Shown: in pieces, positions 1-64,000 of the stretch
Layout of the letters: each line of letters begins with the position of its first letter
Position numbering within the stretch: the first letter of the stretch is position 1
Assembly: GCA_035640355.1 (NCBI GenBank)
Contig: DASQWI010000019.1
Coordinates: 55,222 to 119,221, forward strand
Length of the DNA: 64,000 nt
Direction of reading: 5' to 3'
Origin: Actinomycetota bacterium
GTDB taxonomy: Bacteria > Actinomycetota > UBA4738 > HRBIN12
Translations under genes and position numbers: made by a program
The notes under the pieces: model-generated
Told to the model about the DNA's origin: nothing
The model's database searches: none
What the model saw: only the letters and a program-made list of their open reading frames with translations

Positions 1-504
1 CATCTGCAGCCCCGCGAGATCCAACGGCTGAGTGCCGCGAATACCAAGCTCGTCGCGCCCAAGGACGTCGCGAACGAGCTCGCGGGAGACGTCACGCCGG
101 TATCGCCGGGCGAGTCGCACGAGGTCGCAGGCGTGCGGTTCGAGACCGTACCCGCCTACAACGTCGCGCCCGACCGACTCGACATGCACCCCAAATCGAA
201 TGATTGGGTCGGTTACGTGTTGGAGTTCGACGGACGCCGCTACTACCACGCAGGCGACACCGACGCGCTGCCCGAGCTTGAGTCACTGCACACCGACGTT
301 GCGATGGTGCCGATCGGTGGGACGTACACGATGGACTACCGAGAGGCCGCGGCGTTCGTGAAGGCCATGGAGCCCGGACTCGCGGTTCCCATGCACTTCG
401 GTTTCGTCGTGTGTTCGCCGTCACACGGCGACCTGTTCCGCAAGGAGGCGCAGCCGATCTCGGTCGAGGTGCTCGAACCGATGAACCAATACGAGCAAAC
501 CTGA
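1..504 (+). CDS. MBL-fold metallo-hydrolase, 3' part (5' end upstream of window)
   Basis: Frame 1 is open from nt 1 to the TGA at 502-504. Translation (..YHAGDTDA..VPIGGTYTMD..) resembles the C-terminal half of UPF0173/YtkL-type metallo-beta-lactamase-fold proteins. Confidence 0.7.
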   Translation, partial: HLQPREIQRLSAANTKLVAPKDVANELAGDVTPVSPGESHEVAGVRFETVPAYNVAPDRLDMHPKSNDWVGYVLEFDGRRYYHAGDTDALPELESLHTDVAMVPIGGTYTMDYREAAAFVKAMEPGLAVPMHFGFVVCSPSHGDLFRKEAQPISVEVLEPMNQYEQT

Positions 505-530
505 GAGAGGCCCAAGAGAAAGGAACACGA

Positions 531-1445
531 ATGGCTCTCGGCTACGACAAGCCGCTCTACATCCTCGCGTTCGACCATCGCGGCTCGTTCCAGAAGAAGT
601 TCTTCGGAGTGGCCGGTGAACCGAACGCCGAGGAGGCAGGGCGCATCTCTGACGCGAAGAACGTGATCTACCAGGGCGCGAAGCGGGCGCTCGACGAGGG
701 CGTTCCCCGCGAGTCCGCTGGCGTGCTCGTCGACGAGCAGTTCGGCGCCGACGCCGCGCGAGACGCGAAGGCGTCCGGGTTGACCCTGGCCATGCCCGTC
801 GAGAAGAGCGGGCAGGACGAGTTCGACTTCCAGTACGGAGAGGATTTCGGAGCGCACATCGAGGAGTTCGATCCCACGTTCTCCAAGGTGCTCGTCCGGT
901 ACAACCCGGAGGGCGGCCACGAATCCGACGCGATGAACGCTCGACAGTCCGAGCGCCTCAAGCGTCTCGGTGACTGGTTGCACGGGAAGGGACGGAAGTA
1001 CCTGTTCGAGCTGCTCGTCCCGCCGACGCCGCAACAGGTCGAAGCTGCCGGCGACGAGCAGACATGGGACCGGGACGAGCGCCCCAAGCTGATGAAGACG
1101 GCGATCGAGCAGCTGCAGGCGTCGGGTGTCGAACCCGACATCTGGAAGATCGAGGGGATCGATCACCGTGAGGACTGCGAGACGATCGCCGCGACGACAC
1201 GGGCCGGGGGGCGGGCCGGCGTCGCGTGCGTCGTCCTCGGACGCGGAGCCGACGACGCAGCCGTCGACCACTGGCTCAGGACGGGGTCGGGAGTTCCCGG
1301 CTACATCGGTTTCGCGATCGGTCGTTCGATCTGGTGGGACCCGCTGAAGGCGTTCGTGGACGGGAACCTCGAGCGCGAAGAGGCGGCCAAGCAGATCGCC
1401 GCCAACTACCGGCGTTTCATCGACGTCTACAACGGGAGGGCGTAG
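531..1445 (+). CDS. DUF2090 / 2-deoxy-5-keto-D-gluconate-6-phosphate-aldolase-like protein
   Basis: ATG at 531 follows a purine-rich AGAAAGGAA. MALGYDKPLYILAFDHRGSFQKKF.. matches my recollection of stand-alone DUF2090 (IolC C-terminal-like) proteins. The longer ORF from 411 overlaps the upstream gene. Confidence 0.6.
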   Translation: MALGYDKPLYILAFDHRGSFQKKFFGVAGEPNAEEAGRISDAKNVIYQGAKRALDEGVPRESAGVLVDEQFGADAARDAKASGLTLAMPVEKSGQDEFDFQYGEDFGAHIEEFDPTFSKVLVRYNPEGGHESDAMNARQSERLKRLGDWLHGKGRKYLFELLVPPTPQQVEAAGDEQTWDRDERPKLMKTAIEQLQASGVEPDIWKIEGIDHREDCETIAATTRAGGRAGVACVVLGRGADDAAVDHWLRTGSGVPGYIGFAIGRSIWWDPLKAFVDGNLEREEAAKQIAANYRRFIDVYNGRA

Positions 1446-1447
1446 GG

Positions 1448-1651
1448 ATGGCGGTCATCAAGACGATCGACCTCGTGGGAGTTTCATCTGAGTCGTGGCG
1501 AGACGCTGCGCAGCAAGCGCTATCAGAGGCGGCGAAAACGATCCGCGGGATCGACTCGATGGACATCCTCGGCACGAGCGCCGTCGTGAAGGATGGCAGC
1601 ATCACCGAGTACCACACGCAGGTCAGGATCAGCTTCCGCATCGAGCGCTAA
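1448..1651 (+). CDS. dodecin-family flavin-binding protein
   Basis: 67 aa, starts 3 nt after the upstream stop. The pattern VIKTIDLVGVS..SWRDAAQQAL..A.KTIRGI....I......V.DG.I.EY...V.ISF is typical of dodecins. Confidence 0.8.
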   Translation: MAVIKTIDLVGVSSESWRDAAQQALSEAAKTIRGIDSMDILGTSAVVKDGSITEYHTQVRISFRIER

Positions 1652-1676
1652 CCACCCTCGCTAGACTCGCGGCGTC

Positions 1677-2972
1677 ATGCCTGCCTCGATCGTCGTGGGG
1701 ACGCAGTGGGGGGACGAGGGTAAGGGCAAGGCGACCGACTATCTGGCGGACCGGATGGATTTCGTCGTCCGGTATCAGGGCGGAAACAACGCCGGCCACA
1801 CGATCCTTGCCGAGGGGCACACGCTCAAGCTGCAGCTGATCCCGTCGGGCATCCTGTATCCGCACATCACCTCGGTGATCGCCGACGGCGTCGTCGTCGA
1901 TCCGCGCGTACTGCTCGAGGAGGTGGACGGACTTGCCGCCCTCGGCATCGCGATCGACCCATCGCGACTCGTCGTGAGCGGGAACTGTCACATGATCATG
2001 CCCTACCACTTGGAGCTCGAGAAGGTGACGGAGCGGTTCCTCGGCAAGAACGCGCTCGGCACGACGAAGCGCGGAATCGGTCCGGCGTACGCCGACAAGG
2101 CGGCGCGGATCGGACTTCGGATCCAGGATCTGTTCGACGAGAAGATCCTTCGAGAGAAGCTCGACGTCGTCCTCAAAGAAAGGAACCAGGTCCTGACGCG
2201 TGTCTATGGGCGGTTGCCGATCACCGCGGGCCTCATCGTCGACGACTACGTGCGCTACGCGGAGCGACTTGGCCCGCACGTCGTCGACACGTCCAAGCTG
2301 ATCCACGAGGGCCTCCGCGCCGGCAAGAACGTCCTCCTGGAAGGCGCTCAGGGGACCATGCTCGACCTCGACAAGGGGACGTATCCGTTCGTTACATCCT
2401 CGAATCCTGTGGCCGGCTACGCGCTCGCGTCGGTGGGCATCGGGCCGCGCGAGGTCGACCGCGTCGTCGGGATCACCAAGGCATACGTGACGCGCGTCGG
2501 CGCGGGGCCGTTCCCGACAGAGGACACCCGTTCGGACGGCGAGCGGCTTGGCGCGCGCGGCCGCGAGTTCGGGACGGTGACCGGACGCAAGCGCCGCTGC
2601 GGGTGGTTCGACGCGGTGATCGCGAGATACGCGGCACGCGTGAATGGTCTCACCGAGCTGTTCGTGACCAAGCTCGACGTGCTGTCGGGATTCGAGACGC
2701 TCAAGGTATGCACGGCCTACCGAGCCGGCAACGAGATGTTCGAGGACTTCCCTCCGAATCAGTCGTTGTTCCACGACGCGGAGCCGGTGTACGAGGAGCT
2801 GGAGGGGTGGGACGAGGACCTTGGGCGGGTGCGTTCGTTCGGCGACCTTCCCTCCCCCGCGCGGAAGTACCTCGACCGGTTGCAGGATCTGGCAGGCGTT
2901 TCGATCGGCGTCGTCTCGGTCGGGCCGGCGCGAGAGCAGAGCCTCACCGCCGAGGGAGGCGCGGCACAGTGA
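1677..2972 (+). CDS. purA: adenylosuccinate synthase
   Basis: 431 aa. Contains QWGDEGKGK P-loop, GGNNAGHT and GTTKRGIGPAY motifs. Confidence 0.97.
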   Translation: MPASIVVGTQWGDEGKGKATDYLADRMDFVVRYQGGNNAGHTILAEGHTLKLQLIPSGILYPHITSVIADGVVVDPRVLLEEVDGLAALGIAIDPSRLVVSGNCHMIMPYHLELEKVTERFLGKNALGTTKRGIGPAYADKAARIGLRIQDLFDEKILREKLDVVLKERNQVLTRVYGRLPITAGLIVDDYVRYAERLGPHVVDTSKLIHEGLRAGKNVLLEGAQGTMLDLDKGTYPFVTSSNPVAGYALASVGIGPREVDRVVGITKAYVTRVGAGPFPTEDTRSDGERLGARGREFGTVTGRKRRCGWFDAVIARYAARVNGLTELFVTKLDVLSGFETLKVCTAYRAGNEMFEDFPPNQSLFHDAEPVYEELEGWDEDLGRVRSFGDLPSPARKYLDRLQDLAGVSIGVVSVGPAREQSLTAEGGAAQ

Positions 2973-2997
2973 GCGAAGCGAACGTTGGGCGAACCCC
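2956..2997 (+). repeat. 42-nt palindromic intergenic repeat, copy A (overlaps the purA stop)
   Basis: GAGGCGCGGCACAGTGAGCGAAGCGAACGTTGGGCGAACCCC aligns position by position with copy D (60199-60240) and with the reverse complements of copies B and C. Confidence 0.85.
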
Positions 2998-3007
2998 GGG
3001 CTGATCG

Positions 3008-4288
3008 ATGAGGGTGCTCGTCGTCGGCGGCGGAGCGCGTGAGCACGCGCTCATCTGGCGCATGGCGGAGAACCCGACGATCGACAAGCTGTTCGCGGCG
3101 CCCGGGAATGCCGGAATGGCCAAGGACGCCGAGTGCGTTCCGGTCGCGCTCGACGACGTCACTGCGATCGCCGACCTCGTCGATCGGCAGCGGATCGACC
3201 TGACCGTGGTCGGCCCGGAGATCCCACTCGTCGCCGGACTGGCGGACGAGCTCCTCGCGCGGGGACGGCTCGTATTCGGTCCGATGAAGGACGCGTCCAG
3301 GCTCGAGGGTTCGAAGTCGTGGGCGAAGTCGCTCTGCGAGCGGTACGGCATCCCGGCCGCGCGTTCGCGAACGGCGACCACGATGGAAGGTGCGCTCGAG
3401 GCGCTCGACGAGTTCGAGGCCCCGTACGTTGTGAAGGCCGACGGGCTCGCGGCCGGCAAAGGCGTTGCCGTCGTCGCGGACCGCGACGAGGCGATGGCCT
3501 GGCTTCGGGCGTCGCTGGAACAGCGCACGTTCGGGGCGGCGGGAGCGACAGTCGTGATCGAGGAGTTCCTCTCCGGAACCGAGGTGTCGGCGATCGCGCT
3601 TTCCGACGGGCGCGACGTGTTGCCGCTCGCGTTCGCGCAGGACTTCAAGCGCGTGGGCGACGGCGACGCCGGGCCCAACACCGGAGGGATGGGGGCGTAC
3701 TCTCCGGTGCCCTTCGTCGACGACGCGACGGCGGACGAGATCCTGAACGACGTGCTCGTTCGCACCGTACGCGCGATGGAATCCGAGGGCGCACGCTACG
3801 CAGGCGTGTTGTATGCCGGACTGATGCTCACCGAAGAAGGTCCCAAGGTGCTCGAGTTCAACGCGCGATTCGGCGACCCCGAGACGCAGGTGATCGTTCC
3901 GCGACTCGGCTCCGATCTCGCCGAGTTGTGTCTCGCGTGCGCGGAGGGGAACCTCGCCCTCTACAAGACGAACCTGTCGCCGCAGTCGTGCGTGACCATC
4001 GTGCTCGCGTCGGGCGGCTATCCGGATACCTACGAAACGGGGTTCGCGATCGAGGGGCTCGATGCAGCCGAATCGGTCGAGGGCGCGCTCATCTTCCACG
4101 CCGGCACCGCGGAGCGCGGGGGTAGAGTGGTCACTGCCGGGGGGCGTGTCTTATCGGTCGGCGCGCTCGGGGACGATGTCGCCGAGGCGAGGGCGCGGGC
4201 GTACGAGGCGGTGTCGCGCATCTCGTTCGACGGGATGCGCTTTCGGAGCGATATCGCAGCGAAGGCGGCGGAAGGGGGGAGAGCGTGA
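3008..4288 (+). CDS. purD: phosphoribosylamine-glycine ligase
   Basis: 426 aa ATP-grasp protein. MRVLVVGGGAREHAL.., ..YVVKADGLAAGKGV.., ..GPNTGGMGAYSP.. are typical of PurD. Confidence 0.97.
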   Translation: MRVLVVGGGAREHALIWRMAENPTIDKLFAAPGNAGMAKDAECVPVALDDVTAIADLVDRQRIDLTVVGPEIPLVAGLADELLARGRLVFGPMKDASRLEGSKSWAKSLCERYGIPAARSRTATTMEGALEALDEFEAPYVVKADGLAAGKGVAVVADRDEAMAWLRASLEQRTFGAAGATVVIEEFLSGTEVSAIALSDGRDVLPLAFAQDFKRVGDGDAGPNTGGMGAYSPVPFVDDATADEILNDVLVRTVRAMESEGARYAGVLYAGLMLTEEGPKVLEFNARFGDPETQVIVPRLGSDLAELCLACAEGNLALYKTNLSPQSCVTIVLASGGYPDTYETGFAIEGLDAAESVEGALIFHAGTAERGGRVVTAGGRVLSVGALGDDVAEARARAYEAVSRISFDGMRFRSDIAAKAAEGGRA

Positions 4289-4758
4289 ACGGCGAGGCCC
4301 CGCAGGTCGGCGTACTCGTCGCCTCGCCGGCAGAGCTCGCAGTGATGCAGCAGGCCACGGCGATCCTGGAGAAGCTCGAGATCCCTCACGAGATCCGCGT
4401 CATGTCGGTCGCTCGGAGTCCCGATCTCGTCGACGAGTACGCGCGCACCGCGTTCGACCGCGGCCTCAAGGTGGTCGTGTGCACGACCGGCATCTCGGGC
4501 CATCTCGCATCCGCCGTTGCGGCGCGAACGATCCTCCCGGTGATCGGGGTGCCCGTCACGAGCGATCAGATGGGTGGCGAACAGTCGCTCTATGTCACGG
4601 CGCAGATGCCGAGCGGCGTCCCGGTGGCAACCGTCGGGGTCGACGCCGCCGTCAACGCCGCCGTCCTCGCCGCGCAGGTCGTCGGGGTGGGCGATCCGGT
4701 TGTGCAGAAGCGCTTGTGGCGGTTCAAAGACGACCTGGCGGAGGGCCTCCGGCTGTGA
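4285..4758 (+). CDS. purE: PurE-family protein (N5-CAIR mutase fold) with non-canonical active-site motifs
   Basis: GTG overlaps the purD stop (GTGA). 157 aa, colinear with PurE (..LPVIGVPV.., ..SLY...QMP.G.PVATV..). However GSxSD reads ASPAE and SAHR reads SVAR. Confidence 0.8.
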   Translation: MNGEAPQVGVLVASPAELAVMQQATAILEKLEIPHEIRVMSVARSPDLVDEYARTAFDRGLKVVVCTTGISGHLASAVAARTILPVIGVPVTSDQMGGEQSLYVTAQMPSGVPVATVGVDAAVNAAVLAAQVVGVGDPVVQKRLWRFKDDLAEGLRL

Positions 4759-4771
4759 CCCTCCGCGAGAT

Positions 4772-6076
4772 GTGATCTCGCGGTACGCCCTTCCCCGGAT
4801 GGCGGCCGTTTGGTCGGACGACGCCCGCCTGCGCCACTGGCTGGAGATCGAGATCTTGGCGGTCGAGGCGTGGGCTCGGCTCGGCGTCGTGCCCGAGGCC
4901 GACGCGCGTCAGGTACGTGAGCGCGCCGTGTTCGATCCGGCCCGCGTCGAGGAGCTCGAACGCGACACCAGGCACGACGTGGCCGCGTTCGTCCAGGACG
5001 TGGCCGAGTCGGTCGGTCCGGCCGGTCGATGGGTGCATTTCGGCCTGACGTCGTCCGACGTGCTCGACACGGCGCTGGCCCTGCAACTTCGAGAAGCCGC
5101 CGACCTGTTGCTCGATGACGTCGAGCGGCTGCTCGCCGTGGCGAAGGCCTTGGCCCTCGAGCATCGCGACACCGTGATGGCTGGTCGTACGCACGGTGTC
5201 GTGGCCGAACCGACGAGCTTCGGTCACAAGGTTGCGCTGTGGGCGTTCCAGCTCGATCGCGACCGCGAGCGACTCCGTCGTGCCCGCGAGACGGTGAGCG
5301 TCGGCGCCATCAGCGGCGCCGTGGGGACGTACGCGCAGGTCGATCCGCGGATCGAAGAAGAGCTGTGCGCGCGCCTCGGCCTCCGCTCGGTCGAGGCGTC
5401 GAACCAGATCGTCGCGCGCGACCGTCACGCCGAGTACCTCAGCGCGATGGCGATCGCGGCCACGACGCTGGACGCGGTCGCCACCGAGATCCGTCATCTC
5501 GCCCGCACGGAGGTGCGTGAGGTGCAGGAGCCGTTCGCCGAAGGGCAGAGGGGCTCGAGCGCCATGCCGCACAAGCGGAACCCCGTGCGATGCGAGCGGA
5601 TCACGGGCCTCGCGCGGGTAGTGCGGGGCAACGCGCACGTCGGACTGGAGAACGCCGTGCTGTGGCACGAGCGCGACATCTCCCACTCATCGGCCGAACG
5701 GGTCATCCTGCCGGACTCGACGATGGCGCTGGACTTCATGCTGGCCGAGACGGTAGAGATCCTCGAGGGTCTCGTTGTCTTCCCACAACGGATGCGGGAG
5801 AACCTCGACGTCGGCGGTGGGCTGGCGTACTCGCAGAACGTGCTTCTGGCGCTCGTCGACTCGGGGATGAGTCGGAACGAGGCGTACACCATCGTGCAGC
5901 GCGCCGCGGCGTCCGCGTGGGACGATGGGGCTCCCTTCCGCGAGACGATCGCGTCCGACACCGAGGTGCGTGAGCGCATCCGCGGCTCGCTCGATGAGCT
6001 GTTCGACCCGCTGCGCGCGCTTCGCTACCTCGACGTCGTGTTCGACCGCCTCGAGAAGGTCGAGGTGAACGCGTGA
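4772..6076 (+). CDS. purB: adenylosuccinate lyase
   Basis: GTG at 4772 gives (M)ISRYALPRMAAVW, the usual PurB N-terminus. SSAMPHKRNP signature is present. The ORF-track extension from 4574 overlaps purE and is Arg/Ser-rich. Confidence 0.95.
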   Translation: MISRYALPRMAAVWSDDARLRHWLEIEILAVEAWARLGVVPEADARQVRERAVFDPARVEELERDTRHDVAAFVQDVAESVGPAGRWVHFGLTSSDVLDTALALQLREAADLLLDDVERLLAVAKALALEHRDTVMAGRTHGVVAEPTSFGHKVALWAFQLDRDRERLRRARETVSVGAISGAVGTYAQVDPRIEEELCARLGLRSVEASNQIVARDRHAEYLSAMAIAATTLDAVATEIRHLARTEVREVQEPFAEGQRGSSAMPHKRNPVRCERITGLARVVRGNAHVGLENAVLWHERDISHSSAERVILPDSTMALDFMLAETVEILEGLVVFPQRMRENLDVGGGLAYSQNVLLALVDSGMSRNEAYTIVQRAAASAWDDGAPFRETIASDTEVRERIRGSLDELFDPLRALRYLDVVFDRLEKVEVNA

Positions 6077-7023
6077 GCGAGGCGGCTGTGAACCTTCACT
6101 CGCGGGGAAAGGTGCGCGACGTGTATGAGGCAGGCGACGAACGCCTCCTCCTCGTGGCGACGGATCGGATCAGCGCATTCGACGTCGTGCTTCCGAGCCC
6201 GATCCCCGACAAGGGTCGCGTGCTCACCGGCCTCACGCTGTTCTGGCTCGAGCGAACGCGCGACCTGATCGCCAACCATCTTCTGAGCGCCGACCGACGC
6301 GACTTCCCCGAGCCGTTCCGGAGCGAGCCCGCTCTGGCGGGGCGGGCGATGCTCGCGCGGAGGGCGAAGGTCGTGCCGGTCGAATGCGTCGCTCGCGGAT
6401 TCCTCACCGGCTCGGGCCTCAAGCAGTACCGAGCCGAGGGGCATGTGTGCGGCGTTCCGCTGCCACCCGGTCTGGATGAAGCTCACAAGCTCCCCGAGCC
6501 GATCTTCACCCCAACGACGAAGGCCTCGGAGGGGCACGACCTTCCACTCACGTTCGAGCAAACCGTCGACGTCGTGGGAAAGGGTCTCGCCGAGAAGCTC
6601 CGCGAGATCACGATCGCGCTGTATGAGCGCGGCGCCGAGGTCGCCGCCGAACGCGGCATCCTCGTCGCCGACACCAAGTTCGAGTTCGGTTTCGTCGATG
6701 GCGAGCTCATCCTGATCGACGAGGTGCTCACGCCGGACTCGTCGCGGTTCTGGCCTGCCGATGGGTACACGCCCGGCCGCGTGCAGCCCTCGTTCGACAA
6801 GCAGTTCGTGCGCGACTGGCTGGACGCGAGCGGATGGGACCACGAGCCGCCGGCTCCCGACCTGCCGTCCGAGGTGATCGAACGCACCGCGTCGAAGTAC
6901 CGCGAGGCCTACGAGCGCGTCGCCGGCGATCGATGGGATCACTACCGTCACCGGATGGGCGTGATGACGGACAACGACTGGGAGCGCGCGTCGGTGGACC
7001 TCGCGCGTCTCGAAGGCACGTGA
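6073..7023 (+). CDS. purC: phosphoribosylaminoimidazole-succinocarboxamide synthase
   Basis: 316 aa. GTG overlaps the purB stop. GKVRDVY......LLLVATDRISAFD.. and ..ILVADTKFEFG.. motifs are present. Confidence 0.95.
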   Translation: MSEAAVNLHSRGKVRDVYEAGDERLLLVATDRISAFDVVLPSPIPDKGRVLTGLTLFWLERTRDLIANHLLSADRRDFPEPFRSEPALAGRAMLARRAKVVPVECVARGFLTGSGLKQYRAEGHVCGVPLPPGLDEAHKLPEPIFTPTTKASEGHDLPLTFEQTVDVVGKGLAEKLREITIALYERGAEVAAERGILVADTKFEFGFVDGELILIDEVLTPDSSRFWPADGYTPGRVQPSFDKQFVRDWLDASGWDHEPPAPDLPSEVIERTASKYREAYERVAGDRWDHYRHRMGVMTDNDWERASVDLARLEGT

Positions 7024-7295
7024 GGTACGTCGCGCACGTCGAGGTCTCGCTGAAGCCCGGACTCCTCGACCCTCAGGGCAAAGCGATCGAAGGGTCGCTG
7101 CCCGCGCTCGGCTGGTCGAACGTGTCCGACGTCCGCGTCGGCAAGTACGTTCGTCTCGTCGTCGATGCAACCGACCTGGAGGCGGCGACGACCCAGGTCG
7201 GAGATATGTCGCGACGGCTGCTGTCGAACCCCGTCATCGAGGACGCGGTGATCCGCGAGGTCCTCGAGGACGCGGTGGGGAACGACCGAGCATGA
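7020..7295 (+). CDS. purS: FGAM synthase PurS subunit
   Basis: GTG at 7020 overlaps the purC stop. 91 aa. V.V.LKPG.LDPQG.A.. is the characteristic PurS pattern. Confidence 0.9.
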   Translation: MRYVAHVEVSLKPGLLDPQGKAIEGSLPALGWSNVSDVRVGKYVRLVVDATDLEAATTQVGDMSRRLLSNPVIEDAVIREVLEDAVGNDRA

Positions 7296-8017
7296 CCGCG
7301 CGCGCGCCACGGGTCGGCGTGGTCACGTTCCCCGGATCGCTCGACGACCGCGACGCGGTTCGCGCCGTGCGAGCGATGGGCGGGGAAGCCGTTTCGCTCT
7401 GGTCCGGCGAACGCGACCTTGGCGGCGCGGACGCGGTGATCCTTCCCGGCGGGTTCTCCTACGGCGACTACCTGCGGACCGGCGCGATCGCGCGGTTCGC
7501 GCCGGTGATGGATGAGCTCCGCGCGTTCGCCGATGCCGGGCGGCCGGTCGTCGGCATCTGCAACGGATTTCAGATCCTGTGCGAAGCGGGCCTCCTGCCG
7601 GGCGCTCTCATTCGGAATGCCGGCAGGCGGTTCGTCTGCCGCTGGGTGGACGTCCGCGTCGAGACGTCGCTCTCGCCGCTCACCGCCGGGCTCGTCGCCG
7701 GCGAGGTGCTCCGCGTTCCCGTGAAGCACGGCGAAGGCCAGTTCGTCGCCCGTGGGGACGAGCTCGATCGCATGGAGGGCGATGGACTCGTGGTGTTCCG
7801 CTACTGCGATCCCGACGGCGGCTTAGGGGCGGAGCACAACCCGAACGGCAGCGCCGCCGCCATCGCCGGGGTTCGCAACGAGGCGGGCAACGTCGTCGGC
7901 CTGATGCCGCATCCGGAGCACGCGATCGATCCGGATCTCGGGCCGACGGGTGGGCAGCCGATGCTCGCCGCCCTCTTGCAGTCTGCCCTCGACCCGGTCG
8001 CCTCAGGGATCAGGTGA
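7292..8017 (+). CDS. purQ: FGAM synthase glutaminase subunit
   Basis: 241 aa. ATG overlaps the purS stop. GICNGFQ nucleophile elbow and MPHPEHA are present. Confidence 0.95.
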   Translation: MTARAPRVGVVTFPGSLDDRDAVRAVRAMGGEAVSLWSGERDLGGADAVILPGGFSYGDYLRTGAIARFAPVMDELRAFADAGRPVVGICNGFQILCEAGLLPGALIRNAGRRFVCRWVDVRVETSLSPLTAGLVAGEVLRVPVKHGEGQFVARGDELDRMEGDGLVVFRYCDPDGGLGAEHNPNGSAAAIAGVRNEAGNVVGLMPHPEHAIDPDLGPTGGQPMLAALLQSALDPVASGIR

Positions 8018-10233
8018 ACGAGCCGCTTCATCGACGGCTCGGGCTCACCGACGATGAGCTCGCGTCGATCAGCTCGACGCTCGGTCGCGATCCGAACCCC
8101 ACCGAGCTCGCGATGTACGCCGCGATGTGGTCCGAGCACTGCTCGTACAAGAGCTCGAAGGTACACCTGCGCAACCTGCCTACGGACGGTCCGCGCGTCC
8201 TCGTCGGTCCCGGGCAGGACGCGGGCGCGATCGACGTCGGCGACGGGGTCGCCGTCGTGTTCAAGATGGAGTCGCACTCGCACCCGAGCGCGGTTGAGCC
8301 GTACCAGGGCGCGGCTACCGGCGTTGGTGGCATCGTCCGCGACATCATCTCGATGGGGGCGCGCCCGATCGCGTTGCTCGACCCGCTCCGGTTCGGACCG
8401 CTGACGGACGAGCGCAATCGGTGGCTCTTCGACGGCGTCGTTGCCGGCATCGGCGGCTACGGCAACTGCATCGGCGTCCCCACCATCGGCGGCGAGGTCC
8501 ACTTCGGGGCGCCGCACTCGGCGAATCCGACGGTCAACGTGATGTGCCTGGGGATCGCACGAGCCGATCGGTTGGTCACGGCCGCGAAGGCGCCGCCGAC
8601 GGGGTCGCTGCTGGTCCTGTTCGGCGCGTCGACCGGTCGGGACGGTATCGGCGGCGTGTCGGTGCTCGCCTCGCGAACGCTCGAGGACGATGCAGCCGAG
8701 AGCCGACCCAGCGTGCAGATCGGCGACCCGTTCGCCGGCAAGCTCCTGATCGAGGCGTCGATGGAGATGGTCGAGCGCGGCCTGCTCGAAGGTCTCCAGG
8801 ATCTCGGCGGCGCCGGACTGACGTGCGCGGCGAGCGAGACGGCAACGCGAGCGGATCTCGGGGCGGAACTCGACCTCGGCGCCGTTCCGCTCCGCCAGGA
8901 CGATCTCGAGCCGTTCGAGATCCTGACGAGCGAGTCGCAGGAGCGGATGTTGGCGATTCTCGTCCCGGAACGCCTGGAGGACGTGATCGAGGTGTGCACG
9001 CGATGGGGCCTTGGCGCCGCAGTCATCGGCCGGCTGGTCGACGGGGGCGGAATGCTGGATGTCCGGCACGGCGGCTTCGAGGTCGCTCGGGTGCCCGCGC
9101 GTTCGCTCGCCGACGGCGCGCCGGTCTACTCGCGGCCGATGTCGGTGCCGCTCGAACGCGACGACCTCCTCGCCGATGATCCGACCTTTACCACGATGAC
9201 CACCCCGGTTGGCGACGCGCTGCTCCGGTTGCTCTCCGCCCCGAACGTCGCGAGCAAGCGCTGGGTCTGGGAGCAGTACGACTCCATCGTGCAGGGTGGG
9301 ACGGTCTTCGGCCCGGGCGCCGACGCCGCGCTCGTCCGTATCGAGGGAACGCTGAAGGCGCTCGCGCTCGCCACGGACGGAAAGGGTCGATACGGCGCGC
9401 TCGACCCGTACCTCGGCGCGGCACATGCGGTCGCGGAATCGGCACGAAACGTCGCGTGCACGGGCGCAAAACCGCTGGCCATCACGGACTGTCTGAACTT
9501 CGGCAACCCGGAGCGTCCCGAGGTGATGTGGCAGTTCGCCGAATCGATCCGGGGGATCGCCGACGCGTGTCGTGCGCTCGAGACGCCCGTTACGGGCGGG
9601 AACGTGAGCTTGTACAACGAGTCGGGGGACTCGGCGATCTGGCCGACCGCCGTGATCGGCATGGTCGGGCTCATACAGGACTACCGGCTCGCCGTGCGCC
9701 ATGCGTTCGGTGACGGAACGCTGGTGTACGTCATGGGAGAGACCCTCCCGGAGCTCGGCGGCTCCGAGTTCGCGGAGTCCGTTCTCGGTGTCGTCGCCGG
9801 TCGGCCGCCTGCCCTCGATCTGGAACGCGAACGTTCTCTCCATTCTCTCCTTGTGGAGTCGGCGCGGAGGGACCTGATCCGCTCGGCGCACGACTGCGGC
9901 GACGGTGGCCTGGCGATCGCGCTCGCCGAGTCCGCGATGGCCGGCGGTACCGGATTCGCCGTGTCGATCCCCGGCGACCTGCCGTCGCACGTGGCGCTCT
10001 TCGCCGAATCGGCCTCTCGCGCCGTCGTCACCGTCGATCCCGCTCGGGCGTCCGAGCTCGAGGATCTGGCCGCAGATCTCCGGGTGCCGTTCGCGCGGAT
10101 CGGCGAAACGGGCGGGCCGCGGATGGTGTTCGACCAGGTCGCCGACGTCACCGTCGACGAGGCCGCGGCGGCATACGAGGACGCGATCCCCAAACTCATG
10201 TCGGGCGAGCGCGTCCTGCGAGAGGCGGGATGA
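8014..10233 (+). CDS. purL: FGAM synthase large subunit
   Basis: GTG at 8014 overlaps the purQ stop. 739 aa. ..WSEHCSYKSS.., ..FKMESHSHPSAVEPYQGAATGVGG.. are present. The upstream part of the 884-aa ORF overlaps purQ. Confidence 0.95.
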   Translation: MNEPLHRRLGLTDDELASISSTLGRDPNPTELAMYAAMWSEHCSYKSSKVHLRNLPTDGPRVLVGPGQDAGAIDVGDGVAVVFKMESHSHPSAVEPYQGAATGVGGIVRDIISMGARPIALLDPLRFGPLTDERNRWLFDGVVAGIGGYGNCIGVPTIGGEVHFGAPHSANPTVNVMCLGIARADRLVTAAKAPPTGSLLVLFGASTGRDGIGGVSVLASRTLEDDAAESRPSVQIGDPFAGKLLIEASMEMVERGLLEGLQDLGGAGLTCAASETATRADLGAELDLGAVPLRQDDLEPFEILTSESQERMLAILVPERLEDVIEVCTRWGLGAAVIGRLVDGGGMLDVRHGGFEVARVPARSLADGAPVYSRPMSVPLERDDLLADDPTFTTMTTPVGDALLRLLSAPNVASKRWVWEQYDSIVQGGTVFGPGADAALVRIEGTLKALALATDGKGRYGALDPYLGAAHAVAESARNVACTGAKPLAITDCLNFGNPERPEVMWQFAESIRGIADACRALETPVTGGNVSLYNESGDSAIWPTAVIGMVGLIQDYRLAVRHAFGDGTLVYVMGETLPELGGSEFAESVLGVVAGRPPALDLERERSLHSLLVESARRDLIRSAHDCGDGGLAIALAESAMAGGTGFAVSIPGDLPSHVALFAESASRAVVTVDPARASELEDLAADLRVPFARIGETGGPRMVFDQVADVTVDEAAAAYEDAIPKLMSGERVLREAG

Positions 10234-11303
10234 CGTCCGTGGCAGACGACGCGGGCATCACGCGGCAGGAGCTTCAGCTCGCGGCCCGCAATCACGGGAT
10301 GCCACTCGAGGCGCTGCGGTATGACGTGACGCCGCCCGGCCTGCATTACCTGCTGATCCACTACGACATCCCGCAGATCGACGCCGACGCGTGGCGACTG
10401 CGCGTCGGCGGTCTCCTCGCTCGCCCGCTCGAGCTCTCTCTCTCGGATCTTCGTCAACGCACAACGGTCACTCGCGCCGTCACGCTCGAGTGCGCCGGGA
10501 ACGGAAGGGCGTTGCTCGATCCGCGCCCGCTCAGCCAGCCGTGGCTCCTGGAAGCCGTCGGCAACGCGGAATGGACGGGCGTGCCGCTTCGCGACGTGCT
10601 CGAGGAAGCGGGCGTCGAGCCCGGCGCTGCCGAGCTCGTCTTCACCGGGCTCGATCGCGGCGTCGAGGGCGAGATCGAGCAGGCCTACGAACGCAGCCTG
10701 TCGATCGACGAGTCGATGCGCGAGGACGTCCTGTTGGCGTTCGCCATGAACGGACAGGAGCTTCCCCCGCAGCACGGTGCCCCGCTGCGCCTGATCGTCC
10801 CCGGGTGGTACGGCATGACCAGCGTGAAGTGGCTCTCACGCATCACGGCGGTGGGGGAGAAGTTCGGCGGTTATCAGATGGCGACGAGCTACCGGTTCCG
10901 TTCGGATCCCGACGAGGTGGGCGAGGCGGTCACCCGGATCCGCCCGCGGAGCCTGATGATCCCGCCCGGCATCCCGGAGTTCCTCACTCGGAGCCGGGTC
11001 CTCGACGCAGGAACGCACGAGGTTCGAGGTCGGGCGTGGTCGGGGCTCGGCGCGATCGAACGCGTGGAGTTCTCCGACGACGACGGCGGGACGTGGGTCG
11101 ACACTCGCTTGGATGCGCCGCACCGCGACTCCACCGCGTGGCGCGGGTGGTCGATCGAGTGGGGCGCGTCACCGGGTGCGCGCGTCCTGTGCTGTCGAGC
11201 GACGGATTCCACAGGCGTGGCGCAGCCACTCGAGCCGGGATGGAACGTCGGCGGCTACGCCAACAACTCCGTCCAGCGCGTAACCGTCACGGTTCGCGGC
11301 TGA
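10230..11303 (+). CDS. sulfite-oxidase-family molybdopterin oxidoreductase
   Basis: 357 aa. ATG overlaps the purL stop (ATGA). Contains the TLECAGNGR molybdenum-ligand cysteine motif and ..GAPLRLIVPGWYG..SVKWL... No Tat or Sec signal is visible. Confidence 0.85.
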   Translation: MTSVADDAGITRQELQLAARNHGMPLEALRYDVTPPGLHYLLIHYDIPQIDADAWRLRVGGLLARPLELSLSDLRQRTTVTRAVTLECAGNGRALLDPRPLSQPWLLEAVGNAEWTGVPLRDVLEEAGVEPGAAELVFTGLDRGVEGEIEQAYERSLSIDESMREDVLLAFAMNGQELPPQHGAPLRLIVPGWYGMTSVKWLSRITAVGEKFGGYQMATSYRFRSDPDEVGEAVTRIRPRSLMIPPGIPEFLTRSRVLDAGTHEVRGRAWSGLGAIERVEFSDDDGGTWVDTRLDAPHRDSTAWRGWSIEWGASPGARVLCCRATDSTGVAQPLEPGWNVGGYANNSVQRVTVTVRG

Positions 11304-11386
11304 CCTTCCCACGCCGCCACGGAAAGATCGACAAGAAACGCCGTGCATCCCGGACCCGTCGGAGGCCGGTGCTAGCATCGCGGCGC

Positions 11387-12787
11387 GTGGGGGCGGAGAG
11401 TCCGAAAGACGAATGCGGCCTCTTCGGCGTCTGGGCGCCGGGCGAAGACGTCGCCCGTCTCATCTATTTCGGCCTCTTCGCGCAGCAGCACCGCGGCCAG
11501 GAATCCGCCGGCATGGCGGTATCCGATGGCGAGCATCTCCTCGTCTACAAGGAGCTCGGCCTCGTCTCCCAGGTCTTCAACGAGGCGACGCTGACGACGC
11601 TGCAGGGAGATCTGGGCATCGGCCACAACCGATACTCGACGACGGGCTCGACGACGTGGGAGAACGCGCAGCCCGCCTTCAAGACCGACGGCATCCGGTC
11701 GCTCGCGCTCGGCCACAACGGCAACCTCGTCAACACGCTCGAGCTCGCCGAGCGCGCGGCGCGGGCGGGCGGGGCGACCACGGACTCGGACCTGGTCGCC
11801 ACGCTGCTGGCGCGGTTCGGGGACGGTGGCCTCGAGGCCGCAGCGCTCGACGTGTTACCAACGTTGGAGGGCGCGTTCTCGTTCGTGATGATGAACGAGC
11901 GGAGCGTGTTCGCCGTGCGCGATCCTCTTGGGCTGCGCCCTCTGTCGATCGGCCGTTTGACGAACGGCTATGTCGTTGCGTCCGAGACGTGTGCGCTCGA
12001 CATCGTGGGCGCGGTGTTCGTTCGCGACGTGGAGCCCGGCGAGGTCGTTCGAATCGACGATCGCGGGTTGCAGTCGACGCGCTTCGCCGAGAGCCCGCGG
12101 CAAGCGCTGTGCATCTTCGAGTACGTCTACCTGGCGCGCGCCGATTCCCGCCTTCGCGGTCGCACGGTCTACGAGGTTCGCCGCGACCTCGGGCGCCGGC
12201 TGGCGATCGAGGCGCCCGCCGACGGCGACCTGGTGATCCCCGTTCCGGATACCGGACACTCCGCGGCGCAGGGGTTCGCCGAGGTCTCCGGTATCCCGTA
12301 CGGCGAAGGCCTGATGAAGAATCGATACGTCGGACGGACGTTCATCCAGCCGTCGCAGACACTTCGCGAACGGGGGGTGAAGCTCAAGCTCAACCCCATC
12401 CCGGACGCGATCGCCGGCAAGCGGTTGGTCGTGATTGACGACTCGATCGTCCGGGGAACGACGACGCGTCAGCTCGTTCAGGCGCTGCGCGAGGCGGGCG
12501 CGGCCGAGGTTCACACCCGTATCACGTGCCCGCCGATCCGGTGGCCGTGCTTCTACGGGATCGACATGTCGAGCCACTCCGAGCTCATCGCCTCGGATCT
12601 GGCGGTCGAGGAGATCCGCCGGTACGTCGGCGCGGACTCGCTCGGGTACCTCTCCCTCGAAGGAATGGTTGCCGCCACTGGACAGGGCGGCGGCGAGTTC
12701 TGTCGCGCGTGCTTCGACGGGGAGTATCCGATCCCCATCCCGGAGTACGCCGGCAAGTTCCTCCTCGAGAATCCCGCGAAGTCGTGA
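11387..12787 (+). CDS. purF: amidophosphoribosyltransferase
   Basis: GTG at 11387 gives a short propeptide before CGLFGV (the N-terminal nucleophile Cys). VVIDDSIVRGTT PRPP loop is present. The long 5' extension of the ORF overlaps the upstream gene. Confidence 0.95.
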   Translation: MGAESPKDECGLFGVWAPGEDVARLIYFGLFAQQHRGQESAGMAVSDGEHLLVYKELGLVSQVFNEATLTTLQGDLGIGHNRYSTTGSTTWENAQPAFKTDGIRSLALGHNGNLVNTLELAERAARAGGATTDSDLVATLLARFGDGGLEAAALDVLPTLEGAFSFVMMNERSVFAVRDPLGLRPLSIGRLTNGYVVASETCALDIVGAVFVRDVEPGEVVRIDDRGLQSTRFAESPRQALCIFEYVYLARADSRLRGRTVYEVRRDLGRRLAIEAPADGDLVIPVPDTGHSAAQGFAEVSGIPYGEGLMKNRYVGRTFIQPSQTLRERGVKLKLNPIPDAIAGKRLVVIDDSIVRGTTTRQLVQALREAGAAEVHTRITCPPIRWPCFYGIDMSSHSELIASDLAVEEIRRYVGADSLGYLSLEGMVAATGQGGGEFCRACFDGEYPIPIPEYAGKFLLENPAKS

Positions 12788-12826
12788 TTATCGCGTGCGT
12801 GGTCGGCGCCGATTCGCGTCGTCGCG

Positions 12827-13822
12827 ATGAGTGATGCGTACGGCCGCGCCGGTGTCGACCTCGACGCCGCGGGCCGTGCCGTCGGCCTGATACGGGACCT
12901 CGCTGGCGAAGCGACTCGTCCGGAGGTCATCGAGGGCGTCGGAGGATTCGCCGGCCTGTTCCGCATCTCGGAGGATCGCCTGCTCGCCGCGGCAACCGAC
13001 GGCGTGGGGACCAAGCTCGGCGTCGCGCTCGCGGCCGGCCGGCTCGACACGATCGGCGTCGACCTCGTGGCGATGTGCGCGGATGATGTCGTGTGTACGG
13101 GCGCCGAGCCGCTGTTCTTCCTGGACTACGTCGCGACGGGACGCCTCGTGCCGGAGGACGTTGCGGCGATCGTTACGGGAGTCGCCGACGGGTGTCGCCG
13201 CGCCGGCTGCGCGTTGCTCGGCGGCGAGACGGCCGAACACCCGGGAACGATGCGTCCGGAGGAGCTCGATCTGGCGGGATTCTGCGTCGGCGTCGTCGAC
13301 GAGCGCACGATGCTGGGGCCGCACCGCGTTCAGGAAGGCGACGTGTTGATCGGGCTCGCTTCGACCGGATTGCACGCGAACGGCTATTCGCTCGTCCGCA
13401 AGGCGCTCCTCGAAGACGGCGGGTACCGCCTGGACGACGTCCTACCGCGGCTCGGCCGGTCGCTGGGAGACGAGTTGCTCGAGCCCACGGCGGTCTACAC
13501 ACCACTCGTGCTGGGGCTGGCGCGCGACGGTGTCGTCCACGCCGCCGCGCACGTGACCGGGGGTGGGCTGGTCGAGAACGTTCCGCGAGTCATGCCGGCC
13601 GGTCTCCACGCCGACATCGACTGGCGCAGCTGGCCGGTTCCTGCCGTGTTCGACCTTGTCGCGGAGGCTTCAGGTGCCGGAGACGAGGAGCTGCGCCGGA
13701 CGTTCAACCTCGGCGTCGGGATGATCCTCGTCGTACCTGCCCATCGCACCGCTGAGGTGATCTCTCGGGGGAAGGCTGGGGGATCCGCGTCCTTCGAGAT
13801 CGGACGTGTAGTGCGCGGGTGA
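12827..13822 (+). CDS. purM: phosphoribosylformylglycinamidine cyclo-ligase (AIR synthase)
   Basis: 331 aa. GGFAGLF, DGVGTKL and HVTGGG motifs are present. Confidence 0.95.
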   Translation: MSDAYGRAGVDLDAAGRAVGLIRDLAGEATRPEVIEGVGGFAGLFRISEDRLLAAATDGVGTKLGVALAAGRLDTIGVDLVAMCADDVVCTGAEPLFFLDYVATGRLVPEDVAAIVTGVADGCRRAGCALLGGETAEHPGTMRPEELDLAGFCVGVVDERTMLGPHRVQEGDVLIGLASTGLHANGYSLVRKALLEDGGYRLDDVLPRLGRSLGDELLEPTAVYTPLVLGLARDGVVHAAAHVTGGGLVENVPRVMPAGLHADIDWRSWPVPAVFDLVAEASGAGDEELRRTFNLGVGMILVVPAHRTAEVISRGKAGGSASFEIGRVVRG

Positions 13823-13948
13823 CGCGACGCGGAGCGGGACGCCGATCCGTGCCGGCGCGTCGGGCGTCGGGGGGAGGCCGTCCAGGCGAACGAAGTTGGT
13901 CCCTTGGTCGCATCTTCGAGCAACGAGCTGCGGCCGATACCTACACAG

Positions 13949-14329
13949 ATGAGCGCCACGAAGACGACGACCAGTGTCCTCGTCGTGGACGACGAGCCGC
14001 AGGTCCTTTGGATGCTCCAGTTCAGCCTCGAGGCCGAGGGATACCGAACCTACGCCGCCCGCAACGGCGAGGAGGCTTTGGAGGAGATCGCCGAGCAACG
14101 GCCCTCGATGATGCTGCTCGACATCATGATGCCCGTCATGGACGGATGGACCGTGCTCGAGCGCGTCCGGCAGTTCCCTGCCGACGAGCGCCCCAAGGTC
14201 GTCGTGGTCTCCGCCCGTTCGAGCCGGCGCGATCGAGCCAAGGCCATGGAGCTCGGCGCGGACGCGTTCGTGGCGAAGCCCTTCAGCATGGACGAGCTCA
14301 TCGGCATCATCCACGGACTCGAGGGCTGA
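13949..14329 (+). CDS. single-domain response regulator (CheY-like receiver only)
   Basis: VLVVDDEP, LLDIMMPVMDG (phospho-acceptor Asp), VVVVSARS and AFVAKPF (conserved Lys). No output domain. An alternative start lies at 13904. Confidence 0.85.
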   Translation: MSATKTTTSVLVVDDEPQVLWMLQFSLEAEGYRTYAARNGEEALEEIAEQRPSMMLLDIMMPVMDGWTVLERVRQFPADERPKVVVVSARSSRRDRAKAMELGADAFVAKPFSMDELIGIIHGLEG

Positions 14330-14336
14330 CGAGCCG

Positions 14337-14546
14337 TCAGCCTTCGACGAGCTTCCCGAACCGGATCCCGCGCACCGGCACGCGCGCCAGCTCGCCGTCT
14401 TTCCGGCGAACCATGTACGTCTCGGCTCCCTCGTCGTAGTACTCGAGCACGCCGACGGCCTCGCCGAGGAACCCGTTCGGGAGCTCGAACTGGAACGAGA
14501 CGCGCCTTCCCACGTCCGCGGGCGTCACGTGGTTCTCTCGCTTCAC
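14337..14546 (-). CDS. small conserved hypothetical protein (SH3-like?)
   Basis: GTG at 14546, 69 aa, 65 nt downstream of the E2 gene. G/C-rich third codon positions. The sequence GRRVSFQFELPNGF..AVGVLE.. resembles N-terminal SH3-like modules of actinobacterial acetyltransferases (from memory). Confidence 0.45.
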   Translation of the reverse strand: MKRENHVTPADVGRRVSFQFELPNGFLGEAVGVLEYYDEGAETYMVRRKDGELARVPVRGIRFGKLVEG

Positions 14547-14611
14547 GAGTCGAGGATATCGGCCAAAGGCAGAGCGAGCGAGGCGAGTGGCGTGCGTACC
14601 CCCGGGAAAGC

Positions 14612-15751
14612 CTAGCGCGGGAGGTTCGAGAGCCGTTCCGACGACTGGAGCAGATCGACGAGCGCAGTGAATGCCCGGCCGACCGTCGCGCCGTCGAGCA
14701 CTCGATGGTCGAACGTCAACGAGAGCGTGCACGCAGGTCGACCCTCGACCCGTCCGTCGACGACGAGTGCGCGCGGCTCGATCACGCCGAGCGCGATCGT
14801 GACGGCGTGGCCTGGGTTGAGCAGCGGAGTGCCGAACTCCGATCCATAGCTCCCGGTGTTCGTGACGGCGATCGTCGCGTCGGCAAGAGCGTCCCGCGAA
14901 AGGGCGTTCGCGCGCGCCCGCTCGGCGAGCGAGGCGATCTCCTCAGCGATCTGCGCGACCGTCTTGGCACGGGCGTCCCTCACGACCGGCACGACGAGTC
15001 CTCGTTCGGTGTCTGTAGCGATGCCGACGTTCACGGCGCGATGGACGAGGATCCGGTCGCCGCCCCAGCTCGAGTTCAGCAGGGGGTGATCGGCGCACAC
15101 CTCGGCGAGCGCGCCGACGAACAGGGGGAGTGGTGACACGCCGAGTTCGCCCCGCACGGTCTCGAGCGCCGAGCACTCGACGTGGCGGAACGTGGTGACG
15201 TGAGGGATGGCGGCGACCTGCGCGAGCCGGTTGGCGATGGCCTTCCGCACCGGGGTGACGGGAACTGTCTCGACGTTCTCCAGGTCGCTCGCTGCACGCT
15301 CGACACCCGCCGCGGTCTCGACGTCGATCCGCGTGACGCGACCGCCTGCACCCGAGGGCGTGACGGATCCGAGGTCGACGCCGAGGTCCTTGGCGAGCTT
15401 CCGCACGGCAGGCGTCGTCGCGACGTGCGATCCGCCTGACATCGAAGCAACTGGGCGTGACTGCTCATCCGAAGCGCTTGGCCCCGACGGCTCCCGCCGC
15501 TCTTCCGTTCCGGCGACGTCGAACGTGACGAGTGGAGATCCGACCGTGAGCGTCGCGCCGGCGGCTACGTGCAGTCGGGCCACCTTCCCCGCGAACGGAG
15601 ACGGCACCTCGACGACGGCCTTCGCCGTCTCGACCTCCGCGATCGGCTGGTTGAGCTCGACCTCGTCACCTTCGGCAATGAGCCACTGCGTGACCACGGC
15701 TTCCTCGAGTCCCTCGCCGAGGTCGGGCAACACGAAGACGCGAGCGGCCAT
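14612..15751 (-). CDS. dihydrolipoamide acyltransferase (E2) of a 2-oxoacid dehydrogenase complex
   Basis: ATG at 15751 overlaps the E1beta stop (ATGA). Lipoyl domain LPDLGEGLEEA...W.....V.....I.EVETAKAVVEV, a peripheral-subunit-binding domain ATPAVRKLAKDLGVDL, and a catalytic DHRVLDG motif. Confidence 0.92.
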   Translation of the reverse strand: MAARVFVLPDLGEGLEEAVVTQWLIAEGDEVELNQPIAEVETAKAVVEVPSPFAGKVARLHVAAGATLTVGSPLVTFDVAGTEERREPSGPSASDEQSRPVASMSGGSHVATTPAVRKLAKDLGVDLGSVTPSGAGGRVTRIDVETAAGVERAASDLENVETVPVTPVRKAIANRLAQVAAIPHVTTFRHVECSALETVRGELGVSPLPLFVGALAEVCADHPLLNSSWGGDRILVHRAVNVGIATDTERGLVVPVVRDARAKTVAQIAEEIASLAERARANALSRDALADATIAVTNTGSYGSEFGTPLLNPGHAVTIALGVIEPRALVVDGRVEGRPACTLSLTFDHRVLDGATVGRAFTALVDLLQSSERLSNLPR

Positions 15752-16737
15752 CAGTACTCGATGGTTCGGCGGACAGCCGCGACGATACGTTCGACGCTCG
15801 GGAGGTACTCCTGCTCGAGCGACGCCGGGGGGTAGGGAACGTCGGGTCCGGTGACGCGGGCGACCGGGGCCTCCAGATGATCGAAGGCCTCCTCCATGAT
15901 CAGCGCCGCGATCTCCGCGCCGAACCCCAGCGTGAGCGGGGCTTCGTGCACGACGACGGCACGCCCGGTCTCGACGACACAGCGGCTGATCGTCTCGACG
16001 TCGAGCGGAACGAGTGATCGAAGGTCGACGACGCGCACACCGATGCCGTCCTCGGCGAGCGATCTCGCCGCGTCGAGGCACCGTGCGCGCATCGCTCCGT
16101 ACGTGACGATCGTGCAGTCGCCGCCGTCGGGTAGATGCACAACGGCCACGCCGATCTGCGGCCCGTCCGTCGTGAGCGCCTCGGGTCCGTTCTGCGACTT
16201 CGACCAGTACCGGCTCTTCGGCTCCAGGAAGACGACCGGATCTGGATCGTCGATGGACAGGCGAAGCAGTCGGTACGCGTCGATGGCGTCCGCGGGCACG
16301 ACGACCTTCAGGCCTGCGGTGTGTGCGTAGTACGTCTCGGGGCTCTCGCCGTGGTGCTCCTTCCCCTTGATCCCACCGAACGAGGGGATACGGATCACGA
16401 TCGGCATCGAGACCCGGCCTCTGGTCCGCAGCCGGTACTTCGCGATGTGGCTGATGACCTGGTCGAGCGCGGGGTAGCTGAACCCATCGAACTGCATCTC
16501 GGCGATCGGACGCCATCCAGCCATCGCCAGACCGACGCAGATCCCGGCGATGCCCGCTTCGGCGATCGGCGTGTTGAACACGCGCTCCCGGCCGAACTTC
16601 TGCTGCAGACCTTCGGTGACACGGAATACGCCTCCGAGCTCACCGACGTCCTCGCCGAAAACGAGCGCTCGAGGATCGCTTTCGAGAGCGTCGCGGAGCG
16701 CGGCGTTGAGCGCCGCGACCATCGTGATATCAGGCAT
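15751..16737 (-). CDS. 2-oxoacid dehydrogenase E1 component beta subunit
   Basis: (M)PDITMVAALNAALRD..FGEDVG..GGVFR.T.GL is typical of E1beta. The start at 16737 overlaps the E1alpha stop. An alternative ATG lies at 16752. Confidence 0.93.
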   Translation of the reverse strand: MPDITMVAALNAALRDALESDPRALVFGEDVGELGGVFRVTEGLQQKFGRERVFNTPIAEAGIAGICVGLAMAGWRPIAEMQFDGFSYPALDQVISHIAKYRLRTRGRVSMPIVIRIPSFGGIKGKEHHGESPETYYAHTAGLKVVVPADAIDAYRLLRLSIDDPDPVVFLEPKSRYWSKSQNGPEALTTDGPQIGVAVVHLPDGGDCTIVTYGAMRARCLDAARSLAEDGIGVRVVDLRSLVPLDVETISRCVVETGRAVVVHEAPLTLGFGAEIAALIMEEAFDHLEAPVARVTGPDVPYPPASLEQEYLPSVERIVAAVRRTIEY

Positions 16738-17788
16738 CGGCGGACCAAGCATCGCGTTGCCGTTCCAGCGTTCGCGGCGGAGCGGCGAACACCTGGTCGA
16801 AGATCTCCGACGCTGCGGGGGCCTCGAGTGAGATCAGCTTCGCGCGGATCTGCGCCACCCAGCGCGCCGCATCTGACTCGCACTCGTGCACGAACGCATC
16901 GTCCGCGACGCCGGCACCCGATAGGTATCGGCGGAAGCGGTCGATCGGATCGCGCGCACGCCACGCCGCGACCTCGTCGTCGTCTCGATAGCGGGATGCG
17001 TCATCGGCCGTCGAGTGCGGACCGATCCGGTACGTAACCGCCTCGATCAGTGTCGGGCCCTCGCCGGCGTGTGCCCGTTCGACTGCCGTCTTTGTGACGG
17101 CGTACACCGCCAGCACGTCGTTCCCGTCGACGCGGACGCCCTCGAACCCGTAGCCGCTCGCGCGGCTCGCGATCGGCGCGACCGCTTGCTCCGCAAGCGG
17201 CACCGAGATGGCCCACCCGTTGTTCTGACAGAACAGAATGGCCGGCGCGCCGAACACGCCGGCCATGTTCGCGGCTTCGTGGAAGTCGCCCTCTGACGCA
17301 GAACCGTCGCCGAAGTAGGCGAGCGCGCACGCGGGGAGTCCGTCGAGCTTCGCCCCGAGGGCCCACCCGACCGCGTGGACGATCTGCGTGGCAACCGGAA
17401 CACAGATCGGCGCAAACCGGTTCTCGATCGGGTCGTACGGACCGCCGTGCCACGTGCCGCGGTGATACTCCAGGTACTCGACGACGTCCACGCCGCGAAC
17501 GACGGCCGCTGCGAGCTCCCGAAATGACGGGAACACGAAGTCGTTGGCCCCGAGCGCGAACGCGCTGCCCACCTGGGCCGCCTCCTGCCCTTCGAACGGG
17601 GGATAGACCGTCAGCTCACCCTGTCGCTGTAGCGCCATGCATTCGCGGTCGAGTCGGCGCGCTCGGATCATCAAGCGCATTAGATCGCGCAACCGTTCAT
17701 CGTCGAGGCCGACCCCGGTGTCGGCGGTCGGCGTTCCGTCCGGCGCGAGGATCTGAACCATCGAAACGCCGTAAATGTCGCGGCTCAC
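16730..17788 (-). CDS. 2-oxoacid (pyruvate/branched-chain) dehydrogenase E1 component alpha subunit, TPP-dependent
   Basis: 352 aa. GTG at 17788 has GAGGAG about 9 nt upstream. The TPP motif YFGDGSASEGDFHEAANMA is present. Confidence 0.93.
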   Translation of the reverse strand: MSRDIYGVSMVQILAPDGTPTADTGVGLDDERLRDLMRLMIRARRLDRECMALQRQGELTVYPPFEGQEAAQVGSAFALGANDFVFPSFRELAAAVVRGVDVVEYLEYHRGTWHGGPYDPIENRFAPICVPVATQIVHAVGWALGAKLDGLPACALAYFGDGSASEGDFHEAANMAGVFGAPAILFCQNNGWAISVPLAEQAVAPIASRASGYGFEGVRVDGNDVLAVYAVTKTAVERAHAGEGPTLIEAVTYRIGPHSTADDASRYRDDDEVAAWRARDPIDRFRRYLSGAGVADDAFVHECESDAARWVAQIRAKLISLEAPAASEIFDQVFAAPPRTLERQRDAWSADA

Positions 17789-17808
17789 GCGCGGAGTCTC
17801 CTCAGTAC

Positions 17809-17851
17809 GGGGGCACGCACAACGTTCGCTTCGCTCACTGCGCTACCCCCC
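17809..17851 (-). repeat. palindromic intergenic repeat, copy B
   Basis: GGGGGCACGCACAACGTTCGCTTCGCTCACTGCGCTACCCCCC. Its reverse complement shares the core CAGTGAGCGAAGCGAACGTTG with copy A. Confidence 0.85.
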
Positions 17852-17900
17852 GTGACCCCTCGCAACGGCGGGCGGACGAGAGGATATACACTCGTGCGCC

Positions 17901-18701
17901 GTGATCCCGGCCGCCGAATTGCGCGTCTACCAGCCGCTCGACGCGTTCGCCGCGGAGGAGATGGCGTACTGGGAGCGATACATCGTGGAGGGCGCGCCGC
18001 GAGCGGTGGCGCCGCGTTACACGGATCTGGCGACGCGCGACGGCCTCGGATTTCTCACTCCATCGAGCCCTGAGCAAGCGCACGTGAAGGTCATCGACGG
18101 CGCGTTCTTCGTCTGCCCCGAGCGAACGCGCCTGCGCGTGCTCGCGGGACTTCTCGCGTTTCACGACGGTACGCCGTTCGAGGGTTCGGAGGCATTCGTT
18201 CCCGACGGCGCAGCGCGCCGCGCGCGGCGCGAGCTGGGCCGCATGCGCCGGCGCAACCCCGGACAGCTCGCGGCGATCATGGAGAGCCCGTGGCACGTGC
18301 CGGTCAGGTGGTTCGTCCTGTTCGACGACGACGAGCGTCGGATCCGAGAGGTGCACGAAGCGCACCGGCTTTCCTACCTGACAACCGTACGGAAAGCGCT
18401 CCGGCGCGCCGAGCGATCCGTTCCGGTGCTTCGCCACAGCGAGCTCGGCCCGATGGCGGAGCTCGTGGTCGAGGTTCATCAATGGCTGACAGCGTTCGAC
18501 ACGACCGCGCTGCTCGAGCTCGACTACGGCGGGCTGTGCGAGTTCATGACGTGGGACGAGATGGACGACGATCACAGCGCGCGGGACGTGAATGACGCGC
18601 TGAAGGCGCTCGGGGCGAGGGAGTTCACGCGCTCCGCGGAGCTGTATCAGGCGGCCGCCGCTCGTTCAGCCGAGCTGCGAAGCCGCGAGAGCGTCAACTG
18701 A
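17901..18701 (+). CDS. conserved hypothetical protein
   Basis: 266-aa ORF from a GTG, with coding-like composition and no competing ORF that looks real. I recognise no motif. Confidence 0.7.
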   Translation: MIPAAELRVYQPLDAFAAEEMAYWERYIVEGAPRAVAPRYTDLATRDGLGFLTPSSPEQAHVKVIDGAFFVCPERTRLRVLAGLLAFHDGTPFEGSEAFVPDGAARRARRELGRMRRRNPGQLAAIMESPWHVPVRWFVLFDDDERRIREVHEAHRLSYLTTVRKALRRAERSVPVLRHSELGPMAELVVEVHQWLTAFDTTALLELDYGGLCEFMTWDEMDDDHSARDVNDALKALGAREFTRSAELYQAAAARSAELRSRESVN

Positions 18702-18722
18702 CACGGAACGATCCGGTGTTCG

Positions 18723-18795
18723 TGGCCAGGGGCAGAATCGAACTGCCGACACCGCGGTTTTCAGCCGCGTGCTCTGCCAACTGAGCTACCTGGCC
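18723..18795 (-). tRNA. tRNA-Phe (GAA)
   Basis: Hand-folded cloverleaf: acceptor GGCCAGG/CCTGGCC, anticodon stem CGCGG/CCGCG with loop CTGAAAA, T arm GGCAG-TTCGATT-CTGCC. CCA is not encoded. Confidence 0.93.
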
Positions 18796-18892
18796 GGCGA
18801 GTGCTATCGGCGGGACCGACGATCGGCTGCTGGAGATCGCCTCTCGTTCGGACGTTGCGCGCGTCGGCCAAGGATACCGCGCCGGACGGCGG

Positions 18893-19273
18893 CTACCCCC
18901 ACCGCTTCGGGTTGTCGCTCTGCAGGTCGACCTGTCCTGCGCGGCTGGCGAACTTGCCGGTTCCACCGCCGTACGCCACGACGCCCCTACCCTTCCACGA
19001 TCCATCCCCCGGGACGAATCCAGTAAGGGACACCGAGTCCCCGTCGTTGAAGGCGAAGTGCGCGGCGAACGGGATCCGCTTCCCCTGGCCCTTGAACTGC
19101 ACGATCGTCACGGTTCCGATCTCCTCGTCCCCGTGGCCAAAGGGGTCCGGTGCCTCCGGCGAATAGATGGGTTCGTCGACGATCACCGTCGACCCCGGGA
19201 GCGCACCGATGAGCTCTTCGCCCGGCCGGTCGCTCACGACCGGGAAGTCGTAGCCGGCACCCTCTGTTCCCAT
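18893..19273 (-). CDS. hypothetical protein
   Basis: 126-aa ORF divergent from the cyclase gene. Gly/Asp-rich and probably all-beta. I recognise no family. Confidence 0.6.
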   Translation of the reverse strand: MGTEGAGYDFPVVSDRPGEELIGALPGSTVIVDEPIYSPEAPDPFGHGDEEIGTVTIVQFKGQGKRIPFAAHFAFNDGDSVSLTGFVPGDGSWKGRGVVAYGGGTGKFASRAGQVDLQSDNPKRWG

Positions 19274-19364
19274 CGTTCCCTCCCTCGCCCGCGTACCGTC
19301 GGCACACTAGGCGCGCTCGTCCTTTCGGGGCAAACCGCTCGAAACGGTGGCCTACACTCCTGCG

Positions 19365-22300
19365 ATGGTTGTCTGCGCGACGTGTGGCCGGGCCAATCCC
19401 GCCGATGCGAGCTTCTGCATGTCGTGCGCGTCACCTCTCGCCGGGACCGGGCCCGCGCCGGAGGCCGATCGCAAGACCGTAACCGTCGTGTTCTGCGACG
19501 TGGTCGGCTCCACGGCGCTGGGAGAAGAGCTCGATCCCGAATCGACCAGGCAGCTGATCGCGCGCTTCTTCCGTCGCATGCGCAACGAGCTCGAACGCCA
19601 CGGCGGCCAGGTCGAGAAGTTCATCGGCGACGCCGTGATGGCGGTGTTCGGCGTTCCTCGCCTGCACGAGGACGACGCGCTCCGCGCGGTGCGAGCGGCC
19701 GACGCGATGGTCAGGGCGCTCGGCGAGCTGAACGTCGAGCTCCGAGAGCGATTCGGCACGGAGATCCAGGCGAGGATCGGCGTCAATACCGGCGAGGTCG
19801 TGGTCGGAGATCCCGGGGCGGGGCACTCGCTCGTCGTGGGGGATGCCGTCAACGTCGCGGCGCGTCTGGAGCGGGCGGCGGAGCCGGGCCAGATCCTCCT
19901 CGGACCCACGACGTACGCCCTCGTTCGCGACCACGTCGTCGCCACGCCGACCGACCCCATGGAGCTGAGGGGACGGCGATCCCCGGTCGTCGCGTATCGA
20001 CTGGGATCGGTCGAGCCCGGCGCCGATGCGATCGGTGCTCGACCCGATCCGCCGCTCGTCGGCCGTGAGCGCGAGCTCACCGCCCTTCGCTCGGCGTTCG
20101 AACGCGCCATCTCCACTCGGGAGTGCGTCCTCGTCACCGTCGTCGGACCGGCCGGCGTGGGCAAGTCACGCTTGGCTCGGGAATTCGCGACGTCGTTCGA
20201 GGGCGACGCGGTCGTGCTGCGCGCACGCTGTCTGCCGTACGGCGAGGGCATCACGTTCTGGCCCGTGGCGGAGCTGGTTAAACGCGCCTGCGGTATCACG
20301 GACGACGAACGACGCGACGTCGCGCAGGCGAAGCTGTCGGCCGCCCTCGACGGCGCCGAAGACGCCGAGATCATCGTGCGCGGCCTGGCCGAAGTGACGG
20401 GGATCGGAACGGTGGACGCGGGACCGCAGGAGACGTTCTGGGCGATCCGCCGGTTCCTCGCCTGGCTGGCGCGCGACCGTCCCGTCGTCGCGATCGTCGA
20501 CGACGTTCAGTGGGCCGAGCAGACGTTCCTCGATCTCGTCGAGTACGTCTCCGGGTGGACGCGCGACGCGCCGGTGCTCTTGGTCTGTCTGGCTCGACCC
20601 GACCTACTCGAATCGCGGCCGTCGTGGGGCGGCGTTTCGCGAGCGCAGACGCTGATGCTCGAGCCGCTCGGCGACGAGGACACGGTTCGGTTCGTGGAGG
20701 GGCTTCTTGGTCCGGGAGCGGCCGAGCTCGAGGGCAGCGCTCTCGCTCGCATCTCCGACGCCGCGGGCGGCAACCCGTTGTTCCTCGAGGAGATGCTGCG
20801 GATGCTCGAGGACGACGGTGTCCTGCGTCGCGAGGGAACTCGTTGGGTCGTCGAGGGTGATCTCGCCACGGTCCGCGTCCCCGACACGATCCACGCGCTC
20901 CTCAGTGCACGGTTGGACCGGCTTTCCGATGAAGAACGGGTGGTGATCCGATGTGCGTCGGTGATCGGCAAGGTGTTCTGGTGGGGCGCCGTTGCGGATA
21001 TCGCGCCCGACCACGTCCGACCGCGCATCGGAGGACACCTGCAATCCCTCGTTCGCAAGGATCTGGTGCGCCCGGACCGCTCGAACTTCGGCGGGGAGGA
21101 CGCGTTCCGTTTCCATCACATCCTGATCCAGGAAACGGCCTATCGAGCGACGCCGAAAGAGCAGCGTGCCGAGCTCCACGAGCGGTTCGCGACGTGGGTC
21201 GCGCGCGTGACGCGGGACCGAGCGAACGAGCTCGACGAGGTCATCGGATACCACCTCGAGCAGTCCGTGCGGTACCGAGCGGAGCTGGGTGCACCGCGGC
21301 AGACTGTCGAGGAACTCGCCGTTCGTGCCGCTCGGCCGCTTACGGCTGCCGGCCTGCGGGCGATGGACCGCCGCGATGTTTCCGCCGCCGCCGAGCTGCT
21401 TCGGCGCGGCGCGGACCTGTTCCCTCGAGACCATTCAGAGCGACGCCCTGTGTTGCTCGCGCTCGGCGAGGCGCTGTCCGAGCTCGGAGACCTTTCTGCC
21501 GCCGAGGCCGTCATGAACCAGGCCGAAGAGCTCGGGCTGGCGGCTGGCGATGAGAAAACGGCGGCCAACGCCGCGATCCAACGCTTGCTGTTGTTGGAGT
21601 CCACCGATCCCAAGTTGTTAGCCGGTGAGCTCTCGGAGGCAGAGCGCCTGATCTCGATCCTCGAGAGCTTGGGCGACGACCTCGGCGTAGCTCGGGCGTG
21701 GCTGTTGGTGGCGGACCTCAACTGGGCGCACGCGCGCTACGCCGCCGTCGACGACGCGCTGTCTCGGGCCATCGAGCACGCTCGAAAGGCGGGAGCACGT
21801 CGTGAGGAGGCCGACGCGCTCGGCCGTTACACGGGCTCGGGCGCGTACGGACCGGCGCCGGGCGACGAGATCGAGCGCAGGTGCAACGAGGTCCTCGAGA
21901 GGTGGAGCGGCACGGGCTACGAGGCTCCCGCTCACCGCGCGCTCGCCGTCGCGCGCGCGATGCGCGGACGCTTCGACGAAGCCCGTGAGCTCGCACGTCG
22001 CGCCCGGACGCTCCACGACGAGCTCGGACTGCAGCTGCGCGCGATGTTCGTCTCCGAGACGCTCGGTTCGATCGAGCTCCTCGCGGGCGATCCGGTCGCC
22101 GCCGAGCGCGAGCTGCGCTCCGGCCTCGATCAGGCGGCCGAGATGGGAGAGCAAGGATTCGCGTCGACGGTCGCCGCGCTGCTCGCGCACGCCCTCGTCG
22201 ACCAGCGACGCTTCGACGAAGCCGAAGACGCCGCGTCATTGAGCGAGAAGACCGGCGCAGAGGACGACGTGTCGACGCAGGTGATGTGGCGGAGCGCCCT

Positions 22301-22556
22301 CGCTCGAGTGTTGTCGGCTCGCGGACGACCGGACGAGGCCAGGGCGCTCGCGGAGACGGCGGTACGGCTGGCGGAACAGACGGACGACCTGAACATGCGG
22401 GCCGACACGCTCATCGCCCTCGGCGAGGTTCACGGGGCGGCGAACGAGTCGCAGGACGCTGCGTCCGCGTTTGCCAAGGCTCTCGAACGCTACGAGGCCA
22501 AGGGGAACGAGGTGGCGGCCGACTCGACGAGACGCAGGCTCGCGGCGCTCGGCTAG
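19365..22556 (+). CDS. zinc-ribbon / class III adenylate-guanylate cyclase / STAND (AAA) ATPase / TPR protein
   Basis: N-terminal CxxC..CxxC, then a cyclase core (VVFCDVVGST, KFIGDAVMAVFG, GDAVNVAARLE), a Walker A (VVGPAGVGKSRL) and a long helical-repeat C-terminus. The ATG at 19365 matches the paralog's start; the ORF is open from a GTG at 19347. Confidence 0.9.
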   Translation: MVVCATCGRANPADASFCMSCASPLAGTGPAPEADRKTVTVVFCDVVGSTALGEELDPESTRQLIARFFRRMRNELERHGGQVEKFIGDAVMAVFGVPRLHEDDALRAVRAADAMVRALGELNVELRERFGTEIQARIGVNTGEVVVGDPGAGHSLVVGDAVNVAARLERAAEPGQILLGPTTYALVRDHVVATPTDPMELRGRRSPVVAYRLGSVEPGADAIGARPDPPLVGRERELTALRSAFERAISTRECVLVTVVGPAGVGKSRLAREFATSFEGDAVVLRARCLPYGEGITFWPVAELVKRACGITDDERRDVAQAKLSAALDGAEDAEIIVRGLAEVTGIGTVDAGPQETFWAIRRFLAWLARDRPVVAIVDDVQWAEQTFLDLVEYVSGWTRDAPVLLVCLARPDLLESRPSWGGVSRAQTLMLEPLGDEDTVRFVEGLLGPGAAELEGSALARISDAAGGNPLFLEEMLRMLEDDGVLRREGTRWVVEGDLATVRVPDTIHALLSARLDRLSDEERVVIRCASVIGKVFWWGAVADIAPDHVRPRIGGHLQSLVRKDLVRPDRSNFGGEDAFRFHHILIQETAYRATPKEQRAELHERFATWVARVTRDRANELDEVIGYHLEQSVRYRAELGAPRQTVEELAVRAARPLTAAGLRAMDRRDVSAAAELLRRGADLFPRDHSERRPVLLALGEALSELGDLSAAEAVMNQAEELGLAAGDEKTAANAAIQRLLLLESTDPKLLAGELSEAERLISILESLGDDLGVARAWLLVADLNWAHARYAAVDDALSRAIEHARKAGARREEADALGRYTGSGAYGPAPGDEIERRCNEVLERWSGTGYEAPAHRALAVARAMRGRFDEARELARRARTLHDELGLQLRAMFVSETLGSIELLAGDPVAAERELRSGLDQAAEMGEQGFASTVAALLAHALVDQRRFDEAEDAASLSEKTGAEDDVSTQVMWRSALARVLSARGRPDEARALAETAVRLAEQTDDLNMRADTLIALGEVHGAANESQDAASAFAKALERYEAKGNEVAADSTRRRLAALG

Positions 22557-22578
22557 AGCGATCGCGGTTCGTTCGTAG

Positions 22579-22654
22579 CGCGCCCGACGGGCTTCGATCC
22601 CGCGATCTCCGCCTTGACAGGGCGGTGAGGACGGCCAGGCTCCTCTACGGGCGC
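22579..22654 (-). tRNA. tRNA-Asp (GTC), atypical T loop
   Basis: Acceptor GCGCCCG/CGGGCGC, anticodon stem CCGCC/GGCGG with loop CTGTCAA, T arm GCGGG-ATCGAAG-CCCGT (A where T54 is expected). Confidence 0.8.
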
Positions 22655-22672
22655 GTGTTCTATTCAGTTGTG

Positions 22673-22746
22673 TGCCCCCAACGGGATTCGAACCCGTGTC
22701 GCCGCCTTGAAAGGGCGAAATCCTAGGCCGCTAGACGATGGGGGCC
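22673..22746 (-). tRNA. tRNA-Glu (TTC)
   Basis: GGCCCCCATCGTCTAGCGG..., anticodon loop CTTTCAA, T arm ACGGG-TTCGAAT-CCCGT, acceptor GGCCCCC/GGGGGCA. Confidence 0.93.
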
Positions 22747-22875
22747 TGGGTCGGACCGTGCTCGCCCCCACCCCCGGCCCGAGGGCAGCGCCCGAAGTAT
22801 AGCGACGGCGTTGCGCTCGAACCGGGGGAGAGGTCGGCGTCTGGCTTCAGATCATGAGAACTGCTGCCGATGCCT

Positions 22876-23373
22876 CTATCGATGCGGTCTCTGCTGGAGT
22901 TCCTGGGGTTCGTCGAACCCGACTCCACCCGCCGCGAACCAGTCGCTCTCCCGGCTTGGGCCACGCATCTCGTTCCGATCGTTGTCGTCGCCTTGACGGT
23001 TGTCTCGATGGTGGTGTTCGCGCTCGTTCGCGCGATCGCCAGCTGACCGGCCGATCCGAAGCACATCCCCCACCCGTAGGTCGACGTCCTCGTTGCACTC
23101 GAGAACGTGGCTCGCTCGTCTCATCGGAGGGACGAACCGCCCCGGGCGAACTCTGCGAACGTCGACGACCGTGAAGGCATCGTCGAGGCGCGCCACCAGG
23201 ATCGGAAACCGCACGCCGAACGTATGAACCGAGGTCGCGTTCGGGAACAGGAGGGCCGCCTCGGGCGAGAGGTCGGTTGCGTTCCGCAGTCCCGTTCGCC
23301 GGTCGGGGCCTGCCTCCGCCACACGGCACAGAAGGGCGTCACCTCGGGGCGTTACCGCCGCCACCACATACAT
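22876..23373 (-). CDS. DUF192 domain protein
   Basis: The first ~112 aa (..RRTGLRN......ALLFP......HTFGVRFPI.V..LD......V..V.P.......RRASHVLE......L.VGD.L) fit the DUF192 pattern. The last ~53 aa are a charged low-complexity tail. Confidence 0.7.
   Translation of the reverse strand: MYVVAAVTPRGDALLCRVAEAGPDRRTGLRNATDLSPEAALLFPNATSVHTFGVRFPILVARLDDAFTVVDVRRVRPGRFVPPMRRASHVLECNEDVDLRVGDVLRIGRSAGDRANEREHHHRDNRQGDDNDRNEMRGPSRESDWFAAGGVGFDEPQELQQRPHR
22882..23046 (+). CDS. possible small membrane protein (54 aa), exactly antisense to the DUF192 tail
   Basis: MRSLLEFLGFVEPDSTRREPVALPAWATHLVPIVVVALTVVSMVVFALVRAIAS has one clear TM helix. By hand count about 80% G/C at third positions, against about 70% for the opposite frame. 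Confidence 0.3.
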   Translation: MRSLLEFLGFVEPDSTRREPVALPAWATHLVPIVVVALTVVSMVVFALVRAIAS

Positions 23374-23503
23374 CGGCGGACGCTAGCGCGCAGCGCCGAC
23401 GAAGCTCGGTGCTAGGTCATCCGGCCTACGAAACGTCCGATCGGACCATTGACCGGGCGCTCGCCCCTGCCGATGCTTCTCCGAGAAGACAAAGGAGGCT
23501 CGT

Positions 23504-23938
23504 GTGAGGCGAGGTGTTGTCGCATTCGTGGTCATGGCGGTTCTTGGTGTGTCGGGCATTGCCACAGCTGGTTTCCTCGCCGCCCGGTCGCCTGCCGGAG
23601 GGCCTCTTGGGCAAGACAATAACGCTGAGGCTAACGAGCAGGACGCCGGAGTTCACGGTGGGCCGATCGATCGATTCCACAACGCGGGGTCGTGCGATCT
23701 CACGGCCGTGTCCTCGCTCCCCGGTAACTGGACGCACGGCGATTACGTGAGCGCCGTCGCCGCCGATGGCGCCGCCATTCAGATCCGCGAGGCCGCACAC
23801 AGCGACTGCGGCAAGCCGATGGTGGCTGTCGGACACGGCGGTGGACCGCCGGCGCACGCGCTCGAGAACATGGCGGCCGGACAGGCGCACGCCGGCGGCA
23901 AGACCGAGGACGACGGTTCGGCGGCGCTCGGCAGCTAG
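23504..23938 (+). CDS. secreted hypothetical protein
   Basis: GTG at 23504 follows AAAGGAGG (23491-23498). The N-terminus RRGVVAFVVMAVLGVSGIATAGFLAA looks like a signal peptide. Function unknown. Confidence 0.6.
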   Translation: MRRGVVAFVVMAVLGVSGIATAGFLAARSPAGGPLGQDNNAEANEQDAGVHGGPIDRFHNAGSCDLTAVSSLPGNWTHGDYVSAVAADGAAIQIREAAHSDCGKPMVAVGHGGGPPAHALENMAAGQAHAGGKTEDDGSAALGS

Positions 23939-24044
23939 AAGGGTGCTCCCACCTCGACGTTAAACGTTAGAAGTAGCGGGCCGTCGCTGTCTGTCTCGAG
24001 CGGCCCATTGTTCGGTGCTCACTCACTCCGATGCTGAACAGATC

Positions 24045-24073
24045 GGAAGGGTGGGCGCGGTGCCCACCCTTCC
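24045..24073. terminator. GC-rich hairpin between convergent genes
   Basis: GGAAGGGTGGGC-gcggt-GCCCACCCTTCC, a perfect 12-bp stem between the stops at 23938 (+) and 24132 (-). No clear U tract. Confidence 0.4.
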
Positions 24074-24131
24074 GCTCAACGGTGAATCTGCGGTTTAGGA
24101 GATCCGGACCAAGTAGTCGGATCCCGGCGAA

Positions 24132-25433
24132 TCACTGATCGTCGCCGTTGCCTCCATCGCCCTCGTCGGAGTCTGAGTCGGAGTCCGAGTCATCGTCCGA
24201 GTCGTCGTCGGAGTCTTGGCCCTGGTCGCCCTGATCATCGGCGTCCTCGACCTGGTCATCGGCATCGTCGCCCTGGTCGTCTCCGTCCTCGCCCTGGTCG
24301 TCTCCGTCCTCGCCCTGGTCGTCACCGTCCTCGCCCTGGTCCTCACCGTCTTCGCCCTGGTCGTCACCATCTTCGCCCAGATCATCGGCGTCCTCGCCTT
24401 GATCATCGGCGTCCTCACCTTGCTCGTCGGCGTCGGCGTCATCGCTGTCGGCCGCCTCGGCCTCGTCGACGTCTTCGCTTTCTTCGACGTCGCCCGCCGG
24501 ATCGTCGGTCGACACCAGGGTCGCCTGGTCATCGTCGCCCGTTTCGTCCCCGGTGAGCGCAGCCGCCATTGCCACACCTCCGAGGGACAAAGCCAGTCCG
24601 GCGGCCACTGCGATCACCCGCCTGAGCATTCGTCCTCGCATCGATCTCCTCCTCCGTACCTGGAGTCGCTCACTGGCGACTTGCGGACGGCTCGCCGGCG
24701 CCGGGGTGGCTCCCTGCTCGGCGAGGAGCTGAGCCTCGGCCATCATCGCCACGACGTGCTCCTCGGCGAGTTCCTTAGGCATCGCGGCGGGGGGGAACGC
24801 CGTCCGAAGGTCCAGAGCGAAGCGCTCGTCGGGGTCCAGATGGCTGCTCATCTCATTGGTGGAAACGCAAGCAGGGGCTGAAAAGGTCACGGCTCCGCGA
24901 TAGATCTGTCGGCGGACGTGCTCGAGTCCACGAGCCTGCAGCGCCTTCACCGCGCCGGGCGACCTCCCCATCACGGTTGCCACCTGATCGATGGTGAGGT
25001 CGGTCACGAGTCGGAGCACGAGCACGTCCCGCTGGTCAGGCGTGAGCCCGTCGAGCACAACGCGAACCCGCTCCTCGTCGAGCGAGCGCATGGCGTCGTC
25101 CTCGGCGTCGCCGATGGGCGCCTGCGCGATGAGGTCCTCGGAGGGGACAGGGTGGACCGGATGGCGACGCACCGAACGACCGATGTCGATCGCGCGTCGA
25201 CGCGAGATCGCGAAGACCCACGCTCGGAACTGTTCCTCGTTGCCTTCGAACGCGGGTAGCCCACGCACAACCCTGACGAGCGTGTCGCCGACCAGGTCGT
25301 CGGGGTCGGCGGAACCTCGCGCGCGGTGGTACCGAAGGAGCGCCGGCGCGAGATCCTCATAAACCTGCCGCCACGCCCACTCGGCGCCCACTCGGCAGGC
25401 CGCGAGCACGGACCCCCAACTCGGACCGAGCAT
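24132..25433 (-). CDS. ECF (sigma-70 family) sigma factor fused in frame to a TM helix and a highly acidic repeat tail
   Basis: Sigma region 2 (DDLVGDTLVRVV..FRAWVFAISRRRAID) and region 4 (LTPDQRDVLVLR...LTIDQVATVMGRSPGAVKALQARG) come first. They are followed by ~90 aa, a TM segment VIAVAAGLALSLGGVAMAAAL, and ~140 aa of D/E-rich sequence with nine GEDGDDQ-type heptads. There is no in-frame stop. Confidence 0.85.
   Translation of the reverse strand: MLGPSWGSVLAACRVGAEWAWRQVYEDLAPALLRYHRARGSADPDDLVGDTLVRVVRGLPAFEGNEEQFRAWVFAISRRRAIDIGRSVRRHPVHPVPSEDLIAQAPIGDAEDDAMRSLDEERVRVVLDGLTPDQRDVLVLRLVTDLTIDQVATVMGRSPGAVKALQARGLEHVRRQIYRGAVTFSAPACVSTNEMSSHLDPDERFALDLRTAFPPAAMPKELAEEHVVAMMAEAQLLAEQGATPAPASRPQVASERLQVRRRRSMRGRMLRRVIAVAAGLALSLGGVAMAAALTGDETGDDDQATLVSTDDPAGDVEESEDVDEAEAADSDDADADEQGEDADDQGEDADDLGEDGDDQGEDGEDQGEDGDDQGEDGDDQGEDGDDQGDDADDQVEDADDQGDQGQDSDDDSDDDSDSDSDSDEGDGGNGDDQ
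24231..24440 (-). repeat. tandem 21-nt repeat (about 10 units) inside the ECF-fusion ORF
   Basis: Units such as CTGGTCGTCTCCGTCCTCGCC occupy 24252-72, 24273-93, 24294-314, 24315-35, 24336-56 and 24357-77, with degenerate flanking units. On the minus strand they encode GEDGDDQ heptads. Confidence 0.9.
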
Positions 25434-25538
25434 CCAAGCAGTTATCGGCGGGAGCCCCGGTCGGCTTCATTCCAGGAAGGTCAGACCTACCTGCCGGTAT
25501 CAGGAAGCCGTCCTGCCGAGCCAGATGAATGAGACGCG

Positions 25539-25613
25539 TGGGGCGGGCAGGATTCGAACCCGCGACACGAGGGTTAAAAGCCCCCTGCTCTGACCAGACT
25601 GAGCTACCGCCCC
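25539..25613 (-). tRNA. tRNA-Lys (TTT)
   Basis: GGGGCGGTAGCTCAGTCTGGTCAGAGC..., anticodon loop CTTTTAA, T arm GCGGG-TTCGAAT-CCTGC, acceptor GGGGCGG/CCGCCCC. Confidence 0.93.
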
Positions 25614-25626
25614 GTGCTTGACGAGT

Positions 25627-27255
25627 CTACGGGCTTGCGTCCGGGCGATACCGGTTCGTGATCGGCATGCGGCGGTCGCGGCCGAACGCCTTCGGGGTGA
25701 TCTTGATGCCCGGCGCGGCCTGCCGTCGTTTGTACTCGGCTCGGTCGATCAACTGGACGACGCGTTCGACGAGTTCCGGATCGTCGCCCGACGTGGCGAT
25801 CTCCTCCGGAGAACGATCCTCGACGACGTACGCTTCGATGATCGGGTCGAGCTGCTCGTACTGGGGAAGCGAATCCGTGTCCTTTTGGTCCGGCCGCAAC
25901 TCTGCCGATGGTGCCTTCGCGACGACGCGGTGGGGGATCGGTCCCTCGCCCGGTCCCTGAGCGTTCCGCCACCGCACCAACTTGTAGACGAGCGTCTTGG
26001 GGACGTCCTTGATCGGTGCGAACCCGCCAGCCATGTCTCCGTACAGTGTGGCGTACCCCACGGCGTACTCGCTCTTGTTCCCCGTCGCGAGCACCATCGA
26101 GCCGAACCGGTTCGAGAAGGCCATCAGCAGGTTGCCCCGGATTCGCGCCTGGATGTTCTCCTCGGCAAGGCCGGGCTCGGTTCCGTGGAACGGCTCCCGC
26201 AGCGCGTTGAGGTATGCCGAGAAGACGTCGTCGATGGCCACCTCGTCGAGCCGGACCCGCAGGCGACGTGCGACCTCCGTCGCGTCCTCGGTGCTCTCCG
26301 CCGACGAGTACCGCGACGGCATCGTGAGCGCGCGAACGGACCCGGCGCCGAGCGCGTCCGTCGCGAGTACGGCGACGAACGCCGAGTCGATTCCACCGGA
26401 CAGCCCGAGCACCACCCCCTCGAACCCGTTCTTGCGAACGTAGTCGCCGAGACCGAGCTCGAGGGCGCGGTAGATGTCCTCTGGTTCGCCCGGCCATTCG
26501 GGCCGATCCTCGGCGATCGAGCGGTCGCCTTCGATGTCGACGATCAGCAGGTCCTCCTCGAACATCGCGGCGCGGTGCCGCAGCGTTCCGTCCGGCGCGA
26601 CAACCATGCTTCCCCCATCGAAGACGAGCTCGTCCTGGCCACCGATGGTGTTGACGTACACGATCCATGCGCCGGTCTCGAGTGCGCGATCGCGCGCGAT
26701 CTCGATGCGCTCTCCCGCCTTGCCCCGGTGATACGGCGAGCCGTTGATGTTGAGGACGATCGGGGTCTTTCGGGCGGCGTACGCGTCGAATGGCGGGCCG
26801 GGCGCCCACGCGTCCTCGCACACGGAGAGCCCGAGCTCGGAGCCGGCGAGGCGCACTGCACATTCGGCATCGCCTGGAACGAACGTTCGTTGCTCGTCGA
26901 ACACCCCGTAGTTCGGCAGCTTGACCTTGTGGTAGCGGGCGACGATCTCGCCGTTTGCCACGAGCGCCGCCGCGTTGTGAAGCCCTCGGTCGGTCCGATC
27001 GACGAAGCCGGTGACGATGGAGCAGCCGCCCGCGGTCCGCTTTGCCAAGTGCTCGAGCGCCGAGAGGTTGTCGTCGACGAACGCCGGCCGCAGCACCAGA
27101 TCTTCCGGGGGGTACCCCGTGATCGCGAGCTCGGGGAAGACCACGACGTCGGCGCCGGCCTCGGTGGCTCGAGACGCCCACGCGGTCATGAGCTCCACGT
27201 TGCCCTCGAGATCGCCGACCGACGGATCGATCTGCCCGAGCGCGATGCGAACCAT
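25627..27255 (-). CDS. nadE: glutamine-dependent NAD+ synthetase
   Basis: 542 aa. N-terminal CN-hydrolase domain (VVFPELAITGY, CEDAW) and C-terminal synthetase domain with the PP-loop GLSGGIDSA. Confidence 0.95.
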   Translation of the reverse strand: MVRIALGQIDPSVGDLEGNVELMTAWASRATEAGADVVVFPELAITGYPPEDLVLRPAFVDDNLSALEHLAKRTAGGCSIVTGFVDRTDRGLHNAAALVANGEIVARYHKVKLPNYGVFDEQRTFVPGDAECAVRLAGSELGLSVCEDAWAPGPPFDAYAARKTPIVLNINGSPYHRGKAGERIEIARDRALETGAWIVYVNTIGGQDELVFDGGSMVVAPDGTLRHRAAMFEEDLLIVDIEGDRSIAEDRPEWPGEPEDIYRALELGLGDYVRKNGFEGVVLGLSGGIDSAFVAVLATDALGAGSVRALTMPSRYSSAESTEDATEVARRLRVRLDEVAIDDVFSAYLNALREPFHGTEPGLAEENIQARIRGNLLMAFSNRFGSMVLATGNKSEYAVGYATLYGDMAGGFAPIKDVPKTLVYKLVRWRNAQGPGEGPIPHRVVAKAPSAELRPDQKDTDSLPQYEQLDPIIEAYVVEDRSPEEIATSGDDPELVERVVQLIDRAEYKRRQAAPGIKITPKAFGRDRRMPITNRYRPDASP

Positions 27256-27326
27256 CGCCGCTCAGCCTAGCCGTGGGCCAGCGTTCCTCCGCACCCCAGG
27301 TCGAGACGCGAACGAGATCGACCGGT

Positions 27327-30300
27327 TTAGCCACCCAAGGGTTCGTGGACCGATCCCAGGGACGCCAACCGCTTCCGCGCTCTCTCGCGAGAGACGATGT
27401 CCTGCTTTGCATCGAGGAGCGTCTCGGCCTGGCGTGCGGCGTCTCGAGCATCGTCGAGCCTGCCGCCAAGCTCGTAGATTTCGGCGAGATCCAGCAGCGT
27501 CGATGCTGCGGCATCGGGATCCTCAGACGGGTCGATGAGTGCCACCGCCTCTTTGCCCAACGACTGCGCGTTCTCGAGGTCACCCGTTCGGGCGAGGACC
27601 TTCCCCTGGATCGAGCGCCACAGGAACTGCGACGAGATGTCGTCCGGCGAGGCGAGCTCGCGGCAGATCGCGCAGTAGCCGGCCGCATCTTCGAGACGGT
27701 CTTGCTGGTACAGCGCTTCCGCGAGGAACGCTGCGGTGGTGGACAGGTAGTACTTCTCGCCCATGGCATCGAGGGCGGCGAAGTCGAGCAAGAGCTCGAC
27801 CTCCGCGGCGGCCGGATCGCCTGCCAAGAGCTCGATCGGCCCAGAGGACTGAGACGTGACGGCGGCCTGTACCTTCCACCCCAACTCCTCGAGGGAAGAT
27901 CGACTCTCCCGACACAGTTCACGGGCGCGGTCGAACTGTCCTCGCATGGCTTCGAGATGCGCGAGCGCCCGCTTCGTCACCGCGGCGGCCTTCCGGTCGG
28001 ATCCCGTCCGCCCGAGGATCTCGGTGCACCGTTCGATGGCGTCGGGTACCGGCGTCGGTCCGTACAGCGCACACGTGGCGAGGGCCGGCAAGACCCGATC
28101 CTCGAGCTGCGTGTTCCCTGCACGACGCGCGTACTCGACCATCCTCTGCGCCGCTGTCTCACTCGAACCCCACCGGCATGCCTCCCAGTGGACGAGCGTC
28201 AGCATGCGCCACGCGCGTGCGAGCCCCTCGTTCTGCCGAAGCTCCTCGAGAAGCGGCATGGTCCGCTCGACCTCCGCTACGACGTCCGCGCCGCTCTCCT
28301 CGGGCGCGGTCTCGTATCGGAGGCTGAGCATCATCATTCGACCGGTCGCCTCGAGCCCTGCGTCCCCTCGTCGGGCGGCCGAGTCCATGCCGGCTTGAAG
28401 GAACATCTCGGCCGAACGGAACTCGCCGAGCTCCATCAGCGCCTCGCCGGCGTCGAGGAGGTGACGCGACCGCCGTTCGTCCTCAGCGGGAAGCAAGGTC
28501 GCGGCTCGCTGCAGCAGGTTCGACGCGGCGTGGAGGTCCGCCCGTGCAAGCGCTCGATGTCCGGCGGACGCGAGATACCCGGCGGCACGCAGCCCGAGCT
28601 GACGCGCGTGATCGTCGACGGGCGCCAGTTGCACAAGGACGGTGTACGCCTGTTCGAGGTGGTAGCCCCGGATCTCCTCGTACTCCTTGATTCGGTCGGT
28701 CGTGACCTCCTCGAGCCAGTCGACGAACCGTTCGTGTAGCTCGGCCCTCGTCCGCTTCAGCAGGCCGAGGTACGCGGCATCCCGGATCAGGACGTGCGCG
28801 AACCGGTAGGCCTCCTGACCAGCGAACATCGATTCGCCGGGGTGGATCAGTTCCTTTCGCATCAGACCACCGAGGCTGGCCTCGACGAGCGGCCGGGTCG
28901 GCTCGCCAACGAGGTACTCGACACCGCCCCGGAAGAACACCTGTCCGATCACCGCGCCGCGACCGATCACCGTGCGCTCCGCCGTGGACAGCCGGTCGAG
29001 GCGCGCCGTGAGAAGCGCCAGGATGGAGGGAGGAATCGTGATCGAGCGCTGGTCGCCGACGATCATCCAGGCACCGGTTTCGTCACGGCGAAGGACGCCC
29101 TCGTCGATCAACATCGAGACCATGTGCTCCACGAACAGCGGGTTGCCCTCAGCCGCTTCGATGATCCGGGCACGCAGCCGCTCGTCGAGCGCCGCCCCGA
29201 GGACGTTCTCGACGACGCGCGCGCTCTCATCCTCGGAGAGAGGCGAGAGCGTGATCCACGTTGCGTGCTCCTTGTCGTCGACCCACTCGATCTGGTCGTG
29301 GAGCAGTTCCGGTCGCGACGAGCAGACGATCAGCACGGGAGCTTCGACCGATTCCAGCAAGTACGACAGGAGCTCCAGGAAGGTCGGCTCGGCCCAGTGG
29401 ATGTCGTCGATCAGCATCACCGTCGGACGCTCGCGCGCGACGACCTCGAGGAGACGGCGCGCACCCCAGAACGTTTCCCGCACGGGGAACGTCGCATCCG
29501 AGAGGCCGATCGCCGCCGCGACGCGCTCCGCGGCATCGCGGCCCTCCTCGCCGGCCAGCGTGAAGAGCTTTGCGCGCGCCGTCTCGAGCGGATCGTCGTC
29601 CGAGATGTCGGCTGCCTGTCTGATCACCTCTCCCAAAGGCCAGAACGTGATGCCGTCGCCGTAGGACAGGCATCGGCCGCGCACGGCGGAGATCCGGTCA
29701 GCCTCCCTGTCGAGGAACTCGCGCAGCAGGCGAGACTTGCCCACCCCGGCGGGCCCGACGACCGTGACCAACCGCGGTCGGCCATGCGCCTCGACGTTGT
29801 CGAGCGCGCCCGTGAGACTCTCGAGCTCTTCGAGCCGGCCGATCATGGGCGCGTGCATCCGGCGGCTGATGGCATCGTCGACGGCGCGGACCGACAGCAG
29901 CCGGTACGCGGGTACCGGCTCGGCCTTGCCCTTGAGCTCGAGCGGCTCGACCGGTTCGATCTCGACGCTGTCTCGCACCAGGCGGTACGTCGGCTCCCCG
30001 ATCAAGATCTCGAGCGCCGGTGCGGCTTGCTCGAGCCGCGCCGCGGTATTCACCGCGTCGCCGGTCACGAGTCGTTGACCTGAGGCGACGTCACCCGCCA
30101 CGACGTCGCCGGTGTTGACCCCAGTCCGGTTCTCGAGACGGACACCCCACCCCTGCTCCAGGCGGTCGTTCACGACCTCGAGCGTGGCCTTCATCTCGAG
30201 CGCGGCGCGGACCGCACGGAGGGCGTCGTCCTCGTGGAGAGTCGGCAGCCCGAAGACGGCCATGATCGCGTCGCCGATGAACTTCTCGACGGTGCCGCCG

Positions 30301-30533
30301 TGCCGCTCCAGGACCGCCTTCATCTCGTTGAAATAGACGTTCAGGACCTCGCGGACGGACTCCGTGTCGAGCGCCTCCCCGAGCGCGGTCGATCCCTTGA
30401 GGTCGCTGAAGACGATCGTGACGGTCTTGCGAACTTCCGGTGCGACCTCTTCAACGGCGAGCTTGGTCCCGCAGATCCCGCAGATGCGGAACCGATCGGG
30501 GTTCTCCTCGCCGCAGTTGGGACAGATCTGCAC
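27327..30533 (-). CDS. zinc-ribbon / class III cyclase / STAND ATPase / TPR protein (paralog of 19365-22556)
   Basis: 1068 aa. MQICPNCG..CGICG, IVFSDLKGST, KFIGDAIMAVFG, GDAVNTAARLE, Walker A VVGPAGVGKSRL and helical repeats. Colinear with the first copy over the full length. Confidence 0.9.
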   Translation of the reverse strand: MQICPNCGEENPDRFRICGICGTKLAVEEVAPEVRKTVTIVFSDLKGSTALGEALDTESVREVLNVYFNEMKAVLERHGGTVEKFIGDAIMAVFGLPTLHEDDALRAVRAALEMKATLEVVNDRLEQGWGVRLENRTGVNTGDVVAGDVASGQRLVTGDAVNTAARLEQAAPALEILIGEPTYRLVRDSVEIEPVEPLELKGKAEPVPAYRLLSVRAVDDAISRRMHAPMIGRLEELESLTGALDNVEAHGRPRLVTVVGPAGVGKSRLLREFLDREADRISAVRGRCLSYGDGITFWPLGEVIRQAADISDDDPLETARAKLFTLAGEEGRDAAERVAAAIGLSDATFPVRETFWGARRLLEVVARERPTVMLIDDIHWAEPTFLELLSYLLESVEAPVLIVCSSRPELLHDQIEWVDDKEHATWITLSPLSEDESARVVENVLGAALDERLRARIIEAAEGNPLFVEHMVSMLIDEGVLRRDETGAWMIVGDQRSITIPPSILALLTARLDRLSTAERTVIGRGAVIGQVFFRGGVEYLVGEPTRPLVEASLGGLMRKELIHPGESMFAGQEAYRFAHVLIRDAAYLGLLKRTRAELHERFVDWLEEVTTDRIKEYEEIRGYHLEQAYTVLVQLAPVDDHARQLGLRAAGYLASAGHRALARADLHAASNLLQRAATLLPAEDERRSRHLLDAGEALMELGEFRSAEMFLQAGMDSAARRGDAGLEATGRMMMLSLRYETAPEESGADVVAEVERTMPLLEELRQNEGLARAWRMLTLVHWEACRWGSSETAAQRMVEYARRAGNTQLEDRVLPALATCALYGPTPVPDAIERCTEILGRTGSDRKAAAVTKRALAHLEAMRGQFDRARELCRESRSSLEELGWKVQAAVTSQSSGPIELLAGDPAAAEVELLLDFAALDAMGEKYYLSTTAAFLAEALYQQDRLEDAAGYCAICRELASPDDISSQFLWRSIQGKVLARTGDLENAQSLGKEAVALIDPSEDPDAAASTLLDLAEIYELGGRLDDARDAARQAETLLDAKQDIVSRERARKRLASLGSVHEPLGG

Positions 30534-30613
30534 GCGGCAAGTGTATGAGCGTCTCCCGGCGCGGGGGAGGGACCGTGCGAACTATCGAGCGCGAAGCGTC
30601 TACTGCGGAGATG

Positions 30614-30646
30614 CGCGAGGGCCGATCCTTCGGATCGGCCCTCGCG
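30614..30646 (-). terminator. perfect hairpin downstream of the secreted-protein gene
   Basis: CGCGAGGGCCGATCC-TTC-GGATCGGCCCTCGCG (15-bp stem), 23 nt after the stop at 30669. No strong U tract. Confidence 0.5.
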
Positions 30647-30668
30647 GTTGATCTGTCGATCGAGCCGT

Positions 30669-31979
30669 CTAGATCTTCCCTCGACCGTCCGCCACGATGA
30701 CGGTGACCCGGCGGCCACCACCGTTGAGTCCGGTCTGCGAGACGATGCAATTGAGCGGATCGATGCCCGTATTGCAGTCGGAGAGCAGCCCGTTGGTGTC
30801 GTTCCCCGAGTCTCCCCAGTGATCGTCGCCGAACTTGTCGGTGAACGGCTTGCCCTCGCTGTCGAAGCAGAAGTCGAGGTGGTCCGAGCCTCGATCGACG
30901 ATCTGCCGGATGATGCTCTTGCTCAAGTCGATGACGATCGTCTGTGACCCACCGCCTGTGTACTTCCAGACGACGGCATCGCCCGTGAGCGGCGTGTACC
31001 CGGCGCACGCAACGTTCACGTCAGCCGAAACGAATGTCCCCAGGTCACCACCGGCACCTGCAGACACCGTCGTCTTGATGCTGTTGTTGCCGTTGTGTCC
31101 GTGAACCACGCAGGGAGTGGTCGTGCACGCTTCGCCCTCTTGATAGACGCCGAAGACGTCCGTCTGCGGAGTCCCGACAACGCCGGTACCTGTGGCCTTC
31201 AGCTTGTACCCCTGGCCGATCTTGTTGATCGTGATGGGCGAGCACGTGCCACACGTGCCGTCGAACGTCGCGACGCCGCTGCCGTTCGACACCGCTGAGA
31301 TCGACCCGGCCAGCGTGGCGCCAGTCGGGTTGGTCGCGAACGCGAGGGTGACCGAGATACCCGGCCGGGGTGCCCCGCTGCCGTCCTTCACGATCGCTTG
31401 GATCGCCAAGCCGTCTGCCGTATACGGGGCGCTCGTGATGTTCTGACTCGGCCCGCTGGTGTTCGCCCCGAACTCCGCGTCCGCCGGCTGGCGCCCAGTA
31501 ACGAACTCGGCGGTGCACGAAGGCGTGAGCGTCGTCGTCGGCTGCTCGTTGATGTCGAACGAAGAGCCGTTGAAGTTCGGACCCGATCTCGCGGCGACCG
31601 ACCACGCCGCACTCGCCGGGCTACAGGCAGCCTGGGCCGTGAAGCTGAGGGTGAACGGAGACGAGGAGGAGATGCTGAGGCTCCGGCCCTGGATTTGCGA
31701 GGCCGACGGCCGGGTGACGCCGGCAGGCGGCGACACGAGAGGGGAAATGCTCCAACCTGATGGTGCAGTTAGGTTGAACGAACTGATCTGGCCGCTTGAT
31801 GGCGCGAGCGAGAACGTGAAGTCTTGGGTCGCGCCCGCCTCTGCCGGGGGCGATGAAGCCGTGATACTCGCCGTCGCGGTCGATGGAACGGCGAGCGCGG
31901 CTGGCGCCATCAGGCCTGTCAGCAACAGAAGGGCGGTAAGGACGAATGGCGCACCCCAACGGGGAGTAGCGAGCTTCAC
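30669..31979 (-). CDS. secreted Cys-containing protein with bacterial Ig-like region
   Basis: GTG at 31979 has AGGAGG 6 nt upstream. Signal peptide (V)KLATPRWGAPFVLTALLLLTGLMAPAALA. The segment GLAIQAIVKDGSGAPRPGISVTLAFATNPTGATLAG..AVSNGSGVATF resembles Big_1-type Ig folds. Confidence 0.75.
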   Translation of the reverse strand: MKLATPRWGAPFVLTALLLLTGLMAPAALAVPSTATASITASSPPAEAGATQDFTFSLAPSSGQISSFNLTAPSGWSISPLVSPPAGVTRPSASQIQGRSLSISSSSPFTLSFTAQAACSPASAAWSVAARSGPNFNGSSFDINEQPTTTLTPSCTAEFVTGRQPADAEFGANTSGPSQNITSAPYTADGLAIQAIVKDGSGAPRPGISVTLAFATNPTGATLAGSISAVSNGSGVATFDGTCGTCSPITINKIGQGYKLKATGTGVVGTPQTDVFGVYQEGEACTTTPCVVHGHNGNNSIKTTVSAGAGGDLGTFVSADVNVACAGYTPLTGDAVVWKYTGGGSQTIVIDLSKSIIRQIVDRGSDHLDFCFDSEGKPFTDKFGDDHWGDSGNDTNGLLSDCNTGIDPLNCIVSQTGLNGGGRRVTVIVADGRGKI

Positions 31980-32187
31980 AATCTGCCTCCTGACGGGTCG
32001 CCGGACCAATGCATTTGCTGTCCCCCGTCCGGGCGACCGGAGGATGGCCGAAGAAGTCTCCCGGCGGTAGCGCTCGCTGTCAACTGAGGCGTGCCTGAGG
32101 CGAGAGGCAAATCCACCGCACGTCCCGCAGTTGGGGGATGACTGTGGAAGGGCAATCGAGCCAGCAGCTGACAAGGCGAGCGAACAG

Positions 32188-33516
32188 CTACAGGATGGGC
32201 AGGTATCGCTCCAGCTCGTAGGGGGTGACGTAGGACTTGTACGAGTCCCACTCCTCCCGCTTGTTTCGGATCAGGAACTCGTGGACGTGCTCGCCCAGCG
32301 CGTCTCGGAGCACCTTCGACTCGCTGGCGAGCTCGATCGCCTCGTAGAGATCCGCCGGGAGCGACCGGATCCCCGCAGCGCGGCGCTCTGCCTCGGCCAT
32401 CTCATAGATGTTGTTGGAGGCCTCGGGCGGGAGCTCGAGCTCCTCCTCGATCCCCGCGAGACCCGCCGCCAGCATCGTCGCGAACGCCAGGTACGGGTTG
32501 CATGCCGGGTCCGGGGAGCGGAACTCGATCCGCGTCGCCTCTTCCTTGCCTGGCTTGTACTGCGGAACCCGCACGAGCGCCGAGCGGTTCCGGCGGGCCC
32601 AGCACACGTAGACGGGTGCCTCGTACCCGGGAACCAACCGCTTGTACGAGTTCACCCACTGGTTGGTGACGAGCGTGATCTCCGGCGCATAGGTAAGGAT
32701 CCCCGCGATGTACCGCTTCGCGGTTCGCGACAGGTGGTACTCGTCGCCCTGCTCGAAGAATGCGTTGCGATCGCCGGAGAACAGCGACTGGTGGGTGTGC
32801 ATCCCGCTGCCGTTCACGCCCATGACCGGCTTCGGCATGAACGTGGCGTAGATGCCGAACTCCTGCGCCACCTCCTTCACCGTGAGCCGGTAGGTCATGA
32901 CGTTGTCCGCCATCGTGAGCGCGTCCGCGTAACGCAGATCGATCTCGTGCTGGCTCGGGGCCACCTCGTGATGGACGTACTCGACCGGGATCCCCATCGA
33001 TTCGAGGTACGCGACGGTCCGCTTGCGCCAGTCCGTGGCTACATCCAGCGGCGTCTCGTCGAAGTAGCCGCCCTGATCGAGGAAGGACGGGTCGTCGGGG
33101 CCGCGGAAATAGAAGTACTCGAGCTCCGGACCGACGTAGAACGTGTAACCGAGCTCAGCCGCGCGCGCGAGCTGTCGCTTGAGGACGTTCCGGGGGTCGC
33201 CCTCGAACGGCGTCCCGTCGGGGTTCAGCACGTCGCAGAACATCCGCACGACCTGCGCCTCGGTCTTCCACGGGATCAGTTGGAACGTCGAGGGGTCGGG
33301 GATCGCCACCATGTCCGACTCCTGGATCCTGCTGAACCCGTCGATCGACGAGCCGTCGAACCCCATGCCCTCGGCGAACGCGCCCTCGAGCTCCTGCGAG
33401 GTGATGGTGAAGGACTTGAGGAACCCGAGCACGTCGGTGAACCACAGCCGAACGTACCGGATGCCTCGCTCCTCGATCGTCTTGAGCGCGTACTCGGCTT
33501 CGGCTGAGAGCGCCAT
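32188..33516 (-). CDS. glnA2: glutamine synthetase, GlnA2-type (442 aa)
   Basis: GS catalytic motifs (..[17 protein letters not shown].., ..[13 protein letters not shown]..). The length and N-terminus IRYVRLWFTDVLG resemble the mycobacterial GlnA2 class. Confidence 0.92.
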   Translation of the reverse strand: MALSAEAEYALKTIEERGIRYVRLWFTDVLGFLKSFTITSQELEGAFAEGMGFDGSSIDGFSRIQESDMVAIPDPSTFQLIPWKTEAQVVRMFCDVLNPDGTPFEGDPRNVLKRQLARAAELGYTFYVGPELEYFYFRGPDDPSFLDQGGYFDETPLDVATDWRKRTVAYLESMGIPVEYVHHEVAPSQHEIDLRYADALTMADNVMTYRLTVKEVAQEFGIYATFMPKPVMGVNGSGMHTHQSLFSGDRNAFFEQGDEYHLSRTAKRYIAGILTYAPEITLVTNQWVNSYKRLVPGYEAPVYVCWARRNRSALVRVPQYKPGKEEATRIEFRSPDPACNPYLAFATMLAAGLAGIEEELELPPEASNNIYEMAEAERRAAGIRSLPADLYEAIELASESKVLRDALGEHVHEFLIRNKREEWDSYKSYVTPYELERYLPIL

Positions 33517-33549
33517 GCCTTGCAGCGTAGCGCCTCCGCGGCCACGCCC

Positions 33550-33566
33550 GTTACGGGAGGGTTAAC
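33550..33566 (-). promoter_or_regulatory. GlnR-box-like site upstream of glnA2 (shared with divergent glnE)
   Basis: The minus strand reads GTTAAC-cctccc-GTAAC, i.e. TnAC-n6-GTnAC, 34-50 nt upstream of the glnA2 ATG. Confidence 0.45.
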
Positions 33567-33589
33567 TCTCCACGTCTGGGTGTAGTCGG

Positions 33590-36262
33590 TTGCCTGCGCG
33601 CTCCGGCCGCGACGCCGGGCATCATGTCTTGGTGATCACGCCCGAGGTGCTCGGCCGAACGCTGTCGACGGCCGCCGACCCCGAGCTCGCGCGCGTCGCG
33701 CTCTCACGAGTGGGCGAGGGTCCCGGCGTTCGCGAGGTCCTGGCGCGAGAGGACGTGCTCGCCGTGGCCGTTCGAGTCCTGGGGTTCTCGACCGCGGCCG
33801 CCGACTTCCTGGTGGCGCATCCGGAGGAGATCGGCGTCTTCGCCGACGTTCGGGCGCGAACACGCGCCGAGCTCGACGCGGAGCTCGCCGATGATGTCGA
33901 ACGGCTCGGTGCGGCGGGCGGGCTTCGGCGATTCCGTAAGCGAGCGATGCTGCGGATCGCGGCCCGAGATCTCGGCGACGCGACGTTCGAGGACATCGTT
34001 GCGGAGACCACCGCGGTCGCGGAGTCGTGTCTCGCGCGCGCGAGCGAGGAGGCGACCCGCCTGGCGCTGATCGCGCTCGGAAAGCTCGGTGGGCGCGAGC
34101 TCAACTACTCATCAGACGTCGACATCGTGTTCGTGTCCGCCGACACAGCCGGCGGTACACAGGTCGACCGCTCTGTCGCGGCGTTGATTCGCCTGCTTTC
34201 GGAACCCACTGCGGAGGGGGTCGCGCTGCGCGTCGACCCGACGCTGCGGCCGGGTGGTCGCGGCGGCGCGTTGACGCGTTCGCTCGGCGCCATGCGCGAG
34301 TACTACGCCTCGACGGCCGCGACGTGGGAGCGGCAGGCGTTGCTGAAGGCGCGTCCGGTGGCGGGAGACGTCGAGCTCGGCGAGGCGTTCGTCGAGGCCG
34401 TCGCCCCGTTCGTGTATCCGGACGAGCTCACGCCGCGAGCGATCGACGAGGTTCGTCAGGTCAAGGTTCGGCTCGAGGAATACGTGCGCGCCCGGGGCAA
34501 AGCAGCTGTCGAGGTCAAACGGGGGTGGGGCGGGATCCGCGACATCGAGTTCGCGGTCCAGCTGTTGCAGATCGTTCACGGTCGTCGCGACGAGCGGCTT
34601 CGCGAACCGAACACTCTGGCCGCGCTCGACGCGCTCGCGTCCTCCGGATACGTCGCCGAGGCCGACGCCGACTCTCTCGCCGGCGCCTACCGGTTCCTTC
34701 GAACCGTCGAGCACCGGTTGCAGATCGTGCGCGACCTCCAGACACACGAGCTCCCGTCGGATCGAGCCGCGCGGAGCACGTTGGCACGGTCGCTTGGATT
34801 CTCGGGTCTCGCCGGCCTCCAGGCCGAGTACGAGCGCCAGACCGCGCTCGTTCGCGGGCTGCACGAGCGGCTGTTCTATCGCCCGCTGTTGGAGGCGTTC
34901 GCCGGGCCGCGCGCGCCGCGGCCGGGTGTCGATCGCCTGGCGACGGAGGAGCTTCTTGCTGGACTCGGCTTCCAGCGACCGTCCCAGGCCTTCGCGGTGC
35001 TCGACCGCCTGGTCGACCCGTCGACCCGACTGGGGAAGGTCCTCGAGCACCTGTTTCCGCTCGTCGCTCCGCCCCTCGCGCTCGCGGCCGATCCCGACGC
35101 CGCGCTCGTTCGCATGGAGCGCGTCGCCGCGGCGATCGGGGAAGACCACGAGGTCCCGGACGTGCTCGCGGGAGATCCTGGCGCGGCTGTGCGTCTCGGG
35201 CACGTCGTGTCGGCGAGCTCGTTCGCGAGCGATCTGCTCGTCGCCAACCCGCGGTCCGTACGTGCGCTCACGAACCGCGCCGCCACACATGACGCCGCCG
35301 GCTCGCTCGTGTCCGTTGCCGCACGCTACGCCAGCCGCGAGCTCGCACCGAAGGACGTGGGAGCGGCCCTCTCCAACGTGGCCGACGACGTCGTTCGAGA
35401 GGCGATGAAAGCCGCTCGAGCGGACGTCCCCTTCGCGGTGATCGGTCTCGGGAAGCTCGGCGCACAAGAGCTGAACTTCGCGTCGGATCTGGACGTCGTG
35501 TTCGTCTACGACGGCGAGGGACCGAACGAGTTCCGCAGCGGCGTCGAGATCGCCGAGCGGATCATCGCGGGCATACGCGCTGCCGGATGGGAGCCGGACG
35601 CCGACCTTCGTCCGGAGGGGCGCAGCGGTCCGCTGGCGAAGTCGTTTGCCGGCTACCTCGAGTACTGGGAGCGATACGCCGAGACGTGGGAGTTCCAGTC
35701 GTTGCTCCGAGCGCGGTTCGTTGCCGGCGACGAGGGATTGGGGATGCGATTCCGTTCGTTCGCGTCGGACTTCGCGTATCCCGAGTACCTGCCCGTCGAG
35801 CGCGCATCGGAGATCCGCCGGATGCGCGAGCGCATCGAGCTGGAGCGGGTCCGTCCACCGGAGGCAGCACGGTTCCACTTCAAGCTGGGGTACGGATCGC
35901 TCGCAGATGTCCAGTTCGCCGTGGAACTGTCGCTCATGCGGTTCGGCGGCGCACACCCGGAGATCAGAACGGCGCGAACGCTCGAGGCGATCGAACGGCT
36001 CGCGCAAGCGCGACTCGTGGAGGACGGCGTCGCGCTGGCGTTGGGGGAAGCGTTCGTCTTCCTGAACGACGTGAAGAACGCGCTCGAGGTCGACCGTCGA
36101 GTGCATGCCGAGGCGATCCCGGCCGCGCCGGACGAACAGCTCGCGCTCGCCCGCCGGCTCGGATTCGAGGAGTATCCGCGCCAGACATTCCTGCAGGAGT
36201 ACCGGAGGATCACGCGGCGCGCCCGGCGGGCAATGGATCGAATGTTCTACGAGGAGGCATGA
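33590..36262 (+). CDS. glnE: bifunctional glutamine-synthetase adenylyltransferase/adenylyl-removing enzyme
   Basis: Two nucleotidyltransferase cores (GKLGGRELNYSSDVDIVF and GLGKLGAQELNFASDLDVVF). The start is uncertain: TTG at 33590, TTG at 33629 or GTG at 33632. Confidence 0.92.
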   Translation: MPARSGRDAGHHVLVITPEVLGRTLSTAADPELARVALSRVGEGPGVREVLAREDVLAVAVRVLGFSTAAADFLVAHPEEIGVFADVRARTRAELDAELADDVERLGAAGGLRRFRKRAMLRIAARDLGDATFEDIVAETTAVAESCLARASEEATRLALIALGKLGGRELNYSSDVDIVFVSADTAGGTQVDRSVAALIRLLSEPTAEGVALRVDPTLRPGGRGGALTRSLGAMREYYASTAATWERQALLKARPVAGDVELGEAFVEAVAPFVYPDELTPRAIDEVRQVKVRLEEYVRARGKAAVEVKRGWGGIRDIEFAVQLLQIVHGRRDERLREPNTLAALDALASSGYVAEADADSLAGAYRFLRTVEHRLQIVRDLQTHELPSDRAARSTLARSLGFSGLAGLQAEYERQTALVRGLHERLFYRPLLEAFAGPRAPRPGVDRLATEELLAGLGFQRPSQAFAVLDRLVDPSTRLGKVLEHLFPLVAPPLALAADPDAALVRMERVAAAIGEDHEVPDVLAGDPGAAVRLGHVVSASSFASDLLVANPRSVRALTNRAATHDAAGSLVSVAARYASRELAPKDVGAALSNVADDVVREAMKAARADVPFAVIGLGKLGAQELNFASDLDVVFVYDGEGPNEFRSGVEIAERIIAGIRAAGWEPDADLRPEGRSGPLAKSFAGYLEYWERYAETWEFQSLLRARFVAGDEGLGMRFRSFASDFAYPEYLPVERASEIRRMRERIELERVRPPEAARFHFKLGYGSLADVQFAVELSLMRFGGAHPEIRTARTLEAIERLAQARLVEDGVALALGEAFVFLNDVKNALEVDRRVHAEAIPAAPDEQLALARRLGFEEYPRQTFLQEYRRITRRARRAMDRMFYEEA

Positions 36263-36327
36263 CGGGGTCCATCGACCCGAGTTGGATCGTCGAGTTCGAG
36301 GCCGGCGCGGCCCTCCCGGAACGCGCT

Positions 36328-37224
36328 CTAGATCCGATCGATGGCGCGGACCTCCATCCTCGGTCCGAACGCCGGTGCTCGGATGCCGCTCAGCTCGAGG
36401 AGCGCCTGCACTCGGCCGCGGTGAGGACGGAACGGTTCGAGCAGCTCGAGCATCCGCTCGTCGGTTCCGCGCGGCTCGCCGGCGAGCGCCCACGCCACGA
36501 GGTTCGGGACGTGATAGTCGCCGACCGACACGGCGTCCGCGTCGCCGAGCGCGATCCGGGCGACCTCGGCGACGCTCCACGGACCGATCCCGTGGATCGA
36601 ACCGATGCGCGCCTTCGCCAGGCCGAGCGGCAGCCTCTCGGATCCATCCAGCCATGCCGCGCGTGAGCACATCGTCCTGAGAACGTTCGCGCGCCGCTGT
36701 TCCACCCCGAACGGGTGGAACTCGAAGTACGCCATCTCGGCGACGCGTGCCGGATCGGGCGGCATCAGCAGAGCGAACGGACCGGGTGCGGGTTCGCCGA
36801 TCGCGTGTGTCAGTCGACGGTACGCGCGCCGCGCTTCGCCGCCGGTGACCTTTTGTTCGAGGACGATCGGGATCATCCGCTCGGTGATGAGTCCGGTGTG
36901 CGTGATGCGCAAGCCGCGACGGCGGCGCCAGACGTCGCGGACGACACCCTGCGGCGGATCGAACCCGTCGACGTCGTCGAGGGCGCCGCACCAGGCCGGC
37001 GCGCGATCGAGCATCCAATCTGCGCCGGGCCCCCATACCTCGACGTCGACGCCACCGTCCGTCGAGCGGAACTGGATGGTGACCGGACCCTCCGGCGTCC
37101 TCGACGCGCGGACGACGTCGCGCTCCGACAGGCGCATCGTCGGATCGCCTGCCCCCCGGTACAACGGACGGAGCGTCGAGCGAAGGTCGATCGGTTGCGG
37201 CGTCGGAACAAAGCGTGACGGCAT
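36328..37224 (-). CDS. DNA-3-methyladenine glycosylase II family (HhH-GPD) protein
   Basis: 298 aa. Helix-hairpin-helix IHGIGPWSVAEV followed by the Asp-containing loop (AVSVGDYHV). Confidence 0.85.
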   Translation of the reverse strand: MPSRFVPTPQPIDLRSTLRPLYRGAGDPTMRLSERDVVRASRTPEGPVTIQFRSTDGGVDVEVWGPGADWMLDRAPAWCGALDDVDGFDPPQGVVRDVWRRRRGLRITHTGLITERMIPIVLEQKVTGGEARRAYRRLTHAIGEPAPGPFALLMPPDPARVAEMAYFEFHPFGVEQRRANVLRTMCSRAAWLDGSERLPLGLAKARIGSIHGIGPWSVAEVARIALGDADAVSVGDYHVPNLVAWALAGEPRGTDERMLELLEPFRPHRGRVQALLELSGIRAPAFGPRMEVRAIDRI

Positions 37225-37300
37225 AGCGCGCGCAGGCTACGACACCTGCAAACGCCGAGAGCCGACCCGATGGCGGGCTCTCGGTTCGCTCTCTCAGCGC

Positions 37301-38731
37301 TCAGAGATCGAAGTACAGCGAGAATTCATATGGGTGAGGCCGCAGCCGCACCTGGTCGAGCTCGTGCAATCGCTTGTACTCGATCCACGTGTCGATCACG
37401 TCCTGTGTGAACACCCCGCCGTCGAGCAGCCACTGATGGTCGGCCTCGAGCGAGTCGAGCACCTCTTCGAGCGAGCCCGGTACCTGCTTGACGGTCGCCT
37501 TCTCGGCCGGCGGCAGGTCGTACAGGTCCTTGTCGATCGGCTCCGGCGGCTCGATCTTGTTCTTCACGCCGTCGAGCCCCGCCATGAGCATCGCCGCGAA
37601 CGCGAGGTACGGGTTGCACGACGGGTCCGGCGTGCGGAACTCGAGGCGCTTCGCGCCGGGGTTCTTGAAGTACTGTGGGATCCGAACGCACGCGCTCCTG
37701 TTCCGCTGCGAGTAGACGAGGTTGATCGGCGCCTCATATCCCGGAACGAGCCGGCGATAGGAGTTCGTCGTGGGGTTGGTGAACGCCAGCAGCGACGAAG
37801 CGTGCGTGAGCAGGCCGCCGATGTACCACCGGGCCATGTCCGAGATTCCGGCGTAGCCGATCTCGTCCCAGAACAGGTTCTCGTCGCTCCGCCACAGGCT
37901 CTGGTGCGTGTGCATGCCCGAACCGTTGTCCATGAAGATCGGCTTGGGCATGAACGTCACGGTCTTGCCCGCGTGCCGTGCCGTGTTCTTGACGACGTAC
38001 TTGTACTTCATGACCTTGTCGGCGGTCGCGAGGAGCGTGCCGTAGCGCATGTCGATCTCGGCCTGTCCGGCCGTGCCGACCTCGTGGTGGTGCACCTCGA
38101 TGTCGATCCCGGTTCTCTCGAGGTTCAGCACCATCTCCGAGCGGAGGTCCTGATAGTGGTCCATCGGGGGAAGCGGGAAGTAGCCCTCCTTGTACCGCGG
38201 CTTGTACCCCAGGTTGGGCTGACCCGAGAGCTCGCGCTCGCGCCCCGAGTTCCACACGCCCTCGATCGCGTCGATGTGGTAGTAGCCCTCGTGCTGGTTC
38301 TGGTCGAACCGGATCGCGTCGAAGATGTAGAACTCGCACTCCGGCCCCCAGAACGACGTGTCGGCGATCCCCGTCTGCTTCAGGTACAGCTCGGCCTTGC
38401 GCGCGATGTATCGCGGGTCCCGCGAGTACATCTCGCCCGTCACCGGATCCTTCACGAAGCAATGGATGTTCAGCGTGCCGTGTGCGGTGAACGGGTCGAG
38501 ATACGCGGTGTCCGGGTCGGGTACCAGGAGCATGTCCGACTCCTGGATCTCCTGGAAGCCGCGGATCGATGAGCCATCGAAGCCCAGCCCCTCGTCGAAG
38601 CTCTCCTCGGAGAGCTCGCTAACCGGAACCGAGAAGTGCTGCATCAACCCCGGAAGGTCCGAGAACCGAAGATCGACGATCTCGGCCCCCGATTCCTTGG
38701 CCAGGGCGAGAACCTCTTTGGGCGATGCCAT
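37301..38731 (-). CDS. glnA: glutamine synthetase type I
   Basis: 476 aa. ..[19 protein letters not shown].., ..[13 protein letters not shown].., and the adenylylation-site context [11 protein letters not shown]. Confidence 0.96.
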
Positions 38732-38796
38732 CCCGCCTCCCCTTCTGCCACCCGTGGACGGACGCGGACAGCCTAGGAGCGACAGTGGGAAGAGCC

Positions 38797-38823
38797 GTTT
38801 CCGGCGCGTTAACTCTTTGTTTC
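38797..38823 (-). promoter_or_regulatory. GlnR-box-like site upstream of glnA
   Basis: The minus strand reads GAAAC-aaagag-TTAAC-gcgccg-GAAAC (b-n6-a-n6-b spacing), 66-92 nt upstream of the glnA ATG. Confidence 0.55.
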
Positions 38824-38824
38824 G

Positions 38825-39148
38825 CTACCGCGAGGCGAGGGTGGCCGGAACCGAGGGCTCCCAATCACGGAGCAGCTCGGCGACCTTGACGATCAGCGTC
38901 GCGCCACCGGCGATCTGCACGAACCTGCCGAGCGGCGTCTTGAAGACGGGGTGCCGAACGATGAGCGGAGCGGCCAGGATGAGCCCGCGCGCCGCGATCG
39001 CGCGATACCTGCGACCCTGCTCGGACGCCAGCCAGGCCCGCGCCTCGTCGATCCCCTCGTCGACCTCGGCCTCGAGCTGACCGGCGAGCGCTCGGAGCTC
39101 CGCCGCCTTGCTGCCACGCATGCTCGCAGCGTACCCGTCCGTCGACAT
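38825..39148 (-). CDS. hypothetical protein (107 aa, one hydrophobic segment)
   Basis: ORF with an ATG start between glnR and glnA. Coding-like composition, no motif recognised. Confidence 0.55.
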   Translation of the reverse strand: MSTDGYAASMRGSKAAELRALAGQLEAEVDEGIDEARAWLASEQGRRYRAIAARGLILAAPLIVRHPVFKTPLGRFVQIAGGATLIVKVAELLRDWEPSVPATLASR

Positions 39149-39166
39149 GCCGGAACGCGAGTCGAA

Positions 39167-39889
39167 CTAGACGTCCGCCGCTCTGTACCCCACGCCGCGA
39201 ACCGTCTCGATCAGATGCTCGAACTCCGGGCCGAGCTTCGCGCGCAACCGGCGAACGTGCACGTCCACGGTCCTGGTTCCGCCGTAGAAGTCGTACCCCC
39301 ACACCTCTCGGAGCAGCCCGGGCCTGGTCAGGACACGGCCGGGACGTTCGGCCAGGTACCGAAGGAGCTCAAACTCCTTGAACGTGAGGTCGAGCGCGCG
39401 CCCGTGCACCGTCACGCGGTACGAGTCCTTGTCGAGCATCAGCGCACCGAGTCTCACGGTGTTCGAGTCGCCACCGCCGGCCCGCCTGCGAAGCATCGTC
39501 AGACGCAGGCGGATCTCGGCTTCCGGGGCCCCGGGGAACAACAGATCGTCGGCTACCTCGTCCCATGCGAACCGCTCGAGATCCGCCCGCTCGACCACCG
39601 CTACGACCGGCGGTCGCGCCCCGTGCTGGTGCACCGTTCGAAGGACGGCGAATCCTTGTCCGACGTTCTCCACGGCGTCGACGAGGACGACATCGGGCTC
39701 GAGCTCGACGACGTGGCCGACTGCCGTCACCGAGAGATGCTCGGTCTTGACATCGAGGAGCAGTCCGGCGAGCGCCGGCAGGACCTCGTCCGGCGAGCGA
39801 TCCGAGAGCAAGACCGTGCGACCCACGATGACGAGAGTATCGACAACAGGCGTTCCGACGATAGCCTGAGCAGTGATGTCGACTGTCAA
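39167..39889 (-). CDS. glnR: GlnR-type orphan OmpR-family response regulator
   Basis: C-terminal winged helix (LTFKEFELLRYLAERPGRVLTRPGLLREVWGYDFYGGTRTVDVHVRRLRAKL). The degenerate receiver has an N-terminus ..PDEVLPALAGLLLDV.. resembling my memory of Streptomyces GlnR (..TEVLPALGLLLH..). The ORF opens at TTG 39889; GTG 39826 is a likelier start. Confidence 0.8.
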   Translation of the reverse strand: MTVDITAQAIVGTPVVDTLVIVGRTVLLSDRSPDEVLPALAGLLLDVKTEHLSVTAVGHVVELEPDVVLVDAVENVGQGFAVLRTVHQHGARPPVVAVVERADLERFAWDEVADDLLFPGAPEAEIRLRLTMLRRRAGGGDSNTVRLGALMLDKDSYRVTVHGRALDLTFKEFELLRYLAERPGRVLTRPGLLREVWGYDFYGGTRTVDVHVRRLRAKLGPEFEHLIETVRGVGYRAADV

Positions 39890-40118
39890 GGTCCGCCTGT
39901 TCGCCGCGCTGCGCGAGCTCGCGGGTGCCAGCGAGGTCGATGCCGAGGGCTCGACGGTCAGCGAGGTGGTCGACGCGCTTTCGGCGCGTTACGGGCACCG
40001 GTTCGAAGCGATCGCGCGGACCGGCTCCATGGTCGTCGACGGCGAGCGTGCGCGGCCGGACACCGCGCTGACCGGCTCGGAGGAGGTCGCTCTGCTCCCT
40101 CCCGTGTCGGGCGGGTGA
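39876..40118 (+). CDS. MoaD/ThiS-family sulfur-carrier protein
   Basis: 80 aa. VKVRLFAALRELAG... and the C-terminus ..LLPPVSGG-stop (the diglycine end typical of MoaD/ThiS/CysO). Confidence 0.8.
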   Translation: MSTVKVRLFAALRELAGASEVDAEGSTVSEVVDALSARYGHRFEAIARTGSMVVDGERARPDTALTGSEEVALLPPVSGG

Positions 40119-40173
40119 CCGGCTCGACGGGATACGCGGGCCGACCTGGGTTTTGTCATACTGACCCGACCCC

Positions 40174-41088
40174 ATGCGCTTCGAGCGACTCCTCCTCGTG
40201 GTCAACCCGGTCGCCCGCACATACTCCAAGGCCACGCTCGCCGTCATCGAGAAGGCACTCTCCGCCGACTTCCGCCTCGAGGTAGTCGAGACGAAGGAGC
40301 GCGGACATGCGTTCGAGCTCGGAACACAGGCTGTGCACGACGGGATCGACCTCGTCGTCGTGTTCTCCGGCGACGGGACCGTCAACGAGGTCGTGAACGC
40401 GCTCGCGGGAACGCGGACGGCGCTGGCTGCACTTCCTGGGGGCGCGACGAACATCCTCGTTCGCTCGCTGGATCTGCCGCTCGATCCGATCGAGGCGACC
40501 GGCACGCTCATCGGCAAGGCGCTCGATGACCACGCGTTCAAGCTCTCGCTCGGTCGTGCGGATGGTCGGTACTTCGCGGTGAACTGCGGCGCCGGCGTCG
40601 ACGCTGCGGCGATGCGGCGGCTCGACGCGAAGTTCCCGCGGACGAAGGCCGACTTCGACAGGGTCGCGTTCCGCGCCGTGGCCTGGGAGCTGCTCGTCCG
40701 CTACGCCGGCAGAACGGCGGACCTGCAATTGCGGATCGACGATGGCGAGCCGGTGCCATCGCTCTCGGTGATGGTGGGGCGGACGGACCCGTACACGTAC
40801 TACAAGGGCCGCGGGCTGCGGATGACGCCGGATGCGTCGCTCGATTCGGGTCTCGACGTGCTCTCCGTTCGAAAGCTTCGACGCCGGAGCGTCCCGCGCA
40901 TCGCGTGGCAGGTGTTCGGCTCCGCGCGACACGTTCAGGGTCGTGACATCGACTACGTCCACGACGCGTCTCACGTCCTCGTGACGTCCGAAAGGCCGTT
41001 CCCTGTGCAGGTCGACGGGGACTCGCATGGCGATCACAAACGGCTCGAGGTAGACCTGGCCCACGAGGCGCTGTGGGTCGTCGCGTAG
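40174..41088 (+). CDS. diacylglycerol-kinase-family lipid kinase
   Basis: 304 aa. ..LLVVNP.A.., SGDGTVNEVVNAL and LPGGATN motifs of DAGK/YegS-type kinases. Confidence 0.88.
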   Translation: MRFERLLLVVNPVARTYSKATLAVIEKALSADFRLEVVETKERGHAFELGTQAVHDGIDLVVVFSGDGTVNEVVNALAGTRTALAALPGGATNILVRSLDLPLDPIEATGTLIGKALDDHAFKLSLGRADGRYFAVNCGAGVDAAAMRRLDAKFPRTKADFDRVAFRAVAWELLVRYAGRTADLQLRIDDGEPVPSLSVMVGRTDPYTYYKGRGLRMTPDASLDSGLDVLSVRKLRRRSVPRIAWQVFGSARHVQGRDIDYVHDASHVLVTSERPFPVQVDGDSHGDHKRLEVDLAHEALWVVA

Positions 41089-41092
41089 TGCG

Positions 41093-41878
41093 TTAGGGAG
41101 CCGTCTCCTTTGCTACGGGGGTTCGCACAACGCTCGCTACGCTCGCTGTGCTACCCCCCGCGCCCCCTCGCTCCTGGATCCCGCACTCCCACTTCGACAA
41201 GCCGGCCCAACGGCCTTCGCGCTCGTGTTCGCCGGGGAGCTGCACGCGGGTGCACGGCGCGCACCCGATCGACGCATAGCCCAGGTCGTACAGCAGGTTG
41301 TGCGGCAGGGCGTGCTCTTTCAGGTACGCCCACGTGTCGCGACGAGACCACGTCGCGACCGGGTTGATCTTCACGATCCACCGGCCGTTCTCGACCTCGT
41401 ACCGATCGACGATGGGAGCACGGGCGCGGGTCGGTGACGAATCACGACGGAACGCCGTGATCCACGCCTCGTACCCTCGGAGTGCGGCAAGCATCGGCTG
41501 AACCTTGTTGATGTCGCAGCAGCGTTCGGGATCTCGTTCGTACAGCCGCGGGCCGAACGCGGCCGCTTGTGATGCGACCGTGTGCTCCCCGACGACGTCC
41601 ACGACGTTCAGTCCCAGGTGCTCGGTGAGACGAGCCTTGAAGGCTAGCGTCTCCGCGAACTGGAACCCCGTCTCCAGGAACAGGATCGGAACGTCGGGGC
41701 GGAACTCACCCGCCATGTGCATCACGCACGTGCCCTCGGCCTGGAACGCAGACGCGATGGCGATCGGCTCGAGGCCGGACTCGGAGAGCGCCCAGCGAAC
41801 GACCTCTCGTGGATGTGCGCGTTCGAACCGTTCGTTGAGGTCGCGGACGGCCGAGTCGGATAGGAGGGTTCGGGACAT
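41093..41878 (-). CDS. cysH: adenylylsulfate (APS) reductase, thioredoxin-dependent, Fe-S type
   Basis: ATG at 41878. CC (RCCDINKV) plus CxxC (IGCAPCT) cluster ligands and an ECGIQ motif near the C-terminus. The last 26 codons run through repeat copy C. Confidence 0.92.
   Translation of the reverse strand: MSRTLLSDSAVRDLNERFERAHPREVVRWALSESGLEPIAIASAFQAEGTCVMHMAGEFRPDVPILFLETGFQFAETLAFKARLTEHLGLNVVDVVGEHTVASQAAAFGPRLYERDPERCCDINKVQPMLAALRGYEAWITAFRRDSSPTRARAPIVDRYEVENGRWIVKINPVATWSRRDTWAYLKEHALPHNLLYDLGYASIGCAPCTRVQLPGEHEREGRWAGLSKWECGIQERGGAGGSTASVASVVRTPVAKETAP
41117..41159 (-). repeat. palindromic repeat, copy C (inside the 3' end of the cysH ORF)
   Basis: GGGGGTTCGCACAACGCTCGCTACGCTCGCTGTGCTACCCCCC. 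Its reverse complement is nearly identical to copy D. Confidence 0.9.
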
Positions 41879-41982
41879 AGGGAAGTCTCCCCGTCGGTGC
41901 GCGAAGTATAGGCGCGCACACCGAACGGCGCCGTCCGCCCAAGAGTTTGCGGTCGGATCGTCGCCGCTATGCTGACGCCCCC

Positions 41983-43158
41983 ATGGAGCCCAAGCCCTCC
42001 CAGTCGATCGCGCCGCACGGCGGAACGCTCGTCGACCTGCTCGTATCGGAAGGTGACCGCGACAAGCTCGCCGACGAGGCACGCAATTTCCCGAAGCTCA
42101 CGGTGAACGAGCGGGAGCTGTCGGATCTCGAGATGCTGTCGATCGGCGCGCTCTCGCCGCTGACAGGCTTCCAGGGCAAGGCGGAGTACGACTCGATCCT
42201 CGACTCGATGCATCTACCGAACGGGCTGCCGTGGACGATTCCCGTGACGCTCTCGCTCACCGACGAGGAGGCGAAGCGGATCGGCGGTACGGAGGCCGTC
42301 TCGCTCGTACCGGACGAGGCGGCGGAACCGCTCGCGATCCTCGAAGTCGACGAGGTCTTCGAGCGTGAGCGAGAGCGTGAGGCGCAGGCGGTGTTCGGCA
42401 CGGACGACCTTGCCCATCCCGGCGTCAAGGCGCTGAACGATGCGGGTGATCTGTGCGTCGCTGGCGAGCTTCGAGTGCTGCGGCTGCCGGAACACGAAGA
42501 CTTCCGCCAGTACCGGCTCACGCCGGCGGAGACACGCGCGGAGTTTTCGCAGCGAGGGTGGCGAACCGTGGTCGGGTTCCAGACGCGGAACCCGATCCAC
42601 CGCGCGCACGAGTACCTCCAGAAGTGCGCGCTCGAGATCGTCGACGGCCTGCTCGTTCATCCGCTCGTTGGCGCAACGAAGGGCGACGATGTGCCGGCGG
42701 ACGTTCGGATGCGGTGTTACGAGGCGTTGTTCGACGGTTACTACCCCAAGGACCGCGCGATGGTCACCGTGTTCCCAGCGGCGATGCGTTACGCCGGTCC
42801 GAAGGAAGCGATCTGGCACGCCATCGCGCGGAAGAACTATGGATGCACGCATTTCATCGTAGGTCGCGACCACGCCGGCGTCGGCGACTACTACGGGACG
42901 TACGACGCGCAGCGGATCTTCGAACGATTCGAACCCGGCGAGCTGGGGATCACGCCGCTGATGTTCGAGCACTCCTTCTGGTGCAACCGGTGTGAGGGGA
43001 TGGCGTCGCCGAAGACGTGTCCTCACGGTGATGAGGACCGCGTCTCGCTTTCCGGGACGAAGGTCCGAGAGATGTTGCGCGCGGGTGAGCGGCCGCCCCC
43101 CGAATTCAGCCGGCCCGACGTCGCCGACATCCTGATCGAAGCGATGCGCGCCCGCTAG
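41983..43158 (+). CDS. sat: sulfate adenylyltransferase (ATP sulfurylase)
   Basis: ATG at 41983. IAPHGG.LV.L, QTRNPIHRAHE and GRDHAGVG motifs. Confidence 0.93.
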   Translation: MEPKPSQSIAPHGGTLVDLLVSEGDRDKLADEARNFPKLTVNERELSDLEMLSIGALSPLTGFQGKAEYDSILDSMHLPNGLPWTIPVTLSLTDEEAKRIGGTEAVSLVPDEAAEPLAILEVDEVFEREREREAQAVFGTDDLAHPGVKALNDAGDLCVAGELRVLRLPEHEDFRQYRLTPAETRAEFSQRGWRTVVGFQTRNPIHRAHEYLQKCALEIVDGLLVHPLVGATKGDDVPADVRMRCYEALFDGYYPKDRAMVTVFPAAMRYAGPKEAIWHAIARKNYGCTHFIVGRDHAGVGDYYGTYDAQRIFERFEPGELGITPLMFEHSFWCNRCEGMASPKTCPHGDEDRVSLSGTKVREMLRAGERPPPEFSRPDVADILIEAMRAR

Positions 43159-43251
43159 GCGCGGTTGCTCGCGCGCGCACCGATGCTTGCCCGAGCGCGA
43201 ACACGTTCGGTACTCTGCGGCAGCCTGAGCGCGGCCGACGAGCCGAAGGGG

Positions 43252-44271
43252 GTGCGGACGACCGCTCGCAGGAATCGGTTCTCATCACTGATTCCCCTGG
43301 CCCTCGTGGCGGGGCTCCTCAGCCTCTCTCCCGCGCTCGCCGACACGCAAGAGGAGCTCGATCGCGCCAAGGCCGACCTCGCCGACGTCCAGGCCGAGCT
43401 CGATCGAGCCACCACGGCGTGGCATTCGGCGATCGTTCGTCTCGAAGCGACGAAGACCGAGATCGTTCAGGCCCACGACCGGATCGGTGATCTGGAGCTT
43501 CAGCTCGAGCGCATCGATGCTCGGCTCGCGAGGAGAGCCGTCGCGGCGTTCACGAACGGGCCGGCGACGACGATCGACATCCTGCTCTCGTCCTCGTCGT
43601 TCACCGAGTTCTCCGACCGCTTGGAGTTCCTTGGCAGCGTGGCACAGGACGACGTGGATCTGGCCATCGAGCAACAGGTTCTGCAGGATCAGCTCCGAAG
43701 TCAGCGTGAGGACCTGCAGGTGCTGTCCGAGCGGCAGGCCGAGGAGGCTCGGGATCTCGCGGCCGCCCGCACGGCCATCGACGAGCGGTTCCGCCAGATC
43801 GAGGATCGGGTCGACGAGCTCCAGGCGCAGGTCCGCGAGGAGACGGCGTTCCTGCTCGTTTTCGGCCAGACCCCGAACCCCGACGGGGTGATCCAGCGAT
43901 GCCCCGTCGCTGGTCCCAACTCGTTCGTCGACTCGTTCGGATGGCCTCGCTCGGGAGGGCGGGCGCACCAGGGGATCGACCTCATTGCGCCCTACGGCAC
44001 ACCGATCGTGGCCGCCCACGCCGGGGTCGTCTCGCAGAGCACGAGCTCCCTCGGAGGGCTCCAAGCGTACGTTCACATGTCTGGCGGCACGTACACGTTC
44101 TACGCTCACCTCTCGAGCTACGCGGCCGCCGGGAGCGTGAGCGCCGGCACCGTGATCGGGTACGTGGGGAGCACAGGCAACGCCGGGAGCACGAACCACC
44201 TGCACTTCGAGTACCACCCCGGCGGAGGGGCGGCCGTGAACCCCTATCAGATGCTCCTCGCGGTCTGCTGA
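43252..44271 (+). CDS. secreted coiled-coil M23-family metallopeptidase
   Basis: GTG at 43252 follows GAAGGGGG. A signal peptide ends ..LSLSPALA. About 190 aa of heptad-like sequence, then HQGIDL (HxxxD) and NHLHFEY (HxH). Confidence 0.85.
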   Translation: MRTTARRNRFSSLIPLALVAGLLSLSPALADTQEELDRAKADLADVQAELDRATTAWHSAIVRLEATKTEIVQAHDRIGDLELQLERIDARLARRAVAAFTNGPATTIDILLSSSSFTEFSDRLEFLGSVAQDDVDLAIEQQVLQDQLRSQREDLQVLSERQAEEARDLAAARTAIDERFRQIEDRVDELQAQVREETAFLLVFGQTPNPDGVIQRCPVAGPNSFVDSFGWPRSGGRAHQGIDLIAPYGTPIVAAHAGVVSQSTSSLGGLQAYVHMSGGTYTFYAHLSSYAAAGSVSAGTVIGYVGSTGNAGSTNHLHFEYHPGGGAAVNPYQMLLAVC

Positions 44272-44346
44272 ATCCCTCGTGCGCTTCGGAGTTCCCTCGA
44301 CGCACGAGCGCTACGATGCCAACGCCTCGGGCCGGCGGGAGTCTGT

Positions 44347-44871
44347 GTGAGCGAGCAAACCAAGCGGCGCATCGATCGGATCCGCGACCAGGGGTACGTT
44401 CGTAGACTCGACGCACTGTCGATCGACGAGCTCCGCGCCCGGCGCGACGAGTGCCTGGCCGAGCGCGAGTATCTATCCCTCCTCCGGCGTCTCGTCCAGG
44501 GACGCGCTGAGATCCTGAAGGCGGAGATCGAGCGGCGCGGCTCGGGCGGCGGCGTGCCGATCGTCGAACGCCTGTCGGAGATCCTCTCCGGCGAGCCACA
44601 AGGCCCGTCGCGGGGGGAGGCCCTCCGAGTGGGTATTCCCGAGGAGGAGATGCTCCTGGCGAGGCGCCGTGTGGAGCGTCTCGTGACCGATGCGGGCCTC
44701 TCCGATCCCGGCGCACTCGACGACGCCAGCCTCGAATCGGCGGCGGAGATGCTCGCTGAAGAGGAGCGCACCGTCTCCGAGGAGCGGAACGACGTCCTCG
44801 CCGCCCTCGACGCGCTCCAGGATGAGCTCAAGCGCCGGTACAAGGAGGATCCGTCTCTGGTGCTCGCATGA
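44347..44871 (+). CDS. RsiG-like helical protein (candidate c-di-GMP-binding anti-sigma factor)
   Basis: 174 aa. LSIDELRARRDECLAEREYLSLLRRLVQGRAEILKAEIERR resembles the RsiG signature as I remember it. Two near-matches to E-x3-S-x2-R-x3-Q-x3-D. Confidence 0.5.
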   Translation: MSEQTKRRIDRIRDQGYVRRLDALSIDELRARRDECLAEREYLSLLRRLVQGRAEILKAEIERRGSGGGVPIVERLSEILSGEPQGPSRGEALRVGIPEEEMLLARRRVERLVTDAGLSDPGALDDASLESAAEMLAEEERTVSEERNDVLAALDALQDELKRRYKEDPSLVLA

Positions 44872-45046
44872 CGCCCGGCGCGTCCCCCGTCCGGGGGAGG
44901 GGGCGCAGGCCGATCGTCGGAACCCTCGTTGCCGGCGGCGGCCTCCCACGGGGACGTGGCGTTTCGCCCGCGAGACCTATGGACCGCGCCGCGTGGGGAC
45001 GCCACCCTTGACCGGTCCTCGGCCCAAAGGGGGCCGACCAGATGTC

Positions 45047-45826
45047 ATGAACGAGGCGATGTCCTTCCCCGTAGCGGGTCTGACAGCGGCGGCGCCCCCC
45101 GACGCCGAGATGCAGGCGATCCACCAACAGCTAGCCGTGTTCGCCCAAGAGCTCGGGACGCTGTACCGGCTGGAGCGATCTCGGAGCGCCGAGCTCGAGA
45201 TCGTCCTGGCCAGCCTGCAGCAGACGTACATCGCGACGATGAAGTCGCTTGCGCAAGTGATCGAGGCGAAGGACCGAACGACCCGCGGTCATCTGGAACG
45301 CACCCAGGCGTACGGCCTCGCCCTGACGAAGCGGATCGATGGCGACCTCGCGCGTTCACCAACTCTGGGCTACGGGTTCTTCCTCCACGACGTCGGGAAG
45401 GTGGGCATCCCCGAGCACATCCTGTGCAAGACGGGCCCGCTCAGCGTCTCCGAGTGGGACGTCATGAGAACGCACCCTGTGATCGGCGAGCAGATCGTCG
45501 CCCCAATGGCCTTCCTCACGACGACCGTCGAGTTGATCCGTCACCATCACGAGCGGTTCGACGGCTCGGGATATCCCGACGGGCTTCGAGGCGACGACAT
45601 TCCCCTGTCGGCGCGGATCTTCGCGGTCGCAGATTCCTTCGACGCGATGACGAGCGACCGGCCCTACCGGGGATCGATGGGGATCGAGCGCGCGCTCGGC
45701 GAGATACGAGCCGGATCCGGCTCGCAGTTCGACCCTGCGGTCGTCGGCGTGTTCGTGGACATGATCGGTCGCGGCGCCGACGAGGACGAGCCCGAGCTCG
45801 CGGACGCGCTTCGCCACGCCTGCTGA
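45047..45826 (+). CDS. HD-GYP domain phosphodiesterase
   Basis: FLHDVGKVGIP (HD) and HHERFDGSGYPDGL (GYP). ATG at 45047. The upstream part of the 378-aa ORF is Arg/Pro-rich. Confidence 0.88.
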   Translation: MNEAMSFPVAGLTAAAPPDAEMQAIHQQLAVFAQELGTLYRLERSRSAELEIVLASLQQTYIATMKSLAQVIEAKDRTTRGHLERTQAYGLALTKRIDGDLARSPTLGYGFFLHDVGKVGIPEHILCKTGPLSVSEWDVMRTHPVIGEQIVAPMAFLTTTVELIRHHHERFDGSGYPDGLRGDDIPLSARIFAVADSFDAMTSDRPYRGSMGIERALGEIRAGSGSQFDPAVVGVFVDMIGRGADEDEPELADALRHAC

Positions 45827-45869
45827 CGGTCCTCGCCTCTGGCGGCAGGAGGTTCGTCTCCCCGTCCGT

Positions 45870-46874
45870 GTGGCTACGCTTGTGCGCGTGCCCTCGCCGG
45901 TTCCGCTCGTTCGCGTCGTTCGTTCCGGCCTCGAAGAGAGTGTGCATGTCGGCCACGTCGCGGTGTGCGATTCGCATGGGCAGTTGATCGCGGCGATGGG
46001 CGATCCCGATCGGCTCGTCTTCGCCCGGTCGTCGATGAAACCGATCCAGGCATCGGTTTCGCTCGGTCGGATCGGTGCCGACCTCCCCGACGAGCTCATT
46101 GCGATCAGCGCGGCGTCGCACCACGCCGAACCGCGCCATCTCAGCGCGGTCCGGCGGTTGCTCCGGGCGGGCGGAGTGACGCAGTCGGCGCTTCGATGTC
46201 CGCCCGCGCTTCCGGCGCATGCTGACGACATATCTCGGACCGGTGCGAGACGCCGACGCATCTTCTACAACTGCTCGGGCAAGCACGCCGCAATGCTCGG
46301 CGCATGCGCGGCCACGGCGTGGCCGCTGGAGTCGTACGTCGAGCGAGATCACCCGCTGCAGCGGGAGATCGAGAAGGCCGTCGTTCGGGCGACGGACGTG
46401 CAGGACCCGACGATAGGCGTCGATGGATGTGGCGTACCCGTCTTCGGCCTCCCGCTGCGGGCGATGGCGACGGCCTTTGCTCGGCTCACGCGACCTGAGC
46501 GGCTCGGGCCGCTCGCCTCGAACGCGGAACGCGTCGTCGCCGCAATGCGCGCCCGTCCGTTCCTGATCGCCGGGACAAACGGGGCTGACACGGTGGTGAT
46601 GGGGGCCGCGCGCGGCGTCGTATGCAAGTACGGCGCGGAAGCGCTTCACTGCGCGGGAATCCTCGAGCAGGGGATCGGCGTCGCGGTGAAGATCGCGGAC
46701 GGGGGAGAGCGTGCAGCGGGACCGGCGCTCGTGCGAGCTCTCACCCTCCTCGAGGCGTTGACGCCCGACGAGCGTGAGAGGCTCCAGCCGATCGCGCGGC
46801 GCCCAGTTCTCGGGGGCTCGCGGCCGGTCGGGGAGATGGTCGCGGACTACCGGCTGTCGCGCCATCGCCGCTGA
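45870..46874 (+). CDS. asparaginase (Asparaginase_II / Rhizobium-type family)
   Basis: 334 aa. ..ESVH.G.V.V.D..G......GDP....F.RSS.KP.QA... and CSGKHAAML motifs as I recall for this family. Confidence 0.8.
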   Translation: MATLVRVPSPVPLVRVVRSGLEESVHVGHVAVCDSHGQLIAAMGDPDRLVFARSSMKPIQASVSLGRIGADLPDELIAISAASHHAEPRHLSAVRRLLRAGGVTQSALRCPPALPAHADDISRTGARRRRIFYNCSGKHAAMLGACAATAWPLESYVERDHPLQREIEKAVVRATDVQDPTIGVDGCGVPVFGLPLRAMATAFARLTRPERLGPLASNAERVVAAMRARPFLIAGTNGADTVVMGAARGVVCKYGAEALHCAGILEQGIGVAVKIADGGERAAGPALVRALTLLEALTPDERERLQPIARRPVLGGSRPVGEMVADYRLSRHRR

Positions 46875-46923
46875 ACCGTAGTGCAACTGCAACGATGTCG
46901 GCTCTCCCGAGTACCATTCCTCG

Positions 46924-48195
46924 ATGGCCCACGCACGGATGACCGCTGGCGCACGCCCGCGCGTCGCGGTCGTCAGCGTTCACACCTCCCCGCTCGACCA
47001 GCCCGGAACGGGCGACTCGGGCGGCATGAACGTGTTCATCAGAGCCGCGGCCGAGCGGGTGGCGGCGAGGGGTGTCGACGTCGACGTCTTCACGCGATGC
47101 CGCGGACATGACCTTCCCGAGGTGCAGCCGCTCGCGGGACGGTCGAGGCTCATCACCGTCAAGGCCGGACCCTGCGCGCCGGTCCCCAAGGACGAACTCC
47201 AGCGGTACGCGGGCGAGTTCCTGGGTGGCATGCTCGGCCGCGAACGGCTCGAACGCAGGCGCTACGACCTCGTCCACACGCACTACTGGGTTTCAGGCTG
47301 GGTCGGCCGGAGCACGAAGGACATCTGGGATGTGCCGCTCGTCGCGTCGTTCCACACCCTCGGCAAGGTGAAGAACGCCTCGCTCGCGCCCGGCGACGCG
47401 CGGGAGCCCTCCGCGCGGCTCGCCGGCGAAGAACGCGTCATCGCCGAAGCGGACCGTCTCGTCGCGGCAACACCCAGCGAGGCGTCACAGCTCGTCGGCC
47501 TGTACGGGGCCGATCCGGACATGATCCGCCTCGTGCCACCTGGCGTGGATCACGCGCTATTCCATCCCAGGCCACGCGACGCGGCGAGGGAACGTCTGCA
47601 CCTGACCGGAGTTCGGCTCGCGCTGTTCGTCGGGCGTCTCCAGGCGCACAAGGGTCCCGACCTCGCCGTTCGAGCGGTAGCCGAAGCCGTAGCCCGAGAT
47701 CCGGCCGCCACCGGAGACGTCGTGCTCGGCGTCGTCGGTGGTCCGAGCGGGTCGGGGCACGGCGTCGACGTCGCGCGCCTGCTCGACCTCGCAACGGCGC
47801 TTGGGATTGGCGATCGCGTGGTGTTCTTCCCTCCGCAGTCGCAGACGCGTCTGGCGGACTTCTATTCGGCGGCCGAGATGGTGCTCGTCCCGTCGCGATC
47901 CGAGTCGTTCGGACTCGTCGCGCTCGAGGCACAAGCGAGCGGGATCCCCGTCGTGGCCGCGGCCGTCGGGGGGCTCCGCTACGTCGTCGAGGACGGCGTG
48001 ACCGGATTCCTGGTCGACGGCCACGACCCCGTCGATCACGCCGAACGGATCATCGAGCTTCTCCGCGACCGAACGGAGGCCGAGCGTATGGGACGAGCCG
48101 CCGTCGAGCGGTCCATGCAGTTCTCGTGGGACGCCACCGCCGTCGAGCTTCTCGGCGTGTATCGCGAGCTGATCGACGTCGAGGCCGCGGCGTAA
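46924..48195 (+). CDS. mshA: D-inositol-3-phosphate glycosyltransferase (mycothiol biosynthesis)
   Basis: VAVVSVHTSPLDQPGTGDSGGMNVF is the characteristic MshA N-terminus. GT4 C-terminal ESFGLVALEAQASG is present. Confidence 0.9.
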   Translation: MAHARMTAGARPRVAVVSVHTSPLDQPGTGDSGGMNVFIRAAAERVAARGVDVDVFTRCRGHDLPEVQPLAGRSRLITVKAGPCAPVPKDELQRYAGEFLGGMLGRERLERRRYDLVHTHYWVSGWVGRSTKDIWDVPLVASFHTLGKVKNASLAPGDAREPSARLAGEERVIAEADRLVAATPSEASQLVGLYGADPDMIRLVPPGVDHALFHPRPRDAARERLHLTGVRLALFVGRLQAHKGPDLAVRAVAEAVARDPAATGDVVLGVVGGPSGSGHGVDVARLLDLATALGIGDRVVFFPPQSQTRLADFYSAAEMVLVPSRSESFGLVALEAQASGIPVVAAAVGGLRYVVEDGVTGFLVDGHDPVDHAERIIELLRDRTEAERMGRAAVERSMQFSWDATAVELLGVYRELIDVEAAA

Positions 48196-48371
48196 CGCGT
48201 TCTGAGTCACACGTCCTTCGAGCGCGCTGGGTGGTCTCGAAAAGGATGTCTCCGGAACACTTGCGCCGCAACACGTTCAAGCTCTTCGTCGCGTGCCGTT
48301 CAACATCTTGTCACTCTTTGTCTCAATCGATCTACCTGCGCATATGCGGTATGACCAGCACCTTCTCAAGG

Positions 48372-48400
48372 TTGACCCCGTCTGGGGCCGCCTATACATT
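48372..48400 (+). promoter_or_regulatory. sigma-70-like promoter of the candidate RNA
   Basis: TTGACC (48372-48377), 17-bp spacer, TACATT (48395-48400), in an unusually AT-rich stretch. Confidence 0.4.
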
Positions 48401-48405
48401 TCGCG

Positions 48406-48690
48406 TCGCTCCGAGCAGCCGGAGCGGCCGAGTCAGGGAACCGAAGTCGGGACCCCTGGGAAAGCCGTAAGGACAACTGGGCGCATCTGTCACGTACGGT
48501 CGGGAGAGCTAACTGGCTGTGCTGGCGGAGAGGCTCGGGAGTCCCCAAAGCCCAACGAAAGGGTCTACGGCCAGGAAACCGAGACGGCCGTGAGAGGTTG
48601 CTCGGGGCACTCGAGCCCGAGGGGCTGAGGGTGGCTGGAGACTTCGGTTTCCGGCGAGCCCGAGGTCCCTCGGGTTCTTTCGTTTCTGTC
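48406..48690 (+). ncRNA. candidate structured RNA / long leader of unknown class
   Basis: No credible ORF. Six hand-drawn hairpins (see finding), one with a UUCG tetraloop. Bounded by the promoter-like element and a terminator-like stem plus T tract. Confidence 0.4.
48657..48690 (+). terminator. intrinsic-terminator-like hairpin
   Basis: AGCCCGAGG-tc-CCTCGGGTT followed by CTTTCGTTTCTG. Confidence 0.5.
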
Positions 48691-48751
48691 GGCCCGCACG
48701 TCCGAACCACTCCTTGTCCGGCTTCGGTACCGCCGCTACGGTTGCGCCGCC

Positions 48752-49393
48752 ATGGCCACCCGACAGGGGTCTTCGGACGCGCAGACCAAACGCGGGCTGA
48801 TCGTCGAGGTGGCCATGCGGCATTTTGCCGAGCACGGCTACCGGGGTGCGCGCGTCGAGGACATCGCGGCCGAGGTGGGCGTGGCCAAGGGCACCGTCTT
48901 CCTTCACTTCGGAACCAAGGAAGGGCTGTTCCTCGCGGCGTTCGAACGCGCGGTGAGCGAGCTGCCCGCATGGCTGGATGCACCGCAGGACGTGATCGAT
49001 CGGGGATTCTGGGCGGTTTTCGATTACTGGATCGACCTCACGGAACAGTCGCTGAGCGACGCGTGGGTACCGAACCGGGTGGCCATGATCGGCCGCCATG
49101 ACACCGGTCTCGGCCTCCGTCGACCGATCGACCGACTGATGCGAAGCGAGGACCCCTACGGAACGCTCGACTTCGTCGAGTTCGGGATCCGGCGCGGAGA
49201 GGTGCGCGACGACGTCGACCCCGACATGATCGCCACGGTCCTCGACTGGGTCGCCGAACGGTTCCAGGACGCGCTTGCGAGCGAGGAGCTCGACCCCGGC
49301 TTGGTCCACCGGAAGCCATTCCTCCCCGAACGCCGCAACGTTCGGATCCGCGAGTTCATCGAGGTCCTTCGGAGCGGCATCGCCACCGGATAG
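48752..49393 (+). CDS. TetR/AcrR-family transcriptional regulator
   Basis: 213 aa. N-terminal HTH ..FAEHGYRGARVEDIAAEVGVAKGTVFLHFGTKEGL. Confidence 0.9.
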   Translation: MATRQGSSDAQTKRGLIVEVAMRHFAEHGYRGARVEDIAAEVGVAKGTVFLHFGTKEGLFLAAFERAVSELPAWLDAPQDVIDRGFWAVFDYWIDLTEQSLSDAWVPNRVAMIGRHDTGLGLRRPIDRLMRSEDPYGTLDFVEFGIRRGEVRDDVDPDMIATVLDWVAERFQDALASEELDPGLVHRKPFLPERRNVRIREFIEVLRSGIATG

Positions 49394-49483
49394 CGGGCGA
49401 GGCTCGACGGCGACGCATCCGGCTGCGAACATGGTCGCCCCGTCCGCCAGGGATGGGGACCGATCCCCTCGGGAGACTGGCAG

Positions 49484-50314
49484 TTGGACGACCGGACGGT
49501 GGCGTTCCTCGGCGGCGGCCGCATGGGCGAGGCGCTCATTTCGGGGCTGATCCGCTCGCGCGGGCGCACTCCGGACGAGATCGTGGTCACGGCTCGGCGC
49601 GAGGAGCGAGCGCGCGAGCTCGCCGAACGGCACGGGGTTTCCGCGACCTTGTCCAACCCGGACGCCGTCGAACGCGCGAAGACGCTCGTCCTGATGGTCA
49701 AGCCGCAGGACATGGAGGCGCTCCTCGAACAGATCGCGGACTCGGTGACGTCCGACCACCTGGTGGTGAGCTTCGCGGCGGGCATCCGGACGTCGTTCGT
49801 GGAGAGGCATCTCACCGAGATGGTTCCCGTCGTTCGAGTGATGTCGAACGTCGCCGTGCTCGTCGACGAGGCGATGTCCGTCGTCGCCGCCGGCCAACAC
49901 GCGGAGGACAAGCACCTCGCGGTGGCCGAGGAGCTCCTCGGTTACGTGGGCAGGGTGCTGCGCCTGAAGGAGACGCACCTCGACGCGATCACCGCGACCA
50001 GCGGCAGCGGTCCCGCGTACTTCTTCTTGCTCGCCGAGGCGATGATCGAGGCCTGCATCCTTCTCGGACTCTCGCGCGACGTGGCCACCGAGCTCATCAT
50101 CCAGACCATGCTGGGCTCGGCCAAGATGCTTCGCGACACCGGGAAGCACCCGGTCGAGCTTCGCGAGATGGTGACGTCACCGGGCGGAACGACGATCGCC
50201 GCGATCCGACATCTCGAGGAGGCCGGCGTCCGCGCCGCGTTCCTCAACGCGATCGACGCCGCCCGACACCGGAGCGCGGAGCTCGCCAAGGGCGGAGAGG
50301 AGGACGAGGGCTGA
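49484..50314 (+). CDS. proC: pyrroline-5-carboxylate reductase
   Basis: VAFLGGGRMGEAL Rossmann motif and ..VTSPGGTTIAA... Start is TTG 49484 or GTG 49499. Confidence 0.93.
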   Translation: MDDRTVAFLGGGRMGEALISGLIRSRGRTPDEIVVTARREERARELAERHGVSATLSNPDAVERAKTLVLMVKPQDMEALLEQIADSVTSDHLVVSFAAGIRTSFVERHLTEMVPVVRVMSNVAVLVDEAMSVVAAGQHAEDKHLAVAEELLGYVGRVLRLKETHLDAITATSGSGPAYFFLLAEAMIEACILLGLSRDVATELIIQTMLGSAKMLRDTGKHPVELREMVTSPGGTTIAAIRHLEEAGVRAAFLNAIDAARHRSAELAKGGEEDEG

Positions 50315-50436
50315 TGGGCCGCGGCGACCGAGCGAAGGTGCGCTGGGCGCACGACCGGGTACGCAGAAAGAAGGAAGCACGCAAGCGCGCCGCCGAGGAG
50401 CGGGGCAAGGCCCGCAAGGCAGCGCGCCGGAAGTAG
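50314..50436 (+). CDS. possible 40-aa highly basic peptide
   Basis: The ATG overlaps the proC stop (TGATG). MGRGDRAKVRWAHDRVRRKKEARKRAAEERGKARKAARRK. Too short to judge by composition. Confidence 0.35.
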   Translation: MGRGDRAKVRWAHDRVRRKKEARKRAAEERGKARKAARRK

Positions 50437-50448
50437 CTCCGACCCCAG

Positions 50449-51234
50449 TTAGCGGCGGCCCAGGCGGTTCCGCAGCACGCCGATCCCTTCGCCCTCGACC
50501 TCGACCTCGGCGCCCTGCCAGATCCGGTGTTCGAACCCGGGGATCTCAAACGGCGCCGACGCGAACGCGTCGCCCGGGCTCAATCGTTCTTGGCGTGACG
50601 CGGCGGCGACCTCTCGCAGCAACGACCGCGCCGTACCGTTGAGGTTTCCCTTGAGCCACTCGGTGCCGTCCACCCGAATGGTGACGAACGTGGTCTGCGG
50701 ATCGATCTCGTCCGCCGTCACCACGCTCGGGCCGATGGAGACCGGAACGCCCGCGGGCGTGGCGATCGGGTCTCCGGACGCGCTGAGCGCGAACCAGTCA
50801 GCCACGAGCGTGTAGCCGAATATCGCGTCCGGCACGTTCTCGGGTCGCAGCGCGTCGTCCACCGGCCGGCGCAGGACGGCGGCGATCTTCGGGTGAAACT
50901 CGAGCCAGCCGGCGCCCTCGGGCCACGGGATCTCGTCGTCGGGGCCAAACACGGGGCGATGGCTCTCGGCGGCGTCCGATGAGCGGAGCGTCGACGGAAC
51001 GACGGATGCGAGTAGCCGCGCTTCGTCGACGACGCAGGCCATCACGTCTGCCTCGTCGCGCTCAAGGGCGGCCCGGGCGGCATCGAGCACCGTCCCCCCG
51101 TTTCGCCGGACCAGACGCTCCATCGTGTCGGGGAAGGCGGGGTGTCCGACCAGCTCGGGCAGGTCGACGACCTTCCCCTGGAGAAGCGCTCCCAGTCGCC
51201 GGTGCCCCCTCCGGTCGAAGGTCACGAGCCTCAC
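50449..51234 (-). CDS. fumarylacetoacetate hydrolase (FAH) family protein
   Basis: 261 aa. N-terminus MRLVTFDRRG.RRLGAL..G.VVDL is typical of FAH-family N-terminal domains. The call is by overall resemblance. Confidence 0.75.
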   Translation of the reverse strand: MRLVTFDRRGHRRLGALLQGKVVDLPELVGHPAFPDTMERLVRRNGGTVLDAARAALERDEADVMACVVDEARLLASVVPSTLRSSDAAESHRPVFGPDDEIPWPEGAGWLEFHPKIAAVLRRPVDDALRPENVPDAIFGYTLVADWFALSASGDPIATPAGVPVSIGPSVVTADEIDPQTTFVTIRVDGTEWLKGNLNGTARSLLREVAAASRQERLSPGDAFASAPFEIPGFEHRIWQGAEVEVEGEGIGVLRNRLGRR

Positions 51235-51379
51235 AAAGGGAGGCCGATGGTACGCCCGGCTACCGTGCGATTCCAGGGTATCCGGGGGCTAGTAGGGGGA
51301 ACGTGTGGGGGATTTGGGGCCGTTCGCGCGGGGCGGCTACGATGCAAGTTCAGCATCCGCACTCCGGGAGGGCAATCCG

Positions 51380-52945
51380 ATGGCAGAGCAAGGTTTCCGG
51401 ATCACTTACGCCACGATGTCCGCGGACAACGAGGAGATGCACCGGCAGTACGAAAAGGGCATCGAGATCGCGCGCTCGTGGCTCGGCCAGAAGCACCCTC
51501 TGTACGTGAACGGAGAGGCGCGCGAGGGCTCCGGCTACAAGGAGGCCCGCTCGCCGATCGACGGTACGCTGATCGGCCACTTCGCCCAAGGGACCAGGGA
51601 GGACGTTCGTGACGCCGTCGCGTCCGCCAGCGCGGCGTTTCACGAGTGGGCCAATCGCCCCTGGCAGGACCGCGTGGCGATCATCCGCAAGGCCGCCGAT
51701 CTCATGACGGAGCAGCGGAACGAGCTTTCCGCCCTGATGGCCATGGAGGTCGGCAAGAACCGGCTCGAGGCGCTCGGCGACGTCGAGGAGTCCGCCGACC
51801 TGCTGCGGTGGAACGCCAATGAGATCGAGGACAACGACGGATTCCGCAGACCGATGCAGTCGCTCGGCTCGCCCGGGGAGTACTACGACGTCCTACGGCC
51901 GTACGGCGTGTGGGCGGTCATCAGCCCATTTAACTTCCCGATGGCGCTTGCCGCGGGCCCATCATCGGGCGCGCTCGTCGCCGGCAATACCGTGGTGTTC
52001 AAGCCGGCGCACATGGGCGTGTTCACCGGGCTGAAGTTGTACGAGGTCTACATGGCGGCCGGCGTTCCGAAGGGCGTCTTCCACTACCTGAGCGGCCCGG
52101 GCAGCGTCGTCGGCGACGAGATCGTGAACCACCCCGATGTCGACGGCATCACGTTCACCGGCTCGTACGAGGTCGGCATGGGGATCTACAAGAACTTCGC
52201 GAAGGACTACCCCAAGCCGGTCATCTGCGAGATGGGCGGGAAGAACCCCACGATCGTCACGGAGAAGGCCGATCTCGACAAGGCGACCGACGGCGTGATG
52301 CGTTCGGCGTTCGGCTTCGGTGGACAGAAGTGCTCGGCGAACTCGCGGGTGTACGTACACCGGAGCGTGCACGACGAGTTCGTCAGGATGCTCAAGGAGA
52401 AGTCGGAGAAGATCAAGATCGGCGACCCGCTCGAGAAGGAGAACTGGCTCGGACCGGTGATCGACGACAACGCCGTCGAGACGTTCGAGCGCGCGGCCGA
52501 GGAGGCCAAGAAGAACGGCACGATCGTCACGGGGGGCGAGCGGCTGAGCGACGGCGAGTACGCGAACGGCACCTTCGTTCAGCCGACGATCGCAGAGGTC
52601 CCGCTCGACTCATGGATCTGGAAGGAGGAGCTGTTCGTGCCGTTCGTCACGGTGGCGCCGTACGACGATCTGGACGAGGCGATCAAGCTCGCCAACGACA
52701 CCGAGTACGGCCTGACCGCAGGGTTCTACAGCGAGGATCGTGCCGAGATCGACAAGTGGCTGAGCTCGATCGAGGCGGGCGTCGTCTACGTCAACCGGCG
52801 CGCAGGCGCGACCACCGGCGCGTGGCCGGGGGTCCAGCCGTTCGGCGGCTGGAAGGGCTCCGGAACGAGCGGTAAAGCCGGCGGCGGCCCGTACTACGTT
52901 CAGCAGTACCTGCGCGAGCAGTCCCGGACGGTGATCGAGGAGTGA
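51380..52945 (+). CDS. aldehyde dehydrogenase, L-glutamate-gamma-semialdehyde (P5C) dehydrogenase type
   Basis: ATG at 51380 follows GGGAGG. FNFPMAL, EMGGKNP and GQKCSANSR catalytic motifs. About 520 aa, as in PruA/RocA-type enzymes. Confidence 0.88.
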   Translation: MAEQGFRITYATMSADNEEMHRQYEKGIEIARSWLGQKHPLYVNGEAREGSGYKEARSPIDGTLIGHFAQGTREDVRDAVASASAAFHEWANRPWQDRVAIIRKAADLMTEQRNELSALMAMEVGKNRLEALGDVEESADLLRWNANEIEDNDGFRRPMQSLGSPGEYYDVLRPYGVWAVISPFNFPMALAAGPSSGALVAGNTVVFKPAHMGVFTGLKLYEVYMAAGVPKGVFHYLSGPGSVVGDEIVNHPDVDGITFTGSYEVGMGIYKNFAKDYPKPVICEMGGKNPTIVTEKADLDKATDGVMRSAFGFGGQKCSANSRVYVHRSVHDEFVRMLKEKSEKIKIGDPLEKENWLGPVIDDNAVETFERAAEEAKKNGTIVTGGERLSDGEYANGTFVQPTIAEVPLDSWIWKEELFVPFVTVAPYDDLDEAIKLANDTEYGLTAGFYSEDRAEIDKWLSSIEAGVVYVNRRAGATTGAWPGVQPFGGWKGSGTSGKAGGGPYYVQQYLREQSRTVIEE

Positions 52946-54231
52946 GCAGCGTCACGGAGCTTGCCGATCTGGCGAACGCGCAGGCCCCGCGGCTCGTCAC
53001 CGACGTCCCGGGGCCCCAGGCGCGGGCGACGATCGAACGCGACCGCAAGGTCACCAGCCCTTCACTGCCACGCGTGTACGACTTCGTTCCCAAGCAGGGC
53101 GCCGGCTGCGTGGTCGAGGACGTCGACGGCAACCTGTTCCTCGACGTGAACGCCGGGATCGCGGTCACCTCGACCGGGCATTCGCACCCCCGAGTCGTCG
53201 AGGCGATCACCCGCCAGGCCGCCGAGCTGATCCACTACTCGGCGAGCGACTTCTACCTACCGATCTATTCGGAGCTGTGCGAGCAGCTCGCGCGCATCGC
53301 GCCGTTCTCGGACGCGGCGAAGACGTTCCTGACGAACTCGGGGACGGAGGCCGTCGAGGCGTCGATCAAGCTCGCGCGGTTCGCGACGGGCAGGCAGTAC
53401 GTCGTGGGGATGCTGAACGCGTTTCACGGGCGTTCCTACGGGTCGCTGTCCCTCACCACGAGCAAGGCGAAGTACCGGACTGGGTTCGCGCCGCTGCTCC
53501 CCGGCGTCGTTCACACGCACTTCGGCGACTTCGAGCACCTGGAGTCGGTGGTCTTCAAGCACTTGGTGGCGCCGGAGGAGGTCGCGGCCATCGTGGTGGA
53601 GCCGGTCCTCGGCGAGGGCGGATACGTGTTCCCGCCCGACGGATGGTTCCCTTACCTGCGCGACTTGTGCGACCGCTTCGGCATCGTGCTCGTGGCCGAC
53701 GAGGTGCAAAGCGGGATGGGCCGGACCGGCAAGATGTGGGCGATCGAGCACTTCGGCACCGAGCCCGACATCGTTGCCGCTGGCAAGGGGATCGCCAGCG
53801 GGATGCCGCTCGGGGCGATGATCGCGCGCGAAGGCCTCATGAAGTGGGACGCCGGCGCCCACGGCTCCACCTACGGTGGGAATCCGGTTTCGTGCGCGGC
53901 CGCGCTCGCCACGCTCGAGCTCCTCGAGGATGGTTTGATCGAGAACGCCCGCCAGGTGGGCGGTGTGCTCATCGACGGGCTCCGCGCGATGGCGAGCCGC
54001 CGTGCCGAGATGCGTGACGTTCGCGGCGTCGGCCTGATGATCGGCGTGCAGTTCAGCGATCACGAGCACATGGTCGCGGTCGAGGACGCCGCGTTCCGGC
54101 GCGGGCTGCTCGTGCTCGGCGCCGGCGAGGACGTTGTCCGTCTATCGCCTCCGCTCGTGCTCAAGCGCGATCAGGCCGAGACGGCGCTCGAGGTGTTCGA
54201 GGAAGCCGTCGCGGAGGTGGCGAAAGCCTAG
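52942..54231 (+). CDS. class-III aminotransferase (GabT / ornithine-aminotransferase-like)
   Basis: GTG overlaps the upstream stop. ADEVQSGMGRTGKMWA and the PLP-lysine context AAGKGIASGMPLG. Confidence 0.9.
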   Translation: MSSVTELADLANAQAPRLVTDVPGPQARATIERDRKVTSPSLPRVYDFVPKQGAGCVVEDVDGNLFLDVNAGIAVTSTGHSHPRVVEAITRQAAELIHYSASDFYLPIYSELCEQLARIAPFSDAAKTFLTNSGTEAVEASIKLARFATGRQYVVGMLNAFHGRSYGSLSLTTSKAKYRTGFAPLLPGVVHTHFGDFEHLESVVFKHLVAPEEVAAIVVEPVLGEGGYVFPPDGWFPYLRDLCDRFGIVLVADEVQSGMGRTGKMWAIEHFGTEPDIVAAGKGIASGMPLGAMIAREGLMKWDAGAHGSTYGGNPVSCAAALATLELLEDGLIENARQVGGVLIDGLRAMASRRAEMRDVRGVGLMIGVQFSDHEHMVAVEDAAFRRGLLVLGAGEDVVRLSPPLVLKRDQAETALEVFEEAVAEVAKA

Positions 54232-54256
54232 GCGGGACGACGGCCAGGACGTACGC

Positions 54257-55171
54257 ATGAGCAAGGTCGCGACGATGCGTGACGCCGTCGCGGAAATCGT
54301 CCGCGACGGCGACACCGTCGCGATCGAGGGATTCACTCACCTCATCTGTTTCGCGGCCGGGCACGAGATCATCCGCCAGCGGAAACGCGACCTGACGCTC
54401 GCGAGGATGACGCCCGATGTGATCTACGATCAGATGATCGGCGCGGGCGTCGCGCGCAAGCTCATCTTCTCGTGGCTGGGGAACCCGGGTGTCGGCTCGC
54501 TCCACGCCGTCCGCCGCCGGATCGAGCAAGCCGACCCGGAGCCGCTCGAGATCGAGGAATACTCGCACTTCGGCATGGTGTGCCGATACGTCGCCGGCGC
54601 GTCGAACCTTCCGTTCTTCCCGATCCGCTCGTATTACGAGAGCGACATCCCGCGAGTTACTCCCAACATCAAGCCGATGCGATCGCCCTTCGACGACGGA
54701 ACCGAGGTGTACGTCGTGCCGCCGTTGAAGCCAGACGTGACGATCGTGCACGCGCAGCGCGCCACGGCGGCCGGCGACACCCAGATCTGGGGACTTCTCG
54801 GCTGTCAGAAGGAGGCCGCGTTCGCCGCCGAGCGCGTGATCGTCGTGTGCGAGGAGGTCGTCGACGACGCCGTCGTCCGTCGGGATCCGAATCGAACGAT
54901 CATCCCCGGCATCGTGGTGGACGCCGTCGTCGAGCAGCCGCTCGCCTGCCACCCGAGCTACGCCCAGGGCTACTACGACCGAGACAACGCCTTCTACCTG
55001 GAATGGGAGAGGATCTCCAAGGATCCGGAGTCGCTCGACGGCTGGCTGAAGGAGTGGGTGTACGGCCTCGAGACGCACGCCGAGTACGTCGAGAAGCTGG
55101 GCGACCGACGGGATTCCCTCAAGCCGGGAACCGCGATGTCCGGTGAGGTGGACTACGGAGACTACTCGTGA
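54257..55171 (+). CDS. CoA-transferase subunit A (glutaconate/3-oxoacid family)
   Basis: MSKVATMRDAVAEIVRDGDTVAIEGF is the typical subunit-A N-terminus. 304 aa. Confidence 0.85.
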   Translation: MSKVATMRDAVAEIVRDGDTVAIEGFTHLICFAAGHEIIRQRKRDLTLARMTPDVIYDQMIGAGVARKLIFSWLGNPGVGSLHAVRRRIEQADPEPLEIEEYSHFGMVCRYVAGASNLPFFPIRSYYESDIPRVTPNIKPMRSPFDDGTEVYVVPPLKPDVTIVHAQRATAAGDTQIWGLLGCQKEAAFAAERVIVVCEEVVDDAVVRRDPNRTIIPGIVVDAVVEQPLACHPSYAQGYYDRDNAFYLEWERISKDPESLDGWLKEWVYGLETHAEYVEKLGDRRDSLKPGTAMSGEVDYGDYS

Positions 55172-55950
55172 GCACTGCTTCGCTATCGAACGGCCACACG
55201 AAGAACGAGATGATGATCGTCGCCAGCGCTCGAGCGCTGGCCGGCGAACGGAACTGTTTCGTCGGCGTCGGCCTGCCGAACATCGTCTGCAACCTCGCGC
55301 AGCGAACGGTCGCCCCCGAGCTTCAGCTCGTCTACGAGGCTGGCGTGTTCGGCGCCAGGCCGGCCCGGTTGCCGCTGTCGATCGGTGATCCGACGCTCGT
55401 GTCGGGCTCCACCGCGGTGACCTCCATGTTCGAGCTGTTCGCGTTCTATCTGCAGGCCGGGCTGATCGACGCGGCGTTCCTGGGCGGCGCTCAGATCGAT
55501 CGGTTCGGGAACCTCAACACCACCGTGATCGGCGAGTACGGCAACCCGAAGGTCCGATTGCCCGGCTCGGGCGGCGCCTGCGAGATCGCCATCCACGCCA
55601 GGAAGATCCTGGTCATCATGCGGCAGGCCCGCCGCTCGTTCGTCGAACGCCTCGACTTCCGAACGTCACCCGGTCACTCCGGTGACCCGGCGAACGATCG
55701 CGCGCGAGGCTGGTTCGGCAGCGGTCCGACGACCGTCGTGACCGACCTCGGCACCTACGGGTTCGACGAGCAGACCGGTGAGATGACGCTGCTCACCGTT
55801 CATCCGGGCGTGACCCTCGACGAGGTGGAGGAGAACACCGGCTGGAAGCCCCGCGTCTCGGAGTCGATCGGAGAGACGCCTCAGCCGACGGACGAGGAGC
55901 TGCGTCTCATCCGCACAGAGCTCGATCCCGAAGGCGTGTACACGTCGTGA
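55168..55950 (+). CDS. CoA-transferase subunit B
   Basis: The start overlaps the subunit A stop. ..LVYEAGVFG.. (candidate catalytic Glu) and ..GGAQIDRFGNLN.. motifs. Confidence 0.85.
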   Translation: MSTASLSNGHTKNEMMIVASARALAGERNCFVGVGLPNIVCNLAQRTVAPELQLVYEAGVFGARPARLPLSIGDPTLVSGSTAVTSMFELFAFYLQAGLIDAAFLGGAQIDRFGNLNTTVIGEYGNPKVRLPGSGGACEIAIHARKILVIMRQARRSFVERLDFRTSPGHSGDPANDRARGWFGSGPTTVVTDLGTYGFDEQTGEMTLLTVHPGVTLDEVEENTGWKPRVSESIGETPQPTDEELRLIRTELDPEGVYTS

Positions 55951-57263
55951 GCCACGTGTTCCCGCGCGTGCTGACGCGCGATCTGCCGCGTGCGGTGCGC
56001 GCCGAAGGCGTGTGGATCGAGGATGCCGACGGACGCCGCTACCTCGACGCGGCGGGCGGTGCCATCGTCGTGAGCGTCGGACACGGTGACGCCTCGCTCG
56101 TCGACGCCATGACCGAGCAAGCATCGCGAACCCAGTACGTCCACGGGACGGCGTTCACGACCGACGCTCTCGAGGACTACGCCGACGACGTCGCGTCGGT
56201 GTTGCCGCTCGACGACGCGCGTATCTACCCGGTCAGCGGCGGAAGCGAGGCGGTCGAGACGGCGCTCAAGCTCGCACGTTCGTACCACCTGGCACGCGGC
56301 GAGGACGAGCGGAAAGCGGTGATCGGTCGGCGTTCCTCGTACCACGGCAACACGATCGGAACGCTCGACGTCGGCGGCAAGCAGATCCTCCGCGCGCCGT
56401 ACGCGCCGTGGCTGGGGCGGTTCCGGCATGTCGATCCCGTGTATGAGTACCGCTGCGCGAATCCCGACCACCCGACCGGGTGCGGCTCGTGGCACGCCGA
56501 GCAACTCGATCGGACGATCAACGAGATCGGGACGTCCAACGTCGCCGCGTTCATCGCGGAACCCGTGGCGGGCGCGACGCTCGCCGCCGCCGTTCCCACG
56601 GACGACTATTGGCCCGCCGTCGTCGAGGTGTGCCGCCGGCACGGCGTCCTGGTCATCGCCGACGAGGTGATGACCGGATTCGGTCGGACCGGCCGATGGT
56701 TCGGGGTCGACCACTGGGACGTTCGGCCGGACATCGTCGTCGCCGGCAAGGGCTCGACGAGCGGGTACTGGCCGTTCGGCTTCGCCGCGTGCACCGGAGA
56801 CGTGTTCGAGGTCGTTCGCCGGAACGGCTTCATCCACGGGTTCACCTGGTCCCACAACGGAACCGGCGCGGCCGTGGCGCACGCAACGCTCCGCCGACTC
56901 CGGGACGACGGGCTGATCGAGGCGAGCGCGCGTCAGGGCGAACGGCTGCTCAAGGAGCTCACCTCGGCGCTCGACGACGAGGCGACCGTGGGAGACGTTC
57001 GGGGCGTCGGCCTGATGATCGGGATCGAGCTCGTCGCGGATCGCTCGTCCAGGGCGCCGTACCCGCGCTCACGCCAGACGACCGAACGCGTCCTCGTCGC
57101 GGCGAGGGAACGCGGGCTGCTGCTCTACTCGAGCGTTGGACACGTCGACGGTGACGGCGATCTGCTGATGCTCGGACCTCCGTTCACGATCACCGACGAG
57201 GAGAGCGGCCGCATCGTCGAGCACACCGCCGACGCAATCGCCGCCGTCGCCACGTCGGGGTGA
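55947..57263 (+). CDS. class-III (omega-) aminotransferase
   Basis: The start overlaps the upstream stop. ADEVMTGFGRTGRWF and AGKGSTSGYWP (PLP lysine). Confidence 0.9.
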   Translation: MSHVFPRVLTRDLPRAVRAEGVWIEDADGRRYLDAAGGAIVVSVGHGDASLVDAMTEQASRTQYVHGTAFTTDALEDYADDVASVLPLDDARIYPVSGGSEAVETALKLARSYHLARGEDERKAVIGRRSSYHGNTIGTLDVGGKQILRAPYAPWLGRFRHVDPVYEYRCANPDHPTGCGSWHAEQLDRTINEIGTSNVAAFIAEPVAGATLAAAVPTDDYWPAVVEVCRRHGVLVIADEVMTGFGRTGRWFGVDHWDVRPDIVVAGKGSTSGYWPFGFAACTGDVFEVVRRNGFIHGFTWSHNGTGAAVAHATLRRLRDDGLIEASARQGERLLKELTSALDDEATVGDVRGVGLMIGIELVADRSSRAPYPRSRQTTERVLVAARERGLLLYSSVGHVDGDGDLLMLGPPFTITDEESGRIVEHTADAIAAVATSG

Positions 57264-58408
57264 GCGGCCGAGCGGGCCTCGTCGTCTGTCCCGAAGCCCG
57301 GATCTACGACCACGGTCCGGCTCATCCCCTCCGACCGCAGCGAGTGCTCTACACGTGGAGGCTCATCGAGGCGTGCGGCCTGCTCGCGCGCCCCGACGTC
57401 GTGAGCCTCGGGTGTCGCTCGGCGGACGACGCGGAGCTCGAACTCGTTCACACCGCCGAGTTCGTCGACGCGACGCGCCGAGCGGGGCACGACGAGGACG
57501 GCGACTGGCAACAGTTCGGCTACGGGCCGGGCGACAACCCGATCTTCCCGCAGATGCACGAGGCCGGTGCGCTCGTCGCGGGTGCGTCCATCGTCGCGGC
57601 GAGCGCGACCTTCGACGGCACCGTCGCTCACGCGTTCAACGCGGCAGGCGGCCTCCACCACGCGATGGCCTCGCGAGCCTCCGGGTTCTGCGTGTACGAC
57701 GATCCCGCCGTTGCCATCGCGTGGCTCCTGCGCGAAGGCGTTGAACGCGTTGCCTACGTCGACGTCGACGTGCATCACGGCGACGGCCCGCAGGCGATCT
57801 TCTACGACGATCCTCGCGTCCTCACCATCTCGCTGCACGAGTCCGGCGCGTACTTGTTCCCCGGCACCGGCTTCGAGGACGAGCGAGGAGCCGGCGATGC
57901 CGTCGGGACGAAGGTGAACGTCCCGCTTCCACCCGGCGCAACGAACGAGGCGTGGCTCTCTGCGTTCCGGGTCATCGTGCCTCCAATCGTGCACGCGTTC
58001 GAGCCGTCGATGCTCGTGACCCAGCTCGGCTGCGATACGCACGCCGGCGACCCGCTCGCGCACTTGCGGTTGACGACGCGTGCGTACCGCGATACCGCCG
58101 CCGAGCTGCACGCGCTGGCGCACGAGGTGACGGGAGGACGGTGGCTCGCGACCGGCGGCGGCGGCTACCTGTGGGCCGACGTCGTTCCTCGCGCCTGGAC
58201 GATCTACTTCGCCGAGATGTGTGGCGCCACGCTCCAGGACGCCCTGCCCGAGTCCTGGATCGAGACGGTGGAGCGCGAGGTCGGCCGCGAGATCCCGGTG
58301 ACGTTCACCGACCCCACGATCGAAGGCGATCGCCTGGATCCGGAGACGGAGCGGGCGATCGAGCGCGTCCGACGCCTGGCGTTCCCCGCGTTCGGGCTCG
58401 CGCCGTAG
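57260..58408 (+). CDS. histone-deacetylase-family amidohydrolase (AcuC / acetylpolyamine amidohydrolase-like)
   Basis: The start overlaps the upstream stop. GGLHHAM...ASGFCVYDD and DVDVHHGDG motifs. Confidence 0.9.
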   Translation: MSGRAGLVVCPEARIYDHGPAHPLRPQRVLYTWRLIEACGLLARPDVVSLGCRSADDAELELVHTAEFVDATRRAGHDEDGDWQQFGYGPGDNPIFPQMHEAGALVAGASIVAASATFDGTVAHAFNAAGGLHHAMASRASGFCVYDDPAVAIAWLLREGVERVAYVDVDVHHGDGPQAIFYDDPRVLTISLHESGAYLFPGTGFEDERGAGDAVGTKVNVPLPPGATNEAWLSAFRVIVPPIVHAFEPSMLVTQLGCDTHAGDPLAHLRLTTRAYRDTAAELHALAHEVTGGRWLATGGGGYLWADVVPRAWTIYFAEMCGATLQDALPESWIETVEREVGREIPVTFTDPTIEGDRLDPETERAIERVRRLAFPAFGLAP

Positions 58409-58418
58409 TAACCCCGCT

Positions 58419-59192
58419 TCATCGACGGAACCGCCGAACGGCCACGCCCACGCCCCACCGATACAGCGGCGGCGTCAGCACGCGGAACGCCTGCAGCGCC
58501 GACGGCCACCTGGGAACGGAGATCTCCGGCGCAATGTCCTTCCGGACGACGTCGACGATCACACGCGCCACACGGTCGGCATCGACGAGCAACCATCGCG
58601 GCGTCTGACGTTGCGGGAATCCCTCGGTCTTCGAAAGCCAGGGGTTCACCGTCGTGACCAGGACCCCGCTCGGCGCGAGCTCGTAATGGAGCGCCTCGCT
58701 GAAGGCGACGACCGCGTGCTTGGTCGCGCCGTATACGGCCAGGCCCGGCGTTGCGATCCGGCCCGCGATCGAGGCGACGTTCACCACGTGCCCCCGTCCT
58801 TGTTCCAGCATCGTGGGCAGGAACGTTTTCGTCGTCAGCACGACGCCGAGGACGTTCGTCCGGATGAGCCGTTCGAGGAACTCCGCATCCTGGTGGTCGA
58901 ACCGCCCCGTGCCGGCGATCCCGGCGTTGTTCACGAGCACGTCGCACCGGCCGAAGGCGTCCAGGACGCGATCACGCAACGAATCGATATCGGTTCGCTC
59001 GGTGACGTCGCACCGGACTGCGATAACGGTGGCCCCCGCTCGCTCGAGTCGCTCCGCGAGCTCGACAAGACGGTCCTCGCGCCGTGCGGCGACCGTCACC
59101 CGAGCGCCGGCGCGAGCGAACCGTGTCGCCGCGAGCACGCCGTACCCCGACGACGCTCCGGTGATGACGACTACGGCGTCGCGAAGCTCCAT
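58419..59192 (-). CDS. SDR-family oxidoreductase
   Basis: VVVITGASSGYG (TGxxxGxG), NNAG and YGATKHAV (YxxxK). Confidence 0.9.
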   Translation of the reverse strand: MELRDAVVVITGASSGYGVLAATRFARAGARVTVAARREDRLVELAERLERAGATVIAVRCDVTERTDIDSLRDRVLDAFGRCDVLVNNAGIAGTGRFDHQDAEFLERLIRTNVLGVVLTTKTFLPTMLEQGRGHVVNVASIAGRIATPGLAVYGATKHAVVAFSEALHYELAPSGVLVTTVNPWLSKTEGFPQRQTPRWLLVDADRVARVIVDVVRKDIAPEISVPRWPSALQAFRVLTPPLYRWGVGVAVRRFRR

Positions 59193-59234
59193 CGCCCCGG
59201 AAGCGTACGTTCACTTCCGTACCATGGATGTGAG

Positions 59235-60062
59235 ATGGACGTCATCGAACGACACGCCGCGCGTCTGCCGCGGATCGACGACCGCTGGACGACGCGCGAC
59301 GTCGACCATGACGAGCTCGTCGCCGGGTTGCTCGACGGCCGCATCGCGGGCGAGGAGATCAGTCATCCGCTCGACAATGTGCTCGGCAACATCCATCTCT
59401 TGATCGCCGGCGACCCCGACAAGCAGTTCGGCATGTCGGGCCTGGGGACGTTCTCGGAGTCCGAGGTGCTCGAGCTCGTGGCGACCGCGGCGGGGTTCGA
59501 ACCGGAAAAGGGCGTTCGCAGCGGTCCCGTTCCCGTTGATCCGGTACGCGTTCTCGCCGCCTGCGAGGAGGTCGGCGACCGCCTCGCGCTCGCCGCCGAA
59601 CGCCGCGAGCGGATGGTGCTGGCGACTGGGCATCCGGTCGGCCTCGCGCACCTCTACATGGCGATCGGCGGCGAGATGCGCTCCCGCGGTGTGGACGTGC
59701 TCCGTCCCGCCGACGGCCGTCTATGGCACGACCCCGACCGCGACCATCCGTGGCAGATCCGCTACCTCGACGGGGTCGCCGTGCTCACCGATCAGGCGAG
59801 CGCGCGGCACACGCACTCGCCCGACGCGATGAACCGCATCCTCGACGCCGAGATGCCGGACCTGGTCTTCGCGGACCATGGCCTCGCCGGCGCGGCGATC
59901 GAACGGGGCGTGGACACCCTCGCCATCGCCGACGTGAACGATCCGGCGCTCGTCGTGGCGCGGGCGCAGGGACGATGCGGGCCGGTGATCGTCATGGACG
60001 ACAACGTCAGCCCCGAGTCGTACTGGCCCTGCTTCCAAGCAATCGTCTCCGGTCTGCCCTGA
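59235..60062 (+). CDS. conserved actinobacterial protein (family often annotated 'phosphatase')
   Basis: ATG at 59235, 275 aa. ..ATGHP.GL......I......G......P.......H.H and ..DLV.ADHG.AG.A resemble a family I recall only by its generic annotation. The function is not established by me. Confidence 0.55.
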   Translation: MDVIERHAARLPRIDDRWTTRDVDHDELVAGLLDGRIAGEEISHPLDNVLGNIHLLIAGDPDKQFGMSGLGTFSESEVLELVATAAGFEPEKGVRSGPVPVDPVRVLAACEEVGDRLALAAERRERMVLATGHPVGLAHLYMAIGGEMRSRGVDVLRPADGRLWHDPDRDHPWQIRYLDGVAVLTDQASARHTHSPDAMNRILDAEMPDLVFADHGLAGAAIERGVDTLAIADVNDPALVVARAQGRCGPVIVMDDNVSPESYWPCFQAIVSGLP

Positions 60063-60198
60063 CACTCGGGCGCGGCGGCCCGCTCAGTAGGATGTCCGAA
60101 CCTTGAAGCGATCCGACCCAGAGGCGCGGCTCGAACGCGTGAACGTCATGACCGGACCGATGGACCACAAGACAACCTCATGCCAGCCCGCACCGGCC

Positions 60199-60240
60199 GG
60201 GGGGCAGCACAGCGAGCGAAGCGAGCGTTGTGCGAACCCC
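60199..60240 (+). repeat. palindromic intergenic repeat, copy D
   Basis: GGGGGGCAGCACAGCGAGCGAAGCGAGCGTTGTGCGAACCCC. Confidence 0.9.
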
Positions 60241-60325
60241 TGACCCGAGTTGGGAGCTGACGGCGTAGGCACACGGCAGGCACGCGTGCGAACGGGCCTC
60301 CGGGACCGACAACCCGGAGGCGGAC

Positions 60326-61216
60326 GTGAACGAGTACGAAGCGCTCGTCGACGACGCGGTGCGCACCAAGCACACCGTCGTTCTCGTCGGAGGGCTCGAC
60401 ACCGGCAAGACTTCGCTGTCGCGCAACGTGCTCACGGCGGCAGTCGAGGCGGGCCGGCCGGCCGCGATGCTCGACGCCGACGTGGGTCAGAAGACCGTGG
60501 GCCCGCCCGCAACGGTCACACTGAAGATGGTTCGCTCGGCGGCGGACCTCGAACCCGGAAGCCTCGCGGTGGCCGACGAGATGTCGTTCGTCGGGTCGAC
60601 GTCGGCACAGGGCCACCTGCTCCCCGTCGTCGCGGGGGTCGCCAGGCTCCATCGCCGCGCGAAGGACGAGGGCGCCGATCTGATTGTCGTCGACACGTCG
60701 GGGCTCGTGTCGGGCATCACCGGGCAGGTCCTCAAGTATCACAAGGTCGAGCTGCTCGAGCCGGACCTCGTCATCGGATTGCAGCGGGGCGAAGAGCTCT
60801 TGCCGCTCCTCGGCGTGATCCAGCGGTTCTTTCCCACGCAGGTCGTTCCCCTCGGCGTGCATCCGGACGTCGTTCCGACGACGGTCGACCGTCGCGCGGA
60901 CAACCGTGAGCGCGCGATGCGGGCCTACTTCTCGGGCGAGCTGCATCGGTTCCGTGTCAAGCCGACGGTGTTCATGCCGGCGCTCCCTCCGCTGTTCGAC
61001 GTACCGAAGTTGCACCGGATGCTCGTCGGGCTGTCGAACGGTGCGGGCGCGTACACAGGTCTCGGCTACCTCGAGTACACCGAGGACGAGGGAGTCCTGC
61101 GATTGATCTCGCCGGTGGCGGCCGGGCCGAAGGCGCTTAGACTGGGCTCCGTCCGGCTCGACGAGAACCTCCGCGCCAAGCGAGTCGACCTGCGGAGCCT
61201 GTTCGGGTCGGAGTAA
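60326..61216 (+). CDS. Clp1/Grc3-family P-loop polynucleotide 5'-kinase-like protein
   Basis: GTG at 60326 follows GGAGG. Walker A GGLDTGKTS (Asp before GK[ST], as in Clp1), Walker B LIVVDTSG, and the lid-like RRADNRERAMRAYFSG (R..R...YF.G, as in Clp1). Confidence 0.72.
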   Translation: MNEYEALVDDAVRTKHTVVLVGGLDTGKTSLSRNVLTAAVEAGRPAAMLDADVGQKTVGPPATVTLKMVRSAADLEPGSLAVADEMSFVGSTSAQGHLLPVVAGVARLHRRAKDEGADLIVVDTSGLVSGITGQVLKYHKVELLEPDLVIGLQRGEELLPLLGVIQRFFPTQVVPLGVHPDVVPTTVDRRADNRERAMRAYFSGELHRFRVKPTVFMPALPPLFDVPKLHRMLVGLSNGAGAYTGLGYLEYTEDEGVLRLISPVAAGPKALRLGSVRLDENLRAKRVDLRSLFGSE

Positions 61217-61256
61217 CCCCCCCAATGAGACAGGTATAAGACAGAGAGGAACGCGC

Positions 61257-61358
61257 GTGCCGTCGTTGATCAAGAAGCGCCGCAAGAAGATGCGGAAGAA
61301 GAAGCACAAGAAGCTGCTCAAGAAGACCCGCTGGCAGCGGCGGCAACAGGGCCGCTAG
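61257..61358 (+). CDS. ribosomal protein bS22 (33 aa)
   Basis: GTG at 61257 follows AGAGAGGA. (M)PSLIKKRRKKMRKKKHKKLLKKTRWQRRQQGR closely resembles mycobacterial bS22 ([33 protein letters not shown], from memory). Below the ORF-track length cutoff. Confidence 0.85.
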   Translation: MPSLIKKRRKKMRKKKHKKLLKKTRWQRRQQGR

Positions 61359-61372
61359 CTCGAAGAACGTTC

Positions 61373-62179
61373 GTGCGGGGTCCGCACACCGCCGGCCGGG
61401 CAATCCCCGCATCCCAGGCGACGCGCATCGGCGGTCACGTCTCGTCGAGCCGTCTCGTCCGTCGGATGGCCATCGCCGTCGTCGCGGTCGTCGTCGTTGG
61501 ATGCTCGGGCGGCGAGCGACCCGTCGACATCTCGGGCTCCCGGGCCGTCTCGTTCATGTCGAGCGACGGGATCGAGCTCGAGGGCCGGCTGTTCGGCGAT
61601 GGGACGTCGGCGGTCGTGCTGTCGCACATGCGCCCCGCCGACCAGACATCGTGGTTCGCGTTCGCCTCGCGCCTCTCGGACGCCGGGTACCTCGTACTGA
61701 CGTACGACTTCCGCGGGTACTGCCCGGGCGGGCAAGGCGGCTGCTCCGCCGGCGAGCGCGACGTGCCGGCGATGTGGCAAGACGTTCTCGGGGCGATCGA
61801 CTTCGTCCGAGATCGCGGAGCGACGCGCGTTTCGCTCGTCGGCGCGAGCATGGGCGGGACTGCGTCGCTCATCGCGGCGTCTCGCGCCGACATCGACGTT
61901 CGCTCGGTCATCGCGCTCTCGGCGCCGACGTCGATCGAGGGCCTCGTGGTCGATCCCGCCGTGCTCACGAACGTTACGGCCGCGAAGCTGTTCATCGCCG
62001 GCCTCGGCGACGCACCCGCCGCGCGTGACGCTCAAACGCTGCACGCGCAGTCGCCCCCACCGAAACGCGTCGAGATCGTACCGGTCGACGATCATGGCAC
62101 CGATCTGCTCACCGGTCCACGGGGCGAGGAGGTGCGGCGCCTCATCGAGTTGTATCTCGAGCTGTACGCCGGACCGTGA
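61373..62179 (+). CDS. alpha/beta hydrolase, probable lipoprotein
   Basis: The lipobox-like VVVVGCSG follows RLVRRMAIAVVAVV. Nucleophile elbow GASMGG. The start is GTG 61373 or ATG 61466. Confidence 0.8.
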   Translation: MRGPHTAGRAIPASQATRIGGHVSSSRLVRRMAIAVVAVVVVGCSGGERPVDISGSRAVSFMSSDGIELEGRLFGDGTSAVVLSHMRPADQTSWFAFASRLSDAGYLVLTYDFRGYCPGGQGGCSAGERDVPAMWQDVLGAIDFVRDRGATRVSLVGASMGGTASLIAASRADIDVRSVIALSAPTSIEGLVVDPAVLTNVTAAKLFIAGLGDAPAARDAQTLHAQSPPPKRVEIVPVDDHGTDLLTGPRGEEVRRLIELYLELYAGP

Positions 62180-62191
62180 GCCGATCGAGCG

Positions 62192-62344
62192 TCAGGGCGT
62201 CGTCGTGGTCGTCGGAACCGGCGTACCCGGCTGCGGTCCGGGGAATCGGTCGCGGTCGTCGCTCGCCAGCACCAACTGGTAGATCGCGGCTGCGCCGAGG
62301 AGCACGAACAGCACGACGATCGCGATGAACGTGCCGCGGCGCAC
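62192..62344 (-). CDS. possible 50-aa single-TM protein with Pro/Thr tail
   Basis: (V)RRGTFIAIVVLFVLLGAAAIYQLVLASDDRDRFPGPQPGTPVPTTTTTP. 45 of 50 codons end in G/C. An in-frame stop lies 3 codons upstream of the GTG. No SD sequence. Confidence 0.45.
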   Translation of the reverse strand: MRRGTFIAIVVLFVLLGAAAIYQLVLASDDRDRFPGPQPGTPVPTTTTTP

Positions 62345-62450
62345 CGGCGGAGGCTAGCAGCGGCAGATGCGACGAGCCGGACCGGGCCCGACCACAGGAC
62401 GCGCAGCCGGTCGGCCTCACGTCCGGTGAACCACCTATGCTGCGCGCGCG

Positions 62451-63167
62451 ATGTGGCTGTTCCCCGCTGTCGCGGCTGCGGTTGCGCTCGCGTTCACAGC
62501 GCTGCTGGCCCGCAGGTTCCTCAGGTCTCGCCGCTCGTACCTCGCGTTCTGGGCCGCGGCGCTGGGCATGTATTCGGTGGCCTCCGCGGTCGTCGCGCTC
62601 GGGGCGCTCGACGGCTGGACGTCGGGGGAGTTCCGGGTCTACTGGGCGGTCGGCGCCGTCCTCAACGTCCCGTTCCTCGCCCAGGGCGAGATCGACCTGC
62701 TCGTCCGTAATCGTGCGATCCGCTCGATCCTGTACGTCGTCCTCGTGTTCGTCACGGCGTACACGATCGCCCGCGTTCGAACGGCCGGCGTCCACGACGC
62801 CGCACTCGCGGAGGACCTGCCGTCGGGCAAGGAGATCTTCGGGGACGGGACGCCCGCCCACCGGCTCCCGCAGCTCGTCGCGTATCCCTCGTACTTCGTG
62901 CTCGTCGCCGGCGCCCTGTGGTCGGCGTGGCGGATGCGCCGGGCGCCGGAGCTGCGTGATCGGTTCGTCGGGACGATCCTGATAGCGGTCGGCGCAACGT
63001 TGATCGCGGCCTTCGGATCGGCGTTCGCTGCGATCGGTCTACTCGTCCCGTTCTCGCTCGCGTTGCTCGGCGGAGTCTCGGTGATGTTCTGGGGGTTCCT
63101 CAGGGCGTCGCGGAGGTCGTCGCCGCGGGAGCGTTCGCCAGCTGGCGCACAGGCCGTCAGGCGATAG
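62451..63167 (+). CDS. integral membrane protein, unknown function
   Basis: 238 aa with about 6 hydrophobic segments and coding-like composition. Confidence 0.75.
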   Translation: MWLFPAVAAAVALAFTALLARRFLRSRRSYLAFWAAALGMYSVASAVVALGALDGWTSGEFRVYWAVGAVLNVPFLAQGEIDLLVRNRAIRSILYVVLVFVTAYTIARVRTAGVHDAALAEDLPSGKEIFGDGTPAHRLPQLVAYPSYFVLVAGALWSAWRMRRAPELRDRFVGTILIAVGATLIAAFGSAFAAIGLLVPFSLALLGGVSVMFWGFLRASRRSSPRERSPAGAQAVRR

Positions 63168-63897
63168 ATCCGCGCCACGCCGGACCGTCGGTTCGAGGCG
63201 TCTGGGGCCGAGAGCCCGCCACCTCTTCGGTGATCCAGAGCTCGTCGTAGACGGAGACATCAACGATGAGCTGGATCAGGACGGAGCCGTCGTCGTACGG
63301 CACGAACATCGGCCCGTACGGTTTGAACTCGCCCCCGCTGCCCAACCACAGCTGATACGCGTATCCGGGCGCGGGATCCGGGCACAACTCCGCCAACACG
63401 AACATGCGACGGAGGTCCGGGACGGAGACCTGGACGAAGTCGCTGTTGGGCGGTGTACCCGCCTGCGGCTCGACCGGCTCCGGATCCACGCCGGGTGAGG
63501 TCATGAGCGAGGCGAGCTCGAACGCGATCTGGGTTCGCTCCTCGGCGACCTGGGCGCGGTTCATCATCGTGAACGAGAGGGCACCGAGACCGAGGACCGC
63601 GACGGCGGTAGCCGCGAATCCCACGAACGCGGTCGGACGTGTGCCGGAGCGGTCATCGCGCCGCCGCATCGCTCGCTGGATGCGAGGAAATGTCGTGTCG
63701 GGAGGAGCGATCGGGTCGGCGGAGACGGCCAGGTCGCCCGCGACGGCCTCGAACTCCGCGAGCACGCGCCGGCAGGTGAGGCAGGCCGGGACGTGGCCGG
63801 CGAGGAGGCGATCGGCCTCGGCCTCATCCTCGCCCGAGAGCGAACGCAACGCGTAGCCGGCGAGGAGCTCCTCGATCCGCTCGTGGTCCTCGCGCAC
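63157..63897 (-). CDS. zinc-binding anti-sigma factor, RskA-like
   Basis: The GTG immediately follows the sigma-gene stop. ZAS motif H-x3-C-x2-C (GHVPACLTC), a central TM (FVGFAATAVAVLGLGALSF) and an RskA-type C-terminus (YAYQLWLGSGG). Confidence 0.85.
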   Translation of the reverse strand: MREDHERIEELLAGYALRSLSGEDEAEADRLLAGHVPACLTCRRVLAEFEAVAGDLAVSADPIAPPDTTFPRIQRAMRRRDDRSGTRPTAFVGFAATAVAVLGLGALSFTMMNRAQVAEERTQIAFELASLMTSPGVDPEPVEPQAGTPPNSDFVQVSVPDLRRMFVLAELCPDPAPGYAYQLWLGSGGEFKPYGPMFVPYDDGSVLIQLIVDVSVYDELWITEEVAGSRPQTPRTDGPAWRGSIA

Positions 63898-64000
63898 TCA
63901 GTCCTCCGGCTCGAGAGAGCGCCGCAGCTTCCGCATCGCCGCGAGCGTTCTCGTCTTCACGGTCCCGACGGGGATCCCGAGCCTCTCGGCGATCCGGGTC
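63898..64000 (-). CDS. ECF sigma factor, C-terminal 33 codons (rest beyond window)
   Basis: Translation ..TRIAERLGIPVGTVKTRTLAAMRKLRRSLEPED-stop is a sigma-70 region 4 HTH. Confidence 0.85.
   Translation of the reverse strand, partial: TRIAERLGIPVGTVKTRTLAAMRKLRRSLEPED

Follow-up and report, generated by a model that had tools for sequence, protein, structure and literature searches.

A probable gene for a structured non-coding RNA of an undescribed family between mshA and tetR in uncultured soil actinobacteria

The mshA–tetR locus and its transcription signals

The window (the whole analysed stretch of 64 000 nt from an Actinomycetota bacterium, contig DASQWI010000019.1) carries a gap of 556 bp at 48196-48751, between mshA and a gene of the TetR family (tetR). 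Asparaginase II, an HD-GYP response regulator, proC, FAA hydrolase, an aldehyde dehydrogenase and aminotransferases are encoded nearby. An earlier note on this DNA had described the gap as the largest non-coding one of the window. This holds roughly, but the gap ties in a crude GC3-phase scan with 22554-23194, which contains two tRNA genes. The unusual composition described in the same note was recovered: the GC3 bias of the flanking genes is absent from every codon phase over ~48154-48790, and the AT-richer 5' half includes the 100-nt segment with the lowest GC of all 64 kb (48276-48375, GC 0.49). Positions 48307-48687 very probably form a complete, independently transcribed gene for a structured non-coding RNA of ~280 nt, belonging to an undescribed family. 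The features of the locus are as follows.

46924-48195: mshA (TIGR03449 equivalog, score over the curated cutoff)
48307-48319, + strand: upstream block 1, CTTGTCACTCTTT, centred ~95 nt before the inferred transcription start
48332-48346, + strand: upstream block 2, CTACCTGCGCATATG, the first ACCTGCG repeat plus the core of a palindrome
48352-48360, + strand: upstream block 3, TGACCAGCA (family consensus TGACCTGCG)
48372-48400, + strand: sigma-A/sigma-70-type promoter, -35 TTGACC at 48372-48377, 17-nt spacer, -10 TACATT at 48395-48400
48405-48687, + strand: RNA of ~280 nt, ends placed from sequence signals
48714-48742, + strand: promoter-like element of tetR, TTGTCC at 48714-48719, 17 nt, TACGGT at 48737-48742, 9 nt before the start codon
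48752-49393: tetR (ATG at 48752)

The promoter picked out in the earlier note was the sole promoter-like match in 48000-48900, for a shuffle expectation of 0.0. Among 139 distinct promoter sequences from relatives, TTGAC of the -35 hexamer is invariant and the -10 positions TA...T are conserved; the spacer varies in sequence and is constant in length. The 5' end of the RNA would thus lie at 48405-48408, 5-8 nt past the -10 hexamer. Its 3' end is predicted within the U-tract 48678-48687, at ~48684-48687.

Block 1 is as conserved as the -35 hexamer in the same 139 sequences. Allowing at most one mismatch, it occurs 124 times in the 1.37 Mb of DNA fetched, 119 times in this promoter context, and a regulon search with it in that DNA matched essentially only this promoter. 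Block 1 is presumed to be a regulator-binding site. Its reading as a second sigma-A promoter (TTGTCA-17-TACCTG) was rejected, the -10 hexamer being without its final T. No convincing match to the RecA-NDp or BldD sites was seen either. Block 2 has ACC.GC and a central T conserved, and 46 of its 47 occurrences (at most one mismatch) are in the promoter context. The palindrome reported earlier, CGCATATGCG at 48339-48348, is present, but as a full palindrome it is unconserved in relatives; only its 5' part, GCGCATATG, is moderately conserved. Block 3 repeats the ACCTGCG of block 2 in direct orientation, ~21 bp away. The three blocks may be the sites for a transcription factor controlling synthesis of the RNA.

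An nhmmer profile search recovered every homologue present in the fetched DNA. Anchoring on mshA placed them downstream of this gene in 75/80 related genomes, and the remaining five contigs stop at mshA or just past it. Another 91 metagenome contigs carried homologues, 88 of them with the same neighbouring genes, and the pooled family comprised 137 distinct sequences. The order mshA, RNA, then tetR, proDH or proC was found in every related genome with enough sequence. A metagenome pattern scan gave identical synteny in every true match, 29 of the 120 matches being chance ones in coding DNA. Median nucleotide identity to the window was 88% for the RNA (44 relatives) vs 74% for mshA and 77% for tetR; the RNA exceeded mshA in 42/42 comparisons and tetR in 31/31. 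A search for cultured relatives with the TetR protein gave none: the matches listed (at least 120) all came from metagenomes or MAGs and were at least 75% identical. The hosts are many uncultured soil actinobacteria, and the RNA is a lineage-specific sRNA. This had been one of the readings of the earlier note, and it is supported. A plasmid or phage origin was rejected, PLSDB and INPHARED giving no blastn match. A literature search with the conserved strings of the RNA returned irrelevant matches only.

Comparative fold and size variants

The earlier proposal of an independent RNA locus in the gap, equipped with a promoter and a terminator of its own, is supported by the promoter match, a terminator match, conservation and covariation. 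The fold is strand-specific, with z = -6.65 on the + strand (0/200 shuffles as good) and z = 0.0 on the - strand. Covariation was checked on the mshA-downstream regions of relatives. It supported a fold of eleven helices, different from the one drawn by hand, in which 99.4% of the cells are paired and 28 of 88 pairs show compensatory changes. None of 500 shuffles was as good, and slid controls were 32-52% paired. The elements of the fold, all on the + strand, are listed below.

48408-48420 (GCUCCGAGCAGCC) with 48596-48608 (GGUUGCUCGGGGC), + strand: P1, closing helix
48424-48429 with 48586-48591, + strand: P2, closing helix
48430-48446 (GAGUCAGGGAACCGAAG), opposite side 48571-48585, + strand: large internal loop of 17 and 15 nt
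48447-48570, + strand: arm P3-P8, irregular, with a 9-nt terminal loop
48447-48455 with 48561-48570, + strand: P3, with compensatory changes
48457-48460 with 48551-48554, + strand: P4
48471-48474 with 48541-48544, + strand: P5
48477-48482 with 48533-48538, + strand: P6
48486-48489 with 48526-48529, + strand: P7
48491-48503 with 48513-48524, + strand: P8
48613-48687, + strand: 3' hairpin P9-P11 and U-tract, intrinsic terminator
48613-48626 with 48664-48677, + strand: P9
48629-48632 with 48658-48661, + strand: P10, covarying (C-G 28, G-C 11)
48634-48642 with 48647-48655, + strand: P11, covarying, with a UUCG loop at 48643-48646
48678-48687 (UUUCGUUUCU), + strand: U-tract

The closing helices P1 and P2 clamp the 5' end of the RNA to a segment 190 nt downstream and together amount to -43.7 kcal/mol. 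P1 (13 bp, 100% paired, two compensatory pairs) is conserved in sequence across all 137 distinct members. In P2, four of five pairs show double changes, e.g. C-G in 22 sequences and U-A in 19. The 5' side of the internal loop is nearly invariant in the short forms of the RNA, its GGAACCG is conserved family-wide, and the comparative analysis gave no convincing covarying partner for 48430-48446. The internal loops and bulges of arm P3-P8 (AAAGCCGUAA / CCAAAG, ACGAAA) are invariant. Compensatory changes affect 6/10 pairs of P5/P6 and 5/16 pairs of P7/P8, and four G-U pairs of P8 are invariant. No part of the family is more conserved in sequence than the 3' hairpin, whose predicted stability is -53.6 kcal/mol. 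The terminator-scan match falls inside this region; the long P9-P11 hairpin was preferred over the short stem given by the scan and by the earlier reading because P10 and P11 covary.

Seven helices had been paired by hand in the earlier note. All of their segments are complementary as written, but comparative support was obtained for one only, 48637-48642/48647-48652 with its UUCG loop, which is part of P11. Pairings 48408-48413/48420-48425, 48567-48572/48586-48591 and the terminal stem 48659-48665/48668-48674 are broken in many relatives and clash with the covarying helices P1, P2/P3 and P10; 48472-48475/48488-48491 is also broken in many relatives. Two others, 48465-48469/48495-48499 and 48601-48606/48616-48621, clash with the supported fold as well, and comparison is uninformative for them because their segments scarcely vary. 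The pairing of 48437-48448 with 48640-48652, which had been thought to compete with the UUCG hairpin, is 87% paired, yet 25/500 shuffles reach that percentage. Changes in the hairpin are compensated inside the hairpin itself. As a pseudoknot or switch, this pairing was rejected for want of convincing covariation.

Members of the family range from 264 to 522 nt, and the RNA of the window is a short form. The added nucleotides of the longer members form GNRA-capped hairpin modules, from one up to ten, within the invariant closing helix, where they replace or expand arm P3-P8; the interior thereby runs from ~190 to ~440 nt. Each module follows the pattern GGRA - 3-5 bp stem - GCAA/GCGA - stem - GRA, so that purine-rich GGRA/GRA segments flank the stem and each hairpin stands on a purine-rich, roughly symmetric internal loop. 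The loops are GCAA (113), GUAA (45), GCGA (35) and a few other GNRA. GNRA hairpins are enriched 5-8 fold over dinucleotide shuffles (6-10 observed vs a shuffle mean of 1.0-1.8), and their number scales with RNA length. An independent analysis of the long form found 27/101 pairs covarying; every module stem covaries and the loops are constant. The fold is rod-like in the short form and multibranched in the long ones. The window RNA has a single loop of GNRA type, GUAA at 48467-48470, which did not count as a GNRA hairpin in the scoring. All that the members of the family have in common is P1, the 3' hairpin and a part of the first loop and module, and the most distant forms have TACTAT after the hairpin in place of the U-tract. 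One variant of 231 nt (L116), seen in a single contig, has a 38-nt deletion that takes out one strand of P3-P6; it was treated as decay or an assembly error.

Relation to known RNA families

The earlier note had recognized no known RNA family, which agrees with the Rfam 15 search (4227 models): at gathering thresholds, the whole window gave only four tRNAs, all elsewhere. We take these models to cover 6S, Ms1, RNase P, tmRNA, SRP, Y-RNA-like RNAs, riboswitches and OLE/ROOL/GOLLD/raiA. At E <= 10, region 48100-48850 gave spurious matches only (archaeal snoRNA, miRNAs, lncRNA), with 17-22 bits vs cutoffs of 46-80, and all the eukaryotic and archaeal ones of this permissive mode had E >= 0.2. Of the long forms, L066 and L051 were searched, with no match or a single miRNA one (E 0.98). 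Ribosomal RNA mimicry was rejected: some words resemble 23S/16S, and a blastn search of every complete E. coli genome yielded only a 25-nt chance match in pepA. The family is fit for RNA family databases, by which thousands of soil metagenome contigs would lose an unannotated 'gap'.

The earlier note had compared the RNA to a 6S/Ms1-type rod. The short form is indeed rod-like, but the long forms are multibranched and neither the S. coelicolor Ms1 sequence used for comparison nor the synteny of Ms1 is matched, and the idea may hold as a functional analogy only. 6S RNA (SsrS) binds the sigma-70/sigma-A holoenzyme and mimics an open promoter; Actinobacteria are not known to have a canonical 6S RNA. 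The short form recalls 6S in its long, irregular rod-like shape, with a stable closing stem, a large internal loop of 17/15 nt resembling the 'central bubble' and a terminal arm. Unlike 6S, it measures ~280 nt vs ~185 nt (~215 nt without the 3' hairpin, set against a 6S rod of ~160-200 nt), its unpaired sequence is strongly conserved and its long forms are multibranched. The Rfam search, 6S models included, gave no 6S match at E <= 10.

The ornate orphan RNAs OLE, ROOL, GOLLD and raiA combine dense covarying helices, many GNRA tetraloops and invariant junctions, and were found by comparative genomics. The present family resembles them in the density of covarying helices, in its GNRA tetraloops, in its invariant junction nucleotides and in the way it was discovered. 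It differs by the absence of an Rfam match, a smaller size (264-522 nt), another phylum-level distribution and a module number that differs among close relatives. With the CsrB/RsmZ sponges it shares an array of similar small hairpins, variable in number, on a stand-alone RNA ending in a terminator. Its loops are GNRA (GCAA/GCGA), unlike the A(N)GGA loops bound by CsrA, the GGA-like purines being in the flanks. CsrA is not known to be typical of Actinomycetota.

Ms1 (Mycobacterium MTS2823/Ms1; Streptomyces scr3559) binds the RNA polymerase core (PMC9130861). Like the RNA described here, it is a stand-alone actinobacterial RNA with its own promoter (230-300 nt; PMC9130861), lineage-restricted and fixed in genomic position. 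In the fold of S. coelicolor Ms1, too, the 5' end pairs with a distant segment in a closing helix, and a terminator hairpin comes after it on the 3' side. With nhmmer, neither the short-form (A2) nor the long-form (A3) profile matched the RACE-verified S. coelicolor Ms1 at E <= 100; blastn gave chance words of 7-10 nt only. Rfam holds an Ms1 model (PMC9130861), and the search including it gave no match in 48100-48850 at E <= 10. Ms1 synteny comprises a HAD-IB hydrolase (phosphoserine-phosphatase-like) to one side, an oxidoreductase to the other and, one gene away, 6C RNA (PMC9130861, PMC6582537; the latter mentions 6C). The flanks here are unlike it (mshA and tetR), and no 6C RNA was detected in the 64 kb by Rfam. 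GNRA-module expansions, present here, are not described for Ms1.

CoRP of Corynebacterium glutamicum (516 nt) binds both RNAP core and holoenzyme, and occurs where 6S and Ms1 both escape detection (PMC11077062). It, too, is long, highly structured and confined to a genus or lineage of actinobacteria, and its case indicates that RNAs binding RNAP can differ in sequence as well as in shape (PMC11077062). By description it is set apart from the present RNA, being located between tRNA genes and cleaved into two fragments.

Function of the RNA

A stable, trans-acting and probably protein-binding RNA is the best reading of these data, held at close to even chances. Such an RNA would be made at a high level from its own start at ~48405-48408, terminate at ~48684-48687 and act in trans. 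The invariant loops and the conserved 3' hairpin could be protein-contact surfaces, which would make the RNA a protein-binding scaffold or a sequestering RNA. That it works by binding a protein is a serious possibility, if short of an even one. The unpaired segments are invariant, the 3' hairpin is conserved well beyond the needs of a terminator, and the repeated modules vary in number and are strongly enriched over shuffles. The GNRA-rich, ornate architecture also fits an RNA-only tertiary assembly or a ribozyme. RNA polymerase, by analogy with the unrelated, lineage-specific Ms1, CoRP and 6S, is the leading candidate for the bound protein, though on its own an unlikely one; the multibranched long forms, unlike 6S rods, argue against the analogy. 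Also rather unlikely is a scheme in which the RNA stands for a new class of modular bacterial RNA, where the clamp helix and its variable array of GNRA hairpins (1-10) would be the global protein-sequestering RNA of the lineage, with RNAP or another abundant protein as partner, gain and loss of modules tuning its capacity and a dedicated regulator acting at the three upstream blocks.

Actinobacteria carry unrelated, lineage-specific, abundant RNAP-binding RNAs (PMC9130861, PMC11077062), and one such RNA per species has been proposed (PMC11077062). Every major group studied so far has proved to have one of its own, Ms1 in Mycobacterium and Streptomyces and CoRP in Corynebacterium. The RNA of the window, deeply conserved in a widespread soil lineage and probably highly expressed, is a concrete candidate for another one, or for a protein-sponge RNA or an ornate RNA of a new kind. 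If its partner is RNAP, 6S, Ms1 and CoRP would be joined by a fourth solution unrelated to them. With 137 distinct sequences, a covariation-backed fold and a natural size series, it is ready for in vitro work.

An ornate RNA, i.e. a ribozyme or an RNA-only assembly (as is reported of OLE, ROOL and GOLLD) whose GNRA loops would dock into neighbouring purine-rich loops, is an improbable alternative. The enrichment of GNRA hairpins and their scaling with length would be expected of it, as would the purine-rich, roughly symmetric loop under each of them, the covarying module stems with constant loops, and the invariance of unpaired nucleotides and G-U pairs in the short form. The short form of the window has one GNRA-type loop only, however. 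Neither a tetraloop-receptor pair nor a candidate substrate or cleavage site was recognized, and the variable number of modules speaks against one fixed catalytic core.

The RNA could also be a trans-acting base-pairing sRNA using its conserved single-stranded loops as seeds against mRNA targets, to which we give a low probability. Actinobacterial sRNAs such as 6C pair through conserved loops in this way, and the RNA has its own promoter and terminator and invariant unpaired stretches, e.g. CCAAAGCCCAACGAAAGGG and GGGAACCGAAG. With ~280-520 nt, more than 60% of its bases in covarying helices and its 5' end locked in a 13-bp helix, it would be atypical of that class. Conservation in the short form spans nearly the whole molecule, with no single seed, and the putative seeds of the short form are missing from the long ones. 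The complementarity of GACCCCUG to tetR codons 5-7 (8 nt) is expected by chance and unconserved.

The earlier note had also considered a novel leader controlling tetR-proC. P1-P8 would then sense a ligand or protein, and the P9-P11 terminator would gate transcription of tetR, proDH or proC. The RNA is on the same strand as, and close to, one of these genes in nearly all loci. The 3' strand of P1 (CUCGGG) can pair with the 5' strand of P9 (CCCGAG) in the geometry customary for antiterminators, the sequence of each of the four P1/P9 strands is conserved, as expected for alternative helices, and the most distant forms have no clear U-tract. The downstream gene nevertheless appears to have its own promoter. 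In 133/142 distinct loci the start codon of this gene (tetR or proDH) has a TANNNT hexamer ahead of it, at 6-11 nt, often preceded by a TTGTYC -35 at 17 nt, and no upstream transcript is therefore needed. In the window, element 48714-48742 would act as this promoter, leaving tetR leaderless or with a very short leader; it is outside the RNA and marks the border of its transcription unit. The RNA is retained where tetR is absent, and one locus (L035) retains it although the next gene is convergent. No aptamer or sensor core is conserved, the interior being assembled afresh from repeated modules and running from ~190 to ~440 nt. Forcing the antiterminator fold costs +19 kcal/mol relative to the terminator conformation. 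Its candidate helix, 48601-48606/48616-48621, is without comparative support: it shows no compensatory change, and its sixth pair is lost in 33/45 sequences. P1 helices of known riboswitches are short and marginally stable; the stability of the closing helices and the terminator goes far beyond what ligand switching would allow. Given the gene's own TANNNT and the cost of the antiterminator, it is unlikely that the RNA is a tetR leader or riboswitch, and sensing and gating as outlined above has quite a small probability. Some cis effect by terminator read-through may occur, because tetR, proDH or proC nearly always follows on the same strand, at a terminator-to-start-codon distance of 15-190 nt (median 48).

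High-GC DNA yields many chance hairpins and long open frames, and several ORFs cross the gap. A protein-coding small ORF was rejected for lack of three-base periodicity and for many 1-nt indels: the variable columns of the RNA are spread over the three phases as 25/19/23 (chi-square p = 0.66), compared with 137/109/353 for mshA (p = 2e-39), and 12 of the 23 distinct gap events in the RNA alignment are 1 nt long. A chance hairpin-rich spacer or a short coding gene with no functional RNA, which would also have to account for the strand-specific folding energy, is vanishingly improbable and for practical purposes refuted by covariation surpassing all 500 shuffles, by the identity of the RNA exceeding that of its flanking genes and by the codon-phase data.

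Coding signal, promoter and terminator

Genes were assigned with Pfam and NCBIfam models. The region studied is composed as follows.

46924–48195: mshA (TIGR03449 equivalog, 471 bits; cutoff 462.5)
48196–48751: gap between mshA and the TetR-family gene
48714–48719 (TTGTCC) and 48737–48742 (TACGGT): promoter-like elements of tetR, 9 nt before the ATG
48752–49393: TetR-family gene (tetR), next 3' of the gap
49484–50314: proC (Pfam P5CR_dimer and F420_oxidored), the gene after tetR

Over approximately 48154–48790, no codon phase reached the GC3 seen in the genes on either side, as had been claimed for the gap in the earlier note. Its AT-rich 5' half contains the GC minimum among 100-nt windows of the 64 kb (48276–48375, 0.49 versus 0.68 overall). 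The gap is long, as claimed, but not unique in length: one comparable stretch without coding signal, 22554–23194, was found by a crude phase scan. It contains two tRNA genes (22579–22654 and 22673–22745) plus about 450 nt more. Further long stretches without periodicity in the same GC3-phase scan (23258–23734, 31681–32173 and 13596–13987) may be weakly biased genes or other non-coding elements. The second- and third-lowest GC windows, 61224–61323 (0.51) and 2108–2207 (0.53), could be further promoter or intergenic regions.

The palindrome, the TTGACC-17-TACATT element and all the complementary segments read by eye were present where the earlier note had placed them. TTGACC-17-TACATT was the sole promoter-like match in 48000–48900 (shuffle expectation 0.0), and a terminator-like hairpin with a T-tract was found at 48656–48687. 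The locus has its own promoter and terminator, as proposed. Over 139 distinct promoter regions, TTGACC and the TA...T of the -10 element were conserved 17 nt apart, with a spacer of variable sequence. CGCCUCGCUCC at the RNA start was also conserved, as were three upstream blocks, cTTGTCACTCTTT, ACCtGC and TGACCTGCG, of which the last two are direct repeats spaced by about 21 bp. The related DNA searched (1.37 Mb) contains 124 occurrences of the first block, 119 of them at the RNA promoter. Judged from sequence, transcription would start at 48405–48408, the 3' end of the RNA can be placed in the same provisional way, and a factor would bind the upstream blocks.

A conserved small ORF with a protein-level substitution pattern, named in the earlier note as evidence against an RNA, was not found. 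Variable columns of the RNA alignment were evenly distributed over the phases (25/19/23, p = 0.66) and 12 of 23 distinct gap events were single-nucleotide; the variable columns of mshA were distributed 137/109/353 (p = 2e-39).

Conservation and distribution

A scan anchored on MshA, with one genome per species, gave 80 loci and covers the mshA context. All came from MAGs of uncultured Actinomycetota, chiefly soil ones, and their MshA was 57–96% identical to that of the window. In 75 loci the gap sequence follows mshA in the same orientation; the remaining five contigs stop within mshA or shortly after it. The first 110 nt 3' of the mshA stop codon were not conserved. Conservation began abruptly at 48306 and stopped at the T-tract. 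Median identity to the window among 44 short-form (compact) relatives was 87.7% for the RNA, 74.0% for the mshA coding sequence and 77.1% for tetR; the RNA was more conserved than mshA in 42/42 comparisons and than tetR in 31/31.

Metagenomes were scanned with a pattern made of the 3' strand of helix P1 and the 3' hairpin, which is specific to P1/P9 and hence blind to diverged relatives. At least 120 contigs matched; among the matches listed, 91 were true members and 29 were chance matches in coding DNA. The neighbour could be seen for 88 of these 91, and the neighbourhood was always the same: asparaginase II - mshA - RNA - (tetR) - (proline dehydrogenase) - proC. A TetR protein search returned 1934 protein clusters at E <= 1e-20, and the 120 matches listed included no cultured host, all being from MAGs or metagenomes.

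The loci analysed contained 143 full-length RNA copies, corresponding to 137 distinct sequences (window added, 231-nt copy excluded). The excluded metagenome copy (L116, 2599–2843, minus strand) has a 38-nt deletion that takes out the 3' strands of P3–P6, and reflects either decay or misassembly.

Consensus fold and size classes

The plus strand of 48405–48690 folded at -162 kcal/mol (z = -6.65, 0/200 shuffles as good); the minus strand gave z = 0.0. A consensus of 45 short-form sequences was computed with RNAalifold and contains eleven helices, all on the plus strand.

48408–48420 with 48596–48608: P1, closing helix
48424–48429 with 48586–48591: P2, closing helix
48447 to 48570: P3–P8, long irregular arm
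48613–48677: P9–P11, 3' hairpin with a UUCG loop

Standard pairs filled 99.4% of 3957 cells, and changes on both sides were found in 28 of 88 pairs (130 cells). Column shuffles matched none of five measures in 500 trials. When partners were slid by 1–3 columns, pairing fell to 32–52% and double changes to 3–8 pairs. Covarying pairs include P2 (C-G 22 / U-A 19), P3 (G-C 24 / C-G 21 and C-G 37 / G-C 8), P5 (C-G 33 / G-C 10), P8 (U-A 30 / C-G 12) and P10 (C-G 28 / G-C 11). Because GGAC/GUCC of P5 covaries, GCCGUAAGG belongs to a conserved internal loop in the window form instead of making a free hairpin.

Covariation in relatives supports the eleven-helix fold. Among the seven helices drawn by hand in the earlier note, the UUCG hairpin alone agreed with the comparative fold. 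Four of the other six helices were broken at one position or more in 10–34 of the 45 sequences, and the remaining two show hardly any variation; overlap with covarying helices was seen for six of the seven. The proposed competing pairing 48437–48448/48640–48652 was complementary in 87% of cells, but 25/500 shuffles did as well, and variation in the hairpin was compensated within the hairpin, not by the upstream segment.

Several unpaired segments were essentially invariant in the 45 sequences: GAGUCAGGGAACCGAAG, AAAGCCGUAA opposite CCAAAG, the ACGAAA bulge and CCAGGAAACC.AGAC. Within P8 (48491–48524, an 11-bp helix), four G-U/U-G wobble pairs were invariant in 45/45. The invariant CCGUA (48465–48469) has an alternative partner in UACGG (48495–48499). 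The wobbles and the CCGUA-UACGG pairing may mark a site of specific recognition or a second conformation.

Copies per length class, with length counted from P1 through the terminator stem.
264–277 nt: 74
298 nt: 2
333 nt: 1
358–382 nt: 29
397 nt: 1
419–433 nt: 8
446–452 nt: 3
457–470 nt: 24
522 nt: 1

Common to the family are the promoter, P1, part of the first internal loop (GGAACCG), the first small hairpin (GCC-GYAA-GGC), the segment GAGGUUGCUYGGRGC and the whole 3' hairpin, whose sequence is better conserved in the family than that of any other part of the RNA. The extra length consists of hairpins with GNRA tetraloops (GCAA 113, GUAA 45 and GCGA 35 occurrences). Each module has a G+C stem of 3–5 bp with purine flanks, 5' GGRA and 3' GRA. 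Short forms contain 0–2 GNRA hairpins, usually 1; larger forms contain 5–6 (about 300–450 nt), 8 (397 nt), 8–9 (about 465 nt) or 10 (522 nt). In six long members, 6–10 were counted versus 1.0–1.8 (sd about 1) in dinucleotide shuffles. When 23 members about 465 nt long were aligned, the fold was multibranched with at least seven GNRA hairpins inside P1, and 27 of 101 pairs covaried, typically the second or third pair beneath an unchanged loop. The window copy is compact and its arm is a single rod.

Mode of action and the downstream gene

The RNA is conserved, structured, independently promoted and terminated, and modular in its interior, with loops and a 3' hairpin constrained at the sequence level. 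It is very probably a stand-alone structured RNA gene of a new family. The novelty claimed in the earlier note stood, as covariance searches with short and long forms matched no family of Rfam 15. Neither E. coli rRNA nor the plasmid and phage collections showed any similarity to it, and none of the papers searched contains the conserved strings.

Unpaired nucleotides that never vary, like conserved G-U pairs, typically mark contacts with protein or within a tertiary structure, and a variable count of near-identical modules is a hallmark of sequestering or scaffold RNAs. The RNA would be stable and trans-acting. It may act by binding a protein, a reading we hold tentatively because unpaired nucleotides and G-U pairs are invariant, the 3' hairpin is conserved in sequence and the modules vary in number. 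The terminator, conserved in sequence throughout the family, would do more than terminate. A self-organising or catalytic ornate RNA is unlikely, and a base-pairing sRNA is equally so.

For the protein partner, RNA polymerase is the leading candidate, by analogy only, and a doubtful one. One proposal is that every bacterial species carries a single abundant RNA associated with RNAP, and those of actinobacteria are mutually unrelated (PMC11077062). The obvious comparator is Ms1, which has a HAD-IB hydrolase and an oxidoreductase as neighbours and 6C RNA nearby (PMC9130861, PMC6582537). This defining synteny is absent around the window RNA, and the RACE-verified Ms1 of S. coelicolor, the sole Ms1 sequence compared, had no similarity to the profiles of either form. 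A 6S-like shape is seen in the short form only. CsrB-type sponges share the variable hairpin array but differ in the loop motif.

A cis leader of the downstream gene, proposed in the earlier note for tetR-proC, is unlikely. Some residual cis effect by read-through may occur, especially in the most distant forms, which have TACTAT in place of the U-tract. In 133 of the 142 distinct loci a TANNNT hexamer precedes the downstream start codon (that of tetR, or of proDH in loci lacking tetR) by 6–11 nt. It most often reads TACCGT (61), TAGCGT (19), TACGGT (18) or TACTAT (12), and TTGTYC frequently lies 17 nt upstream of it. This is a promoter layout for leaderless or near-leaderless mRNAs, common in actinobacteria, and suggests that tetR/proDH mRNAs would start just past the RNA terminator. 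The RNA is retained in several loci without tetR, and in L035 the gene that follows it is a convergent PAC2-family gene. Predicted energies were -43.7 kcal/mol for the P1/P2 duplex and -53.6 kcal/mol for the terminator hairpin; the only plausible antiterminator, when forced, cost +19 kcal/mol. On these grounds we regard the RNA as a transcription unit in its own right and not as a leader of tetR.

In compact loci the TANNNT hexamer is within 10–15 nt of the terminator stem. Three loci carry a tandem duplication of TGTACGGTTCGGGC, which includes the TACGGT hexamer 5' of proDH (L007 and L017, both at about 5245–5285, and L116, oriented, at about 8326–8365). In L050 (4173–4790) and L053 (4173–4778), mshA is separated from the RNA promoter by an extra ORF of about 200 aa and about 400 nt of unassigned sequence; in these two loci the 3' end of mshA also contains the 13-mer CTTGTCACTCTTT, probably by chance.

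The longest ORF 3' of tetR (49453–50436, 327 aa, ATG at 49453) matched no model of Pfam or NCBIfam; ProC, a clear pyrroline-5-carboxylate reductase, is encoded by an overlapping 276-aa ORF in another frame with a TTG start at 49484. In relatives a proline dehydrogenase gene is often inserted between tetR and proC. Most relatives keep the order HD-GYP-type response regulator, asparaginase II, mshA 5' of the RNA (window 44690–48195) and a convergent FAA-hydrolase-family gene on the 3' side (window region 50449–58408). Beyond the latter, the window encodes an aldehyde dehydrogenase, possibly a P5C dehydrogenase, two class-III aminotransferases, two CoA-transferase subunits and a deacetylase. The genes of 50449–58408 look like a proline/ornithine-type catabolic cluster, which the TetR regulator may control.
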